Below, one piece after another: positions 1 through 64,000 of a stretch of DNA of 64,000 nucleotides. The stretch comes from Candidatus Woesearchaeota archaeon (lineage in GTDB: Archaea; Nanobdellota; Nanobdellia; Pacearchaeales; GW2011-AR1), in the NCBI GenBank assembly GCA_964482075.1, contig CAYZVU010000001.1, positions 343 through 64,342 of the forward strand. The letters run 5' to 3'. The stretch's first letter is position 1. Each line of letters opens with the position of its first letter. A program made the position numbers and the translations under genes. The notes under the pieces are model-generated. The model ran no database searches. It was not told the DNA's origin and saw only the letters and a program-made list of their open reading frames with translations.

Positions 1-43
1 TATAATTAAGTGATAATTTGTGTTTATAAAATATTCGGTTTGA

Positions 44-220
44 TTAAAAAATGGTTTTCATGATTATTGAAACTATGAATCCAAGTAGCCCGAGAATTAC
101 AATTCCGATTGCTGAAACTTTTGAAACTTGTTCAAATTCCATTCGAGATGGCTTTTTTAGAACGTGCCAAACTCTTTTACATTTTACTAAAAATGATTTT
201 GTTGAAGTCCATAATTCCAT
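44..220 (-). CDS. secE: Protein translocase subunit SecE/Sec61-gamma (58 aa, not in ORF track)
   Basis: Translated by hand from the minus strand: MELWTSTKSFLVKCKRVWHVLKKPSRMEFEQVSKVSAIGIVILGLLGFIVSIIMKTIF. It has one C-terminal TM helix and the KxxR...GxGxxxxG pattern typical of archaeal SecE, and sits next to ftsZ as in many archaea. Coordinates are +/-1. Confidence 0.55.
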   Translation of the reverse strand: MELWTSTKSFLVKCKRVWHVLKKPSRMEFEQVSKVSAIGIVILGLLGFIVSIIMKTIF

Positions 221-251
221 AGAATAAAGTGGGTTGTAGGGTTTTTAAGTT

Positions 252-1355
252 TTATTCATAAAACTCGATTCCTAATTCGTCTTCAATTTCTTGATGTTTT
301 AGGCTTTCTATTGAATGTGAATCTCCAAGGATTTGTGTGCTCTTTACCCCAGTAACAATTAATAAAACTCTTATTGATTTTTCCATGTCTGGAGAAATCT
401 TTGCTCCCCAAATTAACTTTGCATCTGGGGCCAATTTATTTCCAATTTCCTCGATAATTATTTTACATTCATCTAAGCTCATGTCCGGTCCTCCGATTAT
501 ATTTACTAATGCTCCCTTTGCTCCAGAAATATCGACATCTAATAGTGGATTGTCTAGTGCTTTTTCTACAGCGTCTTGGGATCTTTTTTCTGTGTCTGAT
601 TCTCCGAGCCCAATTAATGAAACGCCCCCGTTTACCATAACTGCTTTAATATCTGCGAAGTCTAGATTTACTAAGCCAGAAGTTGTTACAAGTTCTGTTG
701 TTCCTTTGACTGCGTTTGTTAAAATTTCGTCTGCGATTTTGAATGCTGTGTGTAAAGGTAAATCTGGGGCCAAATCTAAAAGTTTATCGTTGGGGATTAC
801 AATTAATGTATCTACATTTGCTTCCATTTTTTCTAATCCAAGTGTTGCGTTTTCGATTCTTTTTTGACCTTCAATGGTAAATGGTAATGTTACAACGCCT
901 ATTGTTAATGCTCCTTGCTTTTTTGCTAAGCCTGCAACAACTGGTGCAGCGCCTGTTCCTGTTCCTCCTCCAAGCCCGCAAGTTATGAAAACCATATCTG
1001 CGCCTGCTAATTTTTTCTTTATTTCAGTCATAGATTCTTTTGCAGCTTCTTCTCCCACTCTTGGATTACTTCCTGCCCCCAATCCTTGAGTTATTTCTCT
1101 ACCAATTAGAATTTTTTGGTCTGCATTAGTATATAATAAATCTTGAGCGTCGGTATTCATTGCGATTAATTCTCCGCCTTTTATTCCAATTTCCCTCATT
1201 CTTGATAAAGAATTATTCCCTCCACCACCAATTCCCACAACCTTTATTTTTGCAGATTGCTTTTGTAATAATGCCTCCAATTCTCTATCTATATCTTTTA
1301 CTTCTTGGGAAACATTAGAAAAATTTTCCTCGTTTTTATTAAACATATCATCCAT
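252..1355 (-). CDS. ftsZ: Cell division GTPase FtsZ
   Basis: Tubulin signature GGGTGTG ([20 protein letters not shown]) and the T7 loop (NVDFADIK); length is 367 aa. Confidence 0.95.
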
Positions 1356-1386
1356 ATTTTATTTAAGTGGGATTGGTTTTTAAGGA

Positions 1387-2040
1387 TTATTGCGATTCTT
1401 TAGTATCTTTCTTCTCAGATTCCTGCAAGTCTAAGTCTAAATCTAAAATTTCTTTAAATTTATCTTTGAATAATTCGAGGAATTTTTTTATTTGCTCTTC
1501 TGTTTTTATTATTAATTTCTTTTCTTTTATTTCGAATGGTAGGTCTTGCCTTGTGAAGAATTCAATTAGGGATTTTGCTTTTTCATTTAAATCTTCTATT
1601 TTTCTTTTTATATCTACCTCATAAACCACATCTCTTCCTGCGAGAGAATTATTAAAATCCACCCTTACTCTTCCTCCTGAAACAGAAAGTATTTTTCCCA
1701 TTTTTCCGTCGAAATTTAAGGTTACCCCTTGAACTGGATTTAAATTATGTTTTCTGAAGAGAATCATTGGCATTAATTTTATCATTGATGGATCTCTTGG
1801 GCCAAATGCTTTTTTTGCTTCAAGTTCGATTGTATGCTTACCAATTTCTTTTCCAATTAAAAAATCATCAATTCCTTTTAGAAACATATCTTCCCCAAGT
1901 GCGAAAACAAATGGCTTTACAGGTTGTTTTGAATTTATTTTATCTAATTCTTGTTTAATATTTGAATCAAAAACTTCTCCTGTTTCTTTTATTTTTCCAG
2001 TAAATTCTATTTCTAGGAAATCTTTTTTTTGTAATGTCAT
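1387..2040 (-). CDS. FKBP-type peptidyl-prolyl cis-trans isomerase (SlyD-like)
   Basis: FKBP fold motifs (FVFALGEDMFLKGIDDFLIG ... VDFNNSLAGRDVVYEVDI) with an insert-in-flap region and an acidic C-terminal tail. Confidence 0.75.
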   Translation of the reverse strand: MTLQKKDFLEIEFTGKIKETGEVFDSNIKQELDKINSKQPVKPFVFALGEDMFLKGIDDFLIGKEIGKHTIELEAKKAFGPRDPSMIKLMPMILFRKHNLNPVQGVTLNFDGKMGKILSVSGGRVRVDFNNSLAGRDVVYEVDIKRKIEDLNEKAKSLIEFFTRQDLPFEIKEKKLIIKTEEQIKKFLELFKDKFKEILDLDLDLQESEKKDTKESQ

Positions 2041-2090
2041 GTAGTTTTGTCAGTAAAAATATTTATAAAGATATCTTTTTTGATTAAATC

Positions 2091-2483
2091 ATGGTTTTAA
2101 AAATAATTAATGCTACAGAGGCGAAAGCAGGTGCTAATATTATTCTTGATGGAGTTTCTTGCGTTGTGAAAAAAATGGATGTTTCTAAGACTGGAAAGCA
2201 CGGGCATGCAAAATGTAGGGTTGAAGCTGTGCCTCTTTTAGGAGGAAATAAAAAAGTTTTAGTTGTCCCAGGCCACGAGAGATTTGAAGTGCCATTAGTT
2301 GAAAAAAGAAAGGCGCAGGTTTTATCTAAAGGGGATGGAAAAGTCAGTGTGATGGATTTAGAATCTTTTGAAACATTGGAAATTAATTGTTCAGATGATG
2401 ATCTTTTTGGGGAATTAGAAGAAAGTGGGAATTGTGAATATTGGGATATAGAAGGGGCAAAAATGATAAAGAGAAAATTGTGA
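2091..2483 (+). CDS. eif5a: Translation initiation factor 5A (aIF-5A)
   Basis: Hypusination loop STSKTGKHGHAK is present (VSKTGKHGHAKC); length is 130 aa. Confidence 0.9.
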   Translation: MVLKIINATEAKAGANIILDGVSCVVKKMDVSKTGKHGHAKCRVEAVPLLGGNKKVLVVPGHERFEVPLVEKRKAQVLSKGDGKVSVMDLESFETLEINCSDDDLFGELEESGNCEYWDIEGAKMIKRKL

Positions 2484-2592
2484 TTTTTACCTCATTCGTC
2501 CGCCCTAGCGATGTCAAACGAAAGGCGCAAAAATGATAAAGCGAAAATTATAGAACACAAACCTTAAAAAACAAGATTTCTGTTAATTAACT

Positions 2593-2757
2593 ATGGCAAA
2601 GAAAATACCTGAAGCTCAAAATAGATTATTTAAGAATATGTTCGTATGTAAAAATTGTCAGTCTAAAATGAAATCAAAGCCTCTTAAAATTCTTGAAGGA
2701 AAAGTTAAATGCAGAAAGTGCGGGAAAAAAGCTTTTAGACCCTTAAAGAAAAAATAG
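2593..2757 (+). CDS. rpl40e: Ribosomal protein L40e (54 aa, below ORF-track cutoff)
   Basis: Hand translation gives MAKKIPEAQNRLFKNMFVCKNCQSKMKSKPLKILEGKVKCRKCGKKAFRPLKKK. It has a CxxC...CxxC zinc ribbon with the L40e-like N-terminus (PEAxxRLF). Coordinates are +/-1. Confidence 0.65.
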   Translation: MAKKIPEAQNRLFKNMFVCKNCQSKMKSKPLKILEGKVKCRKCGKKAFRPLKKK

Positions 2758-2764
2758 GTGTAAA

Positions 2765-4207
2765 ATGAATTTTATAATTTATGATTTGACGTTCTTAGTT
2801 TTATTTGCAATATTAGTTGGACTTTTCCTTTATATTAATAAGAAAAATATCCGAAAAGAAGGATTATTATTATTGTATAAAGCTCGATGGGGAATGAAAT
2901 TAATTGATTATGTTGGAGGGAAATATAAGAAAAGTTTGAAATTCTTGAGTTATATTTCAATTGGACTCGGCTATGTTTTAATGGCTGCAATGATTTATTT
3001 ATTTGGAAAGATAATTTATATTTATATTTTAATGCCGTCGGTGGTTAAGGCGATTAAGATTCCTCCTATTATGCCCTTAATCCCCTATATTGATAAGGTT
3101 GTTCCCAATTTAGGATTGCCTCCTTTTTATTTTACATATTGGATTTTAATTTTAGCGATAGTTGCGATACCTCACGAATTCTTCCATGGAATATTTATGA
3201 AAAGATATGGGGTTAAGGTTAAAGCTACAGGTTTTGGATTTTTTCCATTTTTCTTGCCAATATTTTTAGCAGCATTTGTTGAACAAGATGAGAAGAGTTT
3301 TGAAAAAGCTAGTAATTTTAAACAAATGGCTATTCTATCTGCGGGGACTTTTGCAAATATCTTAACTGCAATTTTCTTTTTCATAATTATGTTTTTGTTT
3401 TTTTCTGCAGCATTTGTTCCGGCAGGGATTACTTTTGATAATTATGCATATACTGGAATTGCTGTTGCAGGAATTAGTATGGTGAACGATGTTAGCTTGG
3501 AGAATCCTTCTTATCAAAATGTTTCAGATTTAATTGAAGAAGATAAACTTAATGAGCTTTTTGTTGGTGAAGAGAAATATTTTTTGACTAAATCTTTAAT
3601 TGAGAATCAAGAAGAAGGGGATTTGCTTTTTGTGTATGATAATGCTCCTGCAATTAAAAATGGGCTTAAGGGTGCAATAATTTATATTGAGCATGGAGAA
3701 GATAATATTATTGTTAATAATTTAGAAGACCTTTCATTATTTATGGTGGACTTATCTCCAGGGGATGCTGTTAATATTACAGTTGGCTTAGAAGAAGGTG
3801 CTCGAGCAAGTTATTATAATATTGAACTTGAAGAAAATCCTGTTAAAGAGGGGGCTGCTTGGTTAGGAATTGGCTTTGTGGATCAAACAAGGTCTGGGCT
3901 TATGGGGAGATTATATAATTTAATGTCGAGCTTTAAAGAACCGCATGTGAATTATGAACCAAAATATGATGGCTTTAGCGAGTTTATTTACAATTTATTA
4001 TGGTGGCTTGTTTTAATTTGTGTTAGTGTTGCCTTGGTTAATATGCTTCCTGTTGGAATCTTTGATGGAGGGAGATTTTTTTATTTGACTATTTTAAGTT
4101 TAACAAAAAGTGAAAGTGTTGCTAAAAAAAGTTTTAAATTTGTAACTTGGCTTTTCTTATTTTTATTGGCATTGTTGATGGTTTTTTGGGCTATTAATTT
4201 TTTCTAA
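2765..4207 (+). CDS. Site-2 protease family membrane metalloprotease (M50)
   Basis: HEFFH zinc-binding motif in a TM segment, the C-terminal NMLPVGIFDGGRF (LDG) motif, and multiple TM helices. Confidence 0.7.
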   Translation: MNFIIYDLTFLVLFAILVGLFLYINKKNIRKEGLLLLYKARWGMKLIDYVGGKYKKSLKFLSYISIGLGYVLMAAMIYLFGKIIYIYILMPSVVKAIKIPPIMPLIPYIDKVVPNLGLPPFYFTYWILILAIVAIPHEFFHGIFMKRYGVKVKATGFGFFPFFLPIFLAAFVEQDEKSFEKASNFKQMAILSAGTFANILTAIFFFIIMFLFFSAAFVPAGITFDNYAYTGIAVAGISMVNDVSLENPSYQNVSDLIEEDKLNELFVGEEKYFLTKSLIENQEEGDLLFVYDNAPAIKNGLKGAIIYIEHGEDNIIVNNLEDLSLFMVDLSPGDAVNITVGLEEGARASYYNIELEENPVKEGAAWLGIGFVDQTRSGLMGRLYNLMSSFKEPHVNYEPKYDGFSEFIYNLLWWLVLICVSVALVNMLPVGIFDGGRFFYLTILSLTKSESVAKKSFKFVTWLFLFLLALLMVFWAINFF

Positions 4208-4239
4208 AACTTTAAAACCAACTTATTTCTTAGAATGTT

Positions 4240-5220
4240 ATGATCCCAGATAAAGTTAAGAAAATTTTAAAAAAACAACATTATGAAATTGTTGGGAAGC
4301 ATTCTGCCGTGCAAATTTGTCGTTGGACAAAGCGAAGTTTAAGAGATGAAGGAGTTTGTTATAAGGAACAATTTTATGGAATTAAAAGTCATCTTTGTTG
4401 TCAAATGACTCCTGCTGTTATGTGGTGTGATAACAAATGTTTGCATTGTTGGAGAGCAATTGAATTAACTCTTGGAAATAAAATTGGAGGGAATGTTGAT
4501 TCACCTTCTGAAATTATTGATGGATGTATTGAAGCGCAGAAAAAATTATTACAGGGATTTAAGATTGACCCAAAAAGTAAAAAAGAGCAGATGAGCAAAG
4601 CAAACCAAGAAAAATATTCTGAAGCGCAAGAACCAATGCAATTTGCAATTAGCTTAAGTGGTGAGCCAACTATTTATCAAAATATTGGAGGATTGATTGC
4701 TGAACTTAGGAAGAGGGGAAAGACTTCTTTTTTAGTTACAAATGGCTTGCATCCTGAGAAACTTAAAGAATTAGTTTCGGAAAATAATTTGCCTACACAA
4801 TTATATATTTCTGTAAATACTTCAAATGAAAAATTGTTTCAAAAATTTCATAGAAGCTCTATGAAAAATGCTTGGGAAAAATTAAATGAAAGTTTGGAAT
4901 TAATGGGAGATTTATCATGCCGTACTATATTCAGAATGAATCTTGTTAAAGATTTGAATATGAATGACGAATATGTTAAAGAATATGCTGAGTTAATTAA
5001 GAAAGCTAAACCTATGTTTGTTGAAATTAAAGGATTTATGAGTGTTGGCTTTGCAAGAGAAAGGTTGGGTTATGATAGGATGCCAGATTATGAAGAAATG
5101 GGGGAATTTGTTAAAAAGTTAAGTTTAGCGACGGGCTTGAAGATTTTAGATGTTCATGAAAGAAGTAGGGCGTGGGTTTTGGGTGAAGATAAAGAGAAGT
5201 TGAAGATTAAGGAGATTTAG
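4240..5220 (+). CDS. taw1: tRNA 4-demethylwyosine synthase Taw1/TYW1 (radical SAM)
   Basis: N-terminal HSAVQICRWTKRSLRDEGVCYKEQFYGIKSHLCCQMTP and the CDNKCLHCWR (Cx3Cx2C) radical-SAM cluster are typical of TYW1. Confidence 0.8.
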   Translation: MIPDKVKKILKKQHYEIVGKHSAVQICRWTKRSLRDEGVCYKEQFYGIKSHLCCQMTPAVMWCDNKCLHCWRAIELTLGNKIGGNVDSPSEIIDGCIEAQKKLLQGFKIDPKSKKEQMSKANQEKYSEAQEPMQFAISLSGEPTIYQNIGGLIAELRKRGKTSFLVTNGLHPEKLKELVSENNLPTQLYISVNTSNEKLFQKFHRSSMKNAWEKLNESLELMGDLSCRTIFRMNLVKDLNMNDEYVKEYAELIKKAKPMFVEIKGFMSVGFARERLGYDRMPDYEEMGEFVKKLSLATGLKILDVHERSRAWVLGEDKEKLKIKEI

Positions 5221-5464
5221 AAATTCTCGAACGATATATAACTATTGCTGCATAATGTAATGCCATCCTTAAAAGATCAGAATTTTGTATTGGACTCTCT
5301 TTTTTTCTTTCTTGAATATTCCCTAAATAATTTCTTATCATATCTCGTGTTAAAATATCCCCTGAACGGAATCCAACTCTATCTTTAGATTCACCAGATT
5401 TATCTCCTGGAAAAAATTCCAGCCCCTTATCTTCAAAATATCTAATTTCTTCATCTAATTTCAT
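5207..5464 (-). CDS. Hypothetical protein (85 aa)
   Basis: The ORF overlaps the taw1 3' end by only 14 nt. It carries no recognisable motif and may be a real small protein or spurious. Confidence 0.25.
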   Translation of the reverse strand: MKLDEEIRYFEDKGLEFFPGDKSGESKDRVGFRSGDILTRDMIRNYLGNIQERKKESPIQNSDLLRMALHYAAIVIYRSRISKSP

Positions 5465-5501
5465 AAAATCTTATCTAAAAAATCTTTTATAAAACTATCA
5501 T

Positions 5502-5852
5502 CTACAAATCAATAACGCCTTCTTTAGTTAAAGCTGCGAATCGAATTCCAACAGGCAAATTGATTAATGCGGAAATTAAGGCCATATGTTCTTTCCCGTC
5601 GCCAGATGCCAAGCTTAATGCAACCTCAAGGCCTTCAAATTTGTTTTTGAGTTTTTGCGAAAACTCCTCTCTTAGATCTTTAATTCTTTTGGATAAATCA
5701 ATTTTGATAAATTCAAATCTCTTTTCGTGTGCAAAATCTTTTGCAGAGTCGTCTCCAATAATAATGATTTTTTCCCAATCCCCAAATTTCATTAATCCTG
5801 AGACTTGCGCCCATGCTTGTTGATCTGATGAGAGTAATGCTACGAGTTCCAT
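5502..5852 (-). CDS. Hypothetical protein (116 aa)
   Basis: Clean ORF with an ATG start, divergent from the L1 operon; I did not recognise a motif. Confidence 0.4.
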   Translation of the reverse strand: MELVALLSSDQQAWAQVSGLMKFGDWEKIIIIGDDSAKDFAHEKRFEFIKIDLSKRIKDLREEFSQKLKNKFEGLEVALSLASGDGKEHMALISALINLPVGIRFAALTKEGVIDL

Positions 5853-6011
5853 AATGAAATGAATAGGAGTATATTTTTAAGAATATCTATGATTTAGGGA
5901 TATAGTAAGTTTTATAAAACAAAATCCTCTCCAATCTTTAACCGATTGTACCATATCGTTGCGAGATAGCATCTAGGCTTGCGGCGCGTTATATGGGAGG
6001 CTTAAAACAAA

Positions 6012-6647
6012 ATGACAGAAATAAAAGACGAACTAAAGAATGCTCTTGCTGAACTTCGACAAGGTAAAGAAAGAAAGTTTGACCAGTCAGTAGACTTAAT
6101 TGTGAATCTTCAAAAGTTCGAGGTTAAAAAACATAATATTAATCTTTTTGTAAGTATCCCACATAAAATTAAAGAAAAAAGAATTGCAGGATTTTTTGAA
6201 ACTCAAAATAAAAATATTGACACAATTACTAAAGACGAATTTAAAAAATATGGAACAGATAAAAAACTTGTTAAAAATTTAGTTAAAAAATATGATTTTT
6301 TTATGGCGCAAGGTTCTCTTATGCCAAAAGTCGCCTCCACATTTGGACGTGTTTTAGGTCCTGCTGGGAAAATGCCTTCTCCTCAACTTGGAATTATTCT
6401 TGATGCCGACGATAAAACTATCGATGAATTGAAAAAGAGAATTAATACAAGTGTTAAGATTAAAATTAAAGAACCTAGCATTAAACTTATTGTTGGGAAA
6501 CAATCGATGAAAGATGAAGAAATTATTGAAAATGTTCTTTCAATTTATAATACAATTATTGCAGAAATGCCAAGAGATAAAGAAAATATAAAAAATGTTG
6601 AATTAAAATTCACTATGAATAAACCTGTTAAGATAAATATAAGATGA
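6012..6647 (+). CDS. rpl1: Ribosomal protein L1
   Basis: L1 family sequence (FDQSVDLIVNL...GKMPSPQLG); it is first in the L1-P0-P1 operon. Confidence 0.9.
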   Translation: MTEIKDELKNALAELRQGKERKFDQSVDLIVNLQKFEVKKHNINLFVSIPHKIKEKRIAGFFETQNKNIDTITKDEFKKYGTDKKLVKNLVKKYDFFMAQGSLMPKVASTFGRVLGPAGKMPSPQLGIILDADDKTIDELKKRINTSVKIKIKEPSIKLIVGKQSMKDEEIIENVLSIYNTIIAEMPRDKENIKNVELKFTMNKPVKINIR

Positions 6648-7531
6648 AAACTAAATCTGGAAACACTGTACCAAAGGGGAAAATTAAGTTAGTTGAAACT
6701 TTAAAAGATTTAATTAAAACTAAACAAACAATTTTAATTGCTTCAATTAAAAGCTTACCCTCTTCACAATTTCAAGAAATTTGTAAGAAATTGAGAGCGT
6801 CTGCAATTGTTAAATTCCCAAAAAAGAATTTAATTTTTAGGGCAATCGATGAATCTAATGATAAAAATCTTCAAGAATTAAAAACTCAAATTACAGATAG
6901 TATGGCCTTGTTGTTTTCAGATGTTGAAAGCTATGAACTTGCTGGAGAATTAATTCGTAATAAAAGTGCTGCAAAAGCTAAACCAGGGCAAGAAGCTCCG
7001 TTTGATATTATTATTTCTGCTGGAATGACTGAATTGGTTCCTGGGCCTGCAATTTCAGAATTAGGTGCTGTTGGGATTACTACAAAAGTTACAAAGGGCA
7101 AGCTTGAAATTATTAAAGATAAAGTTCTTGTTCAAGAAGGGAAAAAAATTTCTCAAAATGCGGCAGATGTTATGGCAAAGTTAGATATTAAGCCGTTTTC
7201 TATTGGGTTTATTCCTGTTTGCTCTTTTGATGTTAAGGAAGGGAAATTGTATTGTGATATTAAAATTGATAAAGCTGAGACTATTGAAAAATTGAAGAAT
7301 GCTCATGGGAAGGCGTTGCCGTTTGCAGTGAATTTGGGTTATGCTTCAAAAGATACAATTAAACATTTGCTTGGAAAAGCTCATGCTCATGGAACTAAAA
7401 TTAATAGAATAATGACTGGAGAACCAGAGCCTGTTGCTGTGGCTCCTGTTGTAGAAGAAAAAGTAGAAGAGAAGCCGAAAGAAGAGAAAAAAGAAGCGGC
7501 TGCTGAAGGACTGGGGGCCTTGTTCGGGTAA
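6644..7531 (+). CDS. rplp0: Ribosomal protein L10 / acidic P0
   Basis: P0 family, with an ATGA overlap onto L1 and a C-terminal EEKKEAAAEGLGALFG tail shared with P1. Confidence 0.9.
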   Translation: MKTKSGNTVPKGKIKLVETLKDLIKTKQTILIASIKSLPSSQFQEICKKLRASAIVKFPKKNLIFRAIDESNDKNLQELKTQITDSMALLFSDVESYELAGELIRNKSAAKAKPGQEAPFDIIISAGMTELVPGPAISELGAVGITTKVTKGKLEIIKDKVLVQEGKKISQNAADVMAKLDIKPFSIGFIPVCSFDVKEGKLYCDIKIDKAETIEKLKNAHGKALPFAVNLGYASKDTIKHLLGKAHAHGTKINRIMTGEPEPVAVAPVVEEKVEEKPKEEKKEAAAEGLGALFG

Positions 7532-7578
7532 AATGAACAATCACATTCAACAACTAAATGTTGAGGGAAACAAATAAA

Positions 7579-7866
7579 ATGGAAAACGTATATGCATCAC
7601 TTCTGCTTCACAAAGCAGGAAAAGAAGTGAATGAAGAAAACATCAAAAGTGTTGTTGCGGCTGCTGGCGCAGAGGCTGATGAATCAAAAATCAAGTCTCT
7701 TATTGCCAGTTTGAAAGGTGTAGATATAGCTAAAGAGCTTGAATCTGCAAGTTTGGTTTCTGCTGCTCCTGTTGGAGAAGCACCTAAGAAGGAAGAAAAA
7801 GAAGAAAAACCAAAAGAAGAAAAGAAAGAAGCTGCAGCAGAAGGCCTTGGTGCACTTTTCGGTTAA
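7579..7866 (+). CDS. rpl12: Ribosomal stalk protein P1 (L12e)
   Basis: MENVYASLLLH start and the acidic EEKKEAAAEGLGALFG C-terminus. The start was moved from the track's 7558 to the in-frame ATG at 7579. Confidence 0.9.
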   Translation: MENVYASLLLHKAGKEVNEENIKSVVAAAGAEADESKIKSLIASLKGVDIAKELESASLVSAAPVGEAPKKEEKEEKPKEEKKEAAAEGLGALFG

Positions 7867-7987
7867 TTATTATAATCCGTGTGCCAAGCCTACACTTCTA
7901 GTTCTAACTGGGGTATAATAGAATTTAAAAAAGTCAGAATTATTAATTAGTTATGGAGAAATTATTTTTGATACGGAATTTATTAAA

Positions 7988-8293
7988 ATGACTGAGAAAA
8001 TATATTTTATCTATAAATTTAGAAATAATCCTAGTCCCAATGAAACATATAAAAAATTTGAAGAAACATTTGGGAAAGGATATATCTTTGATAAAGAACA
8101 TCCAAATGCAAGTGATGGAACTAGAGAAGAAATAAGAAGATTATTCACTAAAGATATGAATGAAGGTCATTTTGACTTAGTTATTGTAGATATTTCTTAT
8201 GGGAAAGGGAGATTTATGGAAGAAGAACTTGCTTTAGCCAATAAACTAAAAATTCCCATTAAAGAAATTAATTTAAATGAAAATTCTATGTAA
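7988..8293 (+). CDS. Hypothetical protein (101 aa)
   Basis: Clean ORF between the L12 and L3 operons; no motif recognised. Confidence 0.4.
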   Translation: MTEKIYFIYKFRNNPSPNETYKKFEETFGKGYIFDKEHPNASDGTREEIRRLFTKDMNEGHFDLVIVDISYGKGRFMEEELALANKLKIPIKEINLNENSM

Positions 8294-8387
8294 AAAGCGA
8301 TACTAAACAATAAGCTTTATATAGGCATTTTTTCTCAGTATCATATTCCAGGGTGAACAAAATGTTAATCTTCGCTAGATTAAAAAT

Positions 8388-9335
8388 ATGCCAACAAAAA
8401 GATCACCAAGAAAAGGAAGTTTGCAATTCTGGCCTCGAAAAAGGGCTAGAAAGTTTTTGCCTAGTGTGAACTGGGATGCTATTGATTCTACAAAATCATT
8501 GAAAGGGTTTATTTGTTATAAGGCTGGAATGGCTTCTGCATATGTTAAAGATAACACTCCTGATTCTATGACAAAGGGAAAAAATATTGCTGTGCCGTGT
8601 ACAATTCTTGAATGCCCTCCAATGAAGATTTTTTCAATAAGATTCTACAAATATGGGAAAGTTGCAAAAGATGTTTTATCTGAAAATTTAGATAAGGAAT
8701 TAAGAAGAAAAGTAAAATTACCTAAAAATAAAACAAGCAAATTAGATTCTGTTAAAATGGAAGATTATGACGATGTTCGATTAATTGTTTATTCTATTGT
8801 TAAAAAAACTGGGTTAAAGAAAAAGCCAGACTTAGTGGAAGTTGGATTAACTGGCAAGTCTCTTGAAGAAAAAATGATTTTTGTTAAGGAAAATTTAAAC
8901 AAAGAAATTTCTGCCCTTGATATTTTTGAGCATGGAGAGTTAGTTGACCTTAGAGGATTAACAAAAGGGAAGGGGCTTTCAGGTCCTGTGAAGAGATTTG
9001 GGATTCAACTTAAAGTTACAAAGTCAGAAAAAGGAAGAAGAAGACCAGGTAATGTTGGGCCTTGGCATCCGGCAAGAGTAATCTTTAGAGTTCCTATGGC
9101 TGGACAATTAGGAATGTTCACAAGAGTAATTTATAATAATAAAATAATTGATTTAGGAAAAGCTTCTGAGAAACCAATTAAGAATATAAAAAATTATGGG
9201 GATGTTAAAACAGATTATATTGTTGTTAAGGGTTCTATCCAAGGTTCTGCAAAAAGACAACTTATTTTAACTCGTGCGCTTAGAGAAACTAAAAGAACTA
9301 AAAAAGTAAATTATGAGGTTGTTGAATTACGATGA
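8388..9335 (+). CDS. rpl3: Ribosomal protein L3
   Basis: L3 signature GPWHPARV; length is 315 aa. Confidence 0.95.
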   Translation: MPTKRSPRKGSLQFWPRKRARKFLPSVNWDAIDSTKSLKGFICYKAGMASAYVKDNTPDSMTKGKNIAVPCTILECPPMKIFSIRFYKYGKVAKDVLSENLDKELRRKVKLPKNKTSKLDSVKMEDYDDVRLIVYSIVKKTGLKKKPDLVEVGLTGKSLEEKMIFVKENLNKEISALDIFEHGELVDLRGLTKGKGLSGPVKRFGIQLKVTKSEKGRRRPGNVGPWHPARVIFRVPMAGQLGMFTRVIYNNKIIDLGKASEKPIKNIKNYGDVKTDYIVVKGSIQGSAKRQLILTRALRETKRTKKVNYEVVELR

Positions 9336-10237
9336 AAGCAAAATTATTAGATATTCACGGAAAAGAAAAATCACAAATTGATTTACCTAAATGTTTTTCT
9401 GTAAAACCTCGTGAAGATGTTGTTGCAAAAGTTTTGGAGACTCGAAAAACAAAACAACCCTATGGATCAAGTCCTCGAGCAGGAGCTCGTTCTGCAAGTG
9501 GGAATCTTGTTCATAGAAGACATGTCTGGAAGTCTCAATATGGACGAGGTATGTCCAGGGTTCCACGAAAAGCTATGTCTCGAAGAGGAACGCAATTCAA
9601 CTGGGTTGCTGCTGTGGCGCCAAATACTCGTGGTGGACGAAGGGCACACCCCCCAAAACCTATTTCTATGATTAACACATTAAAAATCAACAAAAAAGAA
9701 CTTCAGCTTGCGATGTTCTCTGCGTTAAGCGCAACAACTAATTCTAAACTTATTATAAAAAGATATGCTACATTGAATAAAGTAGATCAAAAATTTCCTC
9801 TTGTGGTAGAATCAAAATTAATCTCCCTTAAAGCAAAAGACTTTCTCAAAAGTATTCAAGAAATTTTAGGAAAAGATTTATTTAACTTATTAATTAAGAA
9901 AAAAGTTCAAAGAGCAGGAATTGGGAAAATGAGAGGAAGAAAATATAAATCAAACGCAGGGTTACTTTTAATCCAAGGTGAAAAAGAAAATTTAAAATCA
10001 AAACAAATTGAAGTTGTAAAAGTTAATGAGCTTGGAGTAAATGATTTGGCTAGAGGCGGGCTTGGAAGAATAACAATTTATACTGAAGAAGCAATTAAAT
10101 TTTTAGGTGGGAAAAAAGAAAAAGCGCCTAAGAAAAAACCTCAAATTAAGAAAGAAAGAAAAGTAAAGAAAAAAATTATAAAGAAAAAATCTACTAAAAA
10201 GAAAATGGAAAAGAAAATTAAGGAGAAGAAAAAATGA
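9332..10237 (+). CDS. rpl4: Ribosomal protein L4 (L1e) with Lys-rich C-terminal extension
   Basis: L4/L1e family, ATGA-coupled to L3, with a C-terminal K-rich tail. Confidence 0.9.
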   Translation: MKAKLLDIHGKEKSQIDLPKCFSVKPREDVVAKVLETRKTKQPYGSSPRAGARSASGNLVHRRHVWKSQYGRGMSRVPRKAMSRRGTQFNWVAAVAPNTRGGRRAHPPKPISMINTLKINKKELQLAMFSALSATTNSKLIIKRYATLNKVDQKFPLVVESKLISLKAKDFLKSIQEILGKDLFNLLIKKKVQRAGIGKMRGRKYKSNAGLLLIQGEKENLKSKQIEVVKVNELGVNDLARGGLGRITIYTEEAIKFLGGKKEKAPKKKPQIKKERKVKKKIIKKKSTKKKMEKKIKEKKK

Positions 10238-10470
10238 AACCTCTAGTAACTGAAAAAGCTGTTATGCTAATTGAAAGAGATAATGTTTTAACATTTGAAT
10301 TAGATAAAAGAAAAACAAAGGTTGAAATTAAAGAAGAAGTTGAAAAAGTATTCAATGTTAAAGTAGATGGAATTCGAACACTTATCCACGACAATAAAAA
10401 ACATGCTTATGTTAAATTAAATAAAAAGAATCTTGCTATTGATTTAGCAACGAAGCTGGGGATGATGTAG
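10234..10470 (+). CDS. rpl23: Ribosomal protein L23
   Basis: L23 family at the expected position in the S10-operon order L3-L4-L23-L2. Confidence 0.9.
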   Translation: MKPLVTEKAVMLIERDNVLTFELDKRKTKVEIKEEVEKVFNVKVDGIRTLIHDNKKHAYVKLNKKNLAIDLATKLGMM

Positions 10471-10474
10471 TAAA

Positions 10475-11173
10475 ATGGGAAAAAGAATAATAACACAAAG
10501 ACGGGGAAGAGGGACTTCTACTTATAAAGTTAATAAAAAATCTTTTAGGTATAAAATCCAATACCCAAAATCACTTTCAGGCGAAGCAAAAGTTGTAAAG
10601 ATATTTAATTCTTCAGCTCATAGCTCACCTTTGGCGAAAATTTCAAATAGTGAAGGAAGTTTTTATATTCCTGCGTTTAAAGGAATGTTTGAAGGGCAAA
10701 AAATAAATTTTGATGAAAATAAAGTGTCTGAAGGGAATATATTAAAATTAAAAGACATACCTTTTAAAACAAAAGTATATTGTGTTGAATCAAAACCCGG
10801 AGATGGAGGAAAATTTGTTAAGAGTGCGGGGAATAAAGCGACAGTTAATAAGGAAGCTAATGGATACATTTTTATTGTAATGCCCTCAAAAAAAGAAAAG
10901 AAATTTCATCCAAATTGTAGAGCTGTGATTGGAATTATTGCTGGCGCTGGAAGATTAGATAAGCCAATTGTTAAAGCAGGTAAGCAATTTTATATTAAAA
11001 AAGCAAAAAGTAAATTATGGCCAAGAACTTCAGCGGTAAAGATGAATGCAATAGATCATCCGTTTGGATCGGGTAGAGCAAAGAATGTTAAGAGTAAGAT
11101 TGCTAAAAGAAATGCTCCTCCAGGACGAAAAGTTGGGTTACTAAGACCGAGAAGAACAGGTAAGAAAAAATAA
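10475..11173 (+). CDS. rpl2: Ribosomal protein L2
   Basis: Start MGKRIITQRRGRG... and the conserved DHPFGSGRA/GRNAPPGRK motifs. Confidence 0.95.
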   Translation: MGKRIITQRRGRGTSTYKVNKKSFRYKIQYPKSLSGEAKVVKIFNSSAHSSPLAKISNSEGSFYIPAFKGMFEGQKINFDENKVSEGNILKLKDIPFKTKVYCVESKPGDGGKFVKSAGNKATVNKEANGYIFIVMPSKKEKKFHPNCRAVIGIIAGAGRLDKPIVKAGKQFYIKKAKSKLWPRTSAVKMNAIDHPFGSGRAKNVKSKIAKRNAPPGRKVGLLRPRRTGKKK

Positions 11174-11174
11174 A

Positions 11175-11570
11175 ATGGAATTAAGAAAAAAACAATTTAA
11201 ATACAAAGGGCAAGCAATTGAAGAATTGCAAAAGCTAGATGTTAGAGAATTCTCAAAAATAGTTAAGTCTGGGAATAGAAGAAATATCCTTCGAAATTTC
11301 CAGAAGCATGAAGAATTTATCGCCCTTGCCAAAAAAAGAATTGAAAATAAAAAACAGATTAGAACTCATATTAGGGATTTGGTTATAACACCACAACTTG
11401 TAGGGATGAGACTTAATATTTACAATGGAAATAAATTTGTTCCTGTTGATATAACAGGAGACATGTTAGGACACAAATTTGGAGAATTTGCACCAACAAG
11501 AGCAAAGATTATGCATAGCAAATCTGGTGTTGGAGCAACAAAAGGAAGTAAAGTTATTTCAAAGAAATAA
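11175..11570 (+). CDS. rps19: Ribosomal protein S19
   Basis: S19 motif GHKFGEFAPTR. Confidence 0.95.
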   Translation: MELRKKQFKYKGQAIEELQKLDVREFSKIVKSGNRRNILRNFQKHEEFIALAKKRIENKKQIRTHIRDLVITPQLVGMRLNIYNGNKFVPVDITGDMLGHKFGEFAPTRAKIMHSKSGVGATKGSKVISKK

Positions 11571-11571
11571 A

Positions 11572-12189
11572 ATGGTAAACACAGAAAAACCCACAACAAA
11601 AGCTGAAGCAAAGAAGCAAGCACCAGTGAATGCTTTAAAAAAAGAACAAATTAACAAAGCTCCAGCCGAAGCTAAAGTTAAAAAAGAAGAGATTAAAAAA
11701 GTCGACAAAAAACCAGTTAAAAAAACATCTTCAAAAAAGAACGTAGTTGTTGTAAACGCTCACAGCGTTCCGGTATCAGCCAAAACTGCAAAATATATTT
11801 GTAATTTTATTAAAAATAAATCAATTAAAAAAGCTCTCGAAGATTTGGATTTGGTATCTAATAAAAAAATTCCAGTTCCAATGAAAGGGGAAATCCCACA
11901 TAAGAAAGGAAAAGGAATGATGTCTGGGAGATACCCAAAACGAGCTGCACAAAATTTTGTTCCTTTATTAAAAGGTCTTCAAGGGAATGCAAATAATCAT
12001 GAATTGGAAAATCCAATTATCTCAGAAGCCATTGTTAACAAAGCGCAAAGACCTTTTGGAAGATTTGGGAAATGGCAAAGAAAAAGAGCACATATTACAT
12101 TAAAGGCTCGATCAAAAAAGATTAAAGAAGCAACACCTAAGAAAAATATTAAAGAAAATAAAAAAACAACTACAGAGGTTAAAAAATAA
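11572..12189 (+). CDS. rpl22: Ribosomal protein L22 (Lys-rich N-terminal extension)
   Basis: L22 core (AHSVPVSAKTAKYICNFIKNKSIKKALEDLDLV). The start was moved to the ATG at 11572 straight after the S19 stop, because the track's 11479 start runs through S19 in another frame. Confidence 0.85.
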   Translation: MVNTEKPTTKAEAKKQAPVNALKKEQINKAPAEAKVKKEEIKKVDKKPVKKTSSKKNVVVVNAHSVPVSAKTAKYICNFIKNKSIKKALEDLDLVSNKKIPVPMKGEIPHKKGKGMMSGRYPKRAAQNFVPLLKGLQGNANNHELENPIISEAIVNKAQRPFGRFGKWQRKRAHITLKARSKKIKEATPKKNIKENKKTTTEVKK

Positions 12190-12190
12190 T

Positions 12191-12871
12191 ATGGAAGAAA
12201 GAAACACAGTAAAACTCAAGAAAGAAGAATTATCTATTAAAGAGCATATTCAAAATTATCTTGGGAAGGGAAAAATAAGTAAAATCAGAATTGAATATAC
12301 TCCTGTTGGGGAAAGAATTCACTTAACAACGCACAAGCCAGGTTTAATTATCGGAAGAAAAGGAGAAAGAATCCAAGAACTTACAGCAGAATTAAAAAGA
12401 AATTTCAAGCTTACAAATCCTAAGGTTGAGATTGACGAAGTTACAGAACCGGAATTAGATGCAAAAATTATGGCAGATGAAATTGCATTGGGATTAGAAA
12501 GATTTGGTCCAGTTAAATTTAAAGTTATTGCATATAGAACTCTTCAAAAGATAATGAAAGCTGGTGCTCTTGGTGTTGAAATAAAATTAAATGGGAAGCT
12601 ACCAAGTTCAAGAGCTAAAAATTGGAGATTTGCCCAAGGATATTTAAAAAAAACTGGAGAGCCCTCTAAATTAGTTGATAGAGCACAATCAAGAGCACAA
12701 ACAAAACCTGGAACTGTTGGGGTAAATGTAAGTATACTTACTCCTTATGTTAAAATGATAGACAAAATAGATATTGATGAAAAATTATTAGCTAAATTAA
12801 AAGAAAATTCAGAAAGCGAAGTTGAAGAAGCTCCAAAGAAAAAAATTAAAAAGAAGACACGGAAAAAATGA
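12191..12871 (+). CDS. rps3: Ribosomal protein S3
   Basis: KH domain (GRKGERIQELT) and the S3 C-terminal domain. Confidence 0.95.
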   Translation: MEERNTVKLKKEELSIKEHIQNYLGKGKISKIRIEYTPVGERIHLTTHKPGLIIGRKGERIQELTAELKRNFKLTNPKVEIDEVTEPELDAKIMADEIALGLERFGPVKFKVIAYRTLQKIMKAGALGVEIKLNGKLPSSRAKNWRFAQGYLKKTGEPSKLVDRAQSRAQTKPGTVGVNVSILTPYVKMIDKIDIDEKLLAKLKENSESEVEEAPKKKIKKKTRKK

Positions 12872-13059
12872 AATATAAAGAAATAGAAAAAATAAATAAA
12901 CAAGATTTAGATAAGAAACTGAAAGATTTAAAACTAGAACTTGTTAAATCTAAAGTAGGGGCTTCAAAATCTGGTAGCTCAAGAATTAAACAGATTAAAA
13001 AAATAATCGCACGAATTCATACTCACAACAATAAACAAGTTAGTGAGAAAAATAAATAA
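12868..13059 (+). CDS. rpl29: Ribosomal protein L29
   Basis: L29 family (MKYKEIEKINKQDLDKKLKDLKLELVKSKV...). Confidence 0.85.
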   Translation: MKYKEIEKINKQDLDKKLKDLKLELVKSKVGASKSGSSRIKQIKKIIARIHTHNNKQVSEKNK

Positions 13060-13060
13060 C

Positions 13061-13357
13061 ATGGAAATATGTGCAAAATGTGGCTTGCCAACGCAGGCCT
13101 GTGTGTGTGAGCAGATCGTAAAAAGCTCTCAAAGGATAAAAGTGTCGACAGACAAAAAACGGTACGGGAAGATCGTGACTCTCGTGTCGGGATTCGAAAG
13201 TGAAGTTGATGTAAGGAAGATTGCAAAAGCTCTAAAAAATGAGCTTGCTTGCGGAGGGACTTACAAAGACGACACAATAGAATTACAAGGAAACCATACA
13301 AAAAAAATAAAAGAACTTTTGGTTAAACTTGGATTTGAAGGAGACTCAATAAGTTAA
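13061..13357 (+). CDS. sui1: Translation initiation factor SUI1 (aIF1)
   Basis: N-terminal Cys knuckle (CAKCGLPTQACVCE) and the SUI1 core (KRYGKIVTLVSGFE...LACGGT). The start is at the ATG at 13061 after the L29 stop. Confidence 0.85.
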   Translation: MEICAKCGLPTQACVCEQIVKSSQRIKVSTDKKRYGKIVTLVSGFESEVDVRKIAKALKNELACGGTYKDDTIELQGNHTKKIKELLVKLGFEGDSIS

Positions 13358-13381
13358 ACACACAGAAGAGGTAATAAAAAA

Positions 13382-13744
13382 ATGGAAAACAAAATGAAAA
13401 AACAAAATGAAAAAGAAGCAAACGCAGTTGAAACTTTGCAAAATTGCGAAGATAAAAATTGCTCTGCTCATGGAAGTTTGAAAGTTAGAGGAAGAACCTT
13501 TAAGGGAATTGTTATTAGAAAGTTTAATAAAAGAATTACAATTGAATTTGAAAGAATGATTTATGTTAAAAAATTTGAAAGATATGCTAAATCAAAAACT
13601 AAAATTCATGCAAGACTTCCGGATTGTATGAAAAATTTAGTTCAAATTGGGGATTTAGTAAAAGTTCAAGAATGTAGACCTCTAAGTAAAATTATTCACT
13701 TTGTATTTGTTGAAAAAATTAAATCTATGGTGGATAAAAAATGA
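13382..13744 (+). CDS. rps17: Ribosomal protein S17
   Basis: S17 OB-fold motifs (GIVIRKFNKRITIE...VQECRPLSK). Confidence 0.9.
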   Translation: MENKMKKQNEKEANAVETLQNCEDKNCSAHGSLKVRGRTFKGIVIRKFNKRITIEFERMIYVKKFERYAKSKTKIHARLPDCMKNLVQIGDLVKVQECRPLSKIIHFVFVEKIKSMVDKK

Positions 13745-14142
13745 AAGCAGTAAGCGCAAGAACAACTCCAGGATTAAATCTTGGTGCTAAGATGGTCTCT
13801 TCAGATAATAGTGGAGCTAAAATAGTTAGATTAGTTTCAGTTAAAAGAGGAAAGGGAAGGAAAGGGAAACAAGGTTGCGCGAAAATTGCAGACTGGGTAA
13901 AAGTAAGTGTGCGAAAAGGCATCCCAGATATGAAAGGAAAAGTTTTTGATGCAGTAGTTATTCGACAAAAAAAATCTTATAGAAGATTAAATGGAGAAAG
14001 AATAGCCTTCGAAGATAACGCTGTTTCAATTTTAAAGGATGATAAAGGTAACCCAAAAGGAACTCAAATTAAAGGACCAATTGCAAGGGAGGTAATGGAG
14101 AGATGGCCGCAAGTTGCGAAAATCGCCAGTATTGTATATTAA
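13741..14142 (+). CDS. rpl14: Ribosomal protein L14
   Basis: L14 family sequence (DNSGAKIVRLVSVKRG). Confidence 0.95.
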   Translation: MKAVSARTTPGLNLGAKMVSSDNSGAKIVRLVSVKRGKGRKGKQGCAKIADWVKVSVRKGIPDMKGKVFDAVVIRQKKSYRRLNGERIAFEDNAVSILKDDKGNPKGTQIKGPIAREVMERWPQVAKIASIVY

Positions 14143-14143
14143 A

Positions 14144-14620
14144 ATGAAAAAGAAATTTAGCACAGCATGGAAAGCGAGTAAGCAGCCTCGGAAACAAAGG
14201 AAATATATAGCTAATGCTCCGCTTCACCTAAGAAAAAAATTTGTTAGTGTGAATCTTGCAAAAGATTTAAGAGAGAAGCAAGGCAAAAGAAATCTTCCAT
14301 TAAAAAAAGGAGATAAAGTAAAAGTTATGAGAGGTAAATTTAAAAATAAACAAGGAAATATTTTAGAGGTAAAACTTAAAACAGGTAAAATTTATGTTGA
14401 AGGAATACAAACAAAGAAAAATGACGGTTCAAAAGTAAATGTATCTATGAGGGCTTCAAATCTACAGATCATTGAAATGATTGAAAGAACAAAAAAAGTA
14501 AAAAATAAAGTTGAAAAAACTAAAACGCCCAAGGGCGTACCCCGAGACTTTCCCAATACCCTAAAGGGCACAAGTAAAATGCCTACTGAGGGCAAAAAAT
14601 CAGCGGAAGTTAAAAAATGA
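14144..14620 (+). CDS. rpl24: Ribosomal protein L24 (KOW) with basic C-terminal extension
   Basis: KOW motif GDKVKVMRGKFKNKQGNILEV; the start is at the ATG at 14144 after the L14 stop. Confidence 0.9.
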   Translation: MKKKFSTAWKASKQPRKQRKYIANAPLHLRKKFVSVNLAKDLREKQGKRNLPLKKGDKVKVMRGKFKNKQGNILEVKLKTGKIYVEGIQTKKNDGSKVNVSMRASNLQIIEMIERTKKVKNKVEKTKTPKGVPRDFPNTLKGTSKMPTEGKKSAEVKK

Positions 14621-15270
14621 CAAAACATGTAAAAAGGCATAAAATGCCAAAACAATGGCCAGTGGCAAAGAAAGGTACTACATTTGTAGTTAGACCAAGC
14701 TCAGATAAAGAAAAAGGAATTCCGATACTTATCCTGTTAAGAGATTTAATGCAAATAGCTCAAACTAAAAGGGAAGTTAAAAAAGCCATTCACCAAAAAC
14801 ATATTTTATTGAATAATAAACCAGTTAGAGACGAGAAACAAAGTACTCTTTTGTTTGATGTATTAACAATTGTCCCCTCTAAAAAGAATTACCGAGTAAT
14901 TTTATCTGAAAAGGGCAAATTTGACTTAGAAGAAATTAAAAGCCCTGATCAAGACAAGAAAATTTCAAAGGTAATAAATAAAAAGGTTTTGAAGGGCAAA
15001 AAAGTTCAGCTTAACTTAAGTGATGGAAGAAATATTTTAAGTGATATTAAATGTGAAGTTAATGATTCACTTTTAATTAATTTAAAAAATAGAAAAATTG
15101 AAAAGTGTTTACCATTAGAAGAAAAAGCGAAAGTTATTATTTTTGCTGGAAAGCACACAGGTAAAATGGGAAGTGTGGATAAAATTAAGGGAGAAGAACA
15201 CATCGCTAAACTTAATATTGATGGAGAAGAAGTTAATGTTTTAATTAAACAATTAATGGTGGTGTTATAA
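14617..15270 (+). CDS. rps4e: Ribosomal protein S4e
   Basis: S4e N-terminus MTKHVKRHKMPKQWPVAKKG. Confidence 0.9.
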   Translation: MTKHVKRHKMPKQWPVAKKGTTFVVRPSSDKEKGIPILILLRDLMQIAQTKREVKKAIHQKHILLNNKPVRDEKQSTLLFDVLTIVPSKKNYRVILSEKGKFDLEEIKSPDQDKKISKVINKKVLKGKKVQLNLSDGRNILSDIKCEVNDSLLINLKNRKIEKCLPLEEKAKVIIFAGKHTGKMGSVDKIKGEEHIAKLNIDGEEVNVLIKQLMVVL

Positions 15271-15272
15271 AA

Positions 15273-15797
15273 ATGGCTGAAAATAATAAAAATATTATGA
15301 AAGAAAATATTATGAGAAAAATTAAAATAGAGAAAATTGTTTTAAACATAGGTGGGGTTGGGGAAGATCTTGAAAAGGGGTTTAAACTTTTAGAGTTATT
15401 AACTAAAAAGAAACCCTTGAAAACAAAATCTCGAAAAAGAATTCCGTCTCTTGGAGTTAGGCCTGGCTTAGAAATAGGAGCTGTTGTTACTCTCAGAAAA
15501 GATTATAAGGAATTGTTAGAAAAATTCTTTGTTACAATAGACAGACAGATAAAAAAGAAACAAGTTAGTGAAAATAATTTTTCATTTGGAATAAAAGAAT
15601 ATATTGAAATTCCTGGGATTGAATATCAAAGAGAAATAGGAATTATTGGTTTTGACATAACAATTGTTTTCAAAAGAACTGGCAGAAGAGTTAAGTTAAA
15701 AAAAATTAAGAGAGGAAAAGTTTCGCCAAAACAAATAATTTCAAAAGAAGAAATAATTAAATTTATGGAAGAAAACTTCCAGGTTGAGTTTATATAA
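15273..15797 (+). CDS. rpl5: Ribosomal protein L5
   Basis: L5 family (KIEKIVLNIGGVGE...GFDITIVF). Confidence 0.9.
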   Translation: MAENNKNIMKENIMRKIKIEKIVLNIGGVGEDLEKGFKLLELLTKKKPLKTKSRKRIPSLGVRPGLEIGAVVTLRKDYKELLEKFFVTIDRQIKKKQVSENNFSFGIKEYIEIPGIEYQREIGIIGFDITIVFKRTGRRVKLKKIKRGKVSPKQIISKEEIIKFMEENFQVEFI

Positions 15798-16027
15798 TGG
15801 GCGCTAGTGATTGGAAAAATATCTTGAAGCAGCTAGATGCGAAGCCAGCCGTTAAAGCGAAGTTTTTAAAACATAATAAACCAAAAGAAAGGAAGATTGG
15901 AATCGCTGTTAATAGATGTGAGCGATGTGGGAGATTTGGAGCACACATAAAATCATATGGATTAAATTTATGCCGACACTGTTTCAGAGAAATAGCTGAA
16001 GAAATCGGTTTCAAAAAATATAGTTAA
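15797..16027 (+). CDS. rps14: Ribosomal protein S14 (S29e, zinc type)
   Basis: CERCGRFGAHIKSYGLNLCRHCFRE zinc ribbon. Confidence 0.9.
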   Translation: MGASDWKNILKQLDAKPAVKAKFLKHNKPKERKIGIAVNRCERCGRFGAHIKSYGLNLCRHCFREIAEEIGFKKYS

Positions 16028-16028
16028 A

Positions 16029-16409
16029 ATGTCACACGATATAGTTGCAGATGCACTAAACATGATAAGAAATGCGAAAAAAGCTAGAAAGAGCTCTGTT
16101 AAAGTTAAAATAATTTCTAATCTTTTAATAGAAGTTTTGAAAATTATGAAATCCAAGGGTGCGATTAAGAGATATAAAATAGAAAGTAAAGAAAAGGCCT
16201 TAACAATTGTTATTGGGGATTTAGTTGATTGTAAATCCATTAAACCGAGATTTACTGTTACTCAAGATCAAATCGAAAAATATAGAAGAAGATATTTGCC
16301 TTCAAGAAATATGGGCCAGGTTATTCTTTCAACAAATAAAGGCTTAATGACTCACGAAGAAGCAAAAGAACAAAAAATTGGAGGATGCTTAATTGCATAT
16401 TTTTATTAA
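16029..16409 (+). CDS. rps8: Ribosomal protein S8
   Basis: S8 family (DIVADALNMIRNA...). Confidence 0.9.
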   Translation: MSHDIVADALNMIRNAKKARKSSVKVKIISNLLIEVLKIMKSKGAIKRYKIESKEKALTIVIGDLVDCKSIKPRFTVTQDQIEKYRRRYLPSRNMGQVILSTNKGLMTHEEAKEQKIGGCLIAYFY

Positions 16410-16410
16410 A

Positions 16411-16953
16411 ATGAAAAAAGAATTATATCAAATAATAGAAGTTCCTGAAGGAATTGAAGCTAGTATTAATGGGAATGAATTAATTGTAAAAGGAAAAGAA
16501 GGAGAATTAAAAAGAGAATTTAATTTAGGAAAACTTGAATTTAATAAGAAGGACAATAAAATTACTATTGGAAATAAAAAATCTACTAAAACTGAAAAAA
16601 GGGCTATGAATACTATTGTTGCACATATAAAAAATATGCTAAAGGGAGTGGAAGAAAAATTTGAGTATCAACTTAAAATTTGCTTTAATCATTTTCCAAT
16701 AACAATTGATGCCAAAGAAGACCATGGAATAATTAAAAACTTTTTAGGAGAAAAAATTCCGAGAAGAGTTGAATTCCCAAAGGGGACAGATATTGATATT
16801 AAAAAAGATTTTATTACAGTTAGAGCTATGGATAAAGAATTAGCTGGGCAAGCAGCTGCAAATTTTGAGAAGGCTACAAAAGTTAGAAACAAAGATAGAA
16901 GAGTCTTCCAAGATGGAATTTTCATTACAAATAAAGCAGGAGCTGAAATTTAA
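16411..16953 (+). CDS. rpl6: Ribosomal protein L6
   Basis: L6 two-domain protein; the start is at the ATG at 16411 after the S8 stop. Confidence 0.9.
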   Translation: MKKELYQIIEVPEGIEASINGNELIVKGKEGELKREFNLGKLEFNKKDNKITIGNKKSTKTEKRAMNTIVAHIKNMLKGVEEKFEYQLKICFNHFPITIDAKEDHGIIKNFLGEKIPRRVEFPKGTDIDIKKDFITVRAMDKELAGQAAANFEKATKVRNKDRRVFQDGIFITNKAGAEI

Positions 16954-16954
16954 A

Positions 16955-17356
16955 ATGGTAAAAAAATTTTTAAGAAGAACTTGGCATAAATATTCTAAAC
17001 TTGGGAAAGGAAGAAAGAAAAAACAAATTTGGAGAAGACCAACAGGAAGAGATAATAAGATGAGAGAGAAAAGAAAAGGTTATCCTGCTGTAGTTAGTAT
17101 CGGGTATAAAAAAGATCAAAATGATTCAGGAAAAATAAAAGAAAAAATTCCAGTCATGATTAAAAATGTTAATGAAATGGGCAACCTTAACAAAAATCAA
17201 ATTGCATTGATTGGGAACGTGGGTAAAAAAAGAAAAATTGAACTTGCTGAATTTGCTCAGAAAAATCAAATTGATATTTATAATTTAAACCCAAAAATAT
17301 ATTTGAAAAAAAATAAAAAAGTTGGAGAAAAATCAAAGGAGATAAAAACAAAATGA
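16955..17356 (+). CDS. rpl32e: Ribosomal protein L32e (with Lys-rich C-terminal extension)
   Basis: L32e N-terminus (KKFLRRTWHKYSKLGKGRKKKQIWRRPTGRDNKMR); the start is at the ATG at 16955. Confidence 0.85.
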   Translation: MVKKFLRRTWHKYSKLGKGRKKKQIWRRPTGRDNKMREKRKGYPAVVSIGYKKDQNDSGKIKEKIPVMIKNVNEMGNLNKNQIALIGNVGKKRKIELAEFAQKNQIDIYNLNPKIYLKKNKKVGEKSKEIKTK

Positions 17357-17760
17357 ATTTATTAAAAAAGAAAGAACTTGCGGCAAGAACATTAAAGGTT
17401 GGGAAAGCTCGAATTGTTTTTGTTGAAGAAAGGCTAGAAGAAATTAAAGAAGCGCTTACAAAACAAGATATAAGAGACCTTAAAAAAGATGGAGCAATAA
17501 AAGTAAAAGATGTTGCAGGCAGAAAAAAGGTTGTTAAAAATAAATCAAGAAGCCCAGGGAATATTAGAAAAAAACCAAACACCAGAAAAAAAGATTATGT
17601 TATTATGACTAGAAAATTGAGAAAATATGCTTTAAATATGAAAGAACAAGGAAAAGTATCTAAAGAAGATTTGACTGAAATAAGAAAAAGGATTAGAAAT
17701 AAAAAATTCCGAAGCAAAGCACATTTAAAAGAATATATCGGAGGAAAACAAAATGCTTAA
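17353..17760 (+). CDS. rpl19e: Ribosomal protein L19e
   Basis: L19e family (LAARTLKVGKARIVF). Confidence 0.9.
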   Translation: MNLLKKKELAARTLKVGKARIVFVEERLEEIKEALTKQDIRDLKKDGAIKVKDVAGRKKVVKNKSRSPGNIRKKPNTRKKDYVIMTRKLRKYALNMKEQGKVSKEDLTEIRKRIRNKKFRSKAHLKEYIGGKQNA

Positions 17761-18244
17761 AACAATAAAAAGAAGAAGAAAAGAAAATAAAACAGACTAT
17801 CTTAAGAGAATTAGATTACTTAGAAGTGAAACCCCAAGAATTGTTTTGAGAAGAACAAATAAACATTTTATTGCTCATTACACAACGAGTGAATCTGCCC
17901 AAGATAAAATTGTTTTTGGAATGACCTCTAAAGAACTTTTAAAATATGGCTTGTCAGAATCTGCAAAAGGAAGTTTAAAATCTATCTCTACAGCATATTT
18001 ATTTGGAGTGTTAATCGGTAAACAGATTCTTGATAAAAAACTGACCACGCCAATTGTAGACTTAGGAATGATGAAAACTCTTCACAAATCAAAGCCATAT
18101 GCTTTCTTGAAAGGTTTAATTGAAGCAGGGTTAGAAATTAATTGTAAAGAAGAGGCCTTCCCTTCTGAAGAGAGAATTAGAGGAGAACACTTAAAAAATA
18201 AGATTAATGTTGAAGAAATTAAATTGAAGATTTTAGGAAAATAA
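17753..18244 (+). CDS. rpl18: Ribosomal protein L18 (L5e)
   Basis: L18/L5e N-terminus (RRRKENKTDYLKRIRLL...PRIVLRRTNKH). Confidence 0.9.
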   Translation: MLKTIKRRRKENKTDYLKRIRLLRSETPRIVLRRTNKHFIAHYTTSESAQDKIVFGMTSKELLKYGLSESAKGSLKSISTAYLFGVLIGKQILDKKLTTPIVDLGMMKTLHKSKPYAFLKGLIEAGLEINCKEEAFPSEERIRGEHLKNKINVEEIKLKILGK

Positions 18245-18245
18245 A

Positions 18246-19040
18246 ATGGAAGAAAATAAAAAAGACGAATATGCAGAGAAACCTGAAGAAGTTTTGAATG
18301 AAAAAGACTTAAAGGAACTTGAAGAATTGAAAAAGAAAGCAGCGCCAGTTGTAGAAACAAAAAGGAAAAGATATACTGGACCTACAACAGAAGAGATTCT
18401 TGCAGCATGGAAACCAAAGACAAAATTAGGGAAAGATGTTAATGATAAAAAAATAAAAAATATTGATGAAATCTTAGATGCGAACATGAAAATTCTTGAG
18501 CCAGAAATTGTAGATTCACTTATTACAGTTAAATCTGATTTAATTTCTATTGGACAATCTAAGGGGAAATTCGGTGGCGGAAAAAGACGTGCTTGGAGAC
18601 AAACTCAAAGAAAAACTAAAGAAGGAAATGTCCCGACATTCTCTGCACTTGCTGTTGTCGGTGATGAAAATGGGCATATTGGAATTGGAACTGGAAGGGC
18701 AAAAGAAACTCTTCCTTCAAGAGATAAATCTGTTAGAAAAGCTAAATTAAATTTAATAAAAATTAAGCGAGATTGCGCGGCATTTGATTGTTCTTGTTCA
18801 GAGCCTCATACTGTCCCATTTGAGGTTACAGGGAAGTCTGGGAGTGTTAGAATAACTCTTATCCCTGCTCCACAAGGAACTGGCTTAGTTGTAGGAAATG
18901 AATTAAAGAAGGTTTTAAAACTTGCAGGAATTAAGGATGTTTATTCAAAAACATTTGGAAGAAAGAGAACAACTTTTAATTTTGTTAAAGCTTGTGTTGA
19001 TGCTTTGGAAAAAACAAATGTTAGGGAAGATAAAAAATGA
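18246..19040 (+). CDS. rps5: Ribosomal protein S5 (N-terminal extension)
   Basis: S5 dsRBD and C-terminal domain (VPTFSALAVVGDENGHIGIGTGRAKE). Confidence 0.9.
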   Translation: MEENKKDEYAEKPEEVLNEKDLKELEELKKKAAPVVETKRKRYTGPTTEEILAAWKPKTKLGKDVNDKKIKNIDEILDANMKILEPEIVDSLITVKSDLISIGQSKGKFGGGKRRAWRQTQRKTKEGNVPTFSALAVVGDENGHIGIGTGRAKETLPSRDKSVRKAKLNLIKIKRDCAAFDCSCSEPHTVPFEVTGKSGSVRITLIPAPQGTGLVVGNELKKVLKLAGIKDVYSKTFGRKRTTFNFVKACVDALEKTNVREDKK

Positions 19041-19402
19041 AAATTGCAATAATAAGAATTAAAGGACAAATTGGATTGAGAAAGGCTGTAGCTGAAACTT
19101 TATTTAGACTTCGTCTTCGAAGAAAATATGCTTGTGTCGTAATTGATAATCCTTCTAAAGAACAACTTGGGATGATTAAGAAAGTTCAAAATTTTGTAGC
19201 ATTTGGAGAAATTGGAGAAGAAATGTATAAAGAATTAGTTAAAAAAAGGGGACAAAAAAATGTAAAAGGAGAATTAAAACCTTTTTTCAGATTGCACCCT
19301 CCTAGAAAAGGAATTGAAGCTAAAAAACATTTTGGAGTTGGGAAAGGAGTTTTAGGAGATCATAAAACTAAAATAAATGAATTAATAGAGAGGATGTTAT
19401 AA
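19037..19402 (+). CDS. rpl30: Ribosomal protein L30 (L7e)
   Basis: L30 family (IAIIRIKGQIGLRKAVAETLFRLRL). Confidence 0.9.
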   Translation: MKIAIIRIKGQIGLRKAVAETLFRLRLRRKYACVVIDNPSKEQLGMIKKVQNFVAFGEIGEEMYKELVKKRGQKNVKGELKPFFRLHPPRKGIEAKKHFGVGKGVLGDHKTKINELIERML

Positions 19403-19857
19403 TGAAAATCATAAAAAGAAAAAAAGAATCTAGAATGCATGGAAGAAAAATGGGAACTCATGGCGGAGGATGTAGAAAGAATAGAAAAGGACATGGACAT
19501 CGAGGTGGAGTTGGAATGGCTGGGAGTGGTAAGAGAGCGGACCATAAAAAAACATTGATAATTAAAAATCATGGACATAATTATTTTGGTAAAAAAGGGT
19601 TCACAAGTATTGGAACAAAGAGAGACACTCGACAAAGAATAAATCTTAGAGATATTGAATTAAGTCTTGAAAAATATGGTAAAAAAACTTCTGCAGGATA
19701 TGAAATTAATTTAAAAGATTATAAAATTCTTGGGGTAGGGGAAGTTAAAAATAAATTAATTATAACTTGTAAAGAAGCTTCAAAATCTGCTATAGAAAAA
19801 ATTAAAAAAGCAGGTGGAAGCTTAATCTTTTCTATTGCTAAAGAGGTTAAAAAATAA
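19402..19857 (+). CDS. rpl15: Ribosomal protein L15
   Basis: Gly/His-rich L15 N-terminus (GGGCRKNRKGHGHRGGVGMAGSGKR). Confidence 0.9.
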   Translation: MKIIKRKKESRMHGRKMGTHGGGCRKNRKGHGHRGGVGMAGSGKRADHKKTLIIKNHGHNYFGKKGFTSIGTKRDTRQRINLRDIELSLEKYGKKTSAGYEINLKDYKILGVGEVKNKLIITCKEASKSAIEKIKKAGGSLIFSIAKEVKK

Positions 19858-19858
19858 T

Positions 19859-20134
19859 ATGGGAACTATTGGACTAAAAATCAAATTAATGCCAACCTCT
19901 CCTGATGCTGACTTGGAAAAAATTAAAACAGATGCTATTAAGGTCATTGAAAGCAAAGAAGGGAAAAATATTACTTTTGAAGAAGAGCCAGTTGCATTTG
20001 GACTAAAGGCTGTAATCGCCACCTTTGCCTTAGATGAGGATTCTGGAGATTCAGATGGAATTGAGAATGGCTTGAGTGAGATGGAAAATATTAGTTCTTC
20101 AAAAATTATTGATATGAGAAGAGCTTTTGGATAG
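19859..20134 (+). CDS. ef1b: Elongation factor 1-beta (aEF-1beta)
   Basis: MGTIGLKIKLMPTSPDADLEKI...EEPVAFGLKA is typical of aEF1B; the start is at the ATG at 19859. It occupies the slot where secY usually follows L15. Confidence 0.8.
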   Translation: MGTIGLKIKLMPTSPDADLEKIKTDAIKVIESKEGKNITFEEEPVAFGLKAVIATFALDEDSGDSDGIENGLSEMENISSSKIIDMRRAFG

Positions 20135-20164
20135 GTATAAAAACTTAGAAAATTTATTTTTAAT

Positions 20165-20785
20165 ATGTTACCTGAAGGACAATCTGGACAAATAAAGAAA
20201 CAATTGCTGGAACAGATTAATTCTACTTTCCCAGAGGATAAAAAAGCTGATGCAATTTCCAAAATTGAAGTTATGGATGATGAGCAGCTTGAAGAATTTT
20301 TGAAACAAAATAATCTTATTAAGGGGGAAGGCGCGGGAGAAGAGCAGAAATGTGTTTTTTGCTCAATTGTTTTTGGGGATATTCCTTCTACTAAAATTGG
20401 AGAAAATGAGAAAGCTCTTGCAATTTTGGAAATTAATCCTATTTCAAAATCACATGCAATTGTGATCCCAAAAGAACATGTTTCAAAAGAAAATATTCCT
20501 CAAGAAGCCTTTGATTTAGCAAATGAAATTTCTGAGAAAATTAAAAACAAATTTGGCCCTAAGAATGTTATTATAGAAACATCTAATTTATTTGGACACG
20601 AAATTATTAATGTTCTTCCTATTTATGGGAATGAAACACTTTCTTCTCCAAAAAAGCAAGCTACTCCTGAAGAACTTTTAGAATTGCAAAAAAAATTAGG
20701 CGAGGCGGTTGTCGAGGTTGTTGAAGAGAAACCGACAGAAGAAATTAATGAAAAGAATACTTGGTTACCAAAAAGAATACCCTAG
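20165..20785 (+). CDS. HIT-like domain protein (degenerate histidine triad)
   Basis: HIT N-terminal core CVFCSIV...ALAILEINPISKSHAIVIPKEH. The triad region reads FGHEIINVLP, not the canonical HxHxH, and the protein has an N-terminal acidic extension. Confidence 0.5.
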   Translation: MLPEGQSGQIKKQLLEQINSTFPEDKKADAISKIEVMDDEQLEEFLKQNNLIKGEGAGEEQKCVFCSIVFGDIPSTKIGENEKALAILEINPISKSHAIVIPKEHVSKENIPQEAFDLANEISEKIKNKFGPKNVIIETSNLFGHEIINVLPIYGNETLSSPKKQATPEELLELQKKLGEAVVEVVEEKPTEEINEKNTWLPKRIP

Positions 20786-21598
20786 ATAATAAGATAAAAT
20801 AAATAAAATAAAAGTTATTAAGAAAACTGGGACAAAAGGTATCCCTTGCTTAATTAATACAAATTTCTTTTTCTTTTTTAGGAGAATTATTTCTTTTTCT
20901 GTAAGGCCTTCCCACTTGGCTTTTATTAATTTTTTTCCAATTTTAATATTACTACAAAGCCAATCCCCTTCTCTAAGGTCATTTGTTTTTACTTTTCTTA
21001 CCATGCAGGATTCATCAATTGCCTTGGCATATAAGAATAAGAAAGGTAATATAAAAATAAATATTCCTAAGAAAAAGAAAAGTTGTTGGTAAAAACTAAG
21101 AACCATTATAATTATACCTAAAGCCATTCCAATGTAAACCATTTTTCTATTTTTATTGAAGAGGAAATCAAACTTTTTTCTGAATATTTTTCTATTCCTT
21201 ATGAAGAGAACTGTGCTCCAGATGAGACCATATATAGCTCCTATGAAAAGAAAAATTAAAAAGAAGTTTAGGAATAGTCTAATATTTTCTATTAGAGTCG
21301 TGTGGAGCGGCAGAATTGCCCCTAGCGCCATGAAGAGCTTTGCATCTCCTCCTGCGAATAATCTTGAATAATAAAATATATTACCGAATATAAAGAATAA
21401 TACGAACCCTATTAGTCCTTGGTAGAAGAATGCGAAGTTTGTTTGAGCAAAGAATGAATAAAAGAATCTGAAGCCTAATGCAAAAATTATAAGAGAAAAA
21501 TTCAACCAGTTTGCAACCTCTCTTATTTTTAGGTCTTGGATTGTTGCAAATAAAATCCAAATTAAAGCTAAAGTCAATAAGAAGATTTCTGCGAACAT
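20765..21598 (-). CDS. pibD: Archaeal type IV prepilin peptidase (A24 family, PibD/FlaK-like)
   Basis: Polytopic membrane protein with both catalytic Asp motifs (FATIQDLKIREV and AGGDAKLFMALGA), GxGD presenilin-like. It sits adjacent to the pilin genes. Confidence 0.75.
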   Translation of the reverse strand: MFAEIFLLTLALIWILFATIQDLKIREVANWLNFSLIIFALGFRFFYSFFAQTNFAFFYQGLIGFVLFFIFGNIFYYSRLFAGGDAKLFMALGAILPLHTTLIENIRLFLNFFLIFLFIGAIYGLIWSTVLFIRNRKIFRKKFDFLFNKNRKMVYIGMALGIIIMVLSFYQQLFFFLGIFIFILPFLFLYAKAIDESCMVRKVKTNDLREGDWLCSNIKIGKKLIKAKWEGLTEKEIILLKKKKKFVLIKQGIPFVPVFLITFILFILSYYLGYSFW

Positions 21599-21609
21599 TT
21601 TTTAATAAT

Positions 21610-21729
21610 TTATTTAGATTTTAATATCTCGGTAGCTCTAAATTTTCCTCCTTTTCTATAAGGATGTTTTCGTTTTTCACGCTTTTTGTCTTTGCTTTTA
21701 TTGCGTGATTCAGAATCTGCTTTTGACAT
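21610..21729 (-). CDS. Small highly basic protein (39 aa), function unknown
   Basis: Hand translation gives MSKADSESRNKSKDKKREKRKHPYRKGGKFRATEILKSK. It lies in the gap between the peptidase and the first pilin and was not in the ORF track. Confidence 0.25.
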   Translation of the reverse strand: MSKADSESRNKSKDKKREKRKHPYRKGGKFRATEILKSK

Positions 21730-21772
21730 AGATTAAAATGTTGAAATAAGTTTAAATAAGTTTTGGGGAGAT

Positions 21773-22309
21773 TTATTTTTTACAAAGGTTCGAACAAGCG
21801 TCTTTATCATCCTTATTCCCATCATCACATTCTTCACCTGTATCTACTTTCCCATTTCCACAAAAAGGTATCTCCTTGCAACAGCTTTTACTACCAGAGG
21901 AATCGCTTGCCTTTAAAGTTAAATCTTCGTGAACATTTGGTACACAATCATTAATCATCCAAGAGCCTCCTAAATCAGAACATGAGCCGGGGCAAGGAAT
22001 TGAAGGGCAAGGCTTTACATTATAATCAGGATATTTTTCCTTATCTGAAAATTTCTCACAAGTTGAGGTTGTTTTAATTTTAGCCTTATCTATTAACTCT
22101 TTATCTGATGAACAAAAATTATATGTGTTCCCTGCAGAGCAAGCAACAGAACATGACTGAGCAATTTTATCTACATTTTCTGAAGATAACCATGGAGCCA
22201 TTGTGTCCCATCCCATCATAAATCCTAAAATTAAAAGAACTAAAACAAAAACTCCTAAAACTATTAATATAATTGCGCTTGTGCTCAACCCTTGACCTCT
22301 TTTTTCCAT
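21773..22309 (-). CDS. Pilin-like secreted protein, Cys-rich (class III signal peptide)
   Basis: N-terminus MEKRG-QGLSTSAIILIVLGVFVLVLLILGF (basic, then RG, then a 20+ residue hydrophobic stretch). There are 17 Cys in the C-terminal 120 aa. Confidence 0.6.
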   Translation of the reverse strand: MEKRGQGLSTSAIILIVLGVFVLVLLILGFMMGWDTMAPWLSSENVDKIAQSCSVACSAGNTYNFCSSDKELIDKAKIKTTSTCEKFSDKEKYPDYNVKPCPSIPCPGSCSDLGGSWMINDCVPNVHEDLTLKASDSSGSKSCCKEIPFCGNGKVDTGEECDDGNKDDKDACSNLCKK

Positions 22310-22351
22310 GATTGTTTAAAGAAAAATTTATTTATAAATGTTTGTAAATTA

Positions 22352-22762
22352 TTAGGAAAGTTCATATTGAACATGATAAAGTTCTTTTCGGTCTCCTGAA
22401 AAAGAAAATTCACTAGAATAATAAATCGCATGCAATATTTTTTTATCGCCGTCCATTTCAACATAAAATTTCCTGTTATTAGAAATACCTTCGTCTATTT
22501 TTTTGTTAAGTTCTTTAATTAAATCTTCTGGGTTTTTTTTAATATTTTCATAAAATTTTATTTGGTCTATTATTGAATTAACTTCAGAAATAATTATTAT
22601 CCCTGAAAAATCTTTTTTCACCTGATCATTTGGAAAATAAAATGCCATTATAGAAAGCACACAAATTGCTACAACCCCTATTACTAAAATCAATATTGGT
22701 ATGTTTGCTTTTTTGTTTTTCATTTTAAACATCCACGAACATCCCCTCAAGATATCTCCCAT
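22352..22762 (-). CDS. Pilin-like protein (class III signal peptide)
   Basis: An internal start MKNKKA-NIPILILVIGVVAICVLSIMAFYF fits the K/R-A/G cleavage motif; the real start is probably the Met at ~22724. Confidence 0.5.
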   Translation of the reverse strand: MGDILRGCSWMFKMKNKKANIPILILVIGVVAICVLSIMAFYFPNDQVKKDFSGIIIISEVNSIIDQIKFYENIKKNPEDLIKELNKKIDEGISNNRKFYVEMDGDKKILHAIYYSSEFSFSGDRKELYHVQYELS

Positions 22763-23216
22763 CTTTATTTAAATTTATTTTTTCCACTACATAAGGGGAA
22801 ATTTTATCATTATTTTTTCCAAGGATACTCACTAGGCGAGACCCAAAATATGAATTCTTCCTTATCCCAATCCCATTAAAATTTATCCCAATCCAAACCC
22901 CAACACTATAATCTGCCCAATAATCCTCTTTAAATATTTCTGCTGCGAGATCTCCATTGTCGCCTTCTATATTATTTATTTGAAGTTGTTTAAAAATTAT
23001 TTCCCTTCCACCAGATATTCCTGAATCTACCTCTGTCGCCAAATAAGAGAACATTGATTTTTCAGCAACAGTTTCTCTTACAAGAGGCTGTATTTCCTTG
23101 TTGCCTACAAATTTTGTAGAAGTTATAAAAATAGAAATTGAAAGAATTACAATTATCACGATTGTTGCAACTAGCCAAACCATTGTGTCGCTTATTTGTG
23201 CTTTTTTATTTTGCAT
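22725..23216 (-). CDS. Pilin-like protein (class III signal peptide)
   Basis: MQNKKA-QISDTMVWLVATIVIIVILSISIF. Confidence 0.55.
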   Translation of the reverse strand: MQNKKAQISDTMVWLVATIVIIVILSISIFITSTKFVGNKEIQPLVRETVAEKSMFSYLATEVDSGISGGREIIFKQLQINNIEGDNGDLAAEIFKEDYWADYSVGVWIGINFNGIGIRKNSYFGSRLVSILGKNNDKISPYVVEKINLNKDGRYLEGMFVDV

Positions 23217-23781
23217 TTTTTTCTATTTTTCTTATACTTGTGAAAATATTTATTTTATAAGGTGTTTGCCCATTTAGATTTTTATCTAAAATATACATTG
23301 TCCGATTCATACAATAAGGAAAAGTATCTGCGAGATTACAATTATCTTTGAGGTCTATATTTCCTTCTTGAATAGGCTCTCTAAAAATTTTTGAAGACCC
23401 AAAAGGATATATCTTAACTTCAATATAATACTGGTCATTATCCCATTCATAAATCTCTTCTGAATTAAAATTTAAATTGCATTTTGTTAAAAAATTTTTT
23501 CTTAATATAAAATTTCCTTCATCATCCAAAAGTTGTTGATCTAAATCCCCTCCTTGAGATAAACAATTTGCAACATGGTCTGTTAAAAGTTGAGCTTCTA
23601 TTTTTCTTACATCTAAAGGCTCTCCTTGAAAAATTGCGACCATATAAACAATTGCTGCTGCTACTAAGAAGAGAATTACAAACCAATATAGGGACATTAT
23701 TTTGCCTGTTGCTTTTTTATTCATTTTCTTTAATTTCAAAATAGTATTTATTTGAGTCAATAGATTCATGAGCGATAACAT
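23206..23781 (-). CDS. Pilin-like protein (class III signal peptide)
   Basis: Internal MNKKA-TGKIMSLYWFVILFLVAAAIVYMVAIF; the true start is probably the second Met (~23724). The C-terminal domain has 4 Cys. Confidence 0.5.
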   Translation of the reverse strand: MLSLMNLLTQINTILKLKKMNKKATGKIMSLYWFVILFLVAAAIVYMVAIFQGEPLDVRKIEAQLLTDHVANCLSQGGDLDQQLLDDEGNFILRKNFLTKCNLNFNSEEIYEWDNDQYYIEVKIYPFGSSKIFREPIQEGNIDLKDNCNLADTFPYCMNRTMYILDKNLNGQTPYKINIFTSIRKIEKNAK

Positions 23782-24103
23782 CTACATTATTAAAAAAAGA
23801 ATAAGAATTCCCTGTTCCAGACTCAAGCCTTACTGTAACAATATTTTCTTCAATAATTACTTCAGGAAAATTTTTTCCTTCTGCCTTATCAAAAGCATCT
23901 TCCATGTCTAAAATTATTTTCATTCCTGGTTGAGCTGCGTCAATCATTAAAGCTATTTGTTTTGAATATGCCTTTTCCATCATTGCTGTGTTGGAAACTT
24001 GGGAGTGTATAAATAAAATTAAAATTGTTAAAAAAAGTAAATTTAGGACAATAAAAACTATGTTCTCTACTAAGAGAGTTGCTTTTTTATTCCTCTTTTT
24101 CAT
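23717..24103 (-). CDS. Pilin-like protein (class III signal peptide)
   Basis: MKKRNKKA-TLLVENIVFIVLNLLFLTILILFI. Confidence 0.55.
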   Translation of the reverse strand: MKKRNKKATLLVENIVFIVLNLLFLTILILFIHSQVSNTAMMEKAYSKQIALMIDAAQPGMKIILDMEDAFDKAEGKNFPEVIIEENIVTVRLESGTGNSYSFFNNVDVIAHESIDSNKYYFEIKENE

Positions 24104-24178
24104 AGCGAATTAAGGAAATCTAAATTAATAAAGTTTTAGTAGAGTAATATTTAAATATTAAGATTTGTTTGGGAAGAG

Positions 24179-24523
24179 ATGAAGGGAAAGTCTAAAATTT
24201 ATACTCTTGCATTGAGTTTATTAATTTCTACTATACTTCTTAAAACAGGATATAGGCCATCTTGTTTAGAAAAAATTGCATTGGAAAATTCATCCCATAA
24301 AATAGAAAAAGCCAATAATGAAAAACCTATCGTGGATAGCGCTTCTTCAGAGTTTTTTTCTGGGGGGAATACTTCTTCACCCCTCCCTCCAAAAAAAATA
24401 AGGAGGGCTAAAATTAAAAATTCGAGAGCCACCACTACAACTACTACTTACTATAGAAATACCACCATTCCTCCATCCAGGGCTACAACTTATGAAAGCC
24501 CTACTCCCCCCGAAAAATTTTGA
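24179..24523 (+). CDS. Hypothetical secreted protein, Thr/Pro-rich
   Basis: N-terminal hydrophobic signal (IYTLALSLLISTILL) and a low-complexity TTTTTT/PP tail. The upstream antisense overlap is weak evidence against it. Confidence 0.3.
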   Translation: MKGKSKIYTLALSLLISTILLKTGYRPSCLEKIALENSSHKIEKANNEKPIVDSASSEFFSGGNTSSPLPPKKIRRAKIKNSRATTTTTTYYRNTTIPPSRATTYESPTPPEKF

Positions 24524-25062
24524 AAAGTAAAGATATTGAAAATATTAAAAGAAATTTCATAACTAAACATGATGAAGATTGTTATGTTGAATTAAAAGAC
24601 CTTAAACCCATTTTGAGATATAATAAAATAATTTCTCCTGAAGATGCCATTTTATTTTATTTGGCAAGTTTATATCATGGAAGATATGTAAAAAATCTAT
24701 TTTCTAAAACATCGACCCCTGAAGAGATAAATAATTTTATTTCTAAAACAAAGGGTAATTTTTCTTGGGGGAAAATGAAAATCCTCCCCTCAAAAATAAG
24801 AGAAAATTCAAGAAATCTTGTTTGTATTCCCACTGTTTATTATGAGATATTCCCTCGCGAAGCAATTTGTTTTGCGAATGAAGAAGGGGAACTAAAAATA
24901 GTTCCAAAATATTCCAAAAAGACAGACGATTACAAAAAAATGAAACAAATAAGTTTTTCATTCCACCCATATCTTCTTAAAACTTTTTCAAAGGAGGAAA
25001 GAAAATATATGAAAAAAGATAAATATGGTTGGGTAATTTTCCCGAGGGAATTAATCGAATGA
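24520..25062 (+). CDS. Hypothetical protein (180 aa)
   Basis: ORF is ATGA-coupled to its neighbours; no motif recognised. Confidence 0.4.
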   Translation: MKSKDIENIKRNFITKHDEDCYVELKDLKPILRYNKIISPEDAILFYLASLYHGRYVKNLFSKTSTPEEINNFISKTKGNFSWGKMKILPSKIRENSRNLVCIPTVYYEIFPREAICFANEEGELKIVPKYSKKTDDYKKMKQISFSFHPYLLKTFSKEERKYMKKDKYGWVIFPRELIE

Positions 25063-26510
25063 AATTTGGAGAAATTGCATCAGATATTGCGAGTAAACTT
25101 TCTTTTTGGGGGTCTATTACATTAGGAACTTTCGTTGTGGGGACAGCACTATTAGTCAACACATTCTCCACAGAGGCACCTTCAAAAAAATTAATTATCC
25201 CCCCGATTAGTTCTGAAAAAATTTGTGATAAAACAGAACTTGTTTCTATGCCGATGGGGGGAACAACGGGTTCAAAATTTGCTCCTGAAAATAAAAACCC
25301 TAGAAAAGAAAAAGTTCGTATTCGTTCTTTTGTAGATAAAGAATCAAACGAAATATTTTTAGAATATCTTCCAGAAGGATTTGATAAAGAGAGGACTTCT
25401 TCCAGAACCCCTTTAGAATCAGATTATGCTGTTATAAATAGCAGTTGGACTGGGGCTGCAATAAATATGCCTTCTTGTGCGAAAATTGAATCCCAAGACC
25501 AACAATCATTTAGAATTGAAAAAGGATGGGATACAAATATGAAATCTTTGGAAGATCATCCTGAAGCAAAATTCGTTATGGTTGGGGGAGATATTGTTAT
25601 GGAAGCTCTTACATCAAGGATTCCATATTCTGAAAAACTTTTTCAAAAAATGATGGATTATTCTGAAAAAAATAACCTTCTGAATATAAAAGCTATTCCA
25701 AATCTTCTCCCAGAAAAATTGAATGGAAGCGAGGTTGCAAGAAAAACTAGGATAAAATTAAATTTGGAAGATTGTGTAGGGGAGGTTAAATTTTTATTGG
25801 CTCCAGTAGTTTATATTGGAAGAGAATTTGACGCAAACCGACAAGGAAATTTTGGAAGTGGTAGATTAGAAGGAATGATTACTTTTGCGATGCAAGGGGG
25901 GATGACTGAAGAAGAAAAAGTAGGAATAGAAAAATATTTTTTGCAAGGAAAAGAACTTCAATATGCAACCCTTGCAAGACATAACGCACTTTTTGGGAAA
26001 AATGTTAAAAAAAATCCTTATATAATTGGCCAAGAAAAAAACAAAGCTGAAATGTCTGAAGATCTCAAAGAAGTCGGGGGTGTATCATATAGGTTTGGTG
26101 AAGAACGAATGCTGGAGAACACCAATATTACAATCAATGTGGTCCAAGTTAAAAAAGACCTTAAAAAAATTATATCCCGGCTAAGCGAGACTGGATTTGA
26201 AACAAAGCCTCTTTTTGAACACACTTTTTTGATTGAGGGAGATGTAATTTCTAATTTTATGCTAAATGGTATTGATACAGGACAAATTCTGACATACATA
26301 AAAATCTTATTGGAATATCAAAAGAGAACAAAAGGGAAGTTAATTCTCAAAACAAGTAATTTTGAGGATAAAGAATACTTTAAATTATTGGAAACAATTA
26401 AAAAAAATTATTCTGGTTTTAGTTCTAAGGAACTTACATATGAATATATAATAGCCCCCCATTCCATAGAACTACTAAAGGCATCAGTCAATCCAATTAG
26501 AGGACGTTAA
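25029..26510 (+). CDS. Hypothetical membrane-anchored protein (about 480 aa)
   Basis: N-terminal TM anchor (SFWGSITLGTFVVGTALLVNTF) followed by a large soluble domain. The start is more likely MKFGEIAS at ~25060. No motif recognised. Confidence 0.45.
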   Translation: MGNFPEGINRMKFGEIASDIASKLSFWGSITLGTFVVGTALLVNTFSTEAPSKKLIIPPISSEKICDKTELVSMPMGGTTGSKFAPENKNPRKEKVRIRSFVDKESNEIFLEYLPEGFDKERTSSRTPLESDYAVINSSWTGAAINMPSCAKIESQDQQSFRIEKGWDTNMKSLEDHPEAKFVMVGGDIVMEALTSRIPYSEKLFQKMMDYSEKNNLLNIKAIPNLLPEKLNGSEVARKTRIKLNLEDCVGEVKFLLAPVVYIGREFDANRQGNFGSGRLEGMITFAMQGGMTEEEKVGIEKYFLQGKELQYATLARHNALFGKNVKKNPYIIGQEKNKAEMSEDLKEVGGVSYRFGEERMLENTNITINVVQVKKDLKKIISRLSETGFETKPLFEHTFLIEGDVISNFMLNGIDTGQILTYIKILLEYQKRTKGKLILKTSNFEDKEYFKLLETIKKNYSGFSSKELTYEYIIAPHSIELLKASVNPIRGR

Positions 26511-26546
26511 TATAATTTATTTAATTATTTTAAAATTCAACCGAAA

Positions 26547-27290
26547 TTAATAAGAACTAACTCCAAATAAGTCACAAGGGGAAAGTTTTCCCTCTTTATT
26601 TGTTTCAACAATTAATGGATGAATATATTCATTTGCAGAAGCAAAATCATAACGCATTCCTGTGAAAATAGAATATTTTTTACTTGTTTCAATGAAAGAA
26701 TCTGAACCTAAATTTATCTGATGTTTTGGCTTGAAATTATCTAAATGTTTAATATCATTAATCCCATATAAATATCTTAAATAAGTTTCTGATTTATCTA
26801 TTTTATTTTCATATAAATGATCATACAATTCTTTATAAGTTATTTTTTCAACTATTCCTCTTATTGAAGAATCAAATTTTATTTGAGAACAGATTGCACA
26901 ATGATAATCATTCTTTAAATTCTCTGGGCCATTCCCAACATAAGGTATTTCTCCTTCCCCAAACATCCACCAACAATCTGCCATTTCCTCTGTTATAATT
27001 TTTTTTATTTGATATTCCACATTCCCCTTTAAATCTACAGGGATTTTTCTTTTTTCATTAAATTGGTCACATTCTTCACCTCCGGAAATGCAAATTGTAT
27101 CTATCTTGCAATCAACAGCACCACTTAATCCACTTGACTTTCCTTGGAGCACAACAGAATTGTGGCAAATTTCTTTATCTGTTATGTCCCCCGGATTTAA
27201 TCTAAATAATAATGTTAATATAACTGCGAAGCTAAGAATTAAAACTATTAACATTACAATTTGCTGGGTTGTTAATTCTGCTTTTTTCAT
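26547..27290 (-). CDS. Pilin-like protein, Cys-containing (class III signal peptide)
   Basis: MKKA-ELTTQQIVMLIVLILSFAVILTLLF, with 8 Cys in the extracellular part. Confidence 0.5.
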   Translation of the reverse strand: MKKAELTTQQIVMLIVLILSFAVILTLLFRLNPGDITDKEICHNSVVLQGKSSGLSGAVDCKIDTICISGGEECDQFNEKRKIPVDLKGNVEYQIKKIITEEMADCWWMFGEGEIPYVGNGPENLKNDYHCAICSQIKFDSSIRGIVEKITYKELYDHLYENKIDKSETYLRYLYGINDIKHLDNFKPKHQINLGSDSFIETSKKYSIFTGMRYDFASANEYIHPLIVETNKEGKLSPCDLFGVSSY

Positions 27291-27397
27291 TTTATGTGGG
27301 AATTGTTAATCTATTTAATAATAAATATAACCCTGCTAAAGCGATTGTAAATAGAACAATCCATGAGAGATATTTTATAAAAAAATCTAAATTCATT

Positions 27398-27934
27398 TTA
27401 TGCTTTTGAGATTATTCCATCCTTATAATCTATATTTAATTTTATTGGAGGCTCTATATTGATTGCGCCATTTGCTATATTAAAATCTTCTTTAAGTTCC
27501 GAACAAGCCCCGTTTTCTCCGCAAAATTCAGAGAAATATTTTATGTTAAGATTTTTTAGATTAATTCTATTTACTGGGCAAAAACACAAGCATCTCTCCC
27601 ACCCCATAGAAGAGCATCGTGTTGGGAGTGGCCCCTCTGAACCCCAAATATGAATTCTTCCAAAGAAAATATTCCCATTATTATTTTTTATCCCCTTATT
27701 AGGCCATGAAAAAATTGCCCAATTATTTGGATTATAAATCTCAACCTCTGGAATTTTGTTATTCATTTCTTCTATTAAATGCTTTAGTGAAGCCTCTGCA
27801 AATTTAAGATTTTTTTCTTGCTTATTTGTCAAATATAAAGATGTTAAAAAATAAATTAAAAAAGCAATTGCTATAACTGCTATTATTATCTTCACTGTTT
27901 CTTCTGCAAGTAAAAAAGCTCTTTTATTATTCAT
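27398..27934 (-). CDS. Pilin-like protein, Cys-containing (class III signal peptide)
   Basis: MNNKRA-FLLAEETVKIIIAVIAIAFLIYFL, plus a Cys-rich C-terminal part (CSSMGWERCLCFCPV...CGENGAC). Confidence 0.5.
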   Translation of the reverse strand: MNNKRAFLLAEETVKIIIAVIAIAFLIYFLTSLYLTNKQEKNLKFAEASLKHLIEEMNNKIPEVEIYNPNNWAIFSWPNKGIKNNNGNIFFGRIHIWGSEGPLPTRCSSMGWERCLCFCPVNRINLKNLNIKYFSEFCGENGACSELKEDFNIANGAINIEPPIKLNIDYKDGIISKA

Positions 27935-28296
27935 TTACTAGTACACTTCCCCCCGAAAATCTTCATTCCAAGAATTTTATTAGGAGTATATTGACATCCT
28001 AAAGAGAGACACTCTTTCTTCGTGCAAGTATCCCAAAAACTTTTCCTACAAGATTTACAATTCCCCTCTTTAAAAGAATCTTCTTTTGGAGGGTTTATTA
28101 TCGAGGAATCTCCTGCCCCTGAATTTAAATTGTCTGAATTTTCAGAACCATTCCCCACAAGATTATCAAAAAAAGGAATTACCTGCCCATTAAAAAAAAA
28201 GTAAACTCCTACTACAACTGTTACAAATACAAAAATTCCTAAAATTATTTTTATTAATTGTCCTATTGTAAGCTCTGCCAAATTAAATTCCTCCAA
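27931..28296 (-). CDS. Pilin-like protein, Cys-rich
   Basis: N-terminus LA-ELTIGQLIKIILGIFVFVTVVVGVYFFF is similar to the 26547 pilin; the C-terminus is CKSCRKSFWDTCTKKECLSLGCQYTP...GGKC. Confidence 0.45.
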   Translation of the reverse strand: MEEFNLAELTIGQLIKIILGIFVFVTVVVGVYFFFNGQVIPFFDNLVGNGSENSDNLNSGAGDSSIINPPKEDSFKEGNCKSCRKSFWDTCTKKECLSLGCQYTPNKILGMKIFGGKCTSK

Positions 28297-28316
28297 ATAA
28301 ATTTTTAAATTGATCT

Positions 28317-28433
28317 ATTAAACTTATTCCCTTGACTTTTAAAATTCCTATAAAAATTGCTAAAATTGCTAAAATTGCTATTGCAATTAATAACCAAGGA
28401 AGATAATCTGAAACAATGCCTCTTTTTTTCATA
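28317..28433 (-). CDS. Small pilin-like protein (about 49 aa, not in ORF track)
   Basis: Hand translation gives MKKRG-IVSDYLPWLLIAIAILAILAIFIGIL... (KRG then a hydrophobic stretch); it contains a (gctaaaatt)x3 tandem repeat. Coordinates are approximate. Confidence 0.3.
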
Positions 28434-28468
28434 TTTTAAAGAAAGAAAAAAGATTAATAAATCTATCT

Positions 28469-30664
28469 CTAAATTAGATTCCCGAGCACAACTGTTGTTA
28501 AAAAGAATAATGCTACAATAGCTAGGAATGCGGTTACAAAATATAATAAAATTCCTCTCTTAAGATATTTTGCTTTTTTATTTAATTCTTCTAATTTGTC
28601 TTCTCCAGAATCAATTGTTACTAAAGCACTTGTTAAAATAAAGATTATCTGAATTATATAAACTCCTATTGCAATTTGCAAATAGTACGGTGGGATCATT
28701 TTTGTTAAGTCAAATATATTTAATATTGCATCTAAATTTCCAGCGCCTGCTCCTCCGCCCATTGCAAATGCTTCAGACATTTTATTTAAAATTGCTGTAA
28801 TCATCCCAGCCAAACCAACAACAATTCCTGAAAGTAATGGTGCTAAAAAAGTCATGTTTGATTTCATGTCTGATATTATTTCTGCAAGCATATCCCTAAG
28901 ACGAGTTGTTATTTTTTGTATATTTTTTACATATTCTGAAATACTCATTAAGCTTATTGCTGAAATTTTTAAACCTTTTTTTGAAGAATCTATAAGAACC
29001 CTCATGCTTGTTGCGATTAATTCTGAAGGATAATTCACAATTGCCCCACGGCGAGGATGGAATATTGCTTTTTCCACACTCATCCCTAATTGTTTTATAT
29101 TATAATCAACTTTTCTAAAAAAATCCCCTGTTCTTAAGCCCATGGAAGATTTTGCAATTTTTCCAAAAACAAGTTCTGGAGGGACTCCGTTTCCTAATCT
29201 GTTTCCTAATTGAAATAATGAATTATTAAATTCTTGTTCTAACTGTTTTGTTTTCGTTCTCTCTTTAATTAAATCTCTTGTTCGCGCACCATAGGAAATC
29301 CAAAAAAAGAGGGCTATCCCGAAGGGGATAAATAAACTCATCAATAAAGCCCCAAACCCAAAAGGCCCTATCATTGTAAGATTCCCATCACTATTAGTAA
29401 TTTCTTTAAAATCAAGCATCTTTTCCGCATTCCCATTTATCATAATTGAAAAATCATCTTGAATGCCAACCCAATTATTTATGGGGGTATATTGAAAAAT
29501 TAATGGGAGTAATCCAATTAAAAGAAATGGCAAGCAAATTAAAAATGCCTTTAAATAAATAGATTTATCTTTGAATTTTGGATAAAGAGGATTTTTTTCT
29601 AAAAGATTTGATTCCCCATGCCCACCAGGTCTTAAAAGCAATATTTTATCTGTTAAATAAAAAACCATGAAAGGTACAATTAAATTGAAAATTATAATCA
29701 CATGATACCATTTTAGATAATCCCCAATCATTGCTGAAGCAAGAGGCAATAGGGCTAACCCAAGTGTTGGAAGAACGACCCCCAACATATAAACATTTGT
29801 TAAAGGACTTCTTACATTGTGTGTAAATTTTAGCATCTTATCATAAACCCCGTCGAGAATTACTTGAAGAGATTTTTCTAAGGTTAAAATTCTTCTTGCA
29901 TTATCTGGCTCAAATAAACTAGATTCAATTAAATGAAACGCCTCAACAAATTCAATAGAATAATCTTTCCACTGAAAAAGATAATTATCTAAACTTTCTT
30001 TTATTGTAGAAAACTTTCCGATTTGGACATTATAAAAAACTTTTTTAAAATCTAGGGAAAGGGGATATTGTAAATGCTCTGCTGCAAAAGAAATTGCTCT
30101 TTCTAAATTTGGTGTGTGCCTCATATAAACTACGATGTATAAAATTGCCGGAACCATTTGTGAAGATGCCTTTAATCTCCATTTATTTGCTAGTCTTTCT
30201 GGATAGCCATTAACAAAATAAAATAAAAAGATAGATACAACTGCAATTAAAATAAAAAAAATCATTGGGAAATTTGCTAAGAATTCTACAACAAAATTTG
30301 AAGAGGATCTTGATTTTATTAATGCATATGCTACTGAACTTAAAAGGCCGAATAAAAAAACAGAAATAAAAGCCATAACCCCTAATCCTAATGCTTGCCA
30401 TGGCTCAACATCTAAGTGGGCAATTTCCAAATGTTTCTTTATTTTTTCCTCGTCTTTTTTTGAAGGCTTTATCTTGATTATATTTCCTAGGCTAGTGCAC
30501 CATCTTTCATATTTTGATAAATCTGGCGCCATTTCATTCTTGAATTTGGCATATTCTCGACTATAATTTACATTGTTGAGGGATGTAGTTTTTATTTGGC
30601 CTTCAATTCTAGAACTATGTTTTGCGAGGATATCTTCTACAGTTGGCTTTTTAGGAGATTTCAT
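28469..30664 (-). CDS. Type IV pilus/archaellum assembly platform membrane protein (TadC/FlaJ/GspF-like)
   Basis: 731-aa polytopic membrane protein with two large cytoplasmic domains, lying directly next to the secretion ATPase. The assignment is by architecture and context, not by a sharp motif. Confidence 0.55.
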   Translation of the reverse strand: MKSPKKPTVEDILAKHSSRIEGQIKTTSLNNVNYSREYAKFKNEMAPDLSKYERWCTSLGNIIKIKPSKKDEEKIKKHLEIAHLDVEPWQALGLGVMAFISVFLFGLLSSVAYALIKSRSSSNFVVEFLANFPMIFFILIAVVSIFLFYFVNGYPERLANKWRLKASSQMVPAILYIVVYMRHTPNLERAISFAAEHLQYPLSLDFKKVFYNVQIGKFSTIKESLDNYLFQWKDYSIEFVEAFHLIESSLFEPDNARRILTLEKSLQVILDGVYDKMLKFTHNVRSPLTNVYMLGVVLPTLGLALLPLASAMIGDYLKWYHVIIIFNLIVPFMVFYLTDKILLLRPGGHGESNLLEKNPLYPKFKDKSIYLKAFLICLPFLLIGLLPLIFQYTPINNWVGIQDDFSIMINGNAEKMLDFKEITNSDGNLTMIGPFGFGALLMSLFIPFGIALFFWISYGARTRDLIKERTKTKQLEQEFNNSLFQLGNRLGNGVPPELVFGKIAKSSMGLRTGDFFRKVDYNIKQLGMSVEKAIFHPRRGAIVNYPSELIATSMRVLIDSSKKGLKISAISLMSISEYVKNIQKITTRLRDMLAEIISDMKSNMTFLAPLLSGIVVGLAGMITAILNKMSEAFAMGGGAGAGNLDAILNIFDLTKMIPPYYLQIAIGVYIIQIIFILTSALVTIDSGEDKLEELNKKAKYLKRGILLYFVTAFLAIVALFFLTTVVLGNLI

Positions 30665-30720
30665 TTTATCACTTCTTTTAATAAATAAAATAAGGAGAAA
30701 TGATTAATAAATGTTTGGAG

Positions 30721-31425
30721 TTATTTTTTTATCGCATAAAAAACACCATAATTAAGGTATTCCCAAGTCTGACTAACTTTTTTAAATCCTGCTTCTTTTA
30801 ACCAAATTAATTGATTTTCTATTGTCTCAGGGATATCTTCTTCAAGATAATTATCAAACCAAAAATTTCCTTCTTCTTCGCCCAATTCTTGAATTAAAAA
30901 CTTTTTCCATTCCTCTTCTTTTTCTTTTGTCTCCTTCTCGGAATCAAATTTAATTATATCCCCCACAATTAAAATTCCTCCTTTATTTAGGAGATTAAAT
31001 AAAGTCCGATAAAATTTTTGTTTTTCTTCATAAGTTAAATGATGTATACTTAAAACCGCAACGATTAAATCATATTTATTTTCAAATTTAATCTTTTTCA
31101 TATCTTTATTATAGAACATAACTCTGTTAAGATAATTCCTTAACCTTCTTCTCCCCTTTTTGATCATATCTTCGGAAATATCAACCCCCTCTATTGTGGA
31201 ATTAGAAAAAATTTTTAATATTTCTAATGCTGTCTGCCCCGATCCAATACCCAAATCAAGAACATTTATTTTCTTATCTTTTGGGAAGGGAATTAATTTT
31301 ATTATTTTATCATGCATTTGTTCATATTTGGGAATTAGCTTTCTAATTAAATCATCATATTCCCAATTCTTATGGTATCTATTTGTGAAATGCTCTTTAA
31401 CTAATTCAGAATGATCTGATTTCAT
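30721..31425 (-). CDS. Class I SAM-dependent methyltransferase
   Basis: Motif I VLDLGIGSGQTALEI, post-I acidic residue (EGVDISEDM) and motif II/III (DLIVAVLSIHHL...LLNKGGILIV). Its 3' end is in the pilus operon and its start overlaps the ATPase stop by 4 nt. Confidence 0.75.
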   Translation of the reverse strand: MKSDHSELVKEHFTNRYHKNWEYDDLIRKLIPKYEQMHDKIIKLIPFPKDKKINVLDLGIGSGQTALEILKIFSNSTIEGVDISEDMIKKGRRRLRNYLNRVMFYNKDMKKIKFENKYDLIVAVLSIHHLTYEEKQKFYRTLFNLLNKGGILIVGDIIKFDSEKETKEKEEEWKKFLIQELGEEEGNFWFDNYLEEDIPETIENQLIWLKEAGFKKVSQTWEYLNYGVFYAIKK

Positions 31426-33716
31426 TTAATCCTCTTCGCGACTTCTTCATCTAGCCATTTTTTCCATTCTGGAAAAACATATTCGCTTAAAGGTAATCCT
31501 TTTTCTTGAATTATTTTATCTGAAAATTTATGGAACATGCTATTTGAAAGATTATTAAATTTAGATTCTAGTAAATCATGGATTTTTGTTTGTTCAGAAA
31601 CTTGAACAATTTCTGTTTTCATTTTTGCTCTTAGTAAAATATTATCCCAAACAGCGTCCCAATTTCCAGCCCAACCTTTTACATTAGAGGCTATTCCTTT
31701 TATTATTTCAGAATCTCCGTTGATTAAATCATCTGTTGCTTCTAGCTCATCTTTTTCTACATTATATCTCATTAAATCTACAAAACCCCCTTCAAGTAAA
31801 GGATCTTTTTGCCAGTGTTTTCTTATCTCTGAAATTTGTACAACTCTTTTCCAAGAGCGCATTCCATCTGCAGATTTTATTGGGTTACAAACCACAATTA
31901 TATCTGTTGCTTTGAAACTTGTAGCAGGAACCCCCAAATCATTTACAACTCTATCAAAAACTCCGTAAGGTGATGCTCCATGAATTGTTCCAGCCACAAC
32001 ATTTGCCAAGGCTCCAACACGCATTGCTTCGTAAAGTGCCTTTGCCTCTGAGCTTCTAACTTCACCAATTATTAAAGAGCTATCTCCCAATCTCAAACTT
32101 GTTCTAATTCCATCTTCTGCAGAAACTTCTGCTGTTGATTTTAACATTGAAGAACGAACTTTCATTCGGATAATATCATATTTTAATTTTCTTAAAGATT
32201 CTACAGGTAATTCTAAAGTATCTTCAATTACAATTATTCTAAATTTGGGGAGAATCTCTAAGAGTAAACTTCCAAGTAAAGAAGTTTTCCCAGAAGATCT
32301 TGTTCCTGCAACTAATAATGTTCTTGAACCGTCTATTAAAAAACTTAATAGTCCTGCTGCCAAAGGATTGAGCATTTTATTTTGGATAAATAATGGAAGA
32401 GTCCAAGGTGCCTCCCGATGTCTTCTAATTGAATAGGCCATTCCGTCTGGAGAAAGTGGTCTTTGGATTATAGCAATTCTCGCCCTTATCTTTCCTATTT
32501 CTAATTGAGTATCTAAAATTGGGTTTGCTTCATCCAATGGTCTTCCAGAAATCATTCTAAATTTAGCTGCCCATGAGTCTACATCTTCTTGACTTGGTAA
32601 AATATTTGTTGAACATTCATCATAATCTTGATGTCTTAAAAAAATATTTGTTAAGGGTATTGGTGCATTTAGAGAAATATCATGAAGCCTTTTGTCTTGT
32701 AATAAAACTTCTATCAACCCAAATCCAATAGTATTTCTCACAAGAATAGTTGATAATTGATTTAAATCAGAATAATTTAATTTTATACTTTTTGCTTGTG
32801 CTAAATCTTGTAGTAAATCTTTTGCAATATTAAAGAAGACTTGCCTCGTCCTATCTGTATCTGTGAACTCTTCTGCTTTAGGCTGATGTTCAATTAAAAC
32901 TCCTCTTGCGAGATTTAAAAGAATATTTTGATCTTCATTTAATGAATTTTCTGGGGGGACTAAATGATAAATTAATTTTGCCTCTTCTTTCATTCTTAAA
33001 ATAGTCACGAGAGATTCATCATATTTACTTCCTGAAATTTTATATTGATCCACAATTTCAGCTTCAGTTGGTAAATCCTGAACAAGACGTGTGAATGTAA
33101 AATTGGGGATTACATCTGGCTTAAATATTTTTTTATAAATTTCTCTTTCTCCTTTTCTATAATGTTCTGTATATTGAGAAATTGTTTGGATTATTTTTGT
33201 TTCGTCTAAAATATCAAAAATTCTTTCTAGAAGATTTATGTAACTTGATTGATCTGTTCTAAACATTTCTTCAATATGATCTAAATTAATTCTCGCCTTG
33301 ATTAATATTTTTTTTAATTCATAATGTGCAGATAAGGGGTCTTGTTTTAATAAAAATAAAAAAGTAAAAAGATCATTATATCTTTGGGAAAAGAATTGTT
33401 GATAATTTTGATCTGATATTAATTTTTCAGGGGATAGAATCTTTTCTTGTTTGATTAAATAAATATACAATTGAGCAATTTCTAGCAAAAAGGATGTTTC
33501 TTTAAAATCATAGTTATAATTTTTTTGTTGAACAAATACTACTCTTGAAGCATTTGGATTTTCAATTAAAGCGTCGACTGTTTTTCCCATTATTTCTGGG
33601 GACTCTGCTAAATTTGGCACAAAAGGAGCTCCGAGATAATTAATATAAAGTACATCTTCTCCGCTTTCTCTTTCTATCTGGTAAGAATATAATGGCGCCT
33701 CTTTTTCAAATTGCAT
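31422..33716 (-). CDS. Type IV pilus/archaellum secretion ATPase (FlaI/PilB/GspE family) with ~450-aa N-terminal extension
   Basis: Walker A LLVAGTRSSGKTSLL and Walker B FRIIVIEDTLEL, plus a His box in the C-terminal ~300 aa. The N-terminal ~450 aa is unassigned. Confidence 0.8.
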   Translation of the reverse strand: MQFEKEAPLYSYQIERESGEDVLYINYLGAPFVPNLAESPEIMGKTVDALIENPNASRVVFVQQKNYNYDFKETSFLLEIAQLYIYLIKQEKILSPEKLISDQNYQQFFSQRYNDLFTFLFLLKQDPLSAHYELKKILIKARINLDHIEEMFRTDQSSYINLLERIFDILDETKIIQTISQYTEHYRKGEREIYKKIFKPDVIPNFTFTRLVQDLPTEAEIVDQYKISGSKYDESLVTILRMKEEAKLIYHLVPPENSLNEDQNILLNLARGVLIEHQPKAEEFTDTDRTRQVFFNIAKDLLQDLAQAKSIKLNYSDLNQLSTILVRNTIGFGLIEVLLQDKRLHDISLNAPIPLTNIFLRHQDYDECSTNILPSQEDVDSWAAKFRMISGRPLDEANPILDTQLEIGKIRARIAIIQRPLSPDGMAYSIRRHREAPWTLPLFIQNKMLNPLAAGLLSFLIDGSRTLLVAGTRSSGKTSLLGSLLLEILPKFRIIVIEDTLELPVESLRKLKYDIIRMKVRSSMLKSTAEVSAEDGIRTSLRLGDSSLIIGEVRSSEAKALYEAMRVGALANVVAGTIHGASPYGVFDRVVNDLGVPATSFKATDIIVVCNPIKSADGMRSWKRVVQISEIRKHWQKDPLLEGGFVDLMRYNVEKDELEATDDLINGDSEIIKGIASNVKGWAGNWDAVWDNILLRAKMKTEIVQVSEQTKIHDLLESKFNNLSNSMFHKFSDKIIQEKGLPLSEYVFPEWKKWLDEEVAKRIK

Positions 33717-33770
33717 GATTAAAATAAGAATAGAAAGTTTAAAATGTTTTGTATAGAAAAGTATTTCTTT

Positions 33771-34661
33771 TTATTCTAATTTTTGTTTTAGCTTCCTTGT
33801 TTTTGAATAATGGAAAATCCCAAACAAACACAAAATGAATAAAATTCCTCCAATATAACTTGAAGAATTCTTAGAAAGGTTTCCTACGGCATTTCCAGTT
33901 ATGTTAGTTGAGAGAAAAAATATTGCTAGGATGAATGCTCCCACAATCGCCAAGACTGGGCTTATTTTAGAAATTAATCTCCTCTCAGAAAAGTTATTCT
34001 CTCTCAAAAAACTTTCGAGAGTTCCCTCAAGCCTCTCAACGTCCTCCTTTCTCCCCTCCCGAGAAGAATCTTTTATTGCTTGCCTATACAAATTAGGAAT
34101 CTTATCTGTCCTGTCTTCTACCCCAAGCCCTCCTGCCCTTACTGCTTCGACTTCTTCTCTAATTGCTCTTATAGCTTCTTCATATACTTCTGGCGCCCGC
34201 GGATCATGTTTTTTACTTAAATGCCCTGCCCAATAAATTTTTGGGAGACTGTTTTTGGGATTTAAATTTTGGAGAGCATTATGGCCTTTTGCAAATTTAG
34301 AAAATTCATATTCATTTTTTTCTAAAATAGTCCCATCAACATCAACTCCACCCACAACATCTCCTTGCTCATCTAAGAGGTCCCCCTCATAATTAAATCC
34401 CAAAGGTCCTAAAGGAGTTTTATAGTTATGAATAAATCCTTCCCTATTAGAAATCTCTGCGGGCCTAAAATTTCCATCTTTGAGACTTCCATGGATATAC
34501 TTGCCCCTTGATGCTTCTCCTAATGCTTGGGGGTCAGAATTATTATCGAGTTCTGCTCGGATTTGTTTATCAGAATCATAAGGAATAAAAAATCCTCCCT
34601 TGTAAACACCCATTTCAATATCACTATGTCTTGAATCCTTCGAACTTACTTTTCTCGCCAT
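33771..34661 (-). CDS. Hypothetical protein with C-terminal TM anchors
   Basis: Soluble N-terminal domain followed by two C-terminal TM helices; no motif recognised. Confidence 0.4.
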   Translation of the reverse strand: MARKVSSKDSRHSDIEMGVYKGGFFIPYDSDKQIRAELDNNSDPQALGEASRGKYIHGSLKDGNFRPAEISNREGFIHNYKTPLGPLGFNYEGDLLDEQGDVVGGVDVDGTILEKNEYEFSKFAKGHNALQNLNPKNSLPKIYWAGHLSKKHDPRAPEVYEEAIRAIREEVEAVRAGGLGVEDRTDKIPNLYRQAIKDSSREGRKEDVERLEGTLESFLRENNFSERRLISKISPVLAIVGAFILAIFFLSTNITGNAVGNLSKNSSSYIGGILFILCLFGIFHYSKTRKLKQKLE

Positions 34662-34762
34662 AATAATAAAATAACTTTCTCCTTTTTAATTATTTCTATA
34701 TTTATCAATTTCATTAATTCATAAATCAAAACAAATTTAAACTAATTAAACTTTAATTTTCC

Positions 34763-35101
34763 ATGGAAGAAAACGAAGGTGATTACTCTTACCAAGATTT
34801 TGGCGGTGCGAATACTAAGATAAGAGACTTGGAAGAGAAACAAAATATTATGAAAGACCGATTACTTTTAATAGGACGAAATCTTATTGAAACTAGAGAA
34901 GAATTAAATGGAAAAATTTTGGAAATAAAAAAAGATATTGAAATTCTTAAACAGGTTATGGAGAGGACAAAATCTTTTTTAGAGGCTGCCTCATCAGAAT
35001 TTTCAAAATTTGCAAAAAAAGAGGATTTGGAAATTTTAACAAAACAGGCAAAAATGTTTCAGCCATTAGAATTTGTTAGAAAATCTGAATTAAAAAATTA
35101 A
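34763..35101 (+). CDS. Hypothetical coiled-coil protein (112 aa)
   Basis: Heptad-rich sequence (KIRDLEEKQNIMKDRLLLIGRNLIETREELNGKILEIKKDIEILKQVME). Confidence 0.4.
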   Translation: MEENEGDYSYQDFGGANTKIRDLEEKQNIMKDRLLLIGRNLIETREELNGKILEIKKDIEILKQVMERTKSFLEAASSEFSKFAKKEDLEILTKQAKMFQPLEFVRKSELKN

Positions 35102-35107
35102 AATACA

Positions 35108-35734
35108 ATGGCTTTAATAGAACAAGTTACTCAAATGAAAAATCAAGGAATGGACGAAAGCCAGATTTCTGAAAATTTACAACAACAAGGATTTGCCCCA
35201 AGGGAAGTTCAAGATGCATTAGGACAATCTCAAGTTAAGAATGCTGTAATGGGAAATGAGCCACAAGAGGCCCAAAGTGTACCTCAAGAAAGCTATTCCC
35301 CCCAACAAGAACAATATGCTCCGCAAGAAAATTATTCTCAAGAAGGATATGCCCCTCAAGCAGGTGGGTATCCCGAAGCTGAGGGCTATGGAAATTATCC
35401 TGCTGTGCAGACCGGAGGAACAGATAATATGATTGAAATTTCAGAACAAGTTTTTTCTGAAAAAATTAAAAAAGTAGATAAAAATATTCATGACTTAGTT
35501 GAATTTAAAACACTTGCTGGAACAAAAATTGATTTATTTGAAGATAGAATTAAAAGAATAGAAGCTATGATTGATAATTTACAAATTAAAGTTTTGGAAA
35601 AAATAGGTTCTTATGGGAAAGAATTGGCAAAAACAAAAAAAGAAGTTGCAATGGTAGAAGATAGTTTTGGGAAAATGGTTAATAGAATAGCAGACAAACC
35701 ATTGAGAAAAAAAGTTCATAAAAAGAGAAAATAA
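35108..35734 (+). CDS. Hypothetical protein with Q/P/Y-rich low-complexity region and coiled-coil C-terminus
   Basis: Repetitive (Q/E)xY(S/A)PQ units in the middle, a C-terminal coiled coil and a basic tail. Confidence 0.4.
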   Translation: MALIEQVTQMKNQGMDESQISENLQQQGFAPREVQDALGQSQVKNAVMGNEPQEAQSVPQESYSPQQEQYAPQENYSQEGYAPQAGGYPEAEGYGNYPAVQTGGTDNMIEISEQVFSEKIKKVDKNIHDLVEFKTLAGTKIDLFEDRIKRIEAMIDNLQIKVLEKIGSYGKELAKTKKEVAMVEDSFGKMVNRIADKPLRKKVHKKRK

Positions 35735-35772
35735 AATTTTTATAAAAAAATAATTAATTCTTAATTAAAAAA

Positions 35773-36363
35773 TTATGCTGGTTTTGCAGGAGATGTAGCA
35801 CTTAATGCCTGAGAAAGAAGGGTATTCGTATTCTCCTCAGTAGATTTTGTTGCACTTCCTACAACTACAAGCACCACAATTGCTAGAACAATTAAAGGGC
35901 CCCAACCCTGAGGAATAAAATCAAAGAATCCTCCACTAGTAAAATCAAAAATTCCTAATGAATTTAATGCAATAAAAACAACCATTGCCAAAGATCCCCA
36001 AAGGAAAATCTTGCTCACTACCTTATTTGCTGGCCCTACAAATAACCCCATTACAATTAAAATTAATAATATAATTGATATTACAATGCCCAATTGAGGG
36101 AAAAGTTTTTGGAAAAATATTGAGACCATCCCAAATTGAAGAGACATTAATGCTGTTGATAAAGCAATAATTGCATTTATCGCCTTACTTTTATCGTCTC
36201 CGAAAAGATTTACTTTGTTTAAAATTCCGTATATTAATGAAAAAATTAAAAGAAAAGGAAGAACATAACTAAAGACTCCCATTTGTTCCCACTGGGCTAA
36301 AATATTTCCAAATTCTCCACCATAAAAATTTGCTGAAGCGAGCATCATCCCTTTTAATAACAT
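35773..36363 (-). CDS. Integral membrane protein (paralog A)
   Basis: 5-6 TM helices; the N-terminal region VLPFLLIFSLIYGILNK..AINAII matches the next ORF. Confidence 0.5.
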   Translation of the reverse strand: MLLKGMMLASANFYGGEFGNILAQWEQMGVFSYVLPFLLIFSLIYGILNKVNLFGDDKSKAINAIIALSTALMSLQFGMVSIFFQKLFPQLGIVISIILLILIVMGLFVGPANKVVSKIFLWGSLAMVVFIALNSLGIFDFTSGGFFDFIPQGWGPLIVLAIVVLVVVGSATKSTEENTNTLLSQALSATSPAKPA

Positions 36364-36407
36364 ATTAATAATTAATTAAAGATGTTTATAAATATTGTGT
36401 TATAAAA

Positions 36408-36893
36408 TTATTTGCTCTTGAGAATAACCGCTAGCACAATTGCTATCATTGCCATAAATGAAAAATTAGTCCAGAAAGATGCACTCCAACTTTCTCTAAA
36501 TAAAAAATTAAAAACTGAATTTTCAACACCAGTTGCCCAAAGAACTGCAATTATAATAATCATGAACCCTACTATACCAACAACCCACTTAACTTTTCCA
36601 TCCAATATATCTGCATCTAATTTATTCCCTGAAACAAAACCCCAAAGCATCAAAGCCACAAAAACAATAACTAGAGATACTGTTAAGAATAAAATCATAT
36701 TACCCACAACATCTTTAGGATAAGCAACACCGACGAAAATTAGGCCAATTACAAAAGAAATAATTGCATTTACTTGTTGATTTTCTCCAAGAAGTTTTGT
36801 CTTGGCGAGGACTGCATAAACTAACACAAATATTAAAAGAAAAGGGAGTATAAACTTAGTTACTACCCAATGTTGTAAAATTGTTTCACTCAT
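36408..36893 (-). CDS. Integral membrane protein (paralog B)
   Basis: ILPFLLIFVLVYAVLAK...VNAII is shared with the upstream paralog; 4-5 TM helices. Confidence 0.5.
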   Translation of the reverse strand: MSETILQHWVVTKFILPFLLIFVLVYAVLAKTKLLGENQQVNAIISFVIGLIFVGVAYPKDVVGNMILFLTVSLVIVFVALMLWGFVSGNKLDADILDGKVKWVVGIVGFMIIIIAVLWATGVENSVFNFLFRESWSASFWTNFSFMAMIAIVLAVILKSK

Positions 36894-36911
36894 TTATTTT
36901 TCCTCTTTTTA

Positions 36912-37181
36912 TTATAAATCAAGCTGATCCAGATCTGACTCTGGATTTGGCAAAGCGCCCTTGCTTATTATAAAAACATCACTAATTGCCTTAACAAATT
37001 GGTGCGGGATAATTACTCCTCTTGCCCCAGATAAAAGAGATGCCATTGAACCATCAACTTTTATTCTCCATCCATCTATTTTATTCTCAGATAAATTTGC
37101 TTCTTCGATGCTCCCAAAAAAATCTCCACCATCTGTAAAAACTTTTGAACCAATTACTTCACTTATTTTTTTAATTCTCAT
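36912..37181 (-). CDS. PRC-barrel domain protein
   Basis: ~89 aa, with the PRC-barrel-like pattern (VIGSKVFTDGGDFFGSIEEANLSENKIDGWRIKV). Confidence 0.45.
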   Translation of the reverse strand: MRIKKISEVIGSKVFTDGGDFFGSIEEANLSENKIDGWRIKVDGSMASLLSGARGVIIPHQFVKAISDVFIISKGALPNPESDLDQLDL

Positions 37182-37229
37182 ATAGAAAAATATCTAAACT
37201 TATTTAAATACTTTTCCATTATCCAATAT

Positions 37230-37889
37230 ATGCTAAATAGAAGAGAGATTACAACTATATTAATTTCCTCATTAATATTAGGCTTTATAATAAGTTTAGT
37301 TGAAACATGGCAGATTTTTCTTTACAGCTTGCTCTTGATTTTTTTAGTTATTTTAGTAAATGTTTTTGCAAAAAAAGTTGCTGGTTTTTATCTTGAATCA
37401 GATATAGAAATTGGTTTGTGGGAAATTCGTAGAATGGGACTTTTCCATTTTTTTAATGTTTCCCCGAAGAAGACTCATCCTTCACAAGAATTGAAAAGAC
37501 CTTTCCCTGCAGGATTATTTTTTCCAATTGTTCTGAAAGTTATAACTCTTGGTTTTTTTAATTGGCTTGCTTGTTTAACTTTTGAAGTTAAGCCAAGAAT
37601 TTATCGAGCTGCAAAAAAGCATGGGTTGTATAAATATTCTGAAATGACTGAATGGCATATTGGATTGATTGCGGCGGCAGGTGTTTTTGCAAATCTTGTT
37701 TTTGCAATTATTGGATATTTTGTTGGATATGGAGATTTTGCAAGATTAAGTATTTATTTTGCGTTTTTTAGCATTATCCCTCTTTCTGATTTAGATGGGA
37801 ACAAGATCTTTTTTGGAAGTATAATTTTATGGAGCTTTTTGAGTGCATTAGTTTTAATTGGCCTAGGTTATGCTTTTTTTCTTATTTAG
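37230..37889 (+). CDS. Hypothetical polytopic membrane protein (S2P-like C-terminal LDG motif, no HExxH)
   Basis: 6 TM helices; IIPLSDLDGNKIFFGS resembles the M50 LDG motif, but no HExxH is present. Confidence 0.4.
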   Translation: MLNRREITTILISSLILGFIISLVETWQIFLYSLLLIFLVILVNVFAKKVAGFYLESDIEIGLWEIRRMGLFHFFNVSPKKTHPSQELKRPFPAGLFFPIVLKVITLGFFNWLACLTFEVKPRIYRAAKKHGLYKYSEMTEWHIGLIAAAGVFANLVFAIIGYFVGYGDFARLSIYFAFFSIIPLSDLDGNKIFFGSIILWSFLSALVLIGLGYAFFLI

Positions 37890-37930
37890 AGGTACTAAAT
37901 TAATATAAAGAGTTTACGTTTTTTCTCCTA

Positions 37931-39469
37931 ATGAAATATCTTCAAGGAATTGAACCACGAGAATATCAGCAAAAGATTTTTGAAACTTGTGTTGAGAAAA
38001 ATTGCTTAGTTGTTTTGCCAACTGGCTTAGGGAAAACTCTTATTGCATTGATGTTAACTATCGAGCGGATGATGAAATTTCCTGGGCAGAAAGTTGTAAT
38101 TCTTGCCCCGACAAAACCCCTTGCTGAACAGCATTTAAATTCTTTTAAAAAATATCTCCCTGAATTATTTGGAGAACTGCAATTATTTACTGGGGCTGTG
38201 ACTGCTGAGAATAGGAAGAAAATTTGGAGAACTGCAGATATTATCTTTTCAACTCCGCAATGTGTTGCAAATGATATTAAGAAAAATCTTTATGATTTAT
38301 CAGAAGTTTGTTTGCTTGTTGAAGATGAGGCTCATCGTTGTGTTAAAAATTATGATTATAATTTTCTTGCGAAGAGATATTTGTATCAGGCAGAAAATCC
38401 TAGAATTATTGGGCTGACTGCTTCGCCAGGAAGTGATGCTGGGAAGATTAAAACTATTTGTAGGAATTTGTCTGTGAACGCTGTTGAGTTGAGGACGCGG
38501 GAAAGTGAAGATGTTAAGAAATATTTGCAGGAGAGAGAATATGAGAAGGTTATGGTTGATTTTCCTCCAGAGTTTGAAGAAATGAGACATGTTCTTTTGA
38601 AATTATTTAATAAATATGTGGAAGAATTAAAATATAGGAAGGTTCTTTTTGGCCCTGTTTCAAAAATTGCTTTGATTAAACTTCAACAGAGAATCATGGG
38701 AACTTTGGCGAAGGGATTGAAGAATTGGAATTATATGCTTGGCGCTTCAGCTTGTGCACAGGCGATTAAAATCCAGCATGCCTTGGAATTATTAGAGACT
38801 CAGACTTTAGAAAGTTTTCATGTTTATTTGAAAAAACTTTTTGACGAGGCTGCAAAGAAAAAAAGCAAAGGGGTTGTAAAATTAGTTGCAAAGCCGGAAT
38901 TTAATTATGTTTTTATGACTTCAAATGAATTGCTTTCTAAAAAACGGGAACATCCGAAGATTCAGAAATTGATGGAAATTGTAGAAAGAGAAAGAAAAAA
39001 CAATAGTAAGATGAAAATAATATTATTCACACAATTTAGAGACAGCGCGGTTGTTATTAATAAAAATTTAAATGAGTTGGAAGGAATTAAAGCTAAAATT
39101 TTTGTTGGGCAGGCGAAGAAGAAAGGATTGGGGATGAATCAAAAAGAGCAGAAGAAAATTATTGAAGAATTTTCTGCAGGAGATTTTAATGTTTTGTGTG
39201 CGACTTGTATTGCTGAAGAGGGATTAGATATTCCTGAAGTTAATGCTGTGATTTTTTATGAACCTGTTGCGTCTGCTATTCGAACCATTCAGAGGGCAGG
39301 AAGAACTGCGCGTTTGATGAAGGGCAAGATGATTATGCTGATAACAAAAAAAACTAGGGATGAAGTTTATTTTTATGTTTCAAGGGCTCGAGAGAAAGGA
39401 ATGAGCAAGGCGATTGAGAGTGTTAGAGATGGTTTAGGGGAAAAAAGTGAGAGGCAGAAAGTTTTATAA
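37931..39469 (+). CDS. hef: Hef/FANCM-like SF2 helicase (helicase domain only)
   Basis: Motif I VLPTGLGKT, motif II VEDEAHRC (DEAH) and motif VI QRAGRTAR; the N-terminus EPREYQQKIFE matches Hef/Mph1. There is no ERCC4 nuclease domain. Confidence 0.65.
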   Translation: MKYLQGIEPREYQQKIFETCVEKNCLVVLPTGLGKTLIALMLTIERMMKFPGQKVVILAPTKPLAEQHLNSFKKYLPELFGELQLFTGAVTAENRKKIWRTADIIFSTPQCVANDIKKNLYDLSEVCLLVEDEAHRCVKNYDYNFLAKRYLYQAENPRIIGLTASPGSDAGKIKTICRNLSVNAVELRTRESEDVKKYLQEREYEKVMVDFPPEFEEMRHVLLKLFNKYVEELKYRKVLFGPVSKIALIKLQQRIMGTLAKGLKNWNYMLGASACAQAIKIQHALELLETQTLESFHVYLKKLFDEAAKKKSKGVVKLVAKPEFNYVFMTSNELLSKKREHPKIQKLMEIVERERKNNSKMKIILFTQFRDSAVVINKNLNELEGIKAKIFVGQAKKKGLGMNQKEQKKIIEEFSAGDFNVLCATCIAEEGLDIPEVNAVIFYEPVASAIRTIQRAGRTARLMKGKMIMLITKKTRDEVYFYVSRAREKGMSKAIESVRDGLGEKSERQKVL

Positions 39470-39490
39470 ACAGAAAATTGTCTCTATTTC

Positions 39491-39612
39491 TGAAACGGCC
39501 ATAGTAAGTTGGTAATACCTGTTCCCTTTCCGAACACAGAAGTCAAGCATCTTACGCGGTTTGTGTTAGTGCCCGGCAAGGTGTCAAGCATCCGTGCTGT
39601 TTCGTTTTTATT
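39491..39612 (+). rRNA. rrf: 5S ribosomal RNA
   Basis: GC-rich island ACGGCCATAG...CCUGUUCCCUUUCCGAACACAGAAGUCAAGC...GCGG...UAGUGCCCGGCAAGGUG. It carries the conserved loop C/helix III CCGAACnnnGAAGUyAAGC signature, and its ends can pair (GAAACGG/CUGUUUC). Ends are +/-5 nt. Confidence 0.7.
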
Positions 39613-39652
39613 TTTTCGAGCAATTTTTATACTATTAATCATTCTTTATTTT

Positions 39653-39916
39653 ATGAAAATTAAGGAATCTAGAACAGAAGTTGAAAAAGAAGTTAATGAA
39701 TTTTTTGAAAATATTCAAAATAAAACTCCCAAGGAAATTAAGAAAATTAAAAGACGCGCCATGGGAAAGAATATTGCCTTGAAAGATAGAAAAAAATTAT
39801 TCTGTGGAAAATGCTTAAATCCATATTCGGGTAAGGAAAAAGTTCGAATTAAAGATGGGATTAAATCTATAACTTGTAATAATTGTGAAAAAATTTCTAG
39901 ATGGAAAATTAAATAA
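39653..39916 (+). CDS. rnp4: RNase P protein subunit Rpp21/Rpr2
   Basis: Helical N-terminus followed by a CGKCLNPYSG...VRIKDGIKSITCNNCEK zinc ribbon, typical of Rpp21. The start is the ATG at 39653, because the track's 39509 start would run through the 5S rRNA. Confidence 0.65.
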   Translation: MKIKESRTEVEKEVNEFFENIQNKTPKEIKKIKRRAMGKNIALKDRKKLFCGKCLNPYSGKEKVRIKDGIKSITCNNCEKISRWKIK

Positions 39917-39938
39917 AGTAGAGTAAACTAAATAAATT

Positions 39939-40151
39939 ATGGCTTATGAATTGTCTGATAAAAGGAAAAATGAAATAAGAGACCGTATGGCTTTAGCGAG
40001 AAAAGTTATTACAGAAGACCCTAATAAATTGATAAGCATGATTGAGGATGTGAAATATGCTGCGAAAATGTCTTTAAGAAAATTAGCAACTGGACAAAGG
40101 GAAGAGATATATAATTTAAGACTCCAAAAATATTCTCTTGGTTCTTGTTAA
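39939..40151 (+). CDS. Hypothetical small helical protein (70 aa)
   Basis: Clean ORF after rpp21; no motif recognised. Confidence 0.35.
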   Translation: MAYELSDKRKNEIRDRMALARKVITEDPNKLISMIEDVKYAAKMSLRKLATGQREEIYNLRLQKYSLGSC

Positions 40152-40208
40152 AATTATTGTGATTATGATTTCTTAAAATCTTTTAAAAATTTAAATGTGG
40201 AAAATTAA

Positions 40209-40436
40209 TTAACATACCTTTTTCGGTTCTGTAGTCCATAAACTTTTGCGTTTCATTAAAGATAATTCTACTTCTGAAAATTCCTTCTTAATTCCCAATC
40301 TTTGAATTAGTGAAGGACCATCATCAGATTTTTGCCTGGCCTCAACATCATTTTTTGCATAGAATCCTACAGACCTCTGTTTCCCATTTATAGAATAAAT
40401 TGCACGATAATTATTTTGGGGTGGACCTAAAGACAT
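40209..40436 (-). CDS. Hypothetical small protein (75 aa) downstream of rpoN
   Basis: Co-oriented with rpoN across a 40-nt gap; no motif recognised. Confidence 0.35.
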   Translation of the reverse strand: MSLGPPQNNYRAIYSINGKQRSVGFYAKNDVEARQKSDDGPSLIQRLGIKKEFSEVELSLMKRKSLWTTEPKKVC

Positions 40437-40476
40437 AATAAAATAAAAGATAGTTTATTTATAAGAATTATTGTGA

Positions 40477-40674
40477 TTAACTTTTCTTAAACTTTCCAAC
40501 TAACTCAATTAAATCTGTTTGTCCAAGAAACATTGATCTGCAACAGTATCTTTCTAAGCCAAGCTCATCAAGAACCTTTTTCGCGTTTTCGCCTTCTGAG
40601 ACTCGCTTTTTGAATTGTTCCCAAAGCTGAGCAATTGGCTTTCCGCATGAAAAACATCTAACTGGAATTATCAT
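40477..40674 (-). CDS. rpoN: DNA-directed RNA polymerase subunit N (Rpo10/RPB10)
   Basis: MIIPVRCFSCGKPIA...YCCRSMF is the canonical RpoN zinc bundle. Confidence 0.9.
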   Translation of the reverse strand: MIIPVRCFSCGKPIAQLWEQFKKRVSEGENAKKVLDELGLERYCCRSMFLGQTDLIELVGKFKKS

Positions 40675-40748
40675 ATAATTAATGCTGAAATTTAGTTTAT
40701 AAAACTTACGACAGATATATTTAAATAGAAAAACAGAGAATATACTCT

Positions 40749-41525
40749 ATGGCAGAAAAAAGGTCTACGGTGATTCAATTAAAGGATGTTTTTAAATATT
40801 ATAAAATGGGGGATGTGACTGTTAAGGCAGTTGATGGAGTTAATATTTCAATTAAGAAAGGTGAGTTTGTTGCGATTATGGGGCCTTCTGGTTCTGGGAA
40901 ATCTACTAGCATGAATCTTGTTGGAAGCTTGGATGTTCCAACAAAAGGGAAGATTTTCTTAGGTGGAGAAGATATTTCAAAATTAGAAGAATCTGACTTA
41001 GCTCAAATTCGTGGAAAGAAAATTGGATTTATTTTTCAGTCATTTAATTTAATTCCTAACTTAACTGTTAAAGAAAATATTATGTTGCCGATGATGTTTC
41101 AAGGTGTTGAAAAAGAAGAGAGGTCAGAAATTGCTGAGAAATTATTAGATAAGGTGGATTTAGGAGATAGAGGAGACCATTATCCTAATCAGATTTCTGG
41201 GGGACAAATGCAAAGAGTTGCGATTGCGCGTGCTTTATCAAATGACCCGGAAGTTATTTTGGCTGATGAACCAACAGGAAATTTAGATACAAAAACTGGA
41301 GAAAAAGTTATGGATTTTTTGAAGCAGTTGAATAAAGAAGGAAAGACAATAATTATGGTTACTCACGAGCCTGAATTAGCTGAGGCTTATGCTGAAAAAG
41401 TTTATTGGCTGAAAGATGGGAAGGTTGCAAAAATAACTCATAAAAAAAATGGTTTTAAAGTCGTGCATACAGAAAGAAGTTTGTATGGAAAGAAAAGTTC
41501 TAAAGGTAAAAAGAGGAAGAGGTAG
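40749..41525 (+). CDS. ABC transporter ATP-binding protein (MacB/LolD/FtsE-like)
   Basis: Walker [13 protein letters not shown] signature [15 protein letters not shown], Walker [12 protein letters not shown] and an H-loop. Confidence 0.9.
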
Positions 41526-42743
41526 ATGATCCAAGATTATTTTGCATTATCCTTGAAAAACTTAAAACATAGAGGTATTCGTTCGTGGCTAACTCTTCTT
41601 GGAATCTTTATTGGAATTCTCGCTGTGGTGTCCTTAATTAGTTTGGGAAGTGGATTGAAGCTTGGTGTGATGTCTCAGTTTGGAGTTAGCTCTACAGATA
41701 TAATTACTGTTCAAGCAGGAGGGTTGAATAATTATGGGCCTCCAGGTTCTGGTGTAGTAAATGCTCTAACTGAGGAAGATGCTGAAGCAATTGAAAAGTT
41801 AAGTTTAGTTGAAAAAGCAATTCCAAGGTACCTCCCTTCTGGAAAATTAGAATTTAATGATAAAGTTAATTTTGGTTATGCTATGTCTGTTCCAGATAAT
41901 CCAAATAGGAAATTAACTTATGATATATTAGAGTTAGAGGCAGAATATGGGAGATTGCTTAAGGATGGAGATATGAATAAAGTTCTTTTGGGAAATAATT
42001 TTTATGCAGACAAAGCTGGTTTTGATAAAAAAATTGTTCCGGGAAATACAATTATTTTGCAGGATAGAAAATTTCAAGTTGTTGGAATTGCAAAAAGGAA
42101 AGGAAGTTTTGTTTTTGATAATGTTGTTTATGTAAATGAAGATGTTTTAAAAGATTTAATGAATATTGGGGATGAAGTAGATATTATTGCTGTTAGAGTT
42201 AAGGATAAAGATTCCATAGGAAAAGCTAAGGAGGATATTGAAAAACTTTTGAGGAAGATAAGGAGTGTTAAGGAAGGGGAAGAGGATTTTGAGGTTTCAA
42301 CTCCAGATTCTTCCTTGAAAACGGTTAATAGTATTCTTGGGGGGGTTCAGGCGTTTATTATTGTGATTGCAAGTATGTCTATTTTGGTTGGATCATTGGG
42401 AATTGTAAATACTATGACAACTTCTGTTTTAGAAAGAAAAAAACAAATTGGAATTATGAAAGCAATTGGTGCACGGAATAAAGATATTTTTTATAACTTT
42501 TTTATTGAGGCTGGTTTGATGGGATTGATTGGAGGAATTTTTGGAGTTGTGTTTGGAGTTATTATTGGTTATATTGGAACTGTTGGAATTAATAATTTTA
42601 TTGGAGCTTCTGTAAAACCTGAAATTGATTTTATTTTTATAATTCTTGTTTTAATTGGAAGTTTTTTAATTGGGTCTGTTGCAGGAATTACTCCTGCTAT
42701 GAATGCGGCTAAACAAAATCCCGTGGAGGCCTTGAGAGGATGA
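41526..42743 (+). CDS. ABC transporter permease, FtsX/MacB family (with large periplasmic domain)
   Basis: N-terminal TM helix, a ~230-aa extracytoplasmic domain and a C-terminal 3-TM FtsX domain (VLERKKQIGIMKAIGA). It is ATGA-coupled to the ATPase. Confidence 0.85.
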   Translation: MIQDYFALSLKNLKHRGIRSWLTLLGIFIGILAVVSLISLGSGLKLGVMSQFGVSSTDIITVQAGGLNNYGPPGSGVVNALTEEDAEAIEKLSLVEKAIPRYLPSGKLEFNDKVNFGYAMSVPDNPNRKLTYDILELEAEYGRLLKDGDMNKVLLGNNFYADKAGFDKKIVPGNTIILQDRKFQVVGIAKRKGSFVFDNVVYVNEDVLKDLMNIGDEVDIIAVRVKDKDSIGKAKEDIEKLLRKIRSVKEGEEDFEVSTPDSSLKTVNSILGGVQAFIIVIASMSILVGSLGIVNTMTTSVLERKKQIGIMKAIGARNKDIFYNFFIEAGLMGLIGGIFGVVFGVIIGYIGTVGINNFIGASVKPEIDFIFIILVLIGSFLIGSVAGITPAMNAAKQNPVEALRG

Positions 42744-43690
42744 AAATAAGAGATGAAAAAATAATTGAGAAAGTGATCAAATCAGTCTTTGCAAATTCTA
42801 CTCTTGAAAAGCATGAAAGGTTTTCTACTGGGCTAGTAAGCCCTACCTTTAAGGTGTTTATTAAAAACCCAACTAAAGTGATTGTTACAAAATTTACTAA
42901 ATTAAAAAGAGAAAAAATTTCTCGCAAAAATAATAAGATATTGAATTACCTAAATGAGAAATCAATTTCTGTGCCGAAAGTTTTTTTTGAAGGCGTTAGA
43001 AATAAAAAATTTATTACTCTTATGGAATTTCTTCCAGGAGATGTTGGAAGTGAAATTTATAGAAACTCTAAGAATAATTTAAAGAAAAAGATTTTAGTTA
43101 ATTTTGGAAGAATTTTGAAAAATATTCATAATCTCAAAATACCCTCTTTTTGGTCACACCAAAAACATGAGATAAAAAATAAAAAAGAATGGAAAGCTTG
43201 GACAAAACTAAGAATTGATAAATATCTTAAATTTTTTAAAAGAAAATTAACTAATTATAAACTATTGGAAGAAGAGCTAAATGTTTTCTGGGATATCTTG
43301 AAAGAAGAAAAAATTGACCTTGTTCCCTTACATTGGGATTTCCATCTCCATAACGTTAATGTTAATTCTAAGGGGGATATTGTTGGAGTTTTTGATTTTG
43401 ATAATGCGATGAAGGGACATAGCCTTTCAGATATTGGGCAGGCTTTCTATTGGATGATTTTTGAGATGGATGATCCCAAAAGTTTTGGAAATTTCTTAAA
43501 AGGATATAAAAATAATTTTTCCAAAAAAGAATTGAAACTTATTCAGGGGTATTTCTTATTACATCTCTTGGCTGTATCTAGAAGTATTTGGTTTAGAAAA
43601 AATAGTTTGGAGTGGATTATTGAGAAACATAAAAATATCTTAGATGATTTTTTTAGGGGCAAAATAAATTTGGAGAAAATATCAAAATGA
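42740..43690 (+). CDS. Aminoglycoside/choline-kinase-like phosphotransferase (APH fold)
   Basis: Catalytic loop HWDFHLHNVNV (HxDxxxxN) and the DFD motif (VFDFDNA), embedded in the ABC operon by overlapping stop/start. Confidence 0.65.
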   Translation: MKIRDEKIIEKVIKSVFANSTLEKHERFSTGLVSPTFKVFIKNPTKVIVTKFTKLKREKISRKNNKILNYLNEKSISVPKVFFEGVRNKKFITLMEFLPGDVGSEIYRNSKNNLKKKILVNFGRILKNIHNLKIPSFWSHQKHEIKNKKEWKAWTKLRIDKYLKFFKRKLTNYKLLEEELNVFWDILKEEKIDLVPLHWDFHLHNVNVNSKGDIVGVFDFDNAMKGHSLSDIGQAFYWMIFEMDDPKSFGNFLKGYKNNFSKKELKLIQGYFLLHLLAVSRSIWFRKNSLEWIIEKHKNILDDFFRGKINLEKISK

Positions 43691-44070
43691 AACTTTATCA
43701 TGGCTCCACAAAAAAATTGAAAGTGCTAAAGCCTACCCTAGCCAAAGGAATTAATAAATTTGAAAATCAGAAAGCTATTTTTTTATGTAAAACTTTTAAT
43801 CATGCTGCGCTCTATGCAATTGGAAAAAATTTAAAGAATAAAAATTCTTTTTTAATTAAACCAAATAAATTAATAATTGCTGGAAAACCAAAATTATCTT
43901 CAGGCTATGTTTATGAAGTTAATGTTTCTGCAAAAAAAGGACCAAGAGAACAATATTCTTTTGATAAAGAAATTAAAGATTTTAAAATTAAAAAAGTCTC
44001 TTGGAAAGATTATTTTAGTAAAATTCTTTTTGTAAAAACAAAGGAGGAATTATTAAAACATTTAAAATGA
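43687..44070 (+). CDS. Hypothetical protein (127 aa)
   Basis: ATGA-coupled both to the kinase upstream and to the permease downstream. The N-terminus is MKLYHGSTKK; no confident family assignment. Confidence 0.4.
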   Translation: MKLYHGSTKKLKVLKPTLAKGINKFENQKAIFLCKTFNHAALYAIGKNLKNKNSFLIKPNKLIIAGKPKLSSGYVYEVNVSAKKGPREQYSFDKEIKDFKIKKVSWKDYFSKILFVKTKEELLKHLK

Positions 44071-45278
44071 TAATCTCAGAAGAAAACATAAAATATTCGT
44101 TGAAGAATTTGTATCAACGAAAGTCTAGAAGTTTGCTAACGATTGTTTCAATCTTCGTCGGAATAATGACTATTTTTGTTTTTATTAGCTTCGGACTTGG
44201 GCTCTATAGTTATGTTGGAGAATTTACAACAGGTTCGTCTGCAGATAAAGTAATTATTCAGCCAAGAGGGTCTGGTATGCCAGGATTAGATAATACATTT
44301 GCTTTGACTGACGATGATTTAGATGCTATTTCAAAAACGTCTGGAGTTTATGAAGCAAGTGGTGTGGTTTTCAAGGTTGTTGAAGTTGAAAAAAGTGGGG
44401 CTAAAAAATATACTTTTATGATGGGTTATGATCCGAAGACGCCGTTAATTATGGAATTTTTTGATATGGATATGGATAAGGGAAGATGGTTAAAATCAGG
44501 TGAAAAAAATAAAGCTATTTTTGGTTATAATTATCAAATTGATGATAGGATTTTTTCAAGAGGTTATGATTTAAATGATAATTTAAAAGTTGATGGTGGG
44601 AAAATAAAAGCTGTTGGGTTTTTTGAATCTGTTGGGAGCCCGCCAGATGATGCACAGATTTATGTTACAAATGATTTTATTGAGGAATTGTATCCCAATG
44701 AAACCATTTCTTATGGTTGGATTATTGCAAGAGTTGACCCCTCAAATATAGATAATGTTGTTGAAAATATTGAAAAAAATTTAAGAAAAGAAAGAGATTT
44801 AGAAAAAGGAAAAGAAGATTTCTATGTTCAATCATTTCAAGATATGATGGAAACTTATGCAAATGTTTTAAATGGTATTGTTGGCTTTATTATTTTAATT
44901 GCTTTGATTTCTGTTTTTGTTTCTGCTATTAATACTGCCAATACTATGATTACCTCTGTGTTGGAAAGATATAAAGAAATTGGGATTATCAAATCTATTG
45001 GGGCTAGAAACTCTGAGATTTTTAAAATCTTTTTATTTGAATCTGGATTTTTAGGATTTGTTGCAGGGGTTGTTGGTGTTTGGTTTGGGTTTTCATTTAG
45101 TTTTATTGGAGGAAAATTATTAACTAATTTAGGCTGGGGATTTTTAAGTCCAAGTTATCCTGCTTCACTTTTTATTGGATGTATTTTATTTGCAACAATA
45201 ACTGGTGCAATTTCTGGAGTTATTCCTGCTATGAAAGCTTCGAAGATTAATCCTGTAGATGCCTTACGTTACGAATAA
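44067..45278 (+). CDS. ABC transporter permease, FtsX/MacB family (second copy)
   Basis: Same architecture as the 41526 permease (VLERYKEIGIIKSIGA; 4 TM helices), clearly paralogous. Confidence 0.85.
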   Translation: MIISEENIKYSLKNLYQRKSRSLLTIVSIFVGIMTIFVFISFGLGLYSYVGEFTTGSSADKVIIQPRGSGMPGLDNTFALTDDDLDAISKTSGVYEASGVVFKVVEVEKSGAKKYTFMMGYDPKTPLIMEFFDMDMDKGRWLKSGEKNKAIFGYNYQIDDRIFSRGYDLNDNLKVDGGKIKAVGFFESVGSPPDDAQIYVTNDFIEELYPNETISYGWIIARVDPSNIDNVVENIEKNLRKERDLEKGKEDFYVQSFQDMMETYANVLNGIVGFIILIALISVFVSAINTANTMITSVLERYKEIGIIKSIGARNSEIFKIFLFESGFLGFVAGVVGVWFGFSFSFIGGKLLTNLGWGFLSPSYPASLFIGCILFATITGAISGVIPAMKASKINPVDALRYE

Positions 45279-45432
45279 ATTTTAGAGGATTTATTATATT
45301 CTTAGAAGGTTGAAGATAAAAAACTAAAATTATCTACTTAATTAATGAGAAAACTCCGCGGTTTTATCAAAGATAAATCCAAATAATTAGCTTCACCGAA
45401 AATATTTTAAACAACTATTCCCCTAATTCTTT

Positions 45433-45651
45433 ATGAAAAATCAAATATTAGATTCAATAAAAAAATATTTTTTTAGATTCATAAAAAAAATGAAATGGTG
45501 GATTGTCTTTGGATTTTTATTTTTTGGATTAACTGGTTTAAGTAGTTCCGAAGGAGATTTTATAATTTTTCTTTATACTTTCTTGCCTTATATTTTAGGT
45601 TTTTCTGTTGCTTTAATAATTATTTATTATTTTAAATATGGAGAAAAATAA
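45433..45651 (+). CDS. Small membrane protein (72 aa)
   Basis: Two predicted TM helices; no motif. Confidence 0.3.
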   Translation: MKNQILDSIKKYFFRFIKKMKWWIVFGFLFFGLTGLSSSEGDFIIFLYTFLPYILGFSVALIIIYYFKYGEK

Positions 45652-45660
45652 AAATTAACG

Positions 45661-45993
45661 ATGGTAAGCGAATGGATAATTGAAGCAAGAGAAAATTGGG
45701 CTTATCAAAAACTTAAACAAAAATTTAAGGATGAAGAGATTTTAAAATTTAATATAACCATCACAAACCAACATTTTTCTTATTTAATAAAGAAAGATGA
45801 TTTGAAATTTTCTGGAAAAACAATTATATTCCCAAGTGATTTTTATATGTTTTTTTGGTTTATAAAAAATCTTTTCGAAAAAGATGAAGAAGTCAAATTT
45901 AAAAGATATGAGGCGGATAGAATGGACATGATATTTGTAGGCCCAGGAGTTCCGGGACAAGAAAGCTTTGTATATAACCTTAAAATTAAATAA
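45661..45993 (+). CDS. Hypothetical protein (110 aa)
   Basis: Clean ORF; no motif recognised. Confidence 0.35.
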   Translation: MVSEWIIEARENWAYQKLKQKFKDEEILKFNITITNQHFSYLIKKDDLKFSGKTIIFPSDFYMFFWFIKNLFEKDEEVKFKRYEADRMDMIFVGPGVPGQESFVYNLKIK

Positions 45994-46030
45994 AAACAAA
46001 CTTCTTTTTTAAAAAAAAGAAACAAAAAAA

Positions 46031-46897
46031 TCACTTATGCAAACTTTTATGTTTTGCCTTTTTCTTTTTTTGTCTTCTATAAATCCAATAAATAAATCCA
46101 GCAATTACTATTAAAATTAAAATATATGTTGAAGTTGATAATCCTTTACTTTCCCCATTTCTCCCTTCAAACATTTCTGGATTAAAGTAAACTTTTTCCG
46201 TAGTAGTTCGTCGTGTGTTGATTTCGTCGCTGTAATAAATTGTTAATTCAATTTCCCCTTCTTCTGGACTTGCCTCAAACTCTGCGGTTGTGTAATCATT
46301 TGAATCTAAATCCCCTACAATATTAATACTTGAACCCTTTACATTAATATTTTCTTGTTCAGGAATTTCAATTGTTAAAGCCTCTACATCGCTTTCCCCA
46401 ATGTTTAAAATTTCTAATGTTAAAATTTTTGTAGAGGGTTGATAATCTTTAATATAAACTTCGAAATCAACTCTAACATCTTCTACATGTAAATTAAATT
46501 GCTTTGAAAGTGTTGATTGGGTTATTAATCCTGAGGAATATAAAACCTCAAGAGGGTTATCTCCTTCAAGAGCATCTGGGTCTACCCTCACTTTGAAGGG
46601 CACCATTAAAGAAGAACTATAATCCTTTGTAAATGTCCCTGCTTTTATTTCTACTCTTGACTCCACATTTGGGTCAAAAGAAATTGGGTATTTTGGGACA
46701 AGCTCAAACACAACATTTTGACAATCTGCATTTTCTACACCTGTTATTTGAAAAACTAATTTTACATAATCCCCTGGGACAGCAGGATATGGGTCTTGAT
46801 TTAATAGAGAAACCTCTAAATTACAAGGAGAACTAGCACTTACAAGTGTAATTAATAATAAAGCGCATGCAAATAACATCAATCCTCTTTTTAACAT
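46031..46897 (-). CDS. Cell-surface protein with signal peptide, beta-rich ectodomain and C-terminal TM anchor
   Basis: Signal peptide MLKRGLMLFACALLLITLVSASS, ectodomain repeats resembling CARDB/S-layer-type beta-sandwich domains, and a C-terminal TM helix plus a KKKKAKHK tail. Confidence 0.5.
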   Translation of the reverse strand: MLKRGLMLFACALLLITLVSASSPCNLEVSLLNQDPYPAVPGDYVKLVFQITGVENADCQNVVFELVPKYPISFDPNVESRVEIKAGTFTKDYSSSLMVPFKVRVDPDALEGDNPLEVLYSSGLITQSTLSKQFNLHVEDVRVDFEVYIKDYQPSTKILTLEILNIGESDVEALTIEIPEQENINVKGSSINIVGDLDSNDYTTAEFEASPEEGEIELTIYYSDEINTRRTTTEKVYFNPEMFEGRNGESKGLSTSTYILILIVIAGFIYWIYRRQKKKKAKHKSLHK

Positions 46898-47031
46898 ATA
46901 TCCTATATTAGATTACTATTTATAAATCTTATGAAAAATCTAAATAAAAACCTTTAAATACCTTCAATATTTCAATTTTTTACCTGCGAGTTCACGCGTA
47001 AGCAGAAGATATTTTCTTCTGTAAATTTAAA

Positions 47032-47400
47032 ATGAAAAGTAAAACTAAAATTTCAAACCAAGCGAAAAGAAAATTTAATCCAGAATTAGTTGAAACTATT
47101 AAATTGTGTAAGAAAAAAGAAAATTCTTTAAAAATTGCTTCAATACTTTCTCAACCCAGAAGACAAAGAGTTAATTTAAATCTTAGAGAAATTAATGAGA
47201 AATCAAAAGAAGGGGAAAAAGTTCTCATCCCAGGAAAAGTTTTATCTCAAGGAGAATTAGATAAAAAAATTAAGATTGTTGCATTTAATTTTTCAGAAAA
47301 AGCAAGAGAAAAACTATTAAATTCAAAATGTGATATAAAAACGATTTTAGAAGAAATTAAATCAAATCCTGAAATGAAGGATATAAAAATAATCAGATGA
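47032..47400 (+). CDS. rpl18e: Ribosomal protein L18e
   Basis: KVLIPGKVLSQGELDKKIKIVAFNFSEKAREKL matches the L18e family; the gene is followed by L13 and S9 as in archaeal operons. Confidence 0.8.
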   Translation: MKSKTKISNQAKRKFNPELVETIKLCKKKENSLKIASILSQPRRQRVNLNLREINEKSKEGEKVLIPGKVLSQGELDKKIKIVAFNFSEKAREKLLNSKCDIKTILEEIKSNPEMKDIKIIR

Positions 47401-47789
47401 AAATTATAGACGGAACAAATGCGGTATTGGGAAGATTGGCTAGTTATGTTGCCAAAGAAACTCTAAAGGGTGAAGAAGTTGTTATTTTAAATTGTGATAA
47501 AGTAATTATTACTGGAAATCAAAAAACAACTGAAAGAGAATTTTTGGAAAAAAGAAGTAGATTTGGACATAGTCAAAAAGGGCCAAAACATATTAAGACT
47601 TCGGAGAGAATTGTAAAAAGAGCTATTAGGGGAATGTTGCCAAATCATAGGTTTGGGAGAGGAAGAGAGGCTTGGAAAAGAGTTATGTGCCACAATAAAG
47701 TCCCAAAAGAATTTGAAGATAAAAAAATGATCAAGGCTGGAAAGCCAAAAACATGTAAATATTCTGAGGTAAAACACTTTTCAAAATAA
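47397..47789 (+). CDS. rpl13: Ribosomal protein L13
   Basis: MKIIDGTNAVLGRLASYVAKETLKGEEVVILNCDKVIITG. Confidence 0.9.
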   Translation: MKIIDGTNAVLGRLASYVAKETLKGEEVVILNCDKVIITGNQKTTEREFLEKRSRFGHSQKGPKHIKTSERIVKRAIRGMLPNHRFGRGREAWKRVMCHNKVPKEFEDKKMIKAGKPKTCKYSEVKHFSK

Positions 47790-47790
47790 A

Positions 47791-48210
47791 ATGGCAATTG
47801 AAACAAAATATAAAAAAATTATAACTTCAGGTAAGAGAAAGCGAGCAGTTGCAAGAGCTGTAATTATTGGGGGAACTGGTAAAGTTAAGATTCATAATAA
47901 AGATTATAATCACTTACAAATGTTTGATAAACTTAAAATTCAAGAACCACTTAAAATCGCAGAACATGTCTTGGGGAAAATTGATTTTAATGTTGATATT
48001 ACTGTAAAGGGCGGTGGAGAAAAAGGCCAAATTGATGCTGCAAGAACTGCTTTAGCAAGAGCAATTGTTGAATTTTCAAAATCTCAAGAACTTGAAAAAT
48101 CTTTTTTAGAATATGATAGAAATCTTTTAATCGCAGATGTTCGAAGGAAAGAAGCTTACAAGCCAGGAGATTCTAAGGCGAGAGCGAAGAGACAAAGTTC
48201 TAAGAGATAG
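47791..48210 (+). CDS. rps9: Ribosomal protein S9
   Basis: S9 family with the basic C-terminus ...KPGDSKARAKRQSSKR. Confidence 0.9.
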   Translation: MAIETKYKKIITSGKRKRAVARAVIIGGTGKVKIHNKDYNHLQMFDKLKIQEPLKIAEHVLGKIDFNVDITVKGGGEKGQIDAARTALARAIVEFSKSQELEKSFLEYDRNLLIADVRRKEAYKPGDSKARAKRQSSKR

Positions 48211-48212
48211 TT

Positions 48213-48569
48213 TTATTTTCCATAAGGAGTTAATAATTTTTTTGACGTTTCCCAATATAAATTTTTACAAACAGGTCTTCCATGCCCCATATAACATCTA
48301 TGACTTTCAACTTCTTCAACACATAAATATTTATTATGAGCATTACAAAAAATTCTATCTTGAGTGGCCAATCTTAATATTTTAATTCTTCTTTTCGCAA
48401 TTCTTTTTTGAGTTTGCGTTGAATTAAAATTATTTTTTAATTTTGGGTCAATTATTTCAACTAATTTTGATTCTTTAGGTTTATTCTTTTTCCTAATCCC
48501 AATTTGAATTGGCTTTGTTTTTTCTTGAGGGACTGTTTTTTTCGGTTTTTTACCTCTCGCCATTAAAAT
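48213..48569 (-). CDS. Hypothetical basic protein with C-terminal Cys/His cluster
   Basis: The likely start is MARGKKPKK (internal Met at ~48569), because the track's longer N-terminus runs through a promoter-like repeat. The C-terminus reads CNAHNKYLC...HRCYMGHGRPVC. Confidence 0.35.
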   Translation of the reverse strand: MLMARGKKPKKTVPQEKTKPIQIGIRKKNKPKESKLVEIIDPKLKNNFNSTQTQKRIAKRRIKILRLATQDRIFCNAHNKYLCVEEVESHRCYMGHGRPVCKNLYWETSKKLLTPYGK

Positions 48570-48614
48570 TTTTAATATTAAAATAATATAAAAGATTATT
48601 GGTGTTTGAAATAA

Positions 48615-48656
48615 TTTCAAAAACATTTATAAATTGGAAATCTATTTAATTATATG
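48615..48656. repeat. 42-bp promoter/5'UTR direct repeat, copy 1
   Basis: tttcaaaaacatttataaattggaaatctatttaattatatg is identical at 49161-49202. It contains a TATA-like TTTATAAA element and ends in an ATG start codon. Confidence 0.85.
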
Positions 48657-48881
48657 GTTAAAAAAATACAAGGCAAATCAAAAAAGAAGGTTAATTGGTT
48701 AGCTGCATTATTACTTTCAATATTTTTAGGTGGACTTGGCGTGGATAGATTTATTATGGGACAAGTTGGAATTGGAATTTTAAAATTAATTACTTTCGGA
48801 GGTTGTGGAATTTGGGCACTTATTGATATAATCCTAATTGCCACAAAACACGAATTTGATGGTGTTGAATGGGAATTTTAA
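48654..48881 (+). CDS. TM2 domain-containing membrane protein
   Basis: WLAALLLSIFLGGLGVDRFIMGQ...GGCGIWALIDII is a TM2 domain, two helices with the conserved DRF motif. Confidence 0.6.
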   Translation: MVKKIQGKSKKKVNWLAALLLSIFLGGLGVDRFIMGQVGIGILKLITFGGCGIWALIDIILIATKHEFDGVEWEF

Positions 48882-49195
48882 AGAACTTTTCTTCAAAAAT
48901 ATTCACATTAAGTTATCCAAAATATAGATTTTTTGTTTTTTTAATTGTTTTAATTTTATTATTTATAATTCCTGTTGAAGTTTTAGAAAATTCTCCTAAT
49001 CTTTCAATTTGTTCAAGAATTTTAGGGGATAAATGTTATTCTGTTGGGATTACCCGAGGAGTTTCAAGTTTACTCAAGGGAAATTTTTCACAAGCATTAG
49101 AATATAATTTTCTTAGCTTTGGTGTTTTATTTATTTTAATTTGTTTTATTATGCATGATTTTTCAAAAACATTTATAAATTGGAAATCTATTTAA
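48869..49195 (+). CDS. Hypothetical membrane protein (108 aa)
   Basis: 2-3 TM helices; the 3' end coincides with one copy of the 42-bp repeat. Confidence 0.35.
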   Translation: MGILKNFSSKIFTLSYPKYRFFVFLIVLILLFIIPVEVLENSPNLSICSRILGDKCYSVGITRGVSSLLKGNFSQALEYNFLSFGVLFILICFIMHDFSKTFINWKSI

Positions 49196-49202
49196 TTATA
49201 TG
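49161..49202. repeat. 42-bp promoter/5'UTR direct repeat, copy 2
   Basis: See copy 1. Confidence 0.85.
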
Positions 49203-49475
49203 AGTGAAAGAGTAGAAATATTAATGCGTGTTGTTGTTGCAATTGTTACTGGAGTTATTCTTAGTGTTTGGAAATGGCTTATTCTTGCACTAGGAGTTAT
49301 TAATTGGATTTTCACTTTATTTGCTGGGCGAAGATTAAAAGATCTCGCAGATTTATGTGAAGTTTGGAACACTCAGACGTATATATTTATTAGATATATG
49401 ACTTTAATTACAAATGAAAGACCCTTCCCATTTAGAAGCTTAACAAAAAATATTAGTAAATTTAGTAAGAAATAA
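49200..49475 (+). CDS. Hypothetical membrane protein (91 aa)
   Basis: Two TM helices; preceded by the second copy of the 42-bp promoter-like repeat. Confidence 0.4.
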   Translation: MSERVEILMRVVVAIVTGVILSVWKWLILALGVINWIFTLFAGRRLKDLADLCEVWNTQTYIFIRYMTLITNERPFPFRSLTKNISKFSKK

Positions 49476-49605
49476 TTTTTATTTTTTCTTCATTAGTTCT
49501 CTTTGATTTAATAACATTAAAATTACTGCAGGAATTATAAAAAGCCAATCAATTGTGAATGCTAAAGCTAAACAAACTAATGCAATTATGGAGAATAAAA
49601 CTACT

Positions 49606-50385
49606 TTAGGATTTTTCATTGGGTTTTCCTATTTTTTCTAGTTTATTTTGAACGTGATTAAATAATGTTGAGGAAAGTAATGGTTGGTGATTCCCGGGAT
49701 GAATTTGCCCGTCAAATTTGATTTTCCCTAAATAAGTCTGGTTTTTTAGAATCTTTTTCACACCATTTACTGAAAAGCCAAACTTTTTTGAAAGCTGAGT
49801 TAAACTAATTGTTGAATTCAGAAATTCTTGAAAAATTTCCTGAACTTGGTAAGAATGCTCGGCAGGGATAAGCTTTTTCTCTTCTAATCTATACCCAAAT
49901 GGAGCCCTAGTAACTACATCTCCATCTCTTGCCTTTTTATCCATTGCAAACTTTGTTCGTTCCCCAGTCACATTTCTCTCAAATTCTGCGAAAGCAGAAA
50001 TTATATGAAACATTAATTTTCCTGAGGCAGATGTAGTTTCAATTTTATCTTGCAATGAAATAAAATCTATATCCCATTCTTTTAGCTTTTCAATTGTTTC
50101 AATCAAATCTTTTAGTGATCTTGAGAACCTATCCAATTTGTAAATAAAGATTGCTTGGAATTTTCTGAGTTCTGCATCTTCTAAAAGTTGCGTCATTTCA
50201 GGTCTTCCTTTGATATCTTTTGCAGATTTTCCCTCCTCTCTGTAAATTTTTGAAATTTCGTATCCTAAAGCCTTTGCATAATTTTGTAGGGCCTCTTCTT
50301 GGGCTGCGAGAGAAATCCCATGCCTTACTTGCTCTTCTGTTGAAACACGGATATATATTACTGCTTTTGGTTTTTGGTCTATCAT
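49606..50385 (-). CDS. Serine recombinase (resolvase/invertase family)
   Basis: Catalytic N-terminus AVIYIRVSTEEQVRHGISL...Q (Ser nucleophile), a resolvase core (DRFSRS, KLMFHIISAFAEFER), and a C-terminal HTH-like tail. Confidence 0.85.
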   Translation of the reverse strand: MIDQKPKAVIYIRVSTEEQVRHGISLAAQEEALQNYAKALGYEISKIYREEGKSAKDIKGRPEMTQLLEDAELRKFQAIFIYKLDRFSRSLKDLIETIEKLKEWDIDFISLQDKIETTSASGKLMFHIISAFAEFERNVTGERTKFAMDKKARDGDVVTRAPFGYRLEEKKLIPAEHSYQVQEIFQEFLNSTISLTQLSKKFGFSVNGVKKILKNQTYLGKIKFDGQIHPGNHQPLLSSTLFNHVQNKLEKIGKPNEKS

Positions 50386-50510
50386 TTTCCTCTTTTATAT
50401 AGAAAGGCGTGCACTAAGGTTTATAAAACTATAGTTCACGTTCTCTTAGGATGCCCTTGGTGCACACATTATACACTGAGAATAGAGGTTTTTGGGATTT
50501 AGAGAAAAAT

Positions 50511-50807
50511 TTATCCTAAAGCTTCTATTTCTTGTTCTAAAAGTTGGGCATAATAACCCAAGGCAGTATAAATATTTCCTTCTCCCGGCTCAAAAGTCCT
50601 CTTTAATCTAAATTGTAACTGAGTTAAATAATTGCTATGTGAAACCATTGAATCTGGCCCAGTAATTTTTATTAAAGGTAGAAGCATATTTAATGGACTT
50701 TTTTGAGCTAATTTTTTCTGAAGATCCGAAATCTTCCCCCTTGCTAAGTCAAATGCCACCTCTACATTTGTCTCTGCAAGATTTCCCCATTCTATTGGAT
50801 AACTCAT
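50511..50807 (-). CDS. Hypothetical protein (98 aa)
   Basis: Clean ORF next to the recombinase; no motif recognised. Confidence 0.35.
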   Translation of the reverse strand: MSYPIEWGNLAETNVEVAFDLARGKISDLQKKLAQKSPLNMLLPLIKITGPDSMVSHSNYLTQLQFRLKRTFEPGEGNIYTALGYYAQLLEQEIEALG

Positions 50808-50854
50808 GAAAAAAGATAATTTTATTCTTTTTAAAAATATATATCTTAAACCAG

Positions 50855-50922
50855 GTAAATTTTTTGGTAATTTTATTGTGGCCTGCCGGCCTTGTGCACT
50901 TAGGTTGCCTTAGTTATTATAT
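50855..50922. repeat. 68-bp direct repeat copy A with GC-rich near-palindrome GGCCTGCCGGCC
   Basis: gtaaattttttggtaattttattgtggcctgccggccttgtgcacttaggttgccttagttatta recurs at 51447-51514 with 2 mismatches. Confidence 0.8.
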
Positions 50923-50967
50923 TTTAGAAGATATATAAAAATATAAAAGAATCTAATTTAACTTTGT

Positions 50968-51450
50968 ATGATTAATCCAGAAATTATATCTCTTGGAAAT
51001 GCTGGAAAAATAATAAGAATAATCCCAAATAAAGAAAGTGTTTTTCAAGAAAAGGCTTGGAGAGTATTTATGGGATTAAACCCCGAATGGGTCTATAGAG
51101 CTATGAAAATTGATCAGGGAAAAGTGAAGGATGAATTTAAAAGAAGGGGTTATGAATGGAGAAATTCTGCTAATTATTCTGAGGATTATTGTGCAGCAGA
51201 GGAAGGGGAAAGTGAAGAGTTTTTTACTTTTAGAAAAAATCATGGGGGATTGGCAAAAGCAATCCTACAAATTTGCATGGACCCTGAAGAAGATTTAGAC
51301 TTTTTATTTAAAATATTAAAATACCCAATATATGCTAGAGTTATCTATCTTGATTATAATGAAACTAATATGGACACCCCAAAACAACAAATGGAATTAA
51401 TCTCACTCTGTAAAGAGTATATTGAAATAATTGATGTCTTGATGGAGTAA
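50968..51450 (+). CDS. Hypothetical protein (160 aa) flanked by 68-bp direct repeats
   Basis: Clean ORF bounded exactly by the two repeat copies; no motif recognised. Confidence 0.4.
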   Translation: MINPEIISLGNAGKIIRIIPNKESVFQEKAWRVFMGLNPEWVYRAMKIDQGKVKDEFKRRGYEWRNSANYSEDYCAAEEGESEEFFTFRKNHGGLAKAILQICMDPEEDLDFLFKILKYPIYARVIYLDYNETNMDTPKQQMELISLCKEYIEIIDVLME

Positions 51451-51514
51451 ATTTTTTGGTAATTTTATTGTGGCCTGCAGGCCTTGTGCACTTAGGTTGC
51501 CTTAGTTATTAGAT
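51447..51514. repeat. 68-bp direct repeat copy B with perfect palindrome GGCCTGCAGGCC
   Basis: See copy A. In this copy the 12-bp core is a perfect palindrome. Confidence 0.8.
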
Positions 51515-51526
51515 GTTTAAGGGGTT

Positions 51527-51800
51527 TTCTTTATTTTAAGGTGTTTGGACAGGCTGTTTGTTTGTTTTATCGACGGGAATATTAACTTAAACAAACAGCT
51601 GTTTGAATTAAATTTATCTGCTTTTTGGCTGTTTAAAGGTGTTTGTGAGTGTTTGGACAGGCTGTTTGTCTGTTTTTTTTCTGACAAACAGCTGTTTTTT
51701 AGGGTATTTTTATTAATTTTTAGTAGTAATTTTTTAATTTTATCGACGAGGGAAAAAAGATATCCACGACGTAAACAAAACATTTTTAAACAATGTTTTG
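51527..51800. promoter_or_regulatory. Iteron/palindrome array (plasmid-origin-like or operator region)
   Basis: 2x GTTTGGACAGGCTGTTTGT (51543, 51651), 2x perfect palindrome AAACAGCTGTTT (51593, 51686), 2x AAGGTGTTTG and 2x TTTATCGACG, all in ~270 bp upstream of the wHTH gene. Confidence 0.55.
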
Positions 51801-51810
51801 CAGATTATAT

Positions 51811-52411
51811 TATGTTTGGTTGGTTTAATAAAAAAAAAGATGTGGAAGAAGTAAGAGAAGAAACAAAAAAAGGTTTTGAAGCAGTTAAAAAAGATATTGT
51901 TTCTGTTAGTGGCTGGATCAAACACCTTGATTCTGAGAAAAAAATACAAAAAAAGGAGTTACAAGACATAAAAGAAGTTTTATCGACGATTCAAATAGAA
52001 ATGGATGGGCTAAAAAATGTACTTTCTTTGATGAATGAGTTAAATCCTAAACAGGTGTTTAAAACACCTAAGAGGGTGTCCAACAAACAAACAGCTGTTT
52101 ATGCTGTTCAAACAGGTGTTCAAACAGGTGTTCAAACACCAAATTTAGGCCAATTTTCAATTACTGAAAGAGCAATAATAAGCATCTTATTAAACACAGA
52201 TTTAAAGCTAAGTTATGATGATTTAGGAGCAATGCTTGGAAAAGAAAGATCTACTATAAGAGGCCAAATAAACTCAATAAAACAGAAAAGTGAGATTATT
52301 TCTGAAAAAATAGAGAAAAATGGTAAAAAGAGGGTGTATATAGAGGAAGATATAAAGGAAAAAATACTCAAAAAGTCGAAAGTGAGAGTTAATAGTGCTA
52401 AAAAAAATTGA
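51811..52411 (+). CDS. Coiled-coil + winged-helix (wHTH) DNA-binding protein with internal VQTG x3 repeat
   Basis: Start MFGWFNKKK at the ATG at 51811. Upstream of this the track ORF runs through the iteron array and was rejected. The protein has an N-terminal coiled coil and a C-terminal wHTH-like domain (ITERAIISILLNTDLKLSYDDLGAMLGKERSTIRGQINSIKQK). It contains a (gttcaaacaggt)x3 repeat at 52106-52140 and an AAACAGCTGTTT palindrome at 52089-52100. Confidence 0.5.
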
Positions 52412-52631
52412 AAAAGGTGAAATAAAATAAAAAAAGTTGTTTTTAAATTCTAAAAGTGAGAGTTTTAAACAATAAAAAAGAGTCAGACTCTCTAAAAAGA
52501 GTGTATTAAGGGTAATATCTAAAAAAAGATATAAAAAAGAACAAAAAAAGGGATTAATATCAACTTAAAGTGAGGATAAAAACAAGTTGATAATAGTTTA
52601 AACTATTTATTCGGTTAGGGGAATAACTTAC

Positions 52632-53288
<657 letters not shown>

Positions 53289-53346
53289 TTATTAAATAAA
53301 ATTTAGAAGTATAAAAACTTTCAGATGATAAAACATATCTTTTTGG

Positions 53347-53613
53347 TTATTGTCTATTCTTATATGCAGTATAAGTCTCTTCACTTAATGCCCATCTAGC
53401 CCTTCGAAGATATTGTTTTCCTTTGGGATTTTTATTAATTTTTTTAATTAATTTTTTTGAATTTAAATCAATTAATAATTTTTTAATAAATTCTTCATCT
53501 CTAGCTAACTCTCTTGCTATATGTGATGTAAAAATTGGTTTAGGGGAGATTAAGAATAATGTGGCTAAAATTTGTTCAGATATCTTATCTTTTTTTTCTT
53601 TAGAAATTTTCAT
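53347..53613 (-). CDS. Small wHTH transcriptional regulator-like protein (88 aa)
   Basis: TSHIARELARDEEFIKKLLIDLNSKKLIKKI resembles a MarR/PadR-type recognition helix plus wing. Confidence 0.4.
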   Translation of the reverse strand: MKISKEKKDKISEQILATLFLISPKPIFTSHIARELARDEEFIKKLLIDLNSKKLIKKINKNPKGKQYLRRARWALSEETYTAYKNRQ

Positions 53614-53649
53614 GAATTAAAGAAGTTATTCGGTTTTAAAAAAGTATGT

Positions 53650-54066
53650 CTATTCTTTTTTTTCTGGTGCCTTAAGTGTGGGAAAAGGCACATGATATGG
53701 AAGGTTCATTTCATCTTCTAATTGAAGCGCCTTTATATTGGCTTTTCTAATAATTAAATTAAATAAAGTAATTTTAAAATCATCTTCTAATTCTTTATCC
53801 TTCCACTGTTTTAATACCTCTCTTGATACCTTTGCCTCAACTTCGATCGCTATTGCTCCTGAAAGCTCTATTTTTGCTATTTCTGGTGAATATTCAATAG
53901 TATATTTGAATTTTATTTCTAATAATTCCCCTTTTGGTTTGAAAAACCCAGAATTTGGAGAATTTATTTCAGATATGTCTATACTTGTGTTAATTTTTGT
54001 TTCTCTTGTCGCAGGAGAAAATTTTTCTACACTAATTTTATTAAAACTAAATCCTATTAATTTCAT
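53650..54066 (-). CDS. Hypothetical protein (138 aa)
   Basis: Clean ORF; no motif recognised. Confidence 0.4.
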   Translation of the reverse strand: MKLIGFSFNKISVEKFSPATRETKINTSIDISEINSPNSGFFKPKGELLEIKFKYTIEYSPEIAKIELSGAIAIEVEAKVSREVLKQWKDKELEDDFKITLFNLIIRKANIKALQLEDEMNLPYHVPFPTLKAPEKKE

Positions 54067-54159
54067 TTTAATATTAAAAAAAACTTGTTTTTAAAGATTT
54101 ATATTAATTATTAAATAGGTTTTAAAGAAGAATATTTAAATTAAGTAGAAAGAATGGCT

Positions 54160-54417
54160 TTAAACAAGATCTTCTTCAGAGATAACTAAAAAGTCGCTTA
54201 TAGAGATTATTGCACTATGTGGGACTAATAATTCATTAGTTGATATTTTCTCTAAATTAAGGTTTTTTGTATAAGGTGTCGCATCTTTTAATAAAACGTT
54301 TATTAATTCCCCTGAATTTGTTTCAAATGTTATGTCTTTAACAAACCCCAGTCTCTTACCTTCCTTTGTTACAACCATCTTTCCTATTAAACTATTAAAA
54401 GAATTTTTATCTTGCAT
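54160..54417 (-). CDS. PRC-barrel domain protein
   Basis: SLIGKMVVTKEGKRLGFVKDITFETNSGELINVLLKD shows the PRC-barrel pattern and parallels the 36912 ORF. Confidence 0.4.
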   Translation of the reverse strand: MQDKNSFNSLIGKMVVTKEGKRLGFVKDITFETNSGELINVLLKDATPYTKNLNLEKISTNELLVPHSAIISISDFLVISEEDLV

Positions 54418-54507
54418 GATAAATCCAGAAGAAAATAATTTATAAACTTTTCTGTGAATTTATATAGAGTTAAAAGACTCTATGATTGATGATTTTTGGA
54501 CTTTTTG

Positions 54508-55052
54508 AGTGTGTGTCCCCATGATTTCCTATAGAAGTATTTATAAATAAAAATTTTGTTTTTTTTTATTTTTATTTTATTTATATTATTATATATATTA
54601 TAGTATATATATTATATATTATATATAAAATTTAATATTTTTAGATTTTTTTATTAATTTTTTTATTAAAAATATTTTATTTTTATTTTTTAAAAATTAG
54701 ATTTTTTTATTAGATTATATTTATAATTAAATTAAATTATAAATTTTATTTTATTATAAAAAATAAATATAATAATATAAATATTAAGTTAATTTATAGA
54801 TTTAAGGTAATTTTTTAATTTAAATAATATTTAAAAATAATTTTTTAATAAATATCTTAATATAATTCTTTTTTTCCATTGGAAATGTTGGTGTTCTTAT
54901 TTTTTAGTGATTATAATCTTTTATATAATAAATTTTGTTTTTTTCGTTGGGTTATAATTTGTATAACATTTTTCCATAGGAAATCATACTGTGAGAGATT
55001 ATATATTTCATATAACCTAAGAGTTTAAATATGAAACAAAATTTAATTTAAA
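54508..55052. promoter_or_regulatory. oriC: Chromosomal replication origin (oriC): AT-rich DUE flanked by inverted ORB-like dyads, immediately upstream of orc1/cdc6
   Basis: About 320 bp (54540-54860) of essentially 100% A+T with ATATAT runs. Two direct-oriented dyads sit on the orc1 side: TTTTCCATTGGAAAT (54873-54887) and TTTTCCATAGGAAATCAT (54971-54988). An inverted half-copy CATGATTTCCTATAG sits on the far side (54512-54526). Confidence 0.75.
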
Positions 55053-56264
55053 ATGGGGTCGGATCTAGATAATATTTTTGAATCTTTTGATAAAAATAGA
55101 ATTTTTCAAGATAAAATTATTTTACAAGTTCATCATCAACCAGATGAAATTATTCATCGAGGGGATCAGATAAATCAAATTGCATCTATTCTTGCGCCTG
55201 TTTTGAGAGGAGAGAAGCCAAGTAATCTTTTTTTATATGGTAAAACTGGAACAGGAAAAACATTATCTATACAAAAAGTTAAAGAGGAACTTTTGAAAAG
55301 AATGAAACCTGCTGCAGATTTTAAATTGAGGGTGGAATATTTAAATTGTAAATTAAAGAAAGTTTCTGATACAGAATATAGGATTTTGGCAGAGCTTATT
55401 CGAAAGATGGGTGGGATGGTTCCTGCAACTGGGCTTCCTACAGAATCTGTTTATAATAAATTTATAGATATTATTGATAATGAGAAACAAATTGTTGTTT
55501 TGATTTTAGATGAGATTGATCAAACTGTGAAGAAAATTTCAGATAGTTTTCTTTATAATCTTACCAGGTTAAATTCCGAGCTTTCTAAAACTCAGATTTG
55601 TTTAGTTGGGATTAGTAATAATTTAACTTTTTTAGATGAGATTGATCCTCGTGTTAGAAGTTCTTTATCTGAAGAGGAGATTATTTTTCCTCCATATAAT
55701 GCTTTGCAGTTGCAGGAAATTTTGAGTAAGAGGGCTGAGGTTGCCTTTAGAAAGGGTGTATTGCAAGAGGGTGTTATTGCAAAGTGCTCTGCCTTTGCGG
55801 CTCGTGAACATGGGGATGCGAGAAGGGCTTTGGATTTATTGAGGATAGCTGGGGAGTTGGCTGAAAGAAATGATTCTAAAAAAGTTTTATTAAAACATAT
55901 TGATGAAGCAAATAGTAAATTAGAGAGAGATAAAATTTTAGATATTATTCGTACTGAGCCCAAACAGTTTCAGTTGGTTCTTTATTCTATAATGAGATTA
56001 TTAGAAGAAAGTAAAGAAGAGGCAATTTTTACAGGAGATGTTTATAATCATTATCAAGATTTATGTAAAAAGAATAATTGTGAGGTTTTGACTCAAAGGA
56101 GAATGAGTGATATTCTTCAAGAATTTGATATGTTGGGGATAATTAATGTTCGTATTATTTCAAAGGGTCGTGGGGGGAGAATGAGGGAAATTAGGTTGGC
56201 GATTGCGAAAAATCTTGTTGTTCAGGCAAAAAAAATAATTGAAGATTCTTTAAATTATAATTGA
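55053..56264 (+). CDS. orc1: Orc1/Cdc6 replication initiator
   Basis: AAA+ Walker A LFLYGKTGTGKT, Walker B VLILDEID, sensor motifs and a C-terminal winged helix. Confidence 0.9.
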   Translation: MGSDLDNIFESFDKNRIFQDKIILQVHHQPDEIIHRGDQINQIASILAPVLRGEKPSNLFLYGKTGTGKTLSIQKVKEELLKRMKPAADFKLRVEYLNCKLKKVSDTEYRILAELIRKMGGMVPATGLPTESVYNKFIDIIDNEKQIVVLILDEIDQTVKKISDSFLYNLTRLNSELSKTQICLVGISNNLTFLDEIDPRVRSSLSEEEIIFPPYNALQLQEILSKRAEVAFRKGVLQEGVIAKCSAFAAREHGDARRALDLLRIAGELAERNDSKKVLLKHIDEANSKLERDKILDIIRTEPKQFQLVLYSIMRLLEESKEEAIFTGDVYNHYQDLCKKNNCEVLTQRRMSDILQEFDMLGIINVRIISKGRGGRMREIRLAIAKNLVVQAKKIIEDSLNYN

Positions 56265-56278
56265 ATCTTTGTTTTAAA

Positions 56279-57829
56279 ATGGAAAATAAAGAGATACTTA
56301 AATTTTGTTTACAGAAGGGACTTTTATTAGATGGAGACGCACTTTCTTTGTTTAATGGGTTAAGTGATATTAATTCTGTGAAACTTCTTCTTGAAAAAAT
56401 TAAAATTAATACAGGGGAAAAAATTATTACTCGTGGTCTTTTTGAAAGAAATAGAGAACAATTAAATGAGTTTGTTTTAACTTTACCAGAGGAGAATCAA
56501 AAAAGTTTTGAAAAATTTAAAATTAAATTAGGGTTAAATATAGAGATTTCTCGTGAGGTGTCGTCTGTTATTGAAAATAAGGTTCTTAATGAGACTTCTG
56601 TTTTGGTTTTTTCTGAAAATGTTGTTAAGGGGAAGAAGGTGGTGGTTTCTGATTTTGTAAATTATTTTAGAAATAGGTTTTATGATATGAAAAGTATTTT
56701 ACAAGAAAAACCTGAATTAAATGGATTAACTTCTATAAATAAATTGTCTCGTGATTCTCAAAGTGTTTCTTTAATAGGAATTATTTCAAATAAAACTATT
56801 ACTAAAAATAAAAATATAATTTTTGAAATAGAAGATTTAACTGGGAAAATTAAAGTTTTGGTTAATTGTAAGAAAGAGGCTCTTTTTAAGGAAGCAGAGG
56901 ATATTAGTTTAGATTCTGTTATTGGTTTTAAGGGGTCTGGGAATAGAGAGATTTTTTTTGTAAATGATATTTTTTTCCCTGATGCAGTACTTTCTGAAAG
57001 GAAAAAATCTCTTAAAGATGAGTCTGTTGTTTTTATTGGAGATCTTCATTATGGGAGTAAGCTTTTTCTTGAGGAAAATTTTTTAAAATTTATAGATTAT
57101 CTTAATGGGAATGTTCCAAATACACCAGAGGCTGAAAAAATAAAATATCTTTTTATTGTAGGAGATCTTATTACGGGGGTTGGAAATTATCCTAATCAGG
57201 AGGCTGATTTAAAAGTAGGCGGGGTTGAAGAGCAATTTTCTTGTATCGCAAATTTATTAGGGAAAATTAGAAGTGATATTAAAATTATTATTTCTCCTGG
57301 GAATCATGATTGTGTTCGATTAATGGAGCCTCAGCCTAAAATTAATGAAAAATATGCCTGGCCATTGTATAAGATGAAAAATGTATTTATTACTGAGAAT
57401 CCTTGTAATATTAATATTGGGGCTGTTCCTGGTTTTTCTGGTTTTAATATTTTAACTTATCATGGTTTTTCTTTTTTTTATTATGTTAATAATGTTCAAT
57501 CTTTAATGAGTGTTAAAGCTGCAAGTTCACCTGAATTAATTATGAAATACCTTTTGAAAAATAGACATCTTGCACCATCTCAGGGTTCGACGCAGTATTT
57601 TCCTTTAGAAAAGGATCCTTTTATTATTAGGGATATTCCAGATATTTTTGTTTCTGGGCATACTCATAAAGGGGCTACTTCTTATTATAATAATATTTTA
57701 ATTATTTCTATTTCTTGTTGGGAGGCGATGACTCCTTATATGGAGAAAGTTGGGAGTAAGCCTGATTTTTGTAAGGTTCCTATGTTTAATTTAAAGACGA
57801 GGGAAATTAAAATTTTGGATTTTGAATAA
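56279..57829 (+). CDS. polB (dp1): DNA polymerase II (PolD) small subunit DP1 (3'-5' exonuclease, calcineurin-like phosphoesterase)
   Basis: Phosphoesterase motifs (FIGDLHYGS, FIVGDLITG, GNHD, SGHTH) and an N-terminal OB-like region; ATG at 56279. Confidence 0.9.
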   Translation: MENKEILKFCLQKGLLLDGDALSLFNGLSDINSVKLLLEKIKINTGEKIITRGLFERNREQLNEFVLTLPEENQKSFEKFKIKLGLNIEISREVSSVIENKVLNETSVLVFSENVVKGKKVVVSDFVNYFRNRFYDMKSILQEKPELNGLTSINKLSRDSQSVSLIGIISNKTITKNKNIIFEIEDLTGKIKVLVNCKKEALFKEAEDISLDSVIGFKGSGNREIFFVNDIFFPDAVLSERKKSLKDESVVFIGDLHYGSKLFLEENFLKFIDYLNGNVPNTPEAEKIKYLFIVGDLITGVGNYPNQEADLKVGGVEEQFSCIANLLGKIRSDIKIIISPGNHDCVRLMEPQPKINEKYAWPLYKMKNVFITENPCNINIGAVPGFSGFNILTYHGFSFFYYVNNVQSLMSVKAASSPELIMKYLLKNRHLAPSQGSTQYFPLEKDPFIIRDIPDIFVSGHTHKGATSYYNNILIISISCWEAMTPYMEKVGSKPDFCKVPMFNLKTREIKILDFE

Positions 57830-57836
57830 TATAAAA

Positions 57837-58400
57837 ATGAATGAAGAAATAATAGAAAAAGTGAGAATGTTTGTTGAAGAAGAATGTAAGAAGCCTATCT
57901 CTAAGTATGGGATGGATGCCTTGGAGAATCATTTTAAATCGGTAGTTTTTCATGTAGAAAAATTATCTGATGAATTTGGAGGAGATAAGGAAATTCTTAT
58001 AATTTCTGCTTGGTTACATGATATTGGTTCGGTTATTTACGATCGAAAAAATCATCATATTACAGGGGCTGATATTGCTGAAAAAAAATTGAATGAATTT
58101 AATTATCCTTTAGAAAAAGTTAAAAAAGTTAAACATTGCATTCTTTGCCATAGGGGTTCCCAAAATATTCCTCCAGAGACGATTGAGGCTAAAATTCTTA
58201 TTGAGGCTGATGCTCTTTCTGCTTTTGATTGTTTGAGTGGTCATTTTAAAGCTGCTTTTATATATGAGGGAAAAAATCAATTGGAGGCAAAAAAAGTTGT
58301 AAAAGAAAAATGGATAAATAAATATAAACAACTTTCTGAAATATCAAAAAAATTAGTTAAACCAAAATATGAGGCAGCAATGTTGCTTTTGGGAGATTAA
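57837..58400 (+). CDS. HD-domain phosphohydrolase
   Basis: HD motif AWLHDIG...H...D(ALSAF). It is located between DP1 and DP2 with 7-nt and 0-nt gaps. Confidence 0.65.
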   Translation: MNEEIIEKVRMFVEEECKKPISKYGMDALENHFKSVVFHVEKLSDEFGGDKEILIISAWLHDIGSVIYDRKNHHITGADIAEKKLNEFNYPLEKVKKVKHCILCHRGSQNIPPETIEAKILIEADALSAFDCLSGHFKAAFIYEGKNQLEAKKVVKEKWINKYKQLSEISKKLVKPKYEAAMLLLGD

Positions 58401-61400
58401 ATGGCATACACAAAAACAACGGAAAAATATTTTAAAGATTTAGAAAAGCAAGTTAGAAAAGTTTATGATATGGCTGAGGAGGCTAAAAAAACAGGATTGG
58501 ATCCTGTGGATAAAGTTGAGATTCCTTTGGCGATGAGTATGGCTGAAAAAGTTGTGGGATTAATTTCTACTGTTTATCCTCAAGTAGAGGGTTCTGGAAT
58601 TGCCAAAAGGATTTTGGAGTTGGAAGATGAATATGGAAAGTTAGACCCTACGGTTGTTTTTAAAATTGCTGAAGAGGTTGCGAAGCAAAAGTATTGTGAA
58701 TTTGTTAGTTTGATTGAGGCTATTACTGCGGGAATTAGGGTTGGAATGGCTTATTATACCCTTGCTGTTGTTGCAAGTCCAATTGAAGGGTTTACTGGAT
58801 TAAAGATTGAGAAGACACGAGAGGGGAAGGAATATTTTAAGGCATATTTCTCGGGGCCTATTCGTAGTGCAGGAACTACTGCTGGGTGTGTTAATTTAAT
58901 GTTGATAGATTATTTGAGAGAACTTTTTGGTTATGCAAAATATGATCCTAGTGATGATGAAGTTGAAAGATATGTTACGGAAATTAATGATTTTCAGGAG
59001 AGAATTACAAATTTACAATATTTCCCATTAGAGGAAGAGATGAGATTTTTGGCAAAGCGTTTGCCAATTCAAGTTGCTGGCGAGCCTAGTGAAAAATTAG
59101 AGGTTTCTAATTATAAAAATTTAGAGAGAGTTGAAACAAATAGATTACGGAGTGGGGTTTGTTTAATTTTAGCAGAAGGGTTGGCGCAAAAAGCTGCGAA
59201 GGGGTTTAGATTATACAATAAGGCAAAAAAAGATGGAATTAAGATGACTGGGTTTGATTGGATTAAAGAGTATGTTGAATTGCATGAAAAATTAACTAAT
59301 GGGGCTGGAAAAAAGATTGGAGATTCTGTGCCGGTTTATATTAAAGATATTGTTGCTGGTCGTCCTGTTTATGGGCATCCTTCGCGTTCAGGTGGTTTTA
59401 GATTTAGATATGGGCTTGCAAGAAATTCTGGGTTTAGTGCTGCTTCGGTTCATCCTGCTACAATGGCAATTACAGATGATTTTATTGCAATTGGTACTCA
59501 GTTAAAAATTGAAAAGCCGACTAAAGGTTGTGTTGTTACTTCTTGTGATTGTATAGATGGGCCTATTATTAAATTATTTAATGGAAGTGTGAAAAAGCCT
59601 CAGACCGCGGAGGAAGCAAGGCGGTTTTACAAAGATACAGAAGAAATAATTTATCTTGGTGATTTTCTTTTTCCGTTTGGCGATGTTGTTAATCGAAATT
59701 CAATGTTGCCAAAGCCAGGCTATGTTGAAGAATGGTGGAATTTAGAATTGGAGAAACTTGGAGGGGAGGTTAAAGATTACTTTAATGTTAGTTTTTTAGA
59801 GGCTGTTGAATTAAGTAAAAAGTTTAATATCCCTTTACATCCGAAATTTATTTTTTATTGGAATGAAATTTCTAAAGAACAATTTTTGGGATTATTAGAA
59901 TGGTTGAAAAATTCTCAGATAAATGAAAAGATTATTTTTCCTTATACTAAAAAAGATCAGGATAAATTTAAGGTTGGGAAAAGAGCGTTGGAATTATTGG
60001 GTATTGGACATGATGTTATTGATGAAAATGTTATTTTAAGTAAAGAAAATAGCTTGGCGCTTTTGGCTAATTTGGGAATTGAAATAAAAGAGGGGGAATT
60101 AAAGGAAAAGATTGAAGATTTTAATAAAAAGTTATTTTTAGAAAATTTAGAAAATAAAAAAACTTTAGAGGTAATTAATAATTTTTCTGAATTTAAAATT
60201 AAAGATAAATCTGGAGACTTTATTGGTTCTCGAATGGGGCGTCCTGAAAAGGCAAAGTTGAGAAAATTAATTGGAAGTCCGAATGTTTTATTTTCTGTTG
60301 GTAAGGAAGGAGGGAGATTAAGAAGTATCCAAGCTGCTTTGGAAGTTGGAAAAATTAGAAGTCAATTCCCGATTTTTTATTGTGAAAAATGTAAGAAAGA
60401 ATCAATTTATGGGAAGTGTGTTTTTTGTGGGGAAAAAACAAAAAAACAATTTTATTTTCATAAATTAAAAGAAAAATCTTTTAGTAAGGTTAGGGATGAT
60501 TCTGAAATGGAAGGGGTTCCTTATTGTACTCAGAATTTGGAGATTAATGATTATTATAATTGTGCTGTTGAAAAAATAAAGATGAAAAAAGAAGAGATTC
60601 CTGCTTTAATTAAGGGAATTCGTGGGATGTCTTCTGAAGAGCGTGTTCCTGAAAATCTTTGTAAGGGTTTACTGAGGGCAAAATATGGACTACAGGTAAA
60701 TAAGGATGGAACGATTCGGATTGATGGAACGGAGTTGCCTTTAACTTCATTTAAACCTAAGGAGATTTTTGTGGGGGTTGAAAAATTAAAAGAGTTGGGT
60801 TATGAAAAAGATATTTATGGGGATGATTTAATTAATGAAAATCAGATTTTAGAACTTTTTCCTCATGATATTCTATTACCATGTTCTCCTAAAACTCCAG
60901 ATGAAAAAGCTGATGAGGTTTTTTTAAATATTGGAAATTTTGTTGATGAGGAGCTAGAGAGATTTTATGGTTTGGATAAATTTTATAATTTTAAGAAAAG
61001 AGAAGATTTAATTGGTGTTCTTGGAGTTTGTATGGCTCCTCATAATTGTGCAGGAGTTGTTTGCAGAATTATTGGATTTGCAAATGTTCTTGGATTATAT
61101 GCTTCTCCTTATATGCATGCTGCAATTCGTCGTGATTGTGATGGGGATGAGATGGCAATTATGTTATTGGGGGATGTTTTGTTAAATTTTTCTAGAAAGT
61201 TTTTGCCAGGGCATAGAGGGGGAACTCAGGATGCGCCATTGGTTTTAAATGCAAAAATTAATGCAGGGGAAGTTGACGATCAAATTTTAGATTTTGAATT
61301 TGTTTCTGGAAGTTATCCTTTAGAATTGTATGAAAAAGCAGAGAAGAGATTGCATTCTTCAGAGGTTAAAGAAATTAAATTATGTAGTGATATTTTAAAG

Positions 61401-61880
61401 GAGGATAGTGATCCTTTTGTTGGGATTGGATTTACTCATGATACTTCTGATTTTAATAAGGGGGTTGTGTGTTCTTCTTATAAAACTTTACCGACGATGC
61501 AAGATAAAGTTAATCATCAGATGGCACTTGTGGAGAAATTGCGTTCTGCGGATACTTCTGATACTGCGCGGTTGATTATTGAAAGACATTTTATGAGAGA
61601 TATTAGGGGTAATTTAAGAAATTTCTCTACGCAGAGTTTTAGGTGTGTTGGGTGTAATGAAATTATTAGGCGTCCTCCGTTGTCTGGAAATTGCCCTATT
61701 TGTAATGGCAAAATAATTTTTACTGTTCATGAGGGTGGGATAAAAAAATATTTAGAACCTGCTTTAACTTTAGCAAAGAAATATAATTTGTCTCCTTATT
61801 TGAAACAAAATTTAGAATTAGTTAAAAGTTATTTAGATAGTATTTTTGGAGAAGAAACAATAAAGGAGGAGAAAGCATAA
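58401..61880 (+). CDS. polC (dp2): DNA polymerase II (PolD) large subunit DP2
   Basis: 1159 aa with DP2 hallmark regions (double-psi beta-barrel catalytic core ...GLARNSGFSAASVHPATM..., C-terminal zinc fingers CVGCNEIIRRPPLSGNCPICNG). No intein-sized insertion is present. Confidence 0.95.
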   Translation: MAYTKTTEKYFKDLEKQVRKVYDMAEEAKKTGLDPVDKVEIPLAMSMAEKVVGLISTVYPQVEGSGIAKRILELEDEYGKLDPTVVFKIAEEVAKQKYCEFVSLIEAITAGIRVGMAYYTLAVVASPIEGFTGLKIEKTREGKEYFKAYFSGPIRSAGTTAGCVNLMLIDYLRELFGYAKYDPSDDEVERYVTEINDFQERITNLQYFPLEEEMRFLAKRLPIQVAGEPSEKLEVSNYKNLERVETNRLRSGVCLILAEGLAQKAAKGFRLYNKAKKDGIKMTGFDWIKEYVELHEKLTNGAGKKIGDSVPVYIKDIVAGRPVYGHPSRSGGFRFRYGLARNSGFSAASVHPATMAITDDFIAIGTQLKIEKPTKGCVVTSCDCIDGPIIKLFNGSVKKPQTAEEARRFYKDTEEIIYLGDFLFPFGDVVNRNSMLPKPGYVEEWWNLELEKLGGEVKDYFNVSFLEAVELSKKFNIPLHPKFIFYWNEISKEQFLGLLEWLKNSQINEKIIFPYTKKDQDKFKVGKRALELLGIGHDVIDENVILSKENSLALLANLGIEIKEGELKEKIEDFNKKLFLENLENKKTLEVINNFSEFKIKDKSGDFIGSRMGRPEKAKLRKLIGSPNVLFSVGKEGGRLRSIQAALEVGKIRSQFPIFYCEKCKKESIYGKCVFCGEKTKKQFYFHKLKEKSFSKVRDDSEMEGVPYCTQNLEINDYYNCAVEKIKMKKEEIPALIKGIRGMSSEERVPENLCKGLLRAKYGLQVNKDGTIRIDGTELPLTSFKPKEIFVGVEKLKELGYEKDIYGDDLINENQILELFPHDILLPCSPKTPDEKADEVFLNIGNFVDEELERFYGLDKFYNFKKREDLIGVLGVCMAPHNCAGVVCRIIGFANVLGLYASPYMHAAIRRDCDGDEMAIMLLGDVLLNFSRKFLPGHRGGTQDAPLVLNAKINAGEVDDQILDFEFVSGSYPLELYEKAEKRLHSSEVKEIKLCSDILKEDSDPFVGIGFTHDTSDFNKGVVCSSYKTLPTMQDKVNHQMALVEKLRSADTSDTARLIIERHFMRDIRGNLRNFSTQSFRCVGCNEIIRRPPLSGNCPICNGKIIFTVHEGGIKKYLEPALTLAKKYNLSPYLKQNLELVKSYLDSIFGEETIKEEKA

Positions 61881-64000
61881 TGGGATTTGTTCATTTACAC
61901 CTGCATACGGAATATAGTTTATTAGATGGAGCAATAAAAATTAGTGAATTATTTAAGAGGGTTAAGGAGCTTGGGCAAGATGCGGTTGCAATTACAGAAC
62001 ATGGAAATTTACATGCAGTAATTAAAAAATATCAACTTGCAAAAAAGGAAGGTGTTAAATTAATTTTTGGATGCGAGCCTTACTTGGTTGATGATATGAC
62101 TGTGAGGGATAAAAATCAAAAAAGACGTCATTTAATTCTTTTGGCAAAAAATTTAGAGGGGTATAAAAATTTAGTAAAACTTATTTCAATCGCTAATAAA
62201 GAGGGTTTTTATTATGCTCCAAGAATTGATAAGAATCTTCTTAAAAAATATAGTAAAGGGTTGATTTGTACTAGTGCATGTTTGGCAAATGATATTGCTC
62301 AAATGTTAGTTAAAGATGAGGAGGAGAAAGCTAAGGAATTGATTAGGGGATATATTGATATTTTTGGGAAAGATGATTTTTATTTAGAGGTGCATAATCA
62401 TGAAATTCCTGAAGAAGAAAAAGTTAGGGAGTTTTATTATAAGGTTGCAGATGAGTTTGGGGTTAAAATTATTGCAGCTTGTGATGCTCATTATTTAAAA
62501 AAAGAAGATACTCGTGCTCATGAGGTAATGCTTTCTATTCAAACTAATGGAAATATGTCTGACCCAAAGAGGTTCAGATTTAGTGGTGGAGGATATCATA
62601 TTATGAGTGAGGATGAAATGAGAAAATTATTTCCAGGGAGGGATGATGTTATTGAGAATACATTGGAGATTGCAAAGAAGTGTAATGTTGAATTAGATAT
62701 AGGCGATTCTATTTTTCCTGATTTTGAAGTTCCTAAGGAATATGATCATGCTAGTTATTTACATAAATTATGTGAGGAATCTTTAAATATAAAATATAAG
62801 GATGCGGAAAATTTTAAAATTGCGAGAGAGAGAATGGAATTTGAGCTTTCTGTAATCAATAAGATGGGTTTCGCAACTTATTTTTTAATTGTTCATGATT
62901 TTATTTGTGATGCAAAAAAGCATTGTCAGGTTGGTCCTGGTCGTGGAAGTGGGGCGGGTTCAATTGTTGCATATCTTTTGGGGATTACTCAATTAGAACC
63001 TTTGTCTTTAGGGCTTTTGTTTGAAAGATTTCTTAATCCAGATAGAATTTCTCTTCCTGATTTTGATATTGATTTTGGAGATAAGGATGTTGTATTGGAT
63101 TATGTTAGGAAAAAATATGGTTTAGATAAAATTGCGATGATTGGAACTTTTGGAACTATGAGTGCGAAGTCTGTTTTGAAAGATGTAATGAGGGTATTTA
63201 GGATTCCTTTTGAGGAGGCGAATGCAATTACAAAGTTTGTAAATGAAAAAACTATTCAAAAATCTTTAGATGCAAAATCAGAAAAAGGGGATTTTATTGA
63301 GGATGCTTTTGAATTAAGAAAATATAAAGAAAAATATCCAGAAATTTTTAAAATTGCGCAAAGACTTGAGGGAAGTGTAAGACATAGAGGGGTTCATGCT
63401 TGTGGAGTTGTTTGGGGGAAAAAGGCAATTGATGAATATCTTCCTGTCCGATTTGCAAAAGGGGAGATTGTTACACAGGTTGAGGGAGGAGATGTTGAGG
63501 CTTATGGTTTGGTGAAGTTTGATTTTTTAGGGCTAGAGACTTTAAATGTTATAAAAAAAGTTCTTGATAGAATTGGCAAGAGCAGTGAATGGTTAGAGAA
63601 AATTCCAATGGATGATGATTCTGTTTATGAAATGTTGCGGCAACAAAAAAGTATTGGTGTCTTTCAAGTTGAGAGTGAAGGAATGAGAAAAACTTTGAAT
63701 TTGGTTCAACCAACTTGTTTTGATGATATTATTGCAATTGTTGCACTTTATCGTCCAGGCCCGATGCAATATTTGGAAGTTTATGCTGATGGGAAGCATG
63801 GGAGGGGGAAAGTAACTTATCCTCATCCAAAAGCAAAGGATATTTTGGCGCCAACTTATGGGATTATGGTTTATCAAGAACAGGTTATGCAGTTATCAAG
63901 GGCTTTGGCGAATTTTAGTGCAGGAGATTCTGATGTTTTAAGAAAAGCGATTGGTAAGAAAAAAATAGATTTAATGAAAAAGATGGAAGGGCAATTTAAG
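61880..64000 (+). CDS. dnaE: Bacterial-type C-family DNA polymerase (DnaE-like, PHP + pol III alpha core), 5' partial - runs off window
   Basis: The ATG overlaps the DP2 stop (gcaTAATGgga). It encodes a PHP domain (MGFVHLHLHTEYSLLDGA...ITEHGNL) and pol III alpha motifs (GPGRGSGAGSIVAYLLGIT, RFLNPDRISLPDFDIDF, GVHACGVV, KFDFLGLETL, ALYRPGPM, YQEQVMQ). The gene was absent from the ORF track because it has no stop in the window. Confidence 0.85.
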   Translation, partial: MGFVHLHLHTEYSLLDGAIKISELFKRVKELGQDAVAITEHGNLHAVIKKYQLAKKEGVKLIFGCEPYLVDDMTVRDKNQKRRHLILLAKNLEGYKNLVKLISIANKEGFYYAPRIDKNLLKKYSKGLICTSACLANDIAQMLVKDEEEKAKELIRGYIDIFGKDDFYLEVHNHEIPEEEKVREFYYKVADEFGVKIIAACDAHYLKKEDTRAHEVMLSIQTNGNMSDPKRFRFSGGGYHIMSEDEMRKLFPGRDDVIENTLEIAKKCNVELDIGDSIFPDFEVPKEYDHASYLHKLCEESLNIKYKDAENFKIARERMEFELSVINKMGFATYFLIVHDFICDAKKHCQVGPGRGSGAGSIVAYLLGITQLEPLSLGLLFERFLNPDRISLPDFDIDFGDKDVVLDYVRKKYGLDKIAMIGTFGTMSAKSVLKDVMRVFRIPFEEANAITKFVNEKTIQKSLDAKSEKGDFIEDAFELRKYKEKYPEIFKIAQRLEGSVRHRGVHACGVVWGKKAIDEYLPVRFAKGEIVTQVEGGDVEAYGLVKFDFLGLETLNVIKKVLDRIGKSSEWLEKIPMDDDSVYEMLRQQKSIGVFQVESEGMRKTLNLVQPTCFDDIIAIVALYRPGPMQYLEVYADGKHGRGKVTYPHPKAKDILAPTYGIMVYQEQVMQLSRALANFSAGDSDVLRKAIGKKKIDLMKKMEGQFK

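What the first reader, a model, noticed from the sequence alone, without database searches (positions are those of the whole stretch)
61880..64000. Bacterial-type DnaE (C-family) polymerase translationally fused to the archaeal PolD operon at the origin
The reading frame that opens at 61880 carries unmistakable pol III alpha hallmarks. These are the PHP domain HLHxHTEYSxLDG and the motifs GRGSGAGSIVAYLLGIT, PDFDIDF, GVHACGVV, FDFLGLxTL, YRPGPM and YQEQVMQ. Its ATG overlaps the TAA of DP2 (TAATG). That makes an assembly chimera with bacterial DNA unlikely and implies co-transcription with orc1-DP1-HD-DP2 next to oriC. C-family polymerases are the bacterial replicase, whereas archaea normally use PolB and/or PolD. 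I am not aware of a characterised archaeal DnaE sitting inside the PolD operon. Codon usage and AT content of the gene look native (same ~30% GC, same Lys-rich style), which suggests an old acquisition rather than a recent one.
Basis: partly seen in the sequence, partly recalled or inferred. Interest (0 to 1): 0.85.

Follow-up and report, generated by a model that had tools for sequence, protein, structure and literature searches.

The report
Bacterial DnaE polymerase partnering archaeal PolD
A tiny uncultured (DPANN) archaeon carries an intact bacterial-style replicative DNA polymerase gene directly after its own archaeal polymerase genes at the replication origin; the pairing was noted briefly in a 2021 paper, but relatives in which the two polymerases are fused into one giant protein suggest that they work together as one machine.

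Summary
Window 61880-64000 (+) encodes the first 707 aa of a 1054-aa DnaE1-type Pol III alpha. Its ATG overlaps the DP2 stop codon (TAATG). It is the last gene of an orc1-DP1-HD-DP2-dnaE cluster next to an ORB-flanked, AT-rich origin, on a contig carrying archaeal ribosomal protein genes.

It is not a chimera. The same layout recurs in independent assemblies at 67-75% identity, and its codon usage matches DP2.

It is not new as an observation. Castelle et al. 2021 reported Pol III next to both PolD subunit genes in two Pacearchaeota.

I found no report of the following in the searched library:
- The clade has at least 120 clusters and is monophyletic. The polymerase Asp residues, all nine PHP ligands and a QxTLF clamp-type motif are essentially invariant, and there is no tau-binding CTD.
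- Eight independent clusters encode DP2::DnaE as one 2153-2367-aa polypeptide. Two are verified in DNA.
- None of 18 DnaE-linked DP2s keeps the canonical C-terminal PIP box. Four of four PIP-bearing loci checked have no DnaE after DP2.

Best reading: an active, self-proofreading C-family polymerase that works physically with PolD. Which sliding clamp it uses could not be tested here.

The parts
54418..55052 (.). Candidate oriC: a 635-bp intergenic gap between the PRC-barrel gene and orc1, holding an AT-rich unwinding stretch bracketed by ORB-like dyads
   Evidence: GC is 0.13 against 0.31 for the whole window. The sequence was read directly. Relatives have an equivalent gap with the same dyads.
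54525..54536 (-). Distal ORB-like dyad (TTCTATAGGAAA, followed by tcatggggac on the minus strand), inverted relative to the two proximal copies
   Evidence: The extended motif ...GAAAtcatagggtc is conserved in L001, L081, L083 and L086.
54874..54885 (+). ORB-like dyad TTCCATTGGAAA
   Evidence: One of only two exact matches to TTCCATWGGAAAT in the 64 kb.
54972..54983 (+). ORB-like dyad TTCCATAGGAAA, proximal to orc1
   Evidence: The second exact match in the window. The same element lies proximal to orc1 in L001, L083, L086 and L088.
55053..56264 (+). orc1/cdc6 replication initiator (403 aa)
   Evidence: Pfam Cdc6_C, Cdc6_lid and AAA domains. NCBIfam TIGR02928 scores 416 bits against a cutoff of 181.
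56261..57829 (+). PolD small subunit DP1 (about 522 aa; the exact start codon is uncertain)
   Evidence: Pfam DNA_pol_E_B, Metallophos and an OB fold. NCBIfam DP1 models reach 391 bits, below their equivalog cutoffs. The phosphoesterase motif residues D261, H263 and H469 are invariant across 10 loci.
57822..58400 (+). HD-domain phosphohydrolase (192 aa) in a variable slot of the PolD cluster
   Evidence: Pfam HD, E=2e-13. In relatives the slot holds HD, NT5C, both, UvdE or nothing, and the gene is sometimes fused to DP2.
58401..61880 (+). PolD large catalytic subunit DP2 (1159 aa). It has no intein, and its C-terminus is truncated and lacks the PIP box.
   Evidence: All three Pfam DP2 domains. 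TIGR00354 scores 1096 bits against a cutoff of 702. PDB 6hms_B matches at E=8e-241. The RRDCDGDE catalytic motif is present. The tail ...SIFGEETIKEEKA* ends 9 aa after the position of P. abyssi residue 1191.
61865..61869 (+). GGAGG Shine-Dalgarno-like element inside the DP2 3' end, 10 nt upstream of the DnaE ATG
   Evidence: Read directly from the sequence. Its function is inferred.
61880..64000 (+). dnaE: the first 707 of 1054 codons of a DnaE1-type Pol III alpha. The gene continues past the end of the window.
   Evidence: The full length comes from P0001, which is 100% identical. Full-length P0001 scores 1134 bits on NF004226, above the cutoff of 1002.
61892..62401 (+). PHP domain with all nine metal ligands (H7, H9, D16, H41, E66, H84, C134, D202, H204)
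   Evidence: Pfam PHP. The ligands align to Taq and Mtb DnaE1. Each ligand is the only residue seen in 106 homologues, with two sequences gapped at the first four positions. All nine are also present in the 8 fusion proteins.
63056..63076 (+). Palm motif PDFDIDF. D394 and D396 correspond to E. coli catalytic D401 and D403, and D398 corresponds to D405.
   Evidence: Sequence. The Asp residues are invariant in 106/106 homologues. The E. coli equivalences follow Timinskas et al. 2014 and established knowledge.
63521..63523 (+). Third catalytic Asp, D548 in KFDFLGL (corresponds to E. coli D555)
   Evidence: Invariant in 106/106 homologues.

Best explanation
The 3' end of the window encodes a native, intact, catalytically competent DnaE1-type C-family DNA polymerase of a Pacearchaeota/Woesearchaeota-like DPANN archaeon. 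It is the last gene of an origin-proximal orc1-DP1-HD-DP2-dnaE cluster.

SHOWN:
- It belongs to a large monophyletic archaeal DnaE clade that is well separated from all sampled bacterial and viral DnaE.
- Its composition is fully ameliorated to that of the host genome.
- It evolves slightly more slowly than DP2 in the same genomes.
- It keeps the polymerase Asp residues, all nine PHP metal ligands, the (HhH)2 and OB modules and a Q-x-T-L-F clamp-type motif, but has no tau-binding CTD.
- In every in-clade locus with flanking sequence that I examined, the gene lies immediately downstream of DP2, once with a small antisense gene between them.
- In one sub-lineage it is fused in frame to the DP2 C-terminus.
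- DnaE-linked DP2s have lost the canonical C-terminal PIP box, while their catalytic core stays conserved.

INFERRED:
- DnaE is co-expressed with PolD. It is translationally coupled here and covalently joined in the fusion lineage.
- It acts as a physical partner of PolD at the replication fork, giving a two-polymerase (D-family plus C-family) replicase.
- DnaE proofreads with its own PHP exonuclease and supplies a clamp-binding peptide that DP2 has given up.

The division of labour between the two polymerases (leading versus lagging strand, or primer extension versus bulk synthesis) and the identity of the clamp (PCNA or a bacterial beta clamp) are not determined.
For: Identity:
- Pfam and NCBIfam matches.
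- Full-length P0001 passes the DnaE equivalog cutoff, 1134 bits against 1002, and fails the DnaE2 and PolC models.
- It aligns end to end with Taq (E=5e-221), Mtb DnaE1 and E. coli alpha.

Nativeness:
- GC and GC skew are continuous across the junction.
- Codon-usage correlation is 0.92, and GC3 is 0.222 against 0.223 for DP2.
- Archaeal ribosomal protein genes lie on the same contig.

Clade:
- At least 120 clusters at 90% identity share 65-75% identity with the query and are labelled Pacearchaeota, Nanoarchaeota or archaeon.
- All of them collapse into one 50%-identity representative, and the bacterial continuum starts at 44% or below.
- The clade is monophyletic in 50/50 NJ bootstraps, with a stem length of 0.29.
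- No viral relative exceeds 42% identity.

Constraint:
- The PHP ligands, the Asp residues and Q894/L897/G899 are invariant in 106 homologues, and F898 is kept in 104, although flanking linker positions vary.
- DnaE is 67-70% identical between loci where DP2 is 56-60%, Orc1 60-64% and DP1 38-47%.
- The median DnaE/DP2 divergence ratio is 0.88.

Linkage:
- Synteny is conserved in L001, L081-L086 and L088.
- Eight clusters encode DP2::DnaE fusions. Two are DNA-verified in the same chromosomal context.
- The linkers are open in frame, while only 4/20000 and 1/20000 shuffles are stop-free.
- Both active sites are retained in all the fusions.

Co-variation:
- 0/18 DnaE-linked DP2s have the canonical KQxxLxxWF box, against 86/98 other DP2s with a readable C-terminal tail.
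- All four PIP-bearing loci checked lack DnaE after DP2, in two separate parts of the DP2 tree.
- The motif sits at the position of the P. abyssi iPIP, which is required for PCNA-dependent processive synthesis (Madru et al. 2020).

PolD is still intact:
- Linked DP2s keep 98.4% of 187 invariant DP2 columns.
- The DP1 nuclease motifs are conserved.
Against: - There is no biochemical or expression data, so co-transcription and complex formation are inferences from gene order and fusions.
- I could not test whether these genomes encode a beta clamp, clamp-loader subunits, epsilon, PolB or an unusual PCNA. The clamp partner of the QxTLF motif is therefore unknown.
- The PIP/DnaE association is not corrected for phylogeny. 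It rests on two contrasts in the DP2 tree and on 18 linked sequences.
- The interval after DP2 is a variable slot that holds restriction-modification genes in DnaE-less relatives. The window's nearest DP2 relatives lack DnaE there. The distribution is therefore patchy and is also compatible with cargo-like gain and loss.
- Tight stop/start overlap is seen only in this window. Other unfused loci have gaps of 58-240 nt or an antisense DUF3750 gene between DP2 and dnaE.
- In P. abyssi the terminal cPIP is dispensable for processive synthesis in vitro, so loss of a PIP need not cripple PolD.
Confidence: 0.55

Rival explanations
1. DnaE is an auxiliary repair, gap-filling or translesion polymerase. 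It is co-located and co-expressed with PolD but does not form a stable complex with it and takes no part in bulk replication, as a DnaE2-like or Pol II-like accessory enzyme would.
For: - The same lineages also acquired a bacterial Pol II-like PolB (group B7), which is presumably an accessory enzyme (Kazlauskas et al. 2020).
- The protein lacks the tau-binding CTD, as DnaE2 does.
- The distribution among close relatives is patchy, which suggests the gene is dispensable.
- The PolD core is fully conserved, so PolD could still do all the replication.
Against: - It fails the DnaE2 model, 574 bits against a cutoff of 939, and passes the replicative DnaE equivalog.
- All nine PHP ligands and a Q..LF motif are essentially invariant. 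These are hallmarks of DnaE1 and PolC. They are not typical of most DnaE2, which have a Pro-rich motif, or of DnaE3, which have a disrupted PHP.
- No imuA/imuB-like neighbours appear in any locus.
- Recurrent in-frame fusion to the replicase catalytic subunit, together with loss of the replicase's own PIP box, is hard to explain for an occasional repair enzyme.
Confidence: 0.22
2. DnaE has taken over as the main processive replicase. PolD is retained mainly for initiation or primer-extension functions, much as DnaE3 hands off to PolC in Bacillus.
For: - The DnaE-linked DP2s lack the PIP at the iPIP position, which P. abyssi PolD needs for PCNA-dependent processivity.
- DnaE keeps an invariant clamp-type motif and its own proofreader.
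- DnaE is the most conserved protein of the cluster.
- The nearest bacterial relatives are Clostridia-type DnaE1, which works in two-polymerase replisomes.
Against: - The DP2 catalytic motif and 98.4% of invariant core columns are retained, as are the DP1 exonuclease motifs. PolD therefore remains a complete proofreading polymerase.
- There is no evidence that a bacterial QxxLF peptide binds archaeal PCNA, or that a beta clamp is present.
- Close relatives replicate without DnaE at this locus.
Confidence: 0.15
3. DnaE is selfish or neutral cargo that landed in a recombination-prone slot downstream of DP2, possibly delivered by a virus or plasmid, and it has no role in host chromosome replication.
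For: - The DP2-to-TctA interval is variable and holds restriction-modification genes or a Lactamase_B/Apyc1-like gene in DnaE-less relatives.
- Recombinase or integrase genes lie a few kb upstream: a resolvase at window 49606-50385 and a phage integrase in L245.
- Castelle et al. noted phage-like genes nearby and suggested horizontal transfer.
Against: - The recombinase also occurs upstream in a DnaE-less locus (L247), so it is not tied to DnaE.
- No close viral homologue was found in IMG/VR, where the best hit is 42% identical.
- Composition is fully ameliorated.
- The clade is deep and monophyletic with invariant catalytic residues, and it diverges more slowly than DP2.
- The fusion linkers are kept open by selection.
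Confidence: 0.06
4. The junction is an assembly chimera or a bacterial contaminant joined to an archaeal contig.
For: None beyond the prior expectation that C-family polymerases are bacterial.
Against: - There is a 1-nt stop/start overlap and no break in composition.
- The same junction recurs in independent assemblies from ENA, JGI, NCBI and Logan at 67-75% identity, and as in-frame fusions.
Confidence: 0.01

Closest known systems
Pacearchaeota 'DNA polymerase III' (fam03494) next to the DNA polymerase II (PolD) subunit genes; Castelle et al. 2021, Front Microbiol, PMC8204110
   Same: It is the same kind of organism and the same gene adjacency: Pol III alpha next to the small and large PolD subunit genes. 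The paper drew the same conclusion, that it is a bacterial polymerase atypical for Archaea and probably acquired horizontally.
   Different: - The paper verified only three DPANN sequences, two of them from Pacearchaeota. It called them highly divergent and gave no motif, clamp or fusion analysis.
- Here the clade is shown to be large and monophyletic, 41-46% identical to bacterial DnaE1, and intact in all catalytic features.
- It is also fused to DP2 in a sub-lineage and associated with loss of the DP2 PIP box.
- I found no close viral relatives, so the suggested phage link is not supported.
Bacterial DnaE1 with PHP proofreading (T. aquaticus Pol III alpha 2HPI/4IQJ; M. tuberculosis DnaE1 5LEW/7PU7)
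   Same: - The domain order is the same: PHP, palm/thumb/fingers, (HhH)2, clamp motif, OB.
- All nine PHP metal ligands, the Asp residues and the Q..LF motif are conserved.
- It passes NCBI's DnaE equivalog threshold.
   Different: - There is no C-terminal tau-binding domain. The protein ends right after the OB fold, and the profile is covered over positions 5-1050 of 1146.
- It is encoded in an archaeal genome inside the PolD cluster. No tau, epsilon or beta gene lies within 10 kb in any locus examined.
Two-polymerase bacterial replisomes: Clostridia PolC + DnaE1 and Bacillus PolC + DnaE3 (Timinskas et al. 2014, PMC3919608)
   Same: Two different replicative-type polymerases serve one chromosome. 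The nearest bacterial sequences to this clade are Clostridia/Bacillota DnaE at about 45% identity. The feature profile, an intact PHP and a conserved clamp motif, matches the DnaE1 of the 'PolC + DnaE1' system.
   Different: The partner here is a D-family (RNA-polymerase-like) enzyme, not PolC. In one lineage the two are covalently fused, which to my knowledge has not been described for PolC and DnaE.
Canonical archaeal PolD (P. abyssi DP1-DP2; 6HMS, 6T8H; Madru et al. 2020, PMC7101311)
   Same: DP1 and DP2 are clear orthologues, with DP2 matching 6hms_B at E=8e-241. The catalytic motif and Zn modules are present. The orc1-proximal gene order is typical of archaea.
   Different: The DP2 C-terminus stops 9 aa after the core. 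It has neither an iPIP-position nor a cPIP-type PCNA/primase-binding peptide, and a C-family polymerase is appended after it as the next cistron or as a fusion.
Group B7 PolB of Woesearchaeota/Pacearchaeota, nested within the bacterial Pol II-like clade (Kazlauskas et al. 2020, PMC7544198)
   Same: It is another bacterial DNA polymerase acquired by the same DPANN lineages and then inherited within them.
   Different: It belongs to a different polymerase family (B rather than C). No linkage or fusion to PolD has been reported, and whether it co-occurs with the DnaE clade was not testable here.
Eukaryotic Pol epsilon catalytic subunit, with two tandem polymerase modules in one polypeptide (from my own knowledge, not tested here)
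   Same: It sets a precedent for a replicase polypeptide that contains two polymerase modules.
   Different: In Pol epsilon both modules are family B and the second is inactivated. In the DPANN fusions the modules come from unrelated families (D and C), and both keep their catalytic residues.

Membership tests
C-family DNA polymerase, DnaE type (Pol III alpha) | N-terminal PHP domain | tested here: met
   Pfam PF02811 matches aa 5-174 at E=8e-55.
C-family DNA polymerase, DnaE type (Pol III alpha) | Pol-beta-like palm with the catalytic Asp residues (E. coli D401, D403, D555) | tested here: met
   D394 and D396 in PDFDIDF and D548 in KFDFLGL. All are invariant in 106/106 homologues.
C-family DNA polymerase, DnaE type (Pol III alpha) | Fingers, (HhH)2 and C-terminal OB fold in DnaE order, with the OB fold after the clamp motif | tested here: met
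   The finger domain lies within the window. HHH_6 and the OB fold are found in full-length P0001 and its homologues. The alignment to Taq alpha runs to residue 1024.
C-family DNA polymerase, DnaE type (Pol III alpha) | Score above NCBI's curated equivalog cutoff | tested here: met
   Full-length P0001 scores 1134 bits on NF004226 against a cutoff of 1002. The window fragment alone scores 850 bits, below the cutoff because it is truncated.
DnaE1 subgroup (sole or main replicative alpha) | Intact nine-residue PHP metal site | tested here: met
   H7, H9, D16, H41, E66, H84, C134, D202 and H204 align to the Taq and Mtb ligands. Each is the only residue seen in the family alignment of 106, with two sequences gapped at the first four positions. 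The criterion comes from Timinskas et al. 2014.
DnaE1 subgroup (sole or main replicative alpha) | Conserved beta-clamp-binding motif with Q at position 1 and LF at positions 4-5 | tested here: met
   Q894-[M/L]-T-L897-F898-G899. Q and L are kept in 106/106 and F in 104/106. The fusion proteins keep the motif as QxTLF. Actual binding to a clamp was not tested.
DnaE1 subgroup (sole or main replicative alpha) | C-terminal domain (CTD) that binds the clamp-loader tau subunit | tested here: not met
   The proteins end just after the OB fold, at ...FGDAFIAK.... NF004226 is covered only over positions 5-1050 of 1146. The E. coli alignment stops at residue 1061 of 1160.
DnaE1 subgroup (sole or main replicative alpha) | Operates with bacterial holoenzyme partners (beta clamp, tau/gamma complex, epsilon) | not testable with these tools
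   None of these genes lies within 10 kb in any locus, but whole genomes could not be searched.
DnaE2 (ImuC, error-prone polymerase) | Score above the NF004225 cutoff; Pro-rich clamp motif; usually a degenerate PHP; imuA/imuB neighbours | tested here: not met
   The score is 574 bits against a cutoff of 939. The motif is QMTLF, not Pro-rich, and the PHP site is intact. No imuA/imuB-like neighbours were found. The one shared feature is the absent CTD.
DnaE3 (Bacillus-type second polymerase) | Disrupted PHP metal site (the hallmark according to Timinskas et al. 2014) | tested here: not met
   All nine PHP ligands are conserved. The Bacillus-type model NF005377 scores 779 bits against a cutoff of 1806.
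PolC | 3'-5' exonuclease domain inserted in PHP, with the OB fold N-terminal | tested here: not met
   Only the PHP-palm region (aa 78-376) matches the PolC models, at 220 bits against a cutoff of 873. PDB 3f2b matches aa 4-376 only.
Archaeal PolD (D-family) gene cluster | DP1 (Mre11-like phosphoesterase plus OB fold) and DP2 (three DP2 domains with the DxDGD catalytic motif) encoded together | tested here: met
   RRDCDGDE is present, and the DP1 motifs are conserved.
Archaeal PolD (D-family) gene cluster | PCNA-interacting peptide at the DP2 C-terminus (iPIP/cPIP) | tested here: not met
   The window DP2 ends ...SIFGEETIKEEKA* with no PIP-like motif. The canonical KQxxLxxWF box is present in 86/98 other lineage DP2s with a readable tail and in 0/18 DnaE-linked ones.
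Archaeal Orc1-associated replication origin | Intergenic AT-rich unwinding element flanked by inverted ORB repeats next to orc1/cdc6 | tested here: met
   The gap has GC 0.13. The only two exact dyads in the 64 kb, plus one inverted copy, bracket the AT-rich stretch, and the layout is conserved in five relatives. Origin firing itself was not tested.

The most novel reading that the evidence does not exclude
In this DPANN lineage PolD and a captured bacterial DnaE form one obligate hybrid replicase, pairing a D-family, RNA-polymerase-like enzyme with a C-family enzyme. DnaE supplies the sliding-clamp tether, with a beta-type QxTLF peptide re-targeted to archaeal PCNA, and a second (PHP) proofreader, after DP2 lost its own PIP box. 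In a sub-lineage the two have become a single dual-polymerase polypeptide of about 2,200-2,370 aa in which both active sites are live. I could not find such a natural chimeric replisome, crossing the bacterial/archaeal divide, described in the searched literature.
Probability: 0.4. Interest if true: 0.88.

Novelty: new member of a known kind. Interest (0 to 1): 0.62.

Why it matters
The replicative polymerases of Bacteria (family C) and Archaea (families D and B) are unrelated. That split is central to debates on how DNA replication originated. Here a bacterial replicase catalytic subunit has been domesticated inside the archaeal replicase gene cluster at the origin, kept catalytically intact over deep divergence, and in some genomes welded to the PolD catalytic subunit.

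If the two enzymes really work as one machine, three things follow. Core replisome parts would be interchangeable across domains. There would be a natural test case for how a beta-clamp-type peptide can be rewired to PCNA, or for how a bacterial clamp can be imported. And the fusion proteins would be directly expressible for biochemistry and cryo-EM, which gets around the fact that these organisms are uncultured.

For annotation, 'DNA polymerase III subunit alpha' calls in Pacearchaeota and Woesearchaeota MAGs should not be discarded as contamination.

Tried and rejected
- Exact-sequence look-ups of the window's DP2 and of P0001, intended to extend the contig, found nothing on record. The rest of the gene was therefore taken from P0001, which is 100% identical over the window part.
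- The metagenome scan with P0001 yielded only two in-clade loci (L088, L089) among 80. Its peptide patterns mostly hit bacteria.
- Viral scans with P0001 and P0122 found no close relatives, 42% identity at best and then nothing. I therefore dropped the phage-vector idea as unsupported.
- The ~162-aa ORF downstream of dnaE looked like a conserved partner. It begins with a signal or transmembrane segment and is detectable only in close relatives, so I rejected it as a replisome component.
- My first ORB regex used the wrong spacer. I corrected it.
- The midpoint-rooted DP2 NJ tree did not give a single DnaE-linked clade. I do not claim a single vertical origin for the linkage, and fused DP2s were monophyletic in only 2/30 bootstraps.
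- The absence of a contiguous RRDCDGDE motif in most DnaE-less DP2s looked at first like decay. It is an intein inserted in that motif.
- Literature searches for a described DP2-DnaE fusion or an archaeal C-family replicase found nothing beyond Castelle et al. 2021. One apparent DPANN + DnaE hit was the word 'DNAeasy'.
- Castelle's held supplements contain no dnaN or K02338 entries, so they do not settle the clamp question.
- I did not run structure prediction. Sequence matches to solved Pol III alpha and PolD structures at E<1e-180 already fix the folds.

Full report
**1. The observation**

Window 61880-64000 (+) is one uninterrupted reading frame of 707 codons that runs off the end of the window. 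Pfam places PHP at aa 5-174, the Pol III alpha core at aa 292-551 and the finger domain at aa 554-706, with E-values from 1e-55 to 1e-79. NCBIfam's DnaE model NF004226 aligns over model positions 5-720 of 1146.

Upstream on the same strand lie orc1/cdc6 (55053-56264), DP1 (56261-57829), an HD phosphohydrolase (57822-58400) and DP2 (58401-61880). The DP2 stop TAA (61878-61880) shares one base with the DnaE ATG, and a GGAGG sits 10 nt upstream.

The two genes are in different frames. In this window they are translationally coupled at most. They are not fused.

**2. The contig is archaeal and the junction is real**

The window also carries an archaeal/eukaryal-type ribosomal protein cluster (L3, L2, S3, S17, S4e, L5, L5e/L18, S5), a Tyw1-like wyosine enzyme, FtsZ and a 5S rRNA.

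GC content and GC skew run smoothly through the DP2/dnaE junction. The DnaE fragment's codon usage correlates with the other long ORFs at r=0.92. Its GC3 is 0.222 and its Lys content 10.6%, against 0.223 and 10.3% for DP2.

The decisive argument is comparative. The same neighbourhood occurs in independent assemblies: a Woesearchaeota MAG (L001), and ENA and JGI metagenome contigs (L081-L086, L088). The order is a PRC-barrel gene, an AT-rich gap, orc1, (HD or NT5C), DP1, DP2 and dnaE. In those loci DnaE is 67-70% identical to the window's protein. A public protein that is 100% identical over the window part (P0001) is 1054 aa long and complete.

**3. The origin**

The 635-bp gap upstream of orc1 has GC 0.13. 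It holds the only two exact copies of TTCCATWGGAAAT in the 64 kb, at 54874 and 54972 on the + strand. An inverted 1-mismatch copy at 54525 carries a G-rich extension, and the three copies bracket the AT-rich stretch. The same proximal and inverted distal dyads occur in the equivalent gap of L001, L081, L083, L086 and L088. This is the classic ORB/DUE layout of an Orc1-dependent archaeal origin. Origin firing itself is inferred.

**4. What kind of DnaE it is**

Full-length P0001 aligns end to end with T. aquaticus Pol III alpha (E=5e-221), M. tuberculosis DnaE1 and E. coli alpha. PolC matches only in the PHP-palm region.

P0001 passes NCBI's DnaE equivalog cutoff (1134 bits against 1002). It fails the error-prone DnaE2 model (574 against 939), the Bacillus-type models and the PolC models.

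In an alignment of 106 full-length homologues, these features are essentially invariant:
- the palm Asp residues D394, D396, D398 and D548;
- all nine PHP metal ligands (H7, H9, D16, H41, E66, H84, C134, D202, H204);
- an internal Q894-x-T-L-F-G motif, at the position of the bacterial beta-clamp-binding peptide.

The linker residues around the clamp motif vary freely. The proteins end directly after the OB fold, so the tau-binding CTD is missing.

By the criteria of Timinskas et al. 2014 this is a DnaE1-type core, with an intact PHP site and a Q..LF motif. It is not DnaE3, which has a disrupted PHP, and it is not a typical DnaE2, which has a Pro-rich motif. It does share DnaE2's CTD-less architecture.

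An intact PHP site is associated with intrinsic Zn-dependent proofreading in Taq-type and Mtb-type enzymes (plus established knowledge). A separate epsilon subunit is therefore probably unnecessary. This step is inferred.

**5. Clade and origin**

At least 120 clusters at 90% identity share 65-75% identity with the query. Where they are named, the labels are Pacearchaeota, Nanoarchaeota, Woesearchaeota or 'archaeon'.

An exhaustive HMMER scan of 1.8 billion cluster representatives collapses the whole clade into one 50%-identity representative. After it come only three intermediates: P0121 at 62%, and the intein-bearing P0122 and P0123 at 52% and 48%. The bacterial continuum begins at 44% or below.

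In an NJ analysis with bacterial and viral DnaE the clade is monophyletic in 50/50 bootstraps, with a stem length of 0.29. The mean within-clade distance is 0.33, and the minimum distance to any bacterium is 0.87. The nearest bacteria are mostly Clostridia/Bacillota at about 45% identity, but no specific donor is resolved. IMG/VR holds no close viral relative.

Across 18 linked pairs DnaE diverges at about 0.88 times the rate of DP2, and the two sets of distances are correlated. Within the same loci DnaE (67-70%) is better conserved than DP2 (56-60%), Orc1 (60-64%) or DP1 (38-47%). This is an old, ameliorated and strongly constrained acquisition.

**6. Prior knowledge**

Castelle et al. [quoted passage not shown] They report that in two Pacearchaeota the gene lies next to the small and large subunit genes of DNA polymerase II (PolD), and they suggest horizontal transfer. 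The core of the finding is therefore already published, although only in one paragraph. That paper does not mention clamps or fusions.

Kazlauskas et al. 2020 show that the same lineages also acquired a bacterial Pol II-like PolB. I found no paper describing what follows. The library covers open-access papers only.

**7. DP2::DnaE fusions**

P0121 (2207 aa) consists of a DP2 (54% identical to the window's DP2 over 1158 aligned positions), a Lys/Glu-rich linker of about 85 aa, and a complete DnaE that has lost its start Met.

A search with P0121 found eight distinct 90%-identity clusters of such proteins (2153-2367 aa). They come from NCBI, JGI, ENA and Logan, on contigs up to 382 kb. Each carries all three DP2 domains plus PHP, pol3_alpha, finger and HHH_6.

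Two are confirmed at the DNA level (L245, L246), in the same PRC - origin gap - orc1 - DP1 context. A third shows the same gene context, but no DNA was available.

All eight keep the DP2 RRDCDGDE motif, the DnaE PHP ligands and Asp residues, and the QxTLF motif. One of them, P0270, passes both the DP2 and the DnaE curated cutoffs.

The linkers are not conserved. They are acidic, low-complexity and variable in length, from about 40 to 190 aa. They contain no in-frame stop, although the other two frames contain 2-24. Only 4/20000 and 1/20000 composition-matched shuffles are stop-free.

This is a Rosetta-stone fusion that selection maintains. It is the strongest available evidence that PolD and DnaE act together physically.

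The loci form a series of increasing linkage:
- an antisense DUF3750 gene between DP2 and dnaE (L001, L083);
- a gap of 58-240 nt (L081, L086, L088);
- a 1-nt overlap (this window);
- an in-frame fusion (L245, L246).

**8. Co-variation with the DP2 clamp-binding tail**

Most Pacearchaeota/Nanoarchaeota DP2s end ...SIFGKExxKQxxLxxWF*, which is a canonical PIP box. The SIFG anchor aligns to P. abyssi DP2 residues 1187-1191. The box therefore falls at about 1197-1204, the position of the P. abyssi internal PIP (L1199/L1201).

Madru et al. 2020 showed that this iPIP is required for PCNA-dependent full-length synthesis. They also showed that the terminal PIP binds both PCNA and primase.

None of 18 DnaE-linked DP2s (5 adjacent, 5 on the same contig, 8 fused) has the canonical box. 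It is present in 86 of 98 other DP2s with a readable tail (Fisher p=1.5e-13, not corrected for phylogeny). The window's DP2 ends ...SIFGEETIKEEKA*.

All four PIP-bearing loci I could inspect keep the same syntenic frame but have no dnaE after DP2. One (L248) lies inside the clade that contains the fusions. Two (L249, L250) are the window's nearest DP2 relatives, at about 72% identity.

PolD itself is not decaying. Linked DP2s keep 98.4% of the 187 columns that are invariant in the other 107 DP2s, against 99.7% in a control. The DP1 phosphoesterase motifs are conserved in loci with and without DnaE.

**9. Mechanism**

Shown:
- an intact C-family polymerase with its own proofreading-site residues and a conserved clamp-type peptide;
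- encoded with PolD, and in one lineage fused to it;
- PolD catalytically intact but stripped of its C-terminal PCNA-binding box.

Inferred:
- the two enzymes form a hybrid D+C replicase;
- DnaE provides the clamp tether and a second proofreader;
- the HD or NT5C gene that shares the cluster, and that is sometimes fused to DP2, points to local control of the dNTP/dNMP pool.

Not determined:
- which strand or step each polymerase serves;
- whether the QxTLF peptide binds PCNA or an imported beta clamp.

**10. Reasons for caution**

- The interval after DP2 is a variable slot. It holds restriction-modification genes in L249 and L250, and a Lactamase_B/Apyc1-like gene in L247.
- DnaE-linked DP2s are not monophyletic in my NJ tree. 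Repeated loss, relocation elsewhere in the genome and lateral spread within the group all remain possible.
- Recombinase genes lie a few kb upstream of the origin in both DnaE-positive and DnaE-negative loci, so they say nothing specific about DnaE.
- Whole genomes could not be searched for clamps, clamp loaders or PolB.

**11. Verdict**

The phenomenon has been reported in brief, so the gene is a new member of a known but uncharacterised kind.

Three results give it real follow-up value: the size and constraint of the clade, the in-frame DP2::DnaE fusions, and the linked loss of the DP2 PIP box. I did not find these in the literature searched, and they make a hybrid archaeal/bacterial replicase directly testable.

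Noticed in passing
window 49606-50385 (-) and 50511-53613: A serine recombinase (Resolvase + Recombinase domains) is followed by a block of small ORFs, most without Pfam hits. Two are HTH proteins, and one has a weak DnaD_N-like hit. The block lies between the recombinase and the PRC/origin region and may be an integrated element beside oriC. A resolvase or a phage integrase recurs upstream of the origin in L247 (DnaE-less) and L245 (fusion).
   Followed up: partly
window 57822-58400; L081 5903-6487; L249 6825-7995; L250 7174-8004: The slot around DP1 and DP2 is variable: HD here, NT5C in L081, NT5C plus HD in L249, a UvdE/AP-endonuclease in L250, and nothing in L086. In several database proteins NT5C or HD is fused to the N-terminus of DP2 (for example P0279, P0284 and P0377). 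This suggests a functional tie between PolD and nucleotide-pool enzymes.
   Followed up: partly
DP2 homologues P0277-P0388 (for example L247 10001-14890, L248 10001-14899): Most DP2s outside the DnaE-linked set (95 of 107) carry an intein (Intein_splicing + LAGLIDADG_3) that interrupts the RRDCDGDE catalytic motif. Of the 18 DnaE-linked DP2s, 15 are intein-free, including the window's.
   Followed up: partly
P0122 (1393 aa) and P0123 (1361 aa), no loci available: These DnaE homologues are intermediate between the DPANN clade and bacteria (52% and 48% identity). Each carries an insertion of about 340 aa that looks like an intein: P0123 within the GRGS|AGS motif, P0122 within the PHP domain. Both keep QxTLFG and end after the OB fold. 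Their host and gene context are unknown, and they could mark further archaeal lineages or the donor.
   Followed up: partly
L249 11798-15775; L250 12972-15186; L247 15167-15934: In DnaE-less relatives the position after DP2 holds a type II/IIG-like methyltransferase-endonuclease plus a PD-(D/E)XK protein, or a DNA methylase plus an HNH nuclease, or a Lactamase_B/anti-Pycsar Apyc1-like gene. The interval appears to be a hotspot for defence-related cargo.
   Followed up: no
window 54160-54417 (-), 53650-54066 (-), 53347-53613 (-): A PRC-barrel gene, a 132-138-aa ORF and an ~88-aa winged-helix-like ORF lie on the other side of the origin gap. They are conserved in essentially every related locus, with or without DnaE, and are candidates for origin-associated factors.
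   Followed up: no
L013 (labelled Nitrosotalea sp.), P0022 (Nitrosarchaeum sp.), P0068 (Methanococcoides sp. SA1): Some DnaE records carry taxon labels from non-DPANN archaea. P0022 and P0068 belong to the DPANN clade at 71-72% identity, so their labels probably reflect mis-binning or mixed assemblies. L013 is only 44% identical and looks bacterial-like.
   Followed up: no
window 28469-30664 (-), 25029-26510 (+), 33771-34661 (-): Large ORFs of 731, 493 and 296 aa have no Pfam match. They lie next to a 764-aa T2SSE-type secretion/pilus ATPase (31422-33716).
   Followed up: no
window 39491-39605 (+): A stand-alone 5S rRNA gene (Rfam, 60.6 bits). No other rRNA gene and no tRNA gene was detected anywhere in the 64 kb.
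   Followed up: no
L001 7310-7780 (-), L083 9437-9907 (-): In one sub-lineage a DUF3750 gene sits antisense between DP2 and dnaE. There the two polymerase genes cannot be translationally coupled, although they remain neighbours.
   Followed up: no
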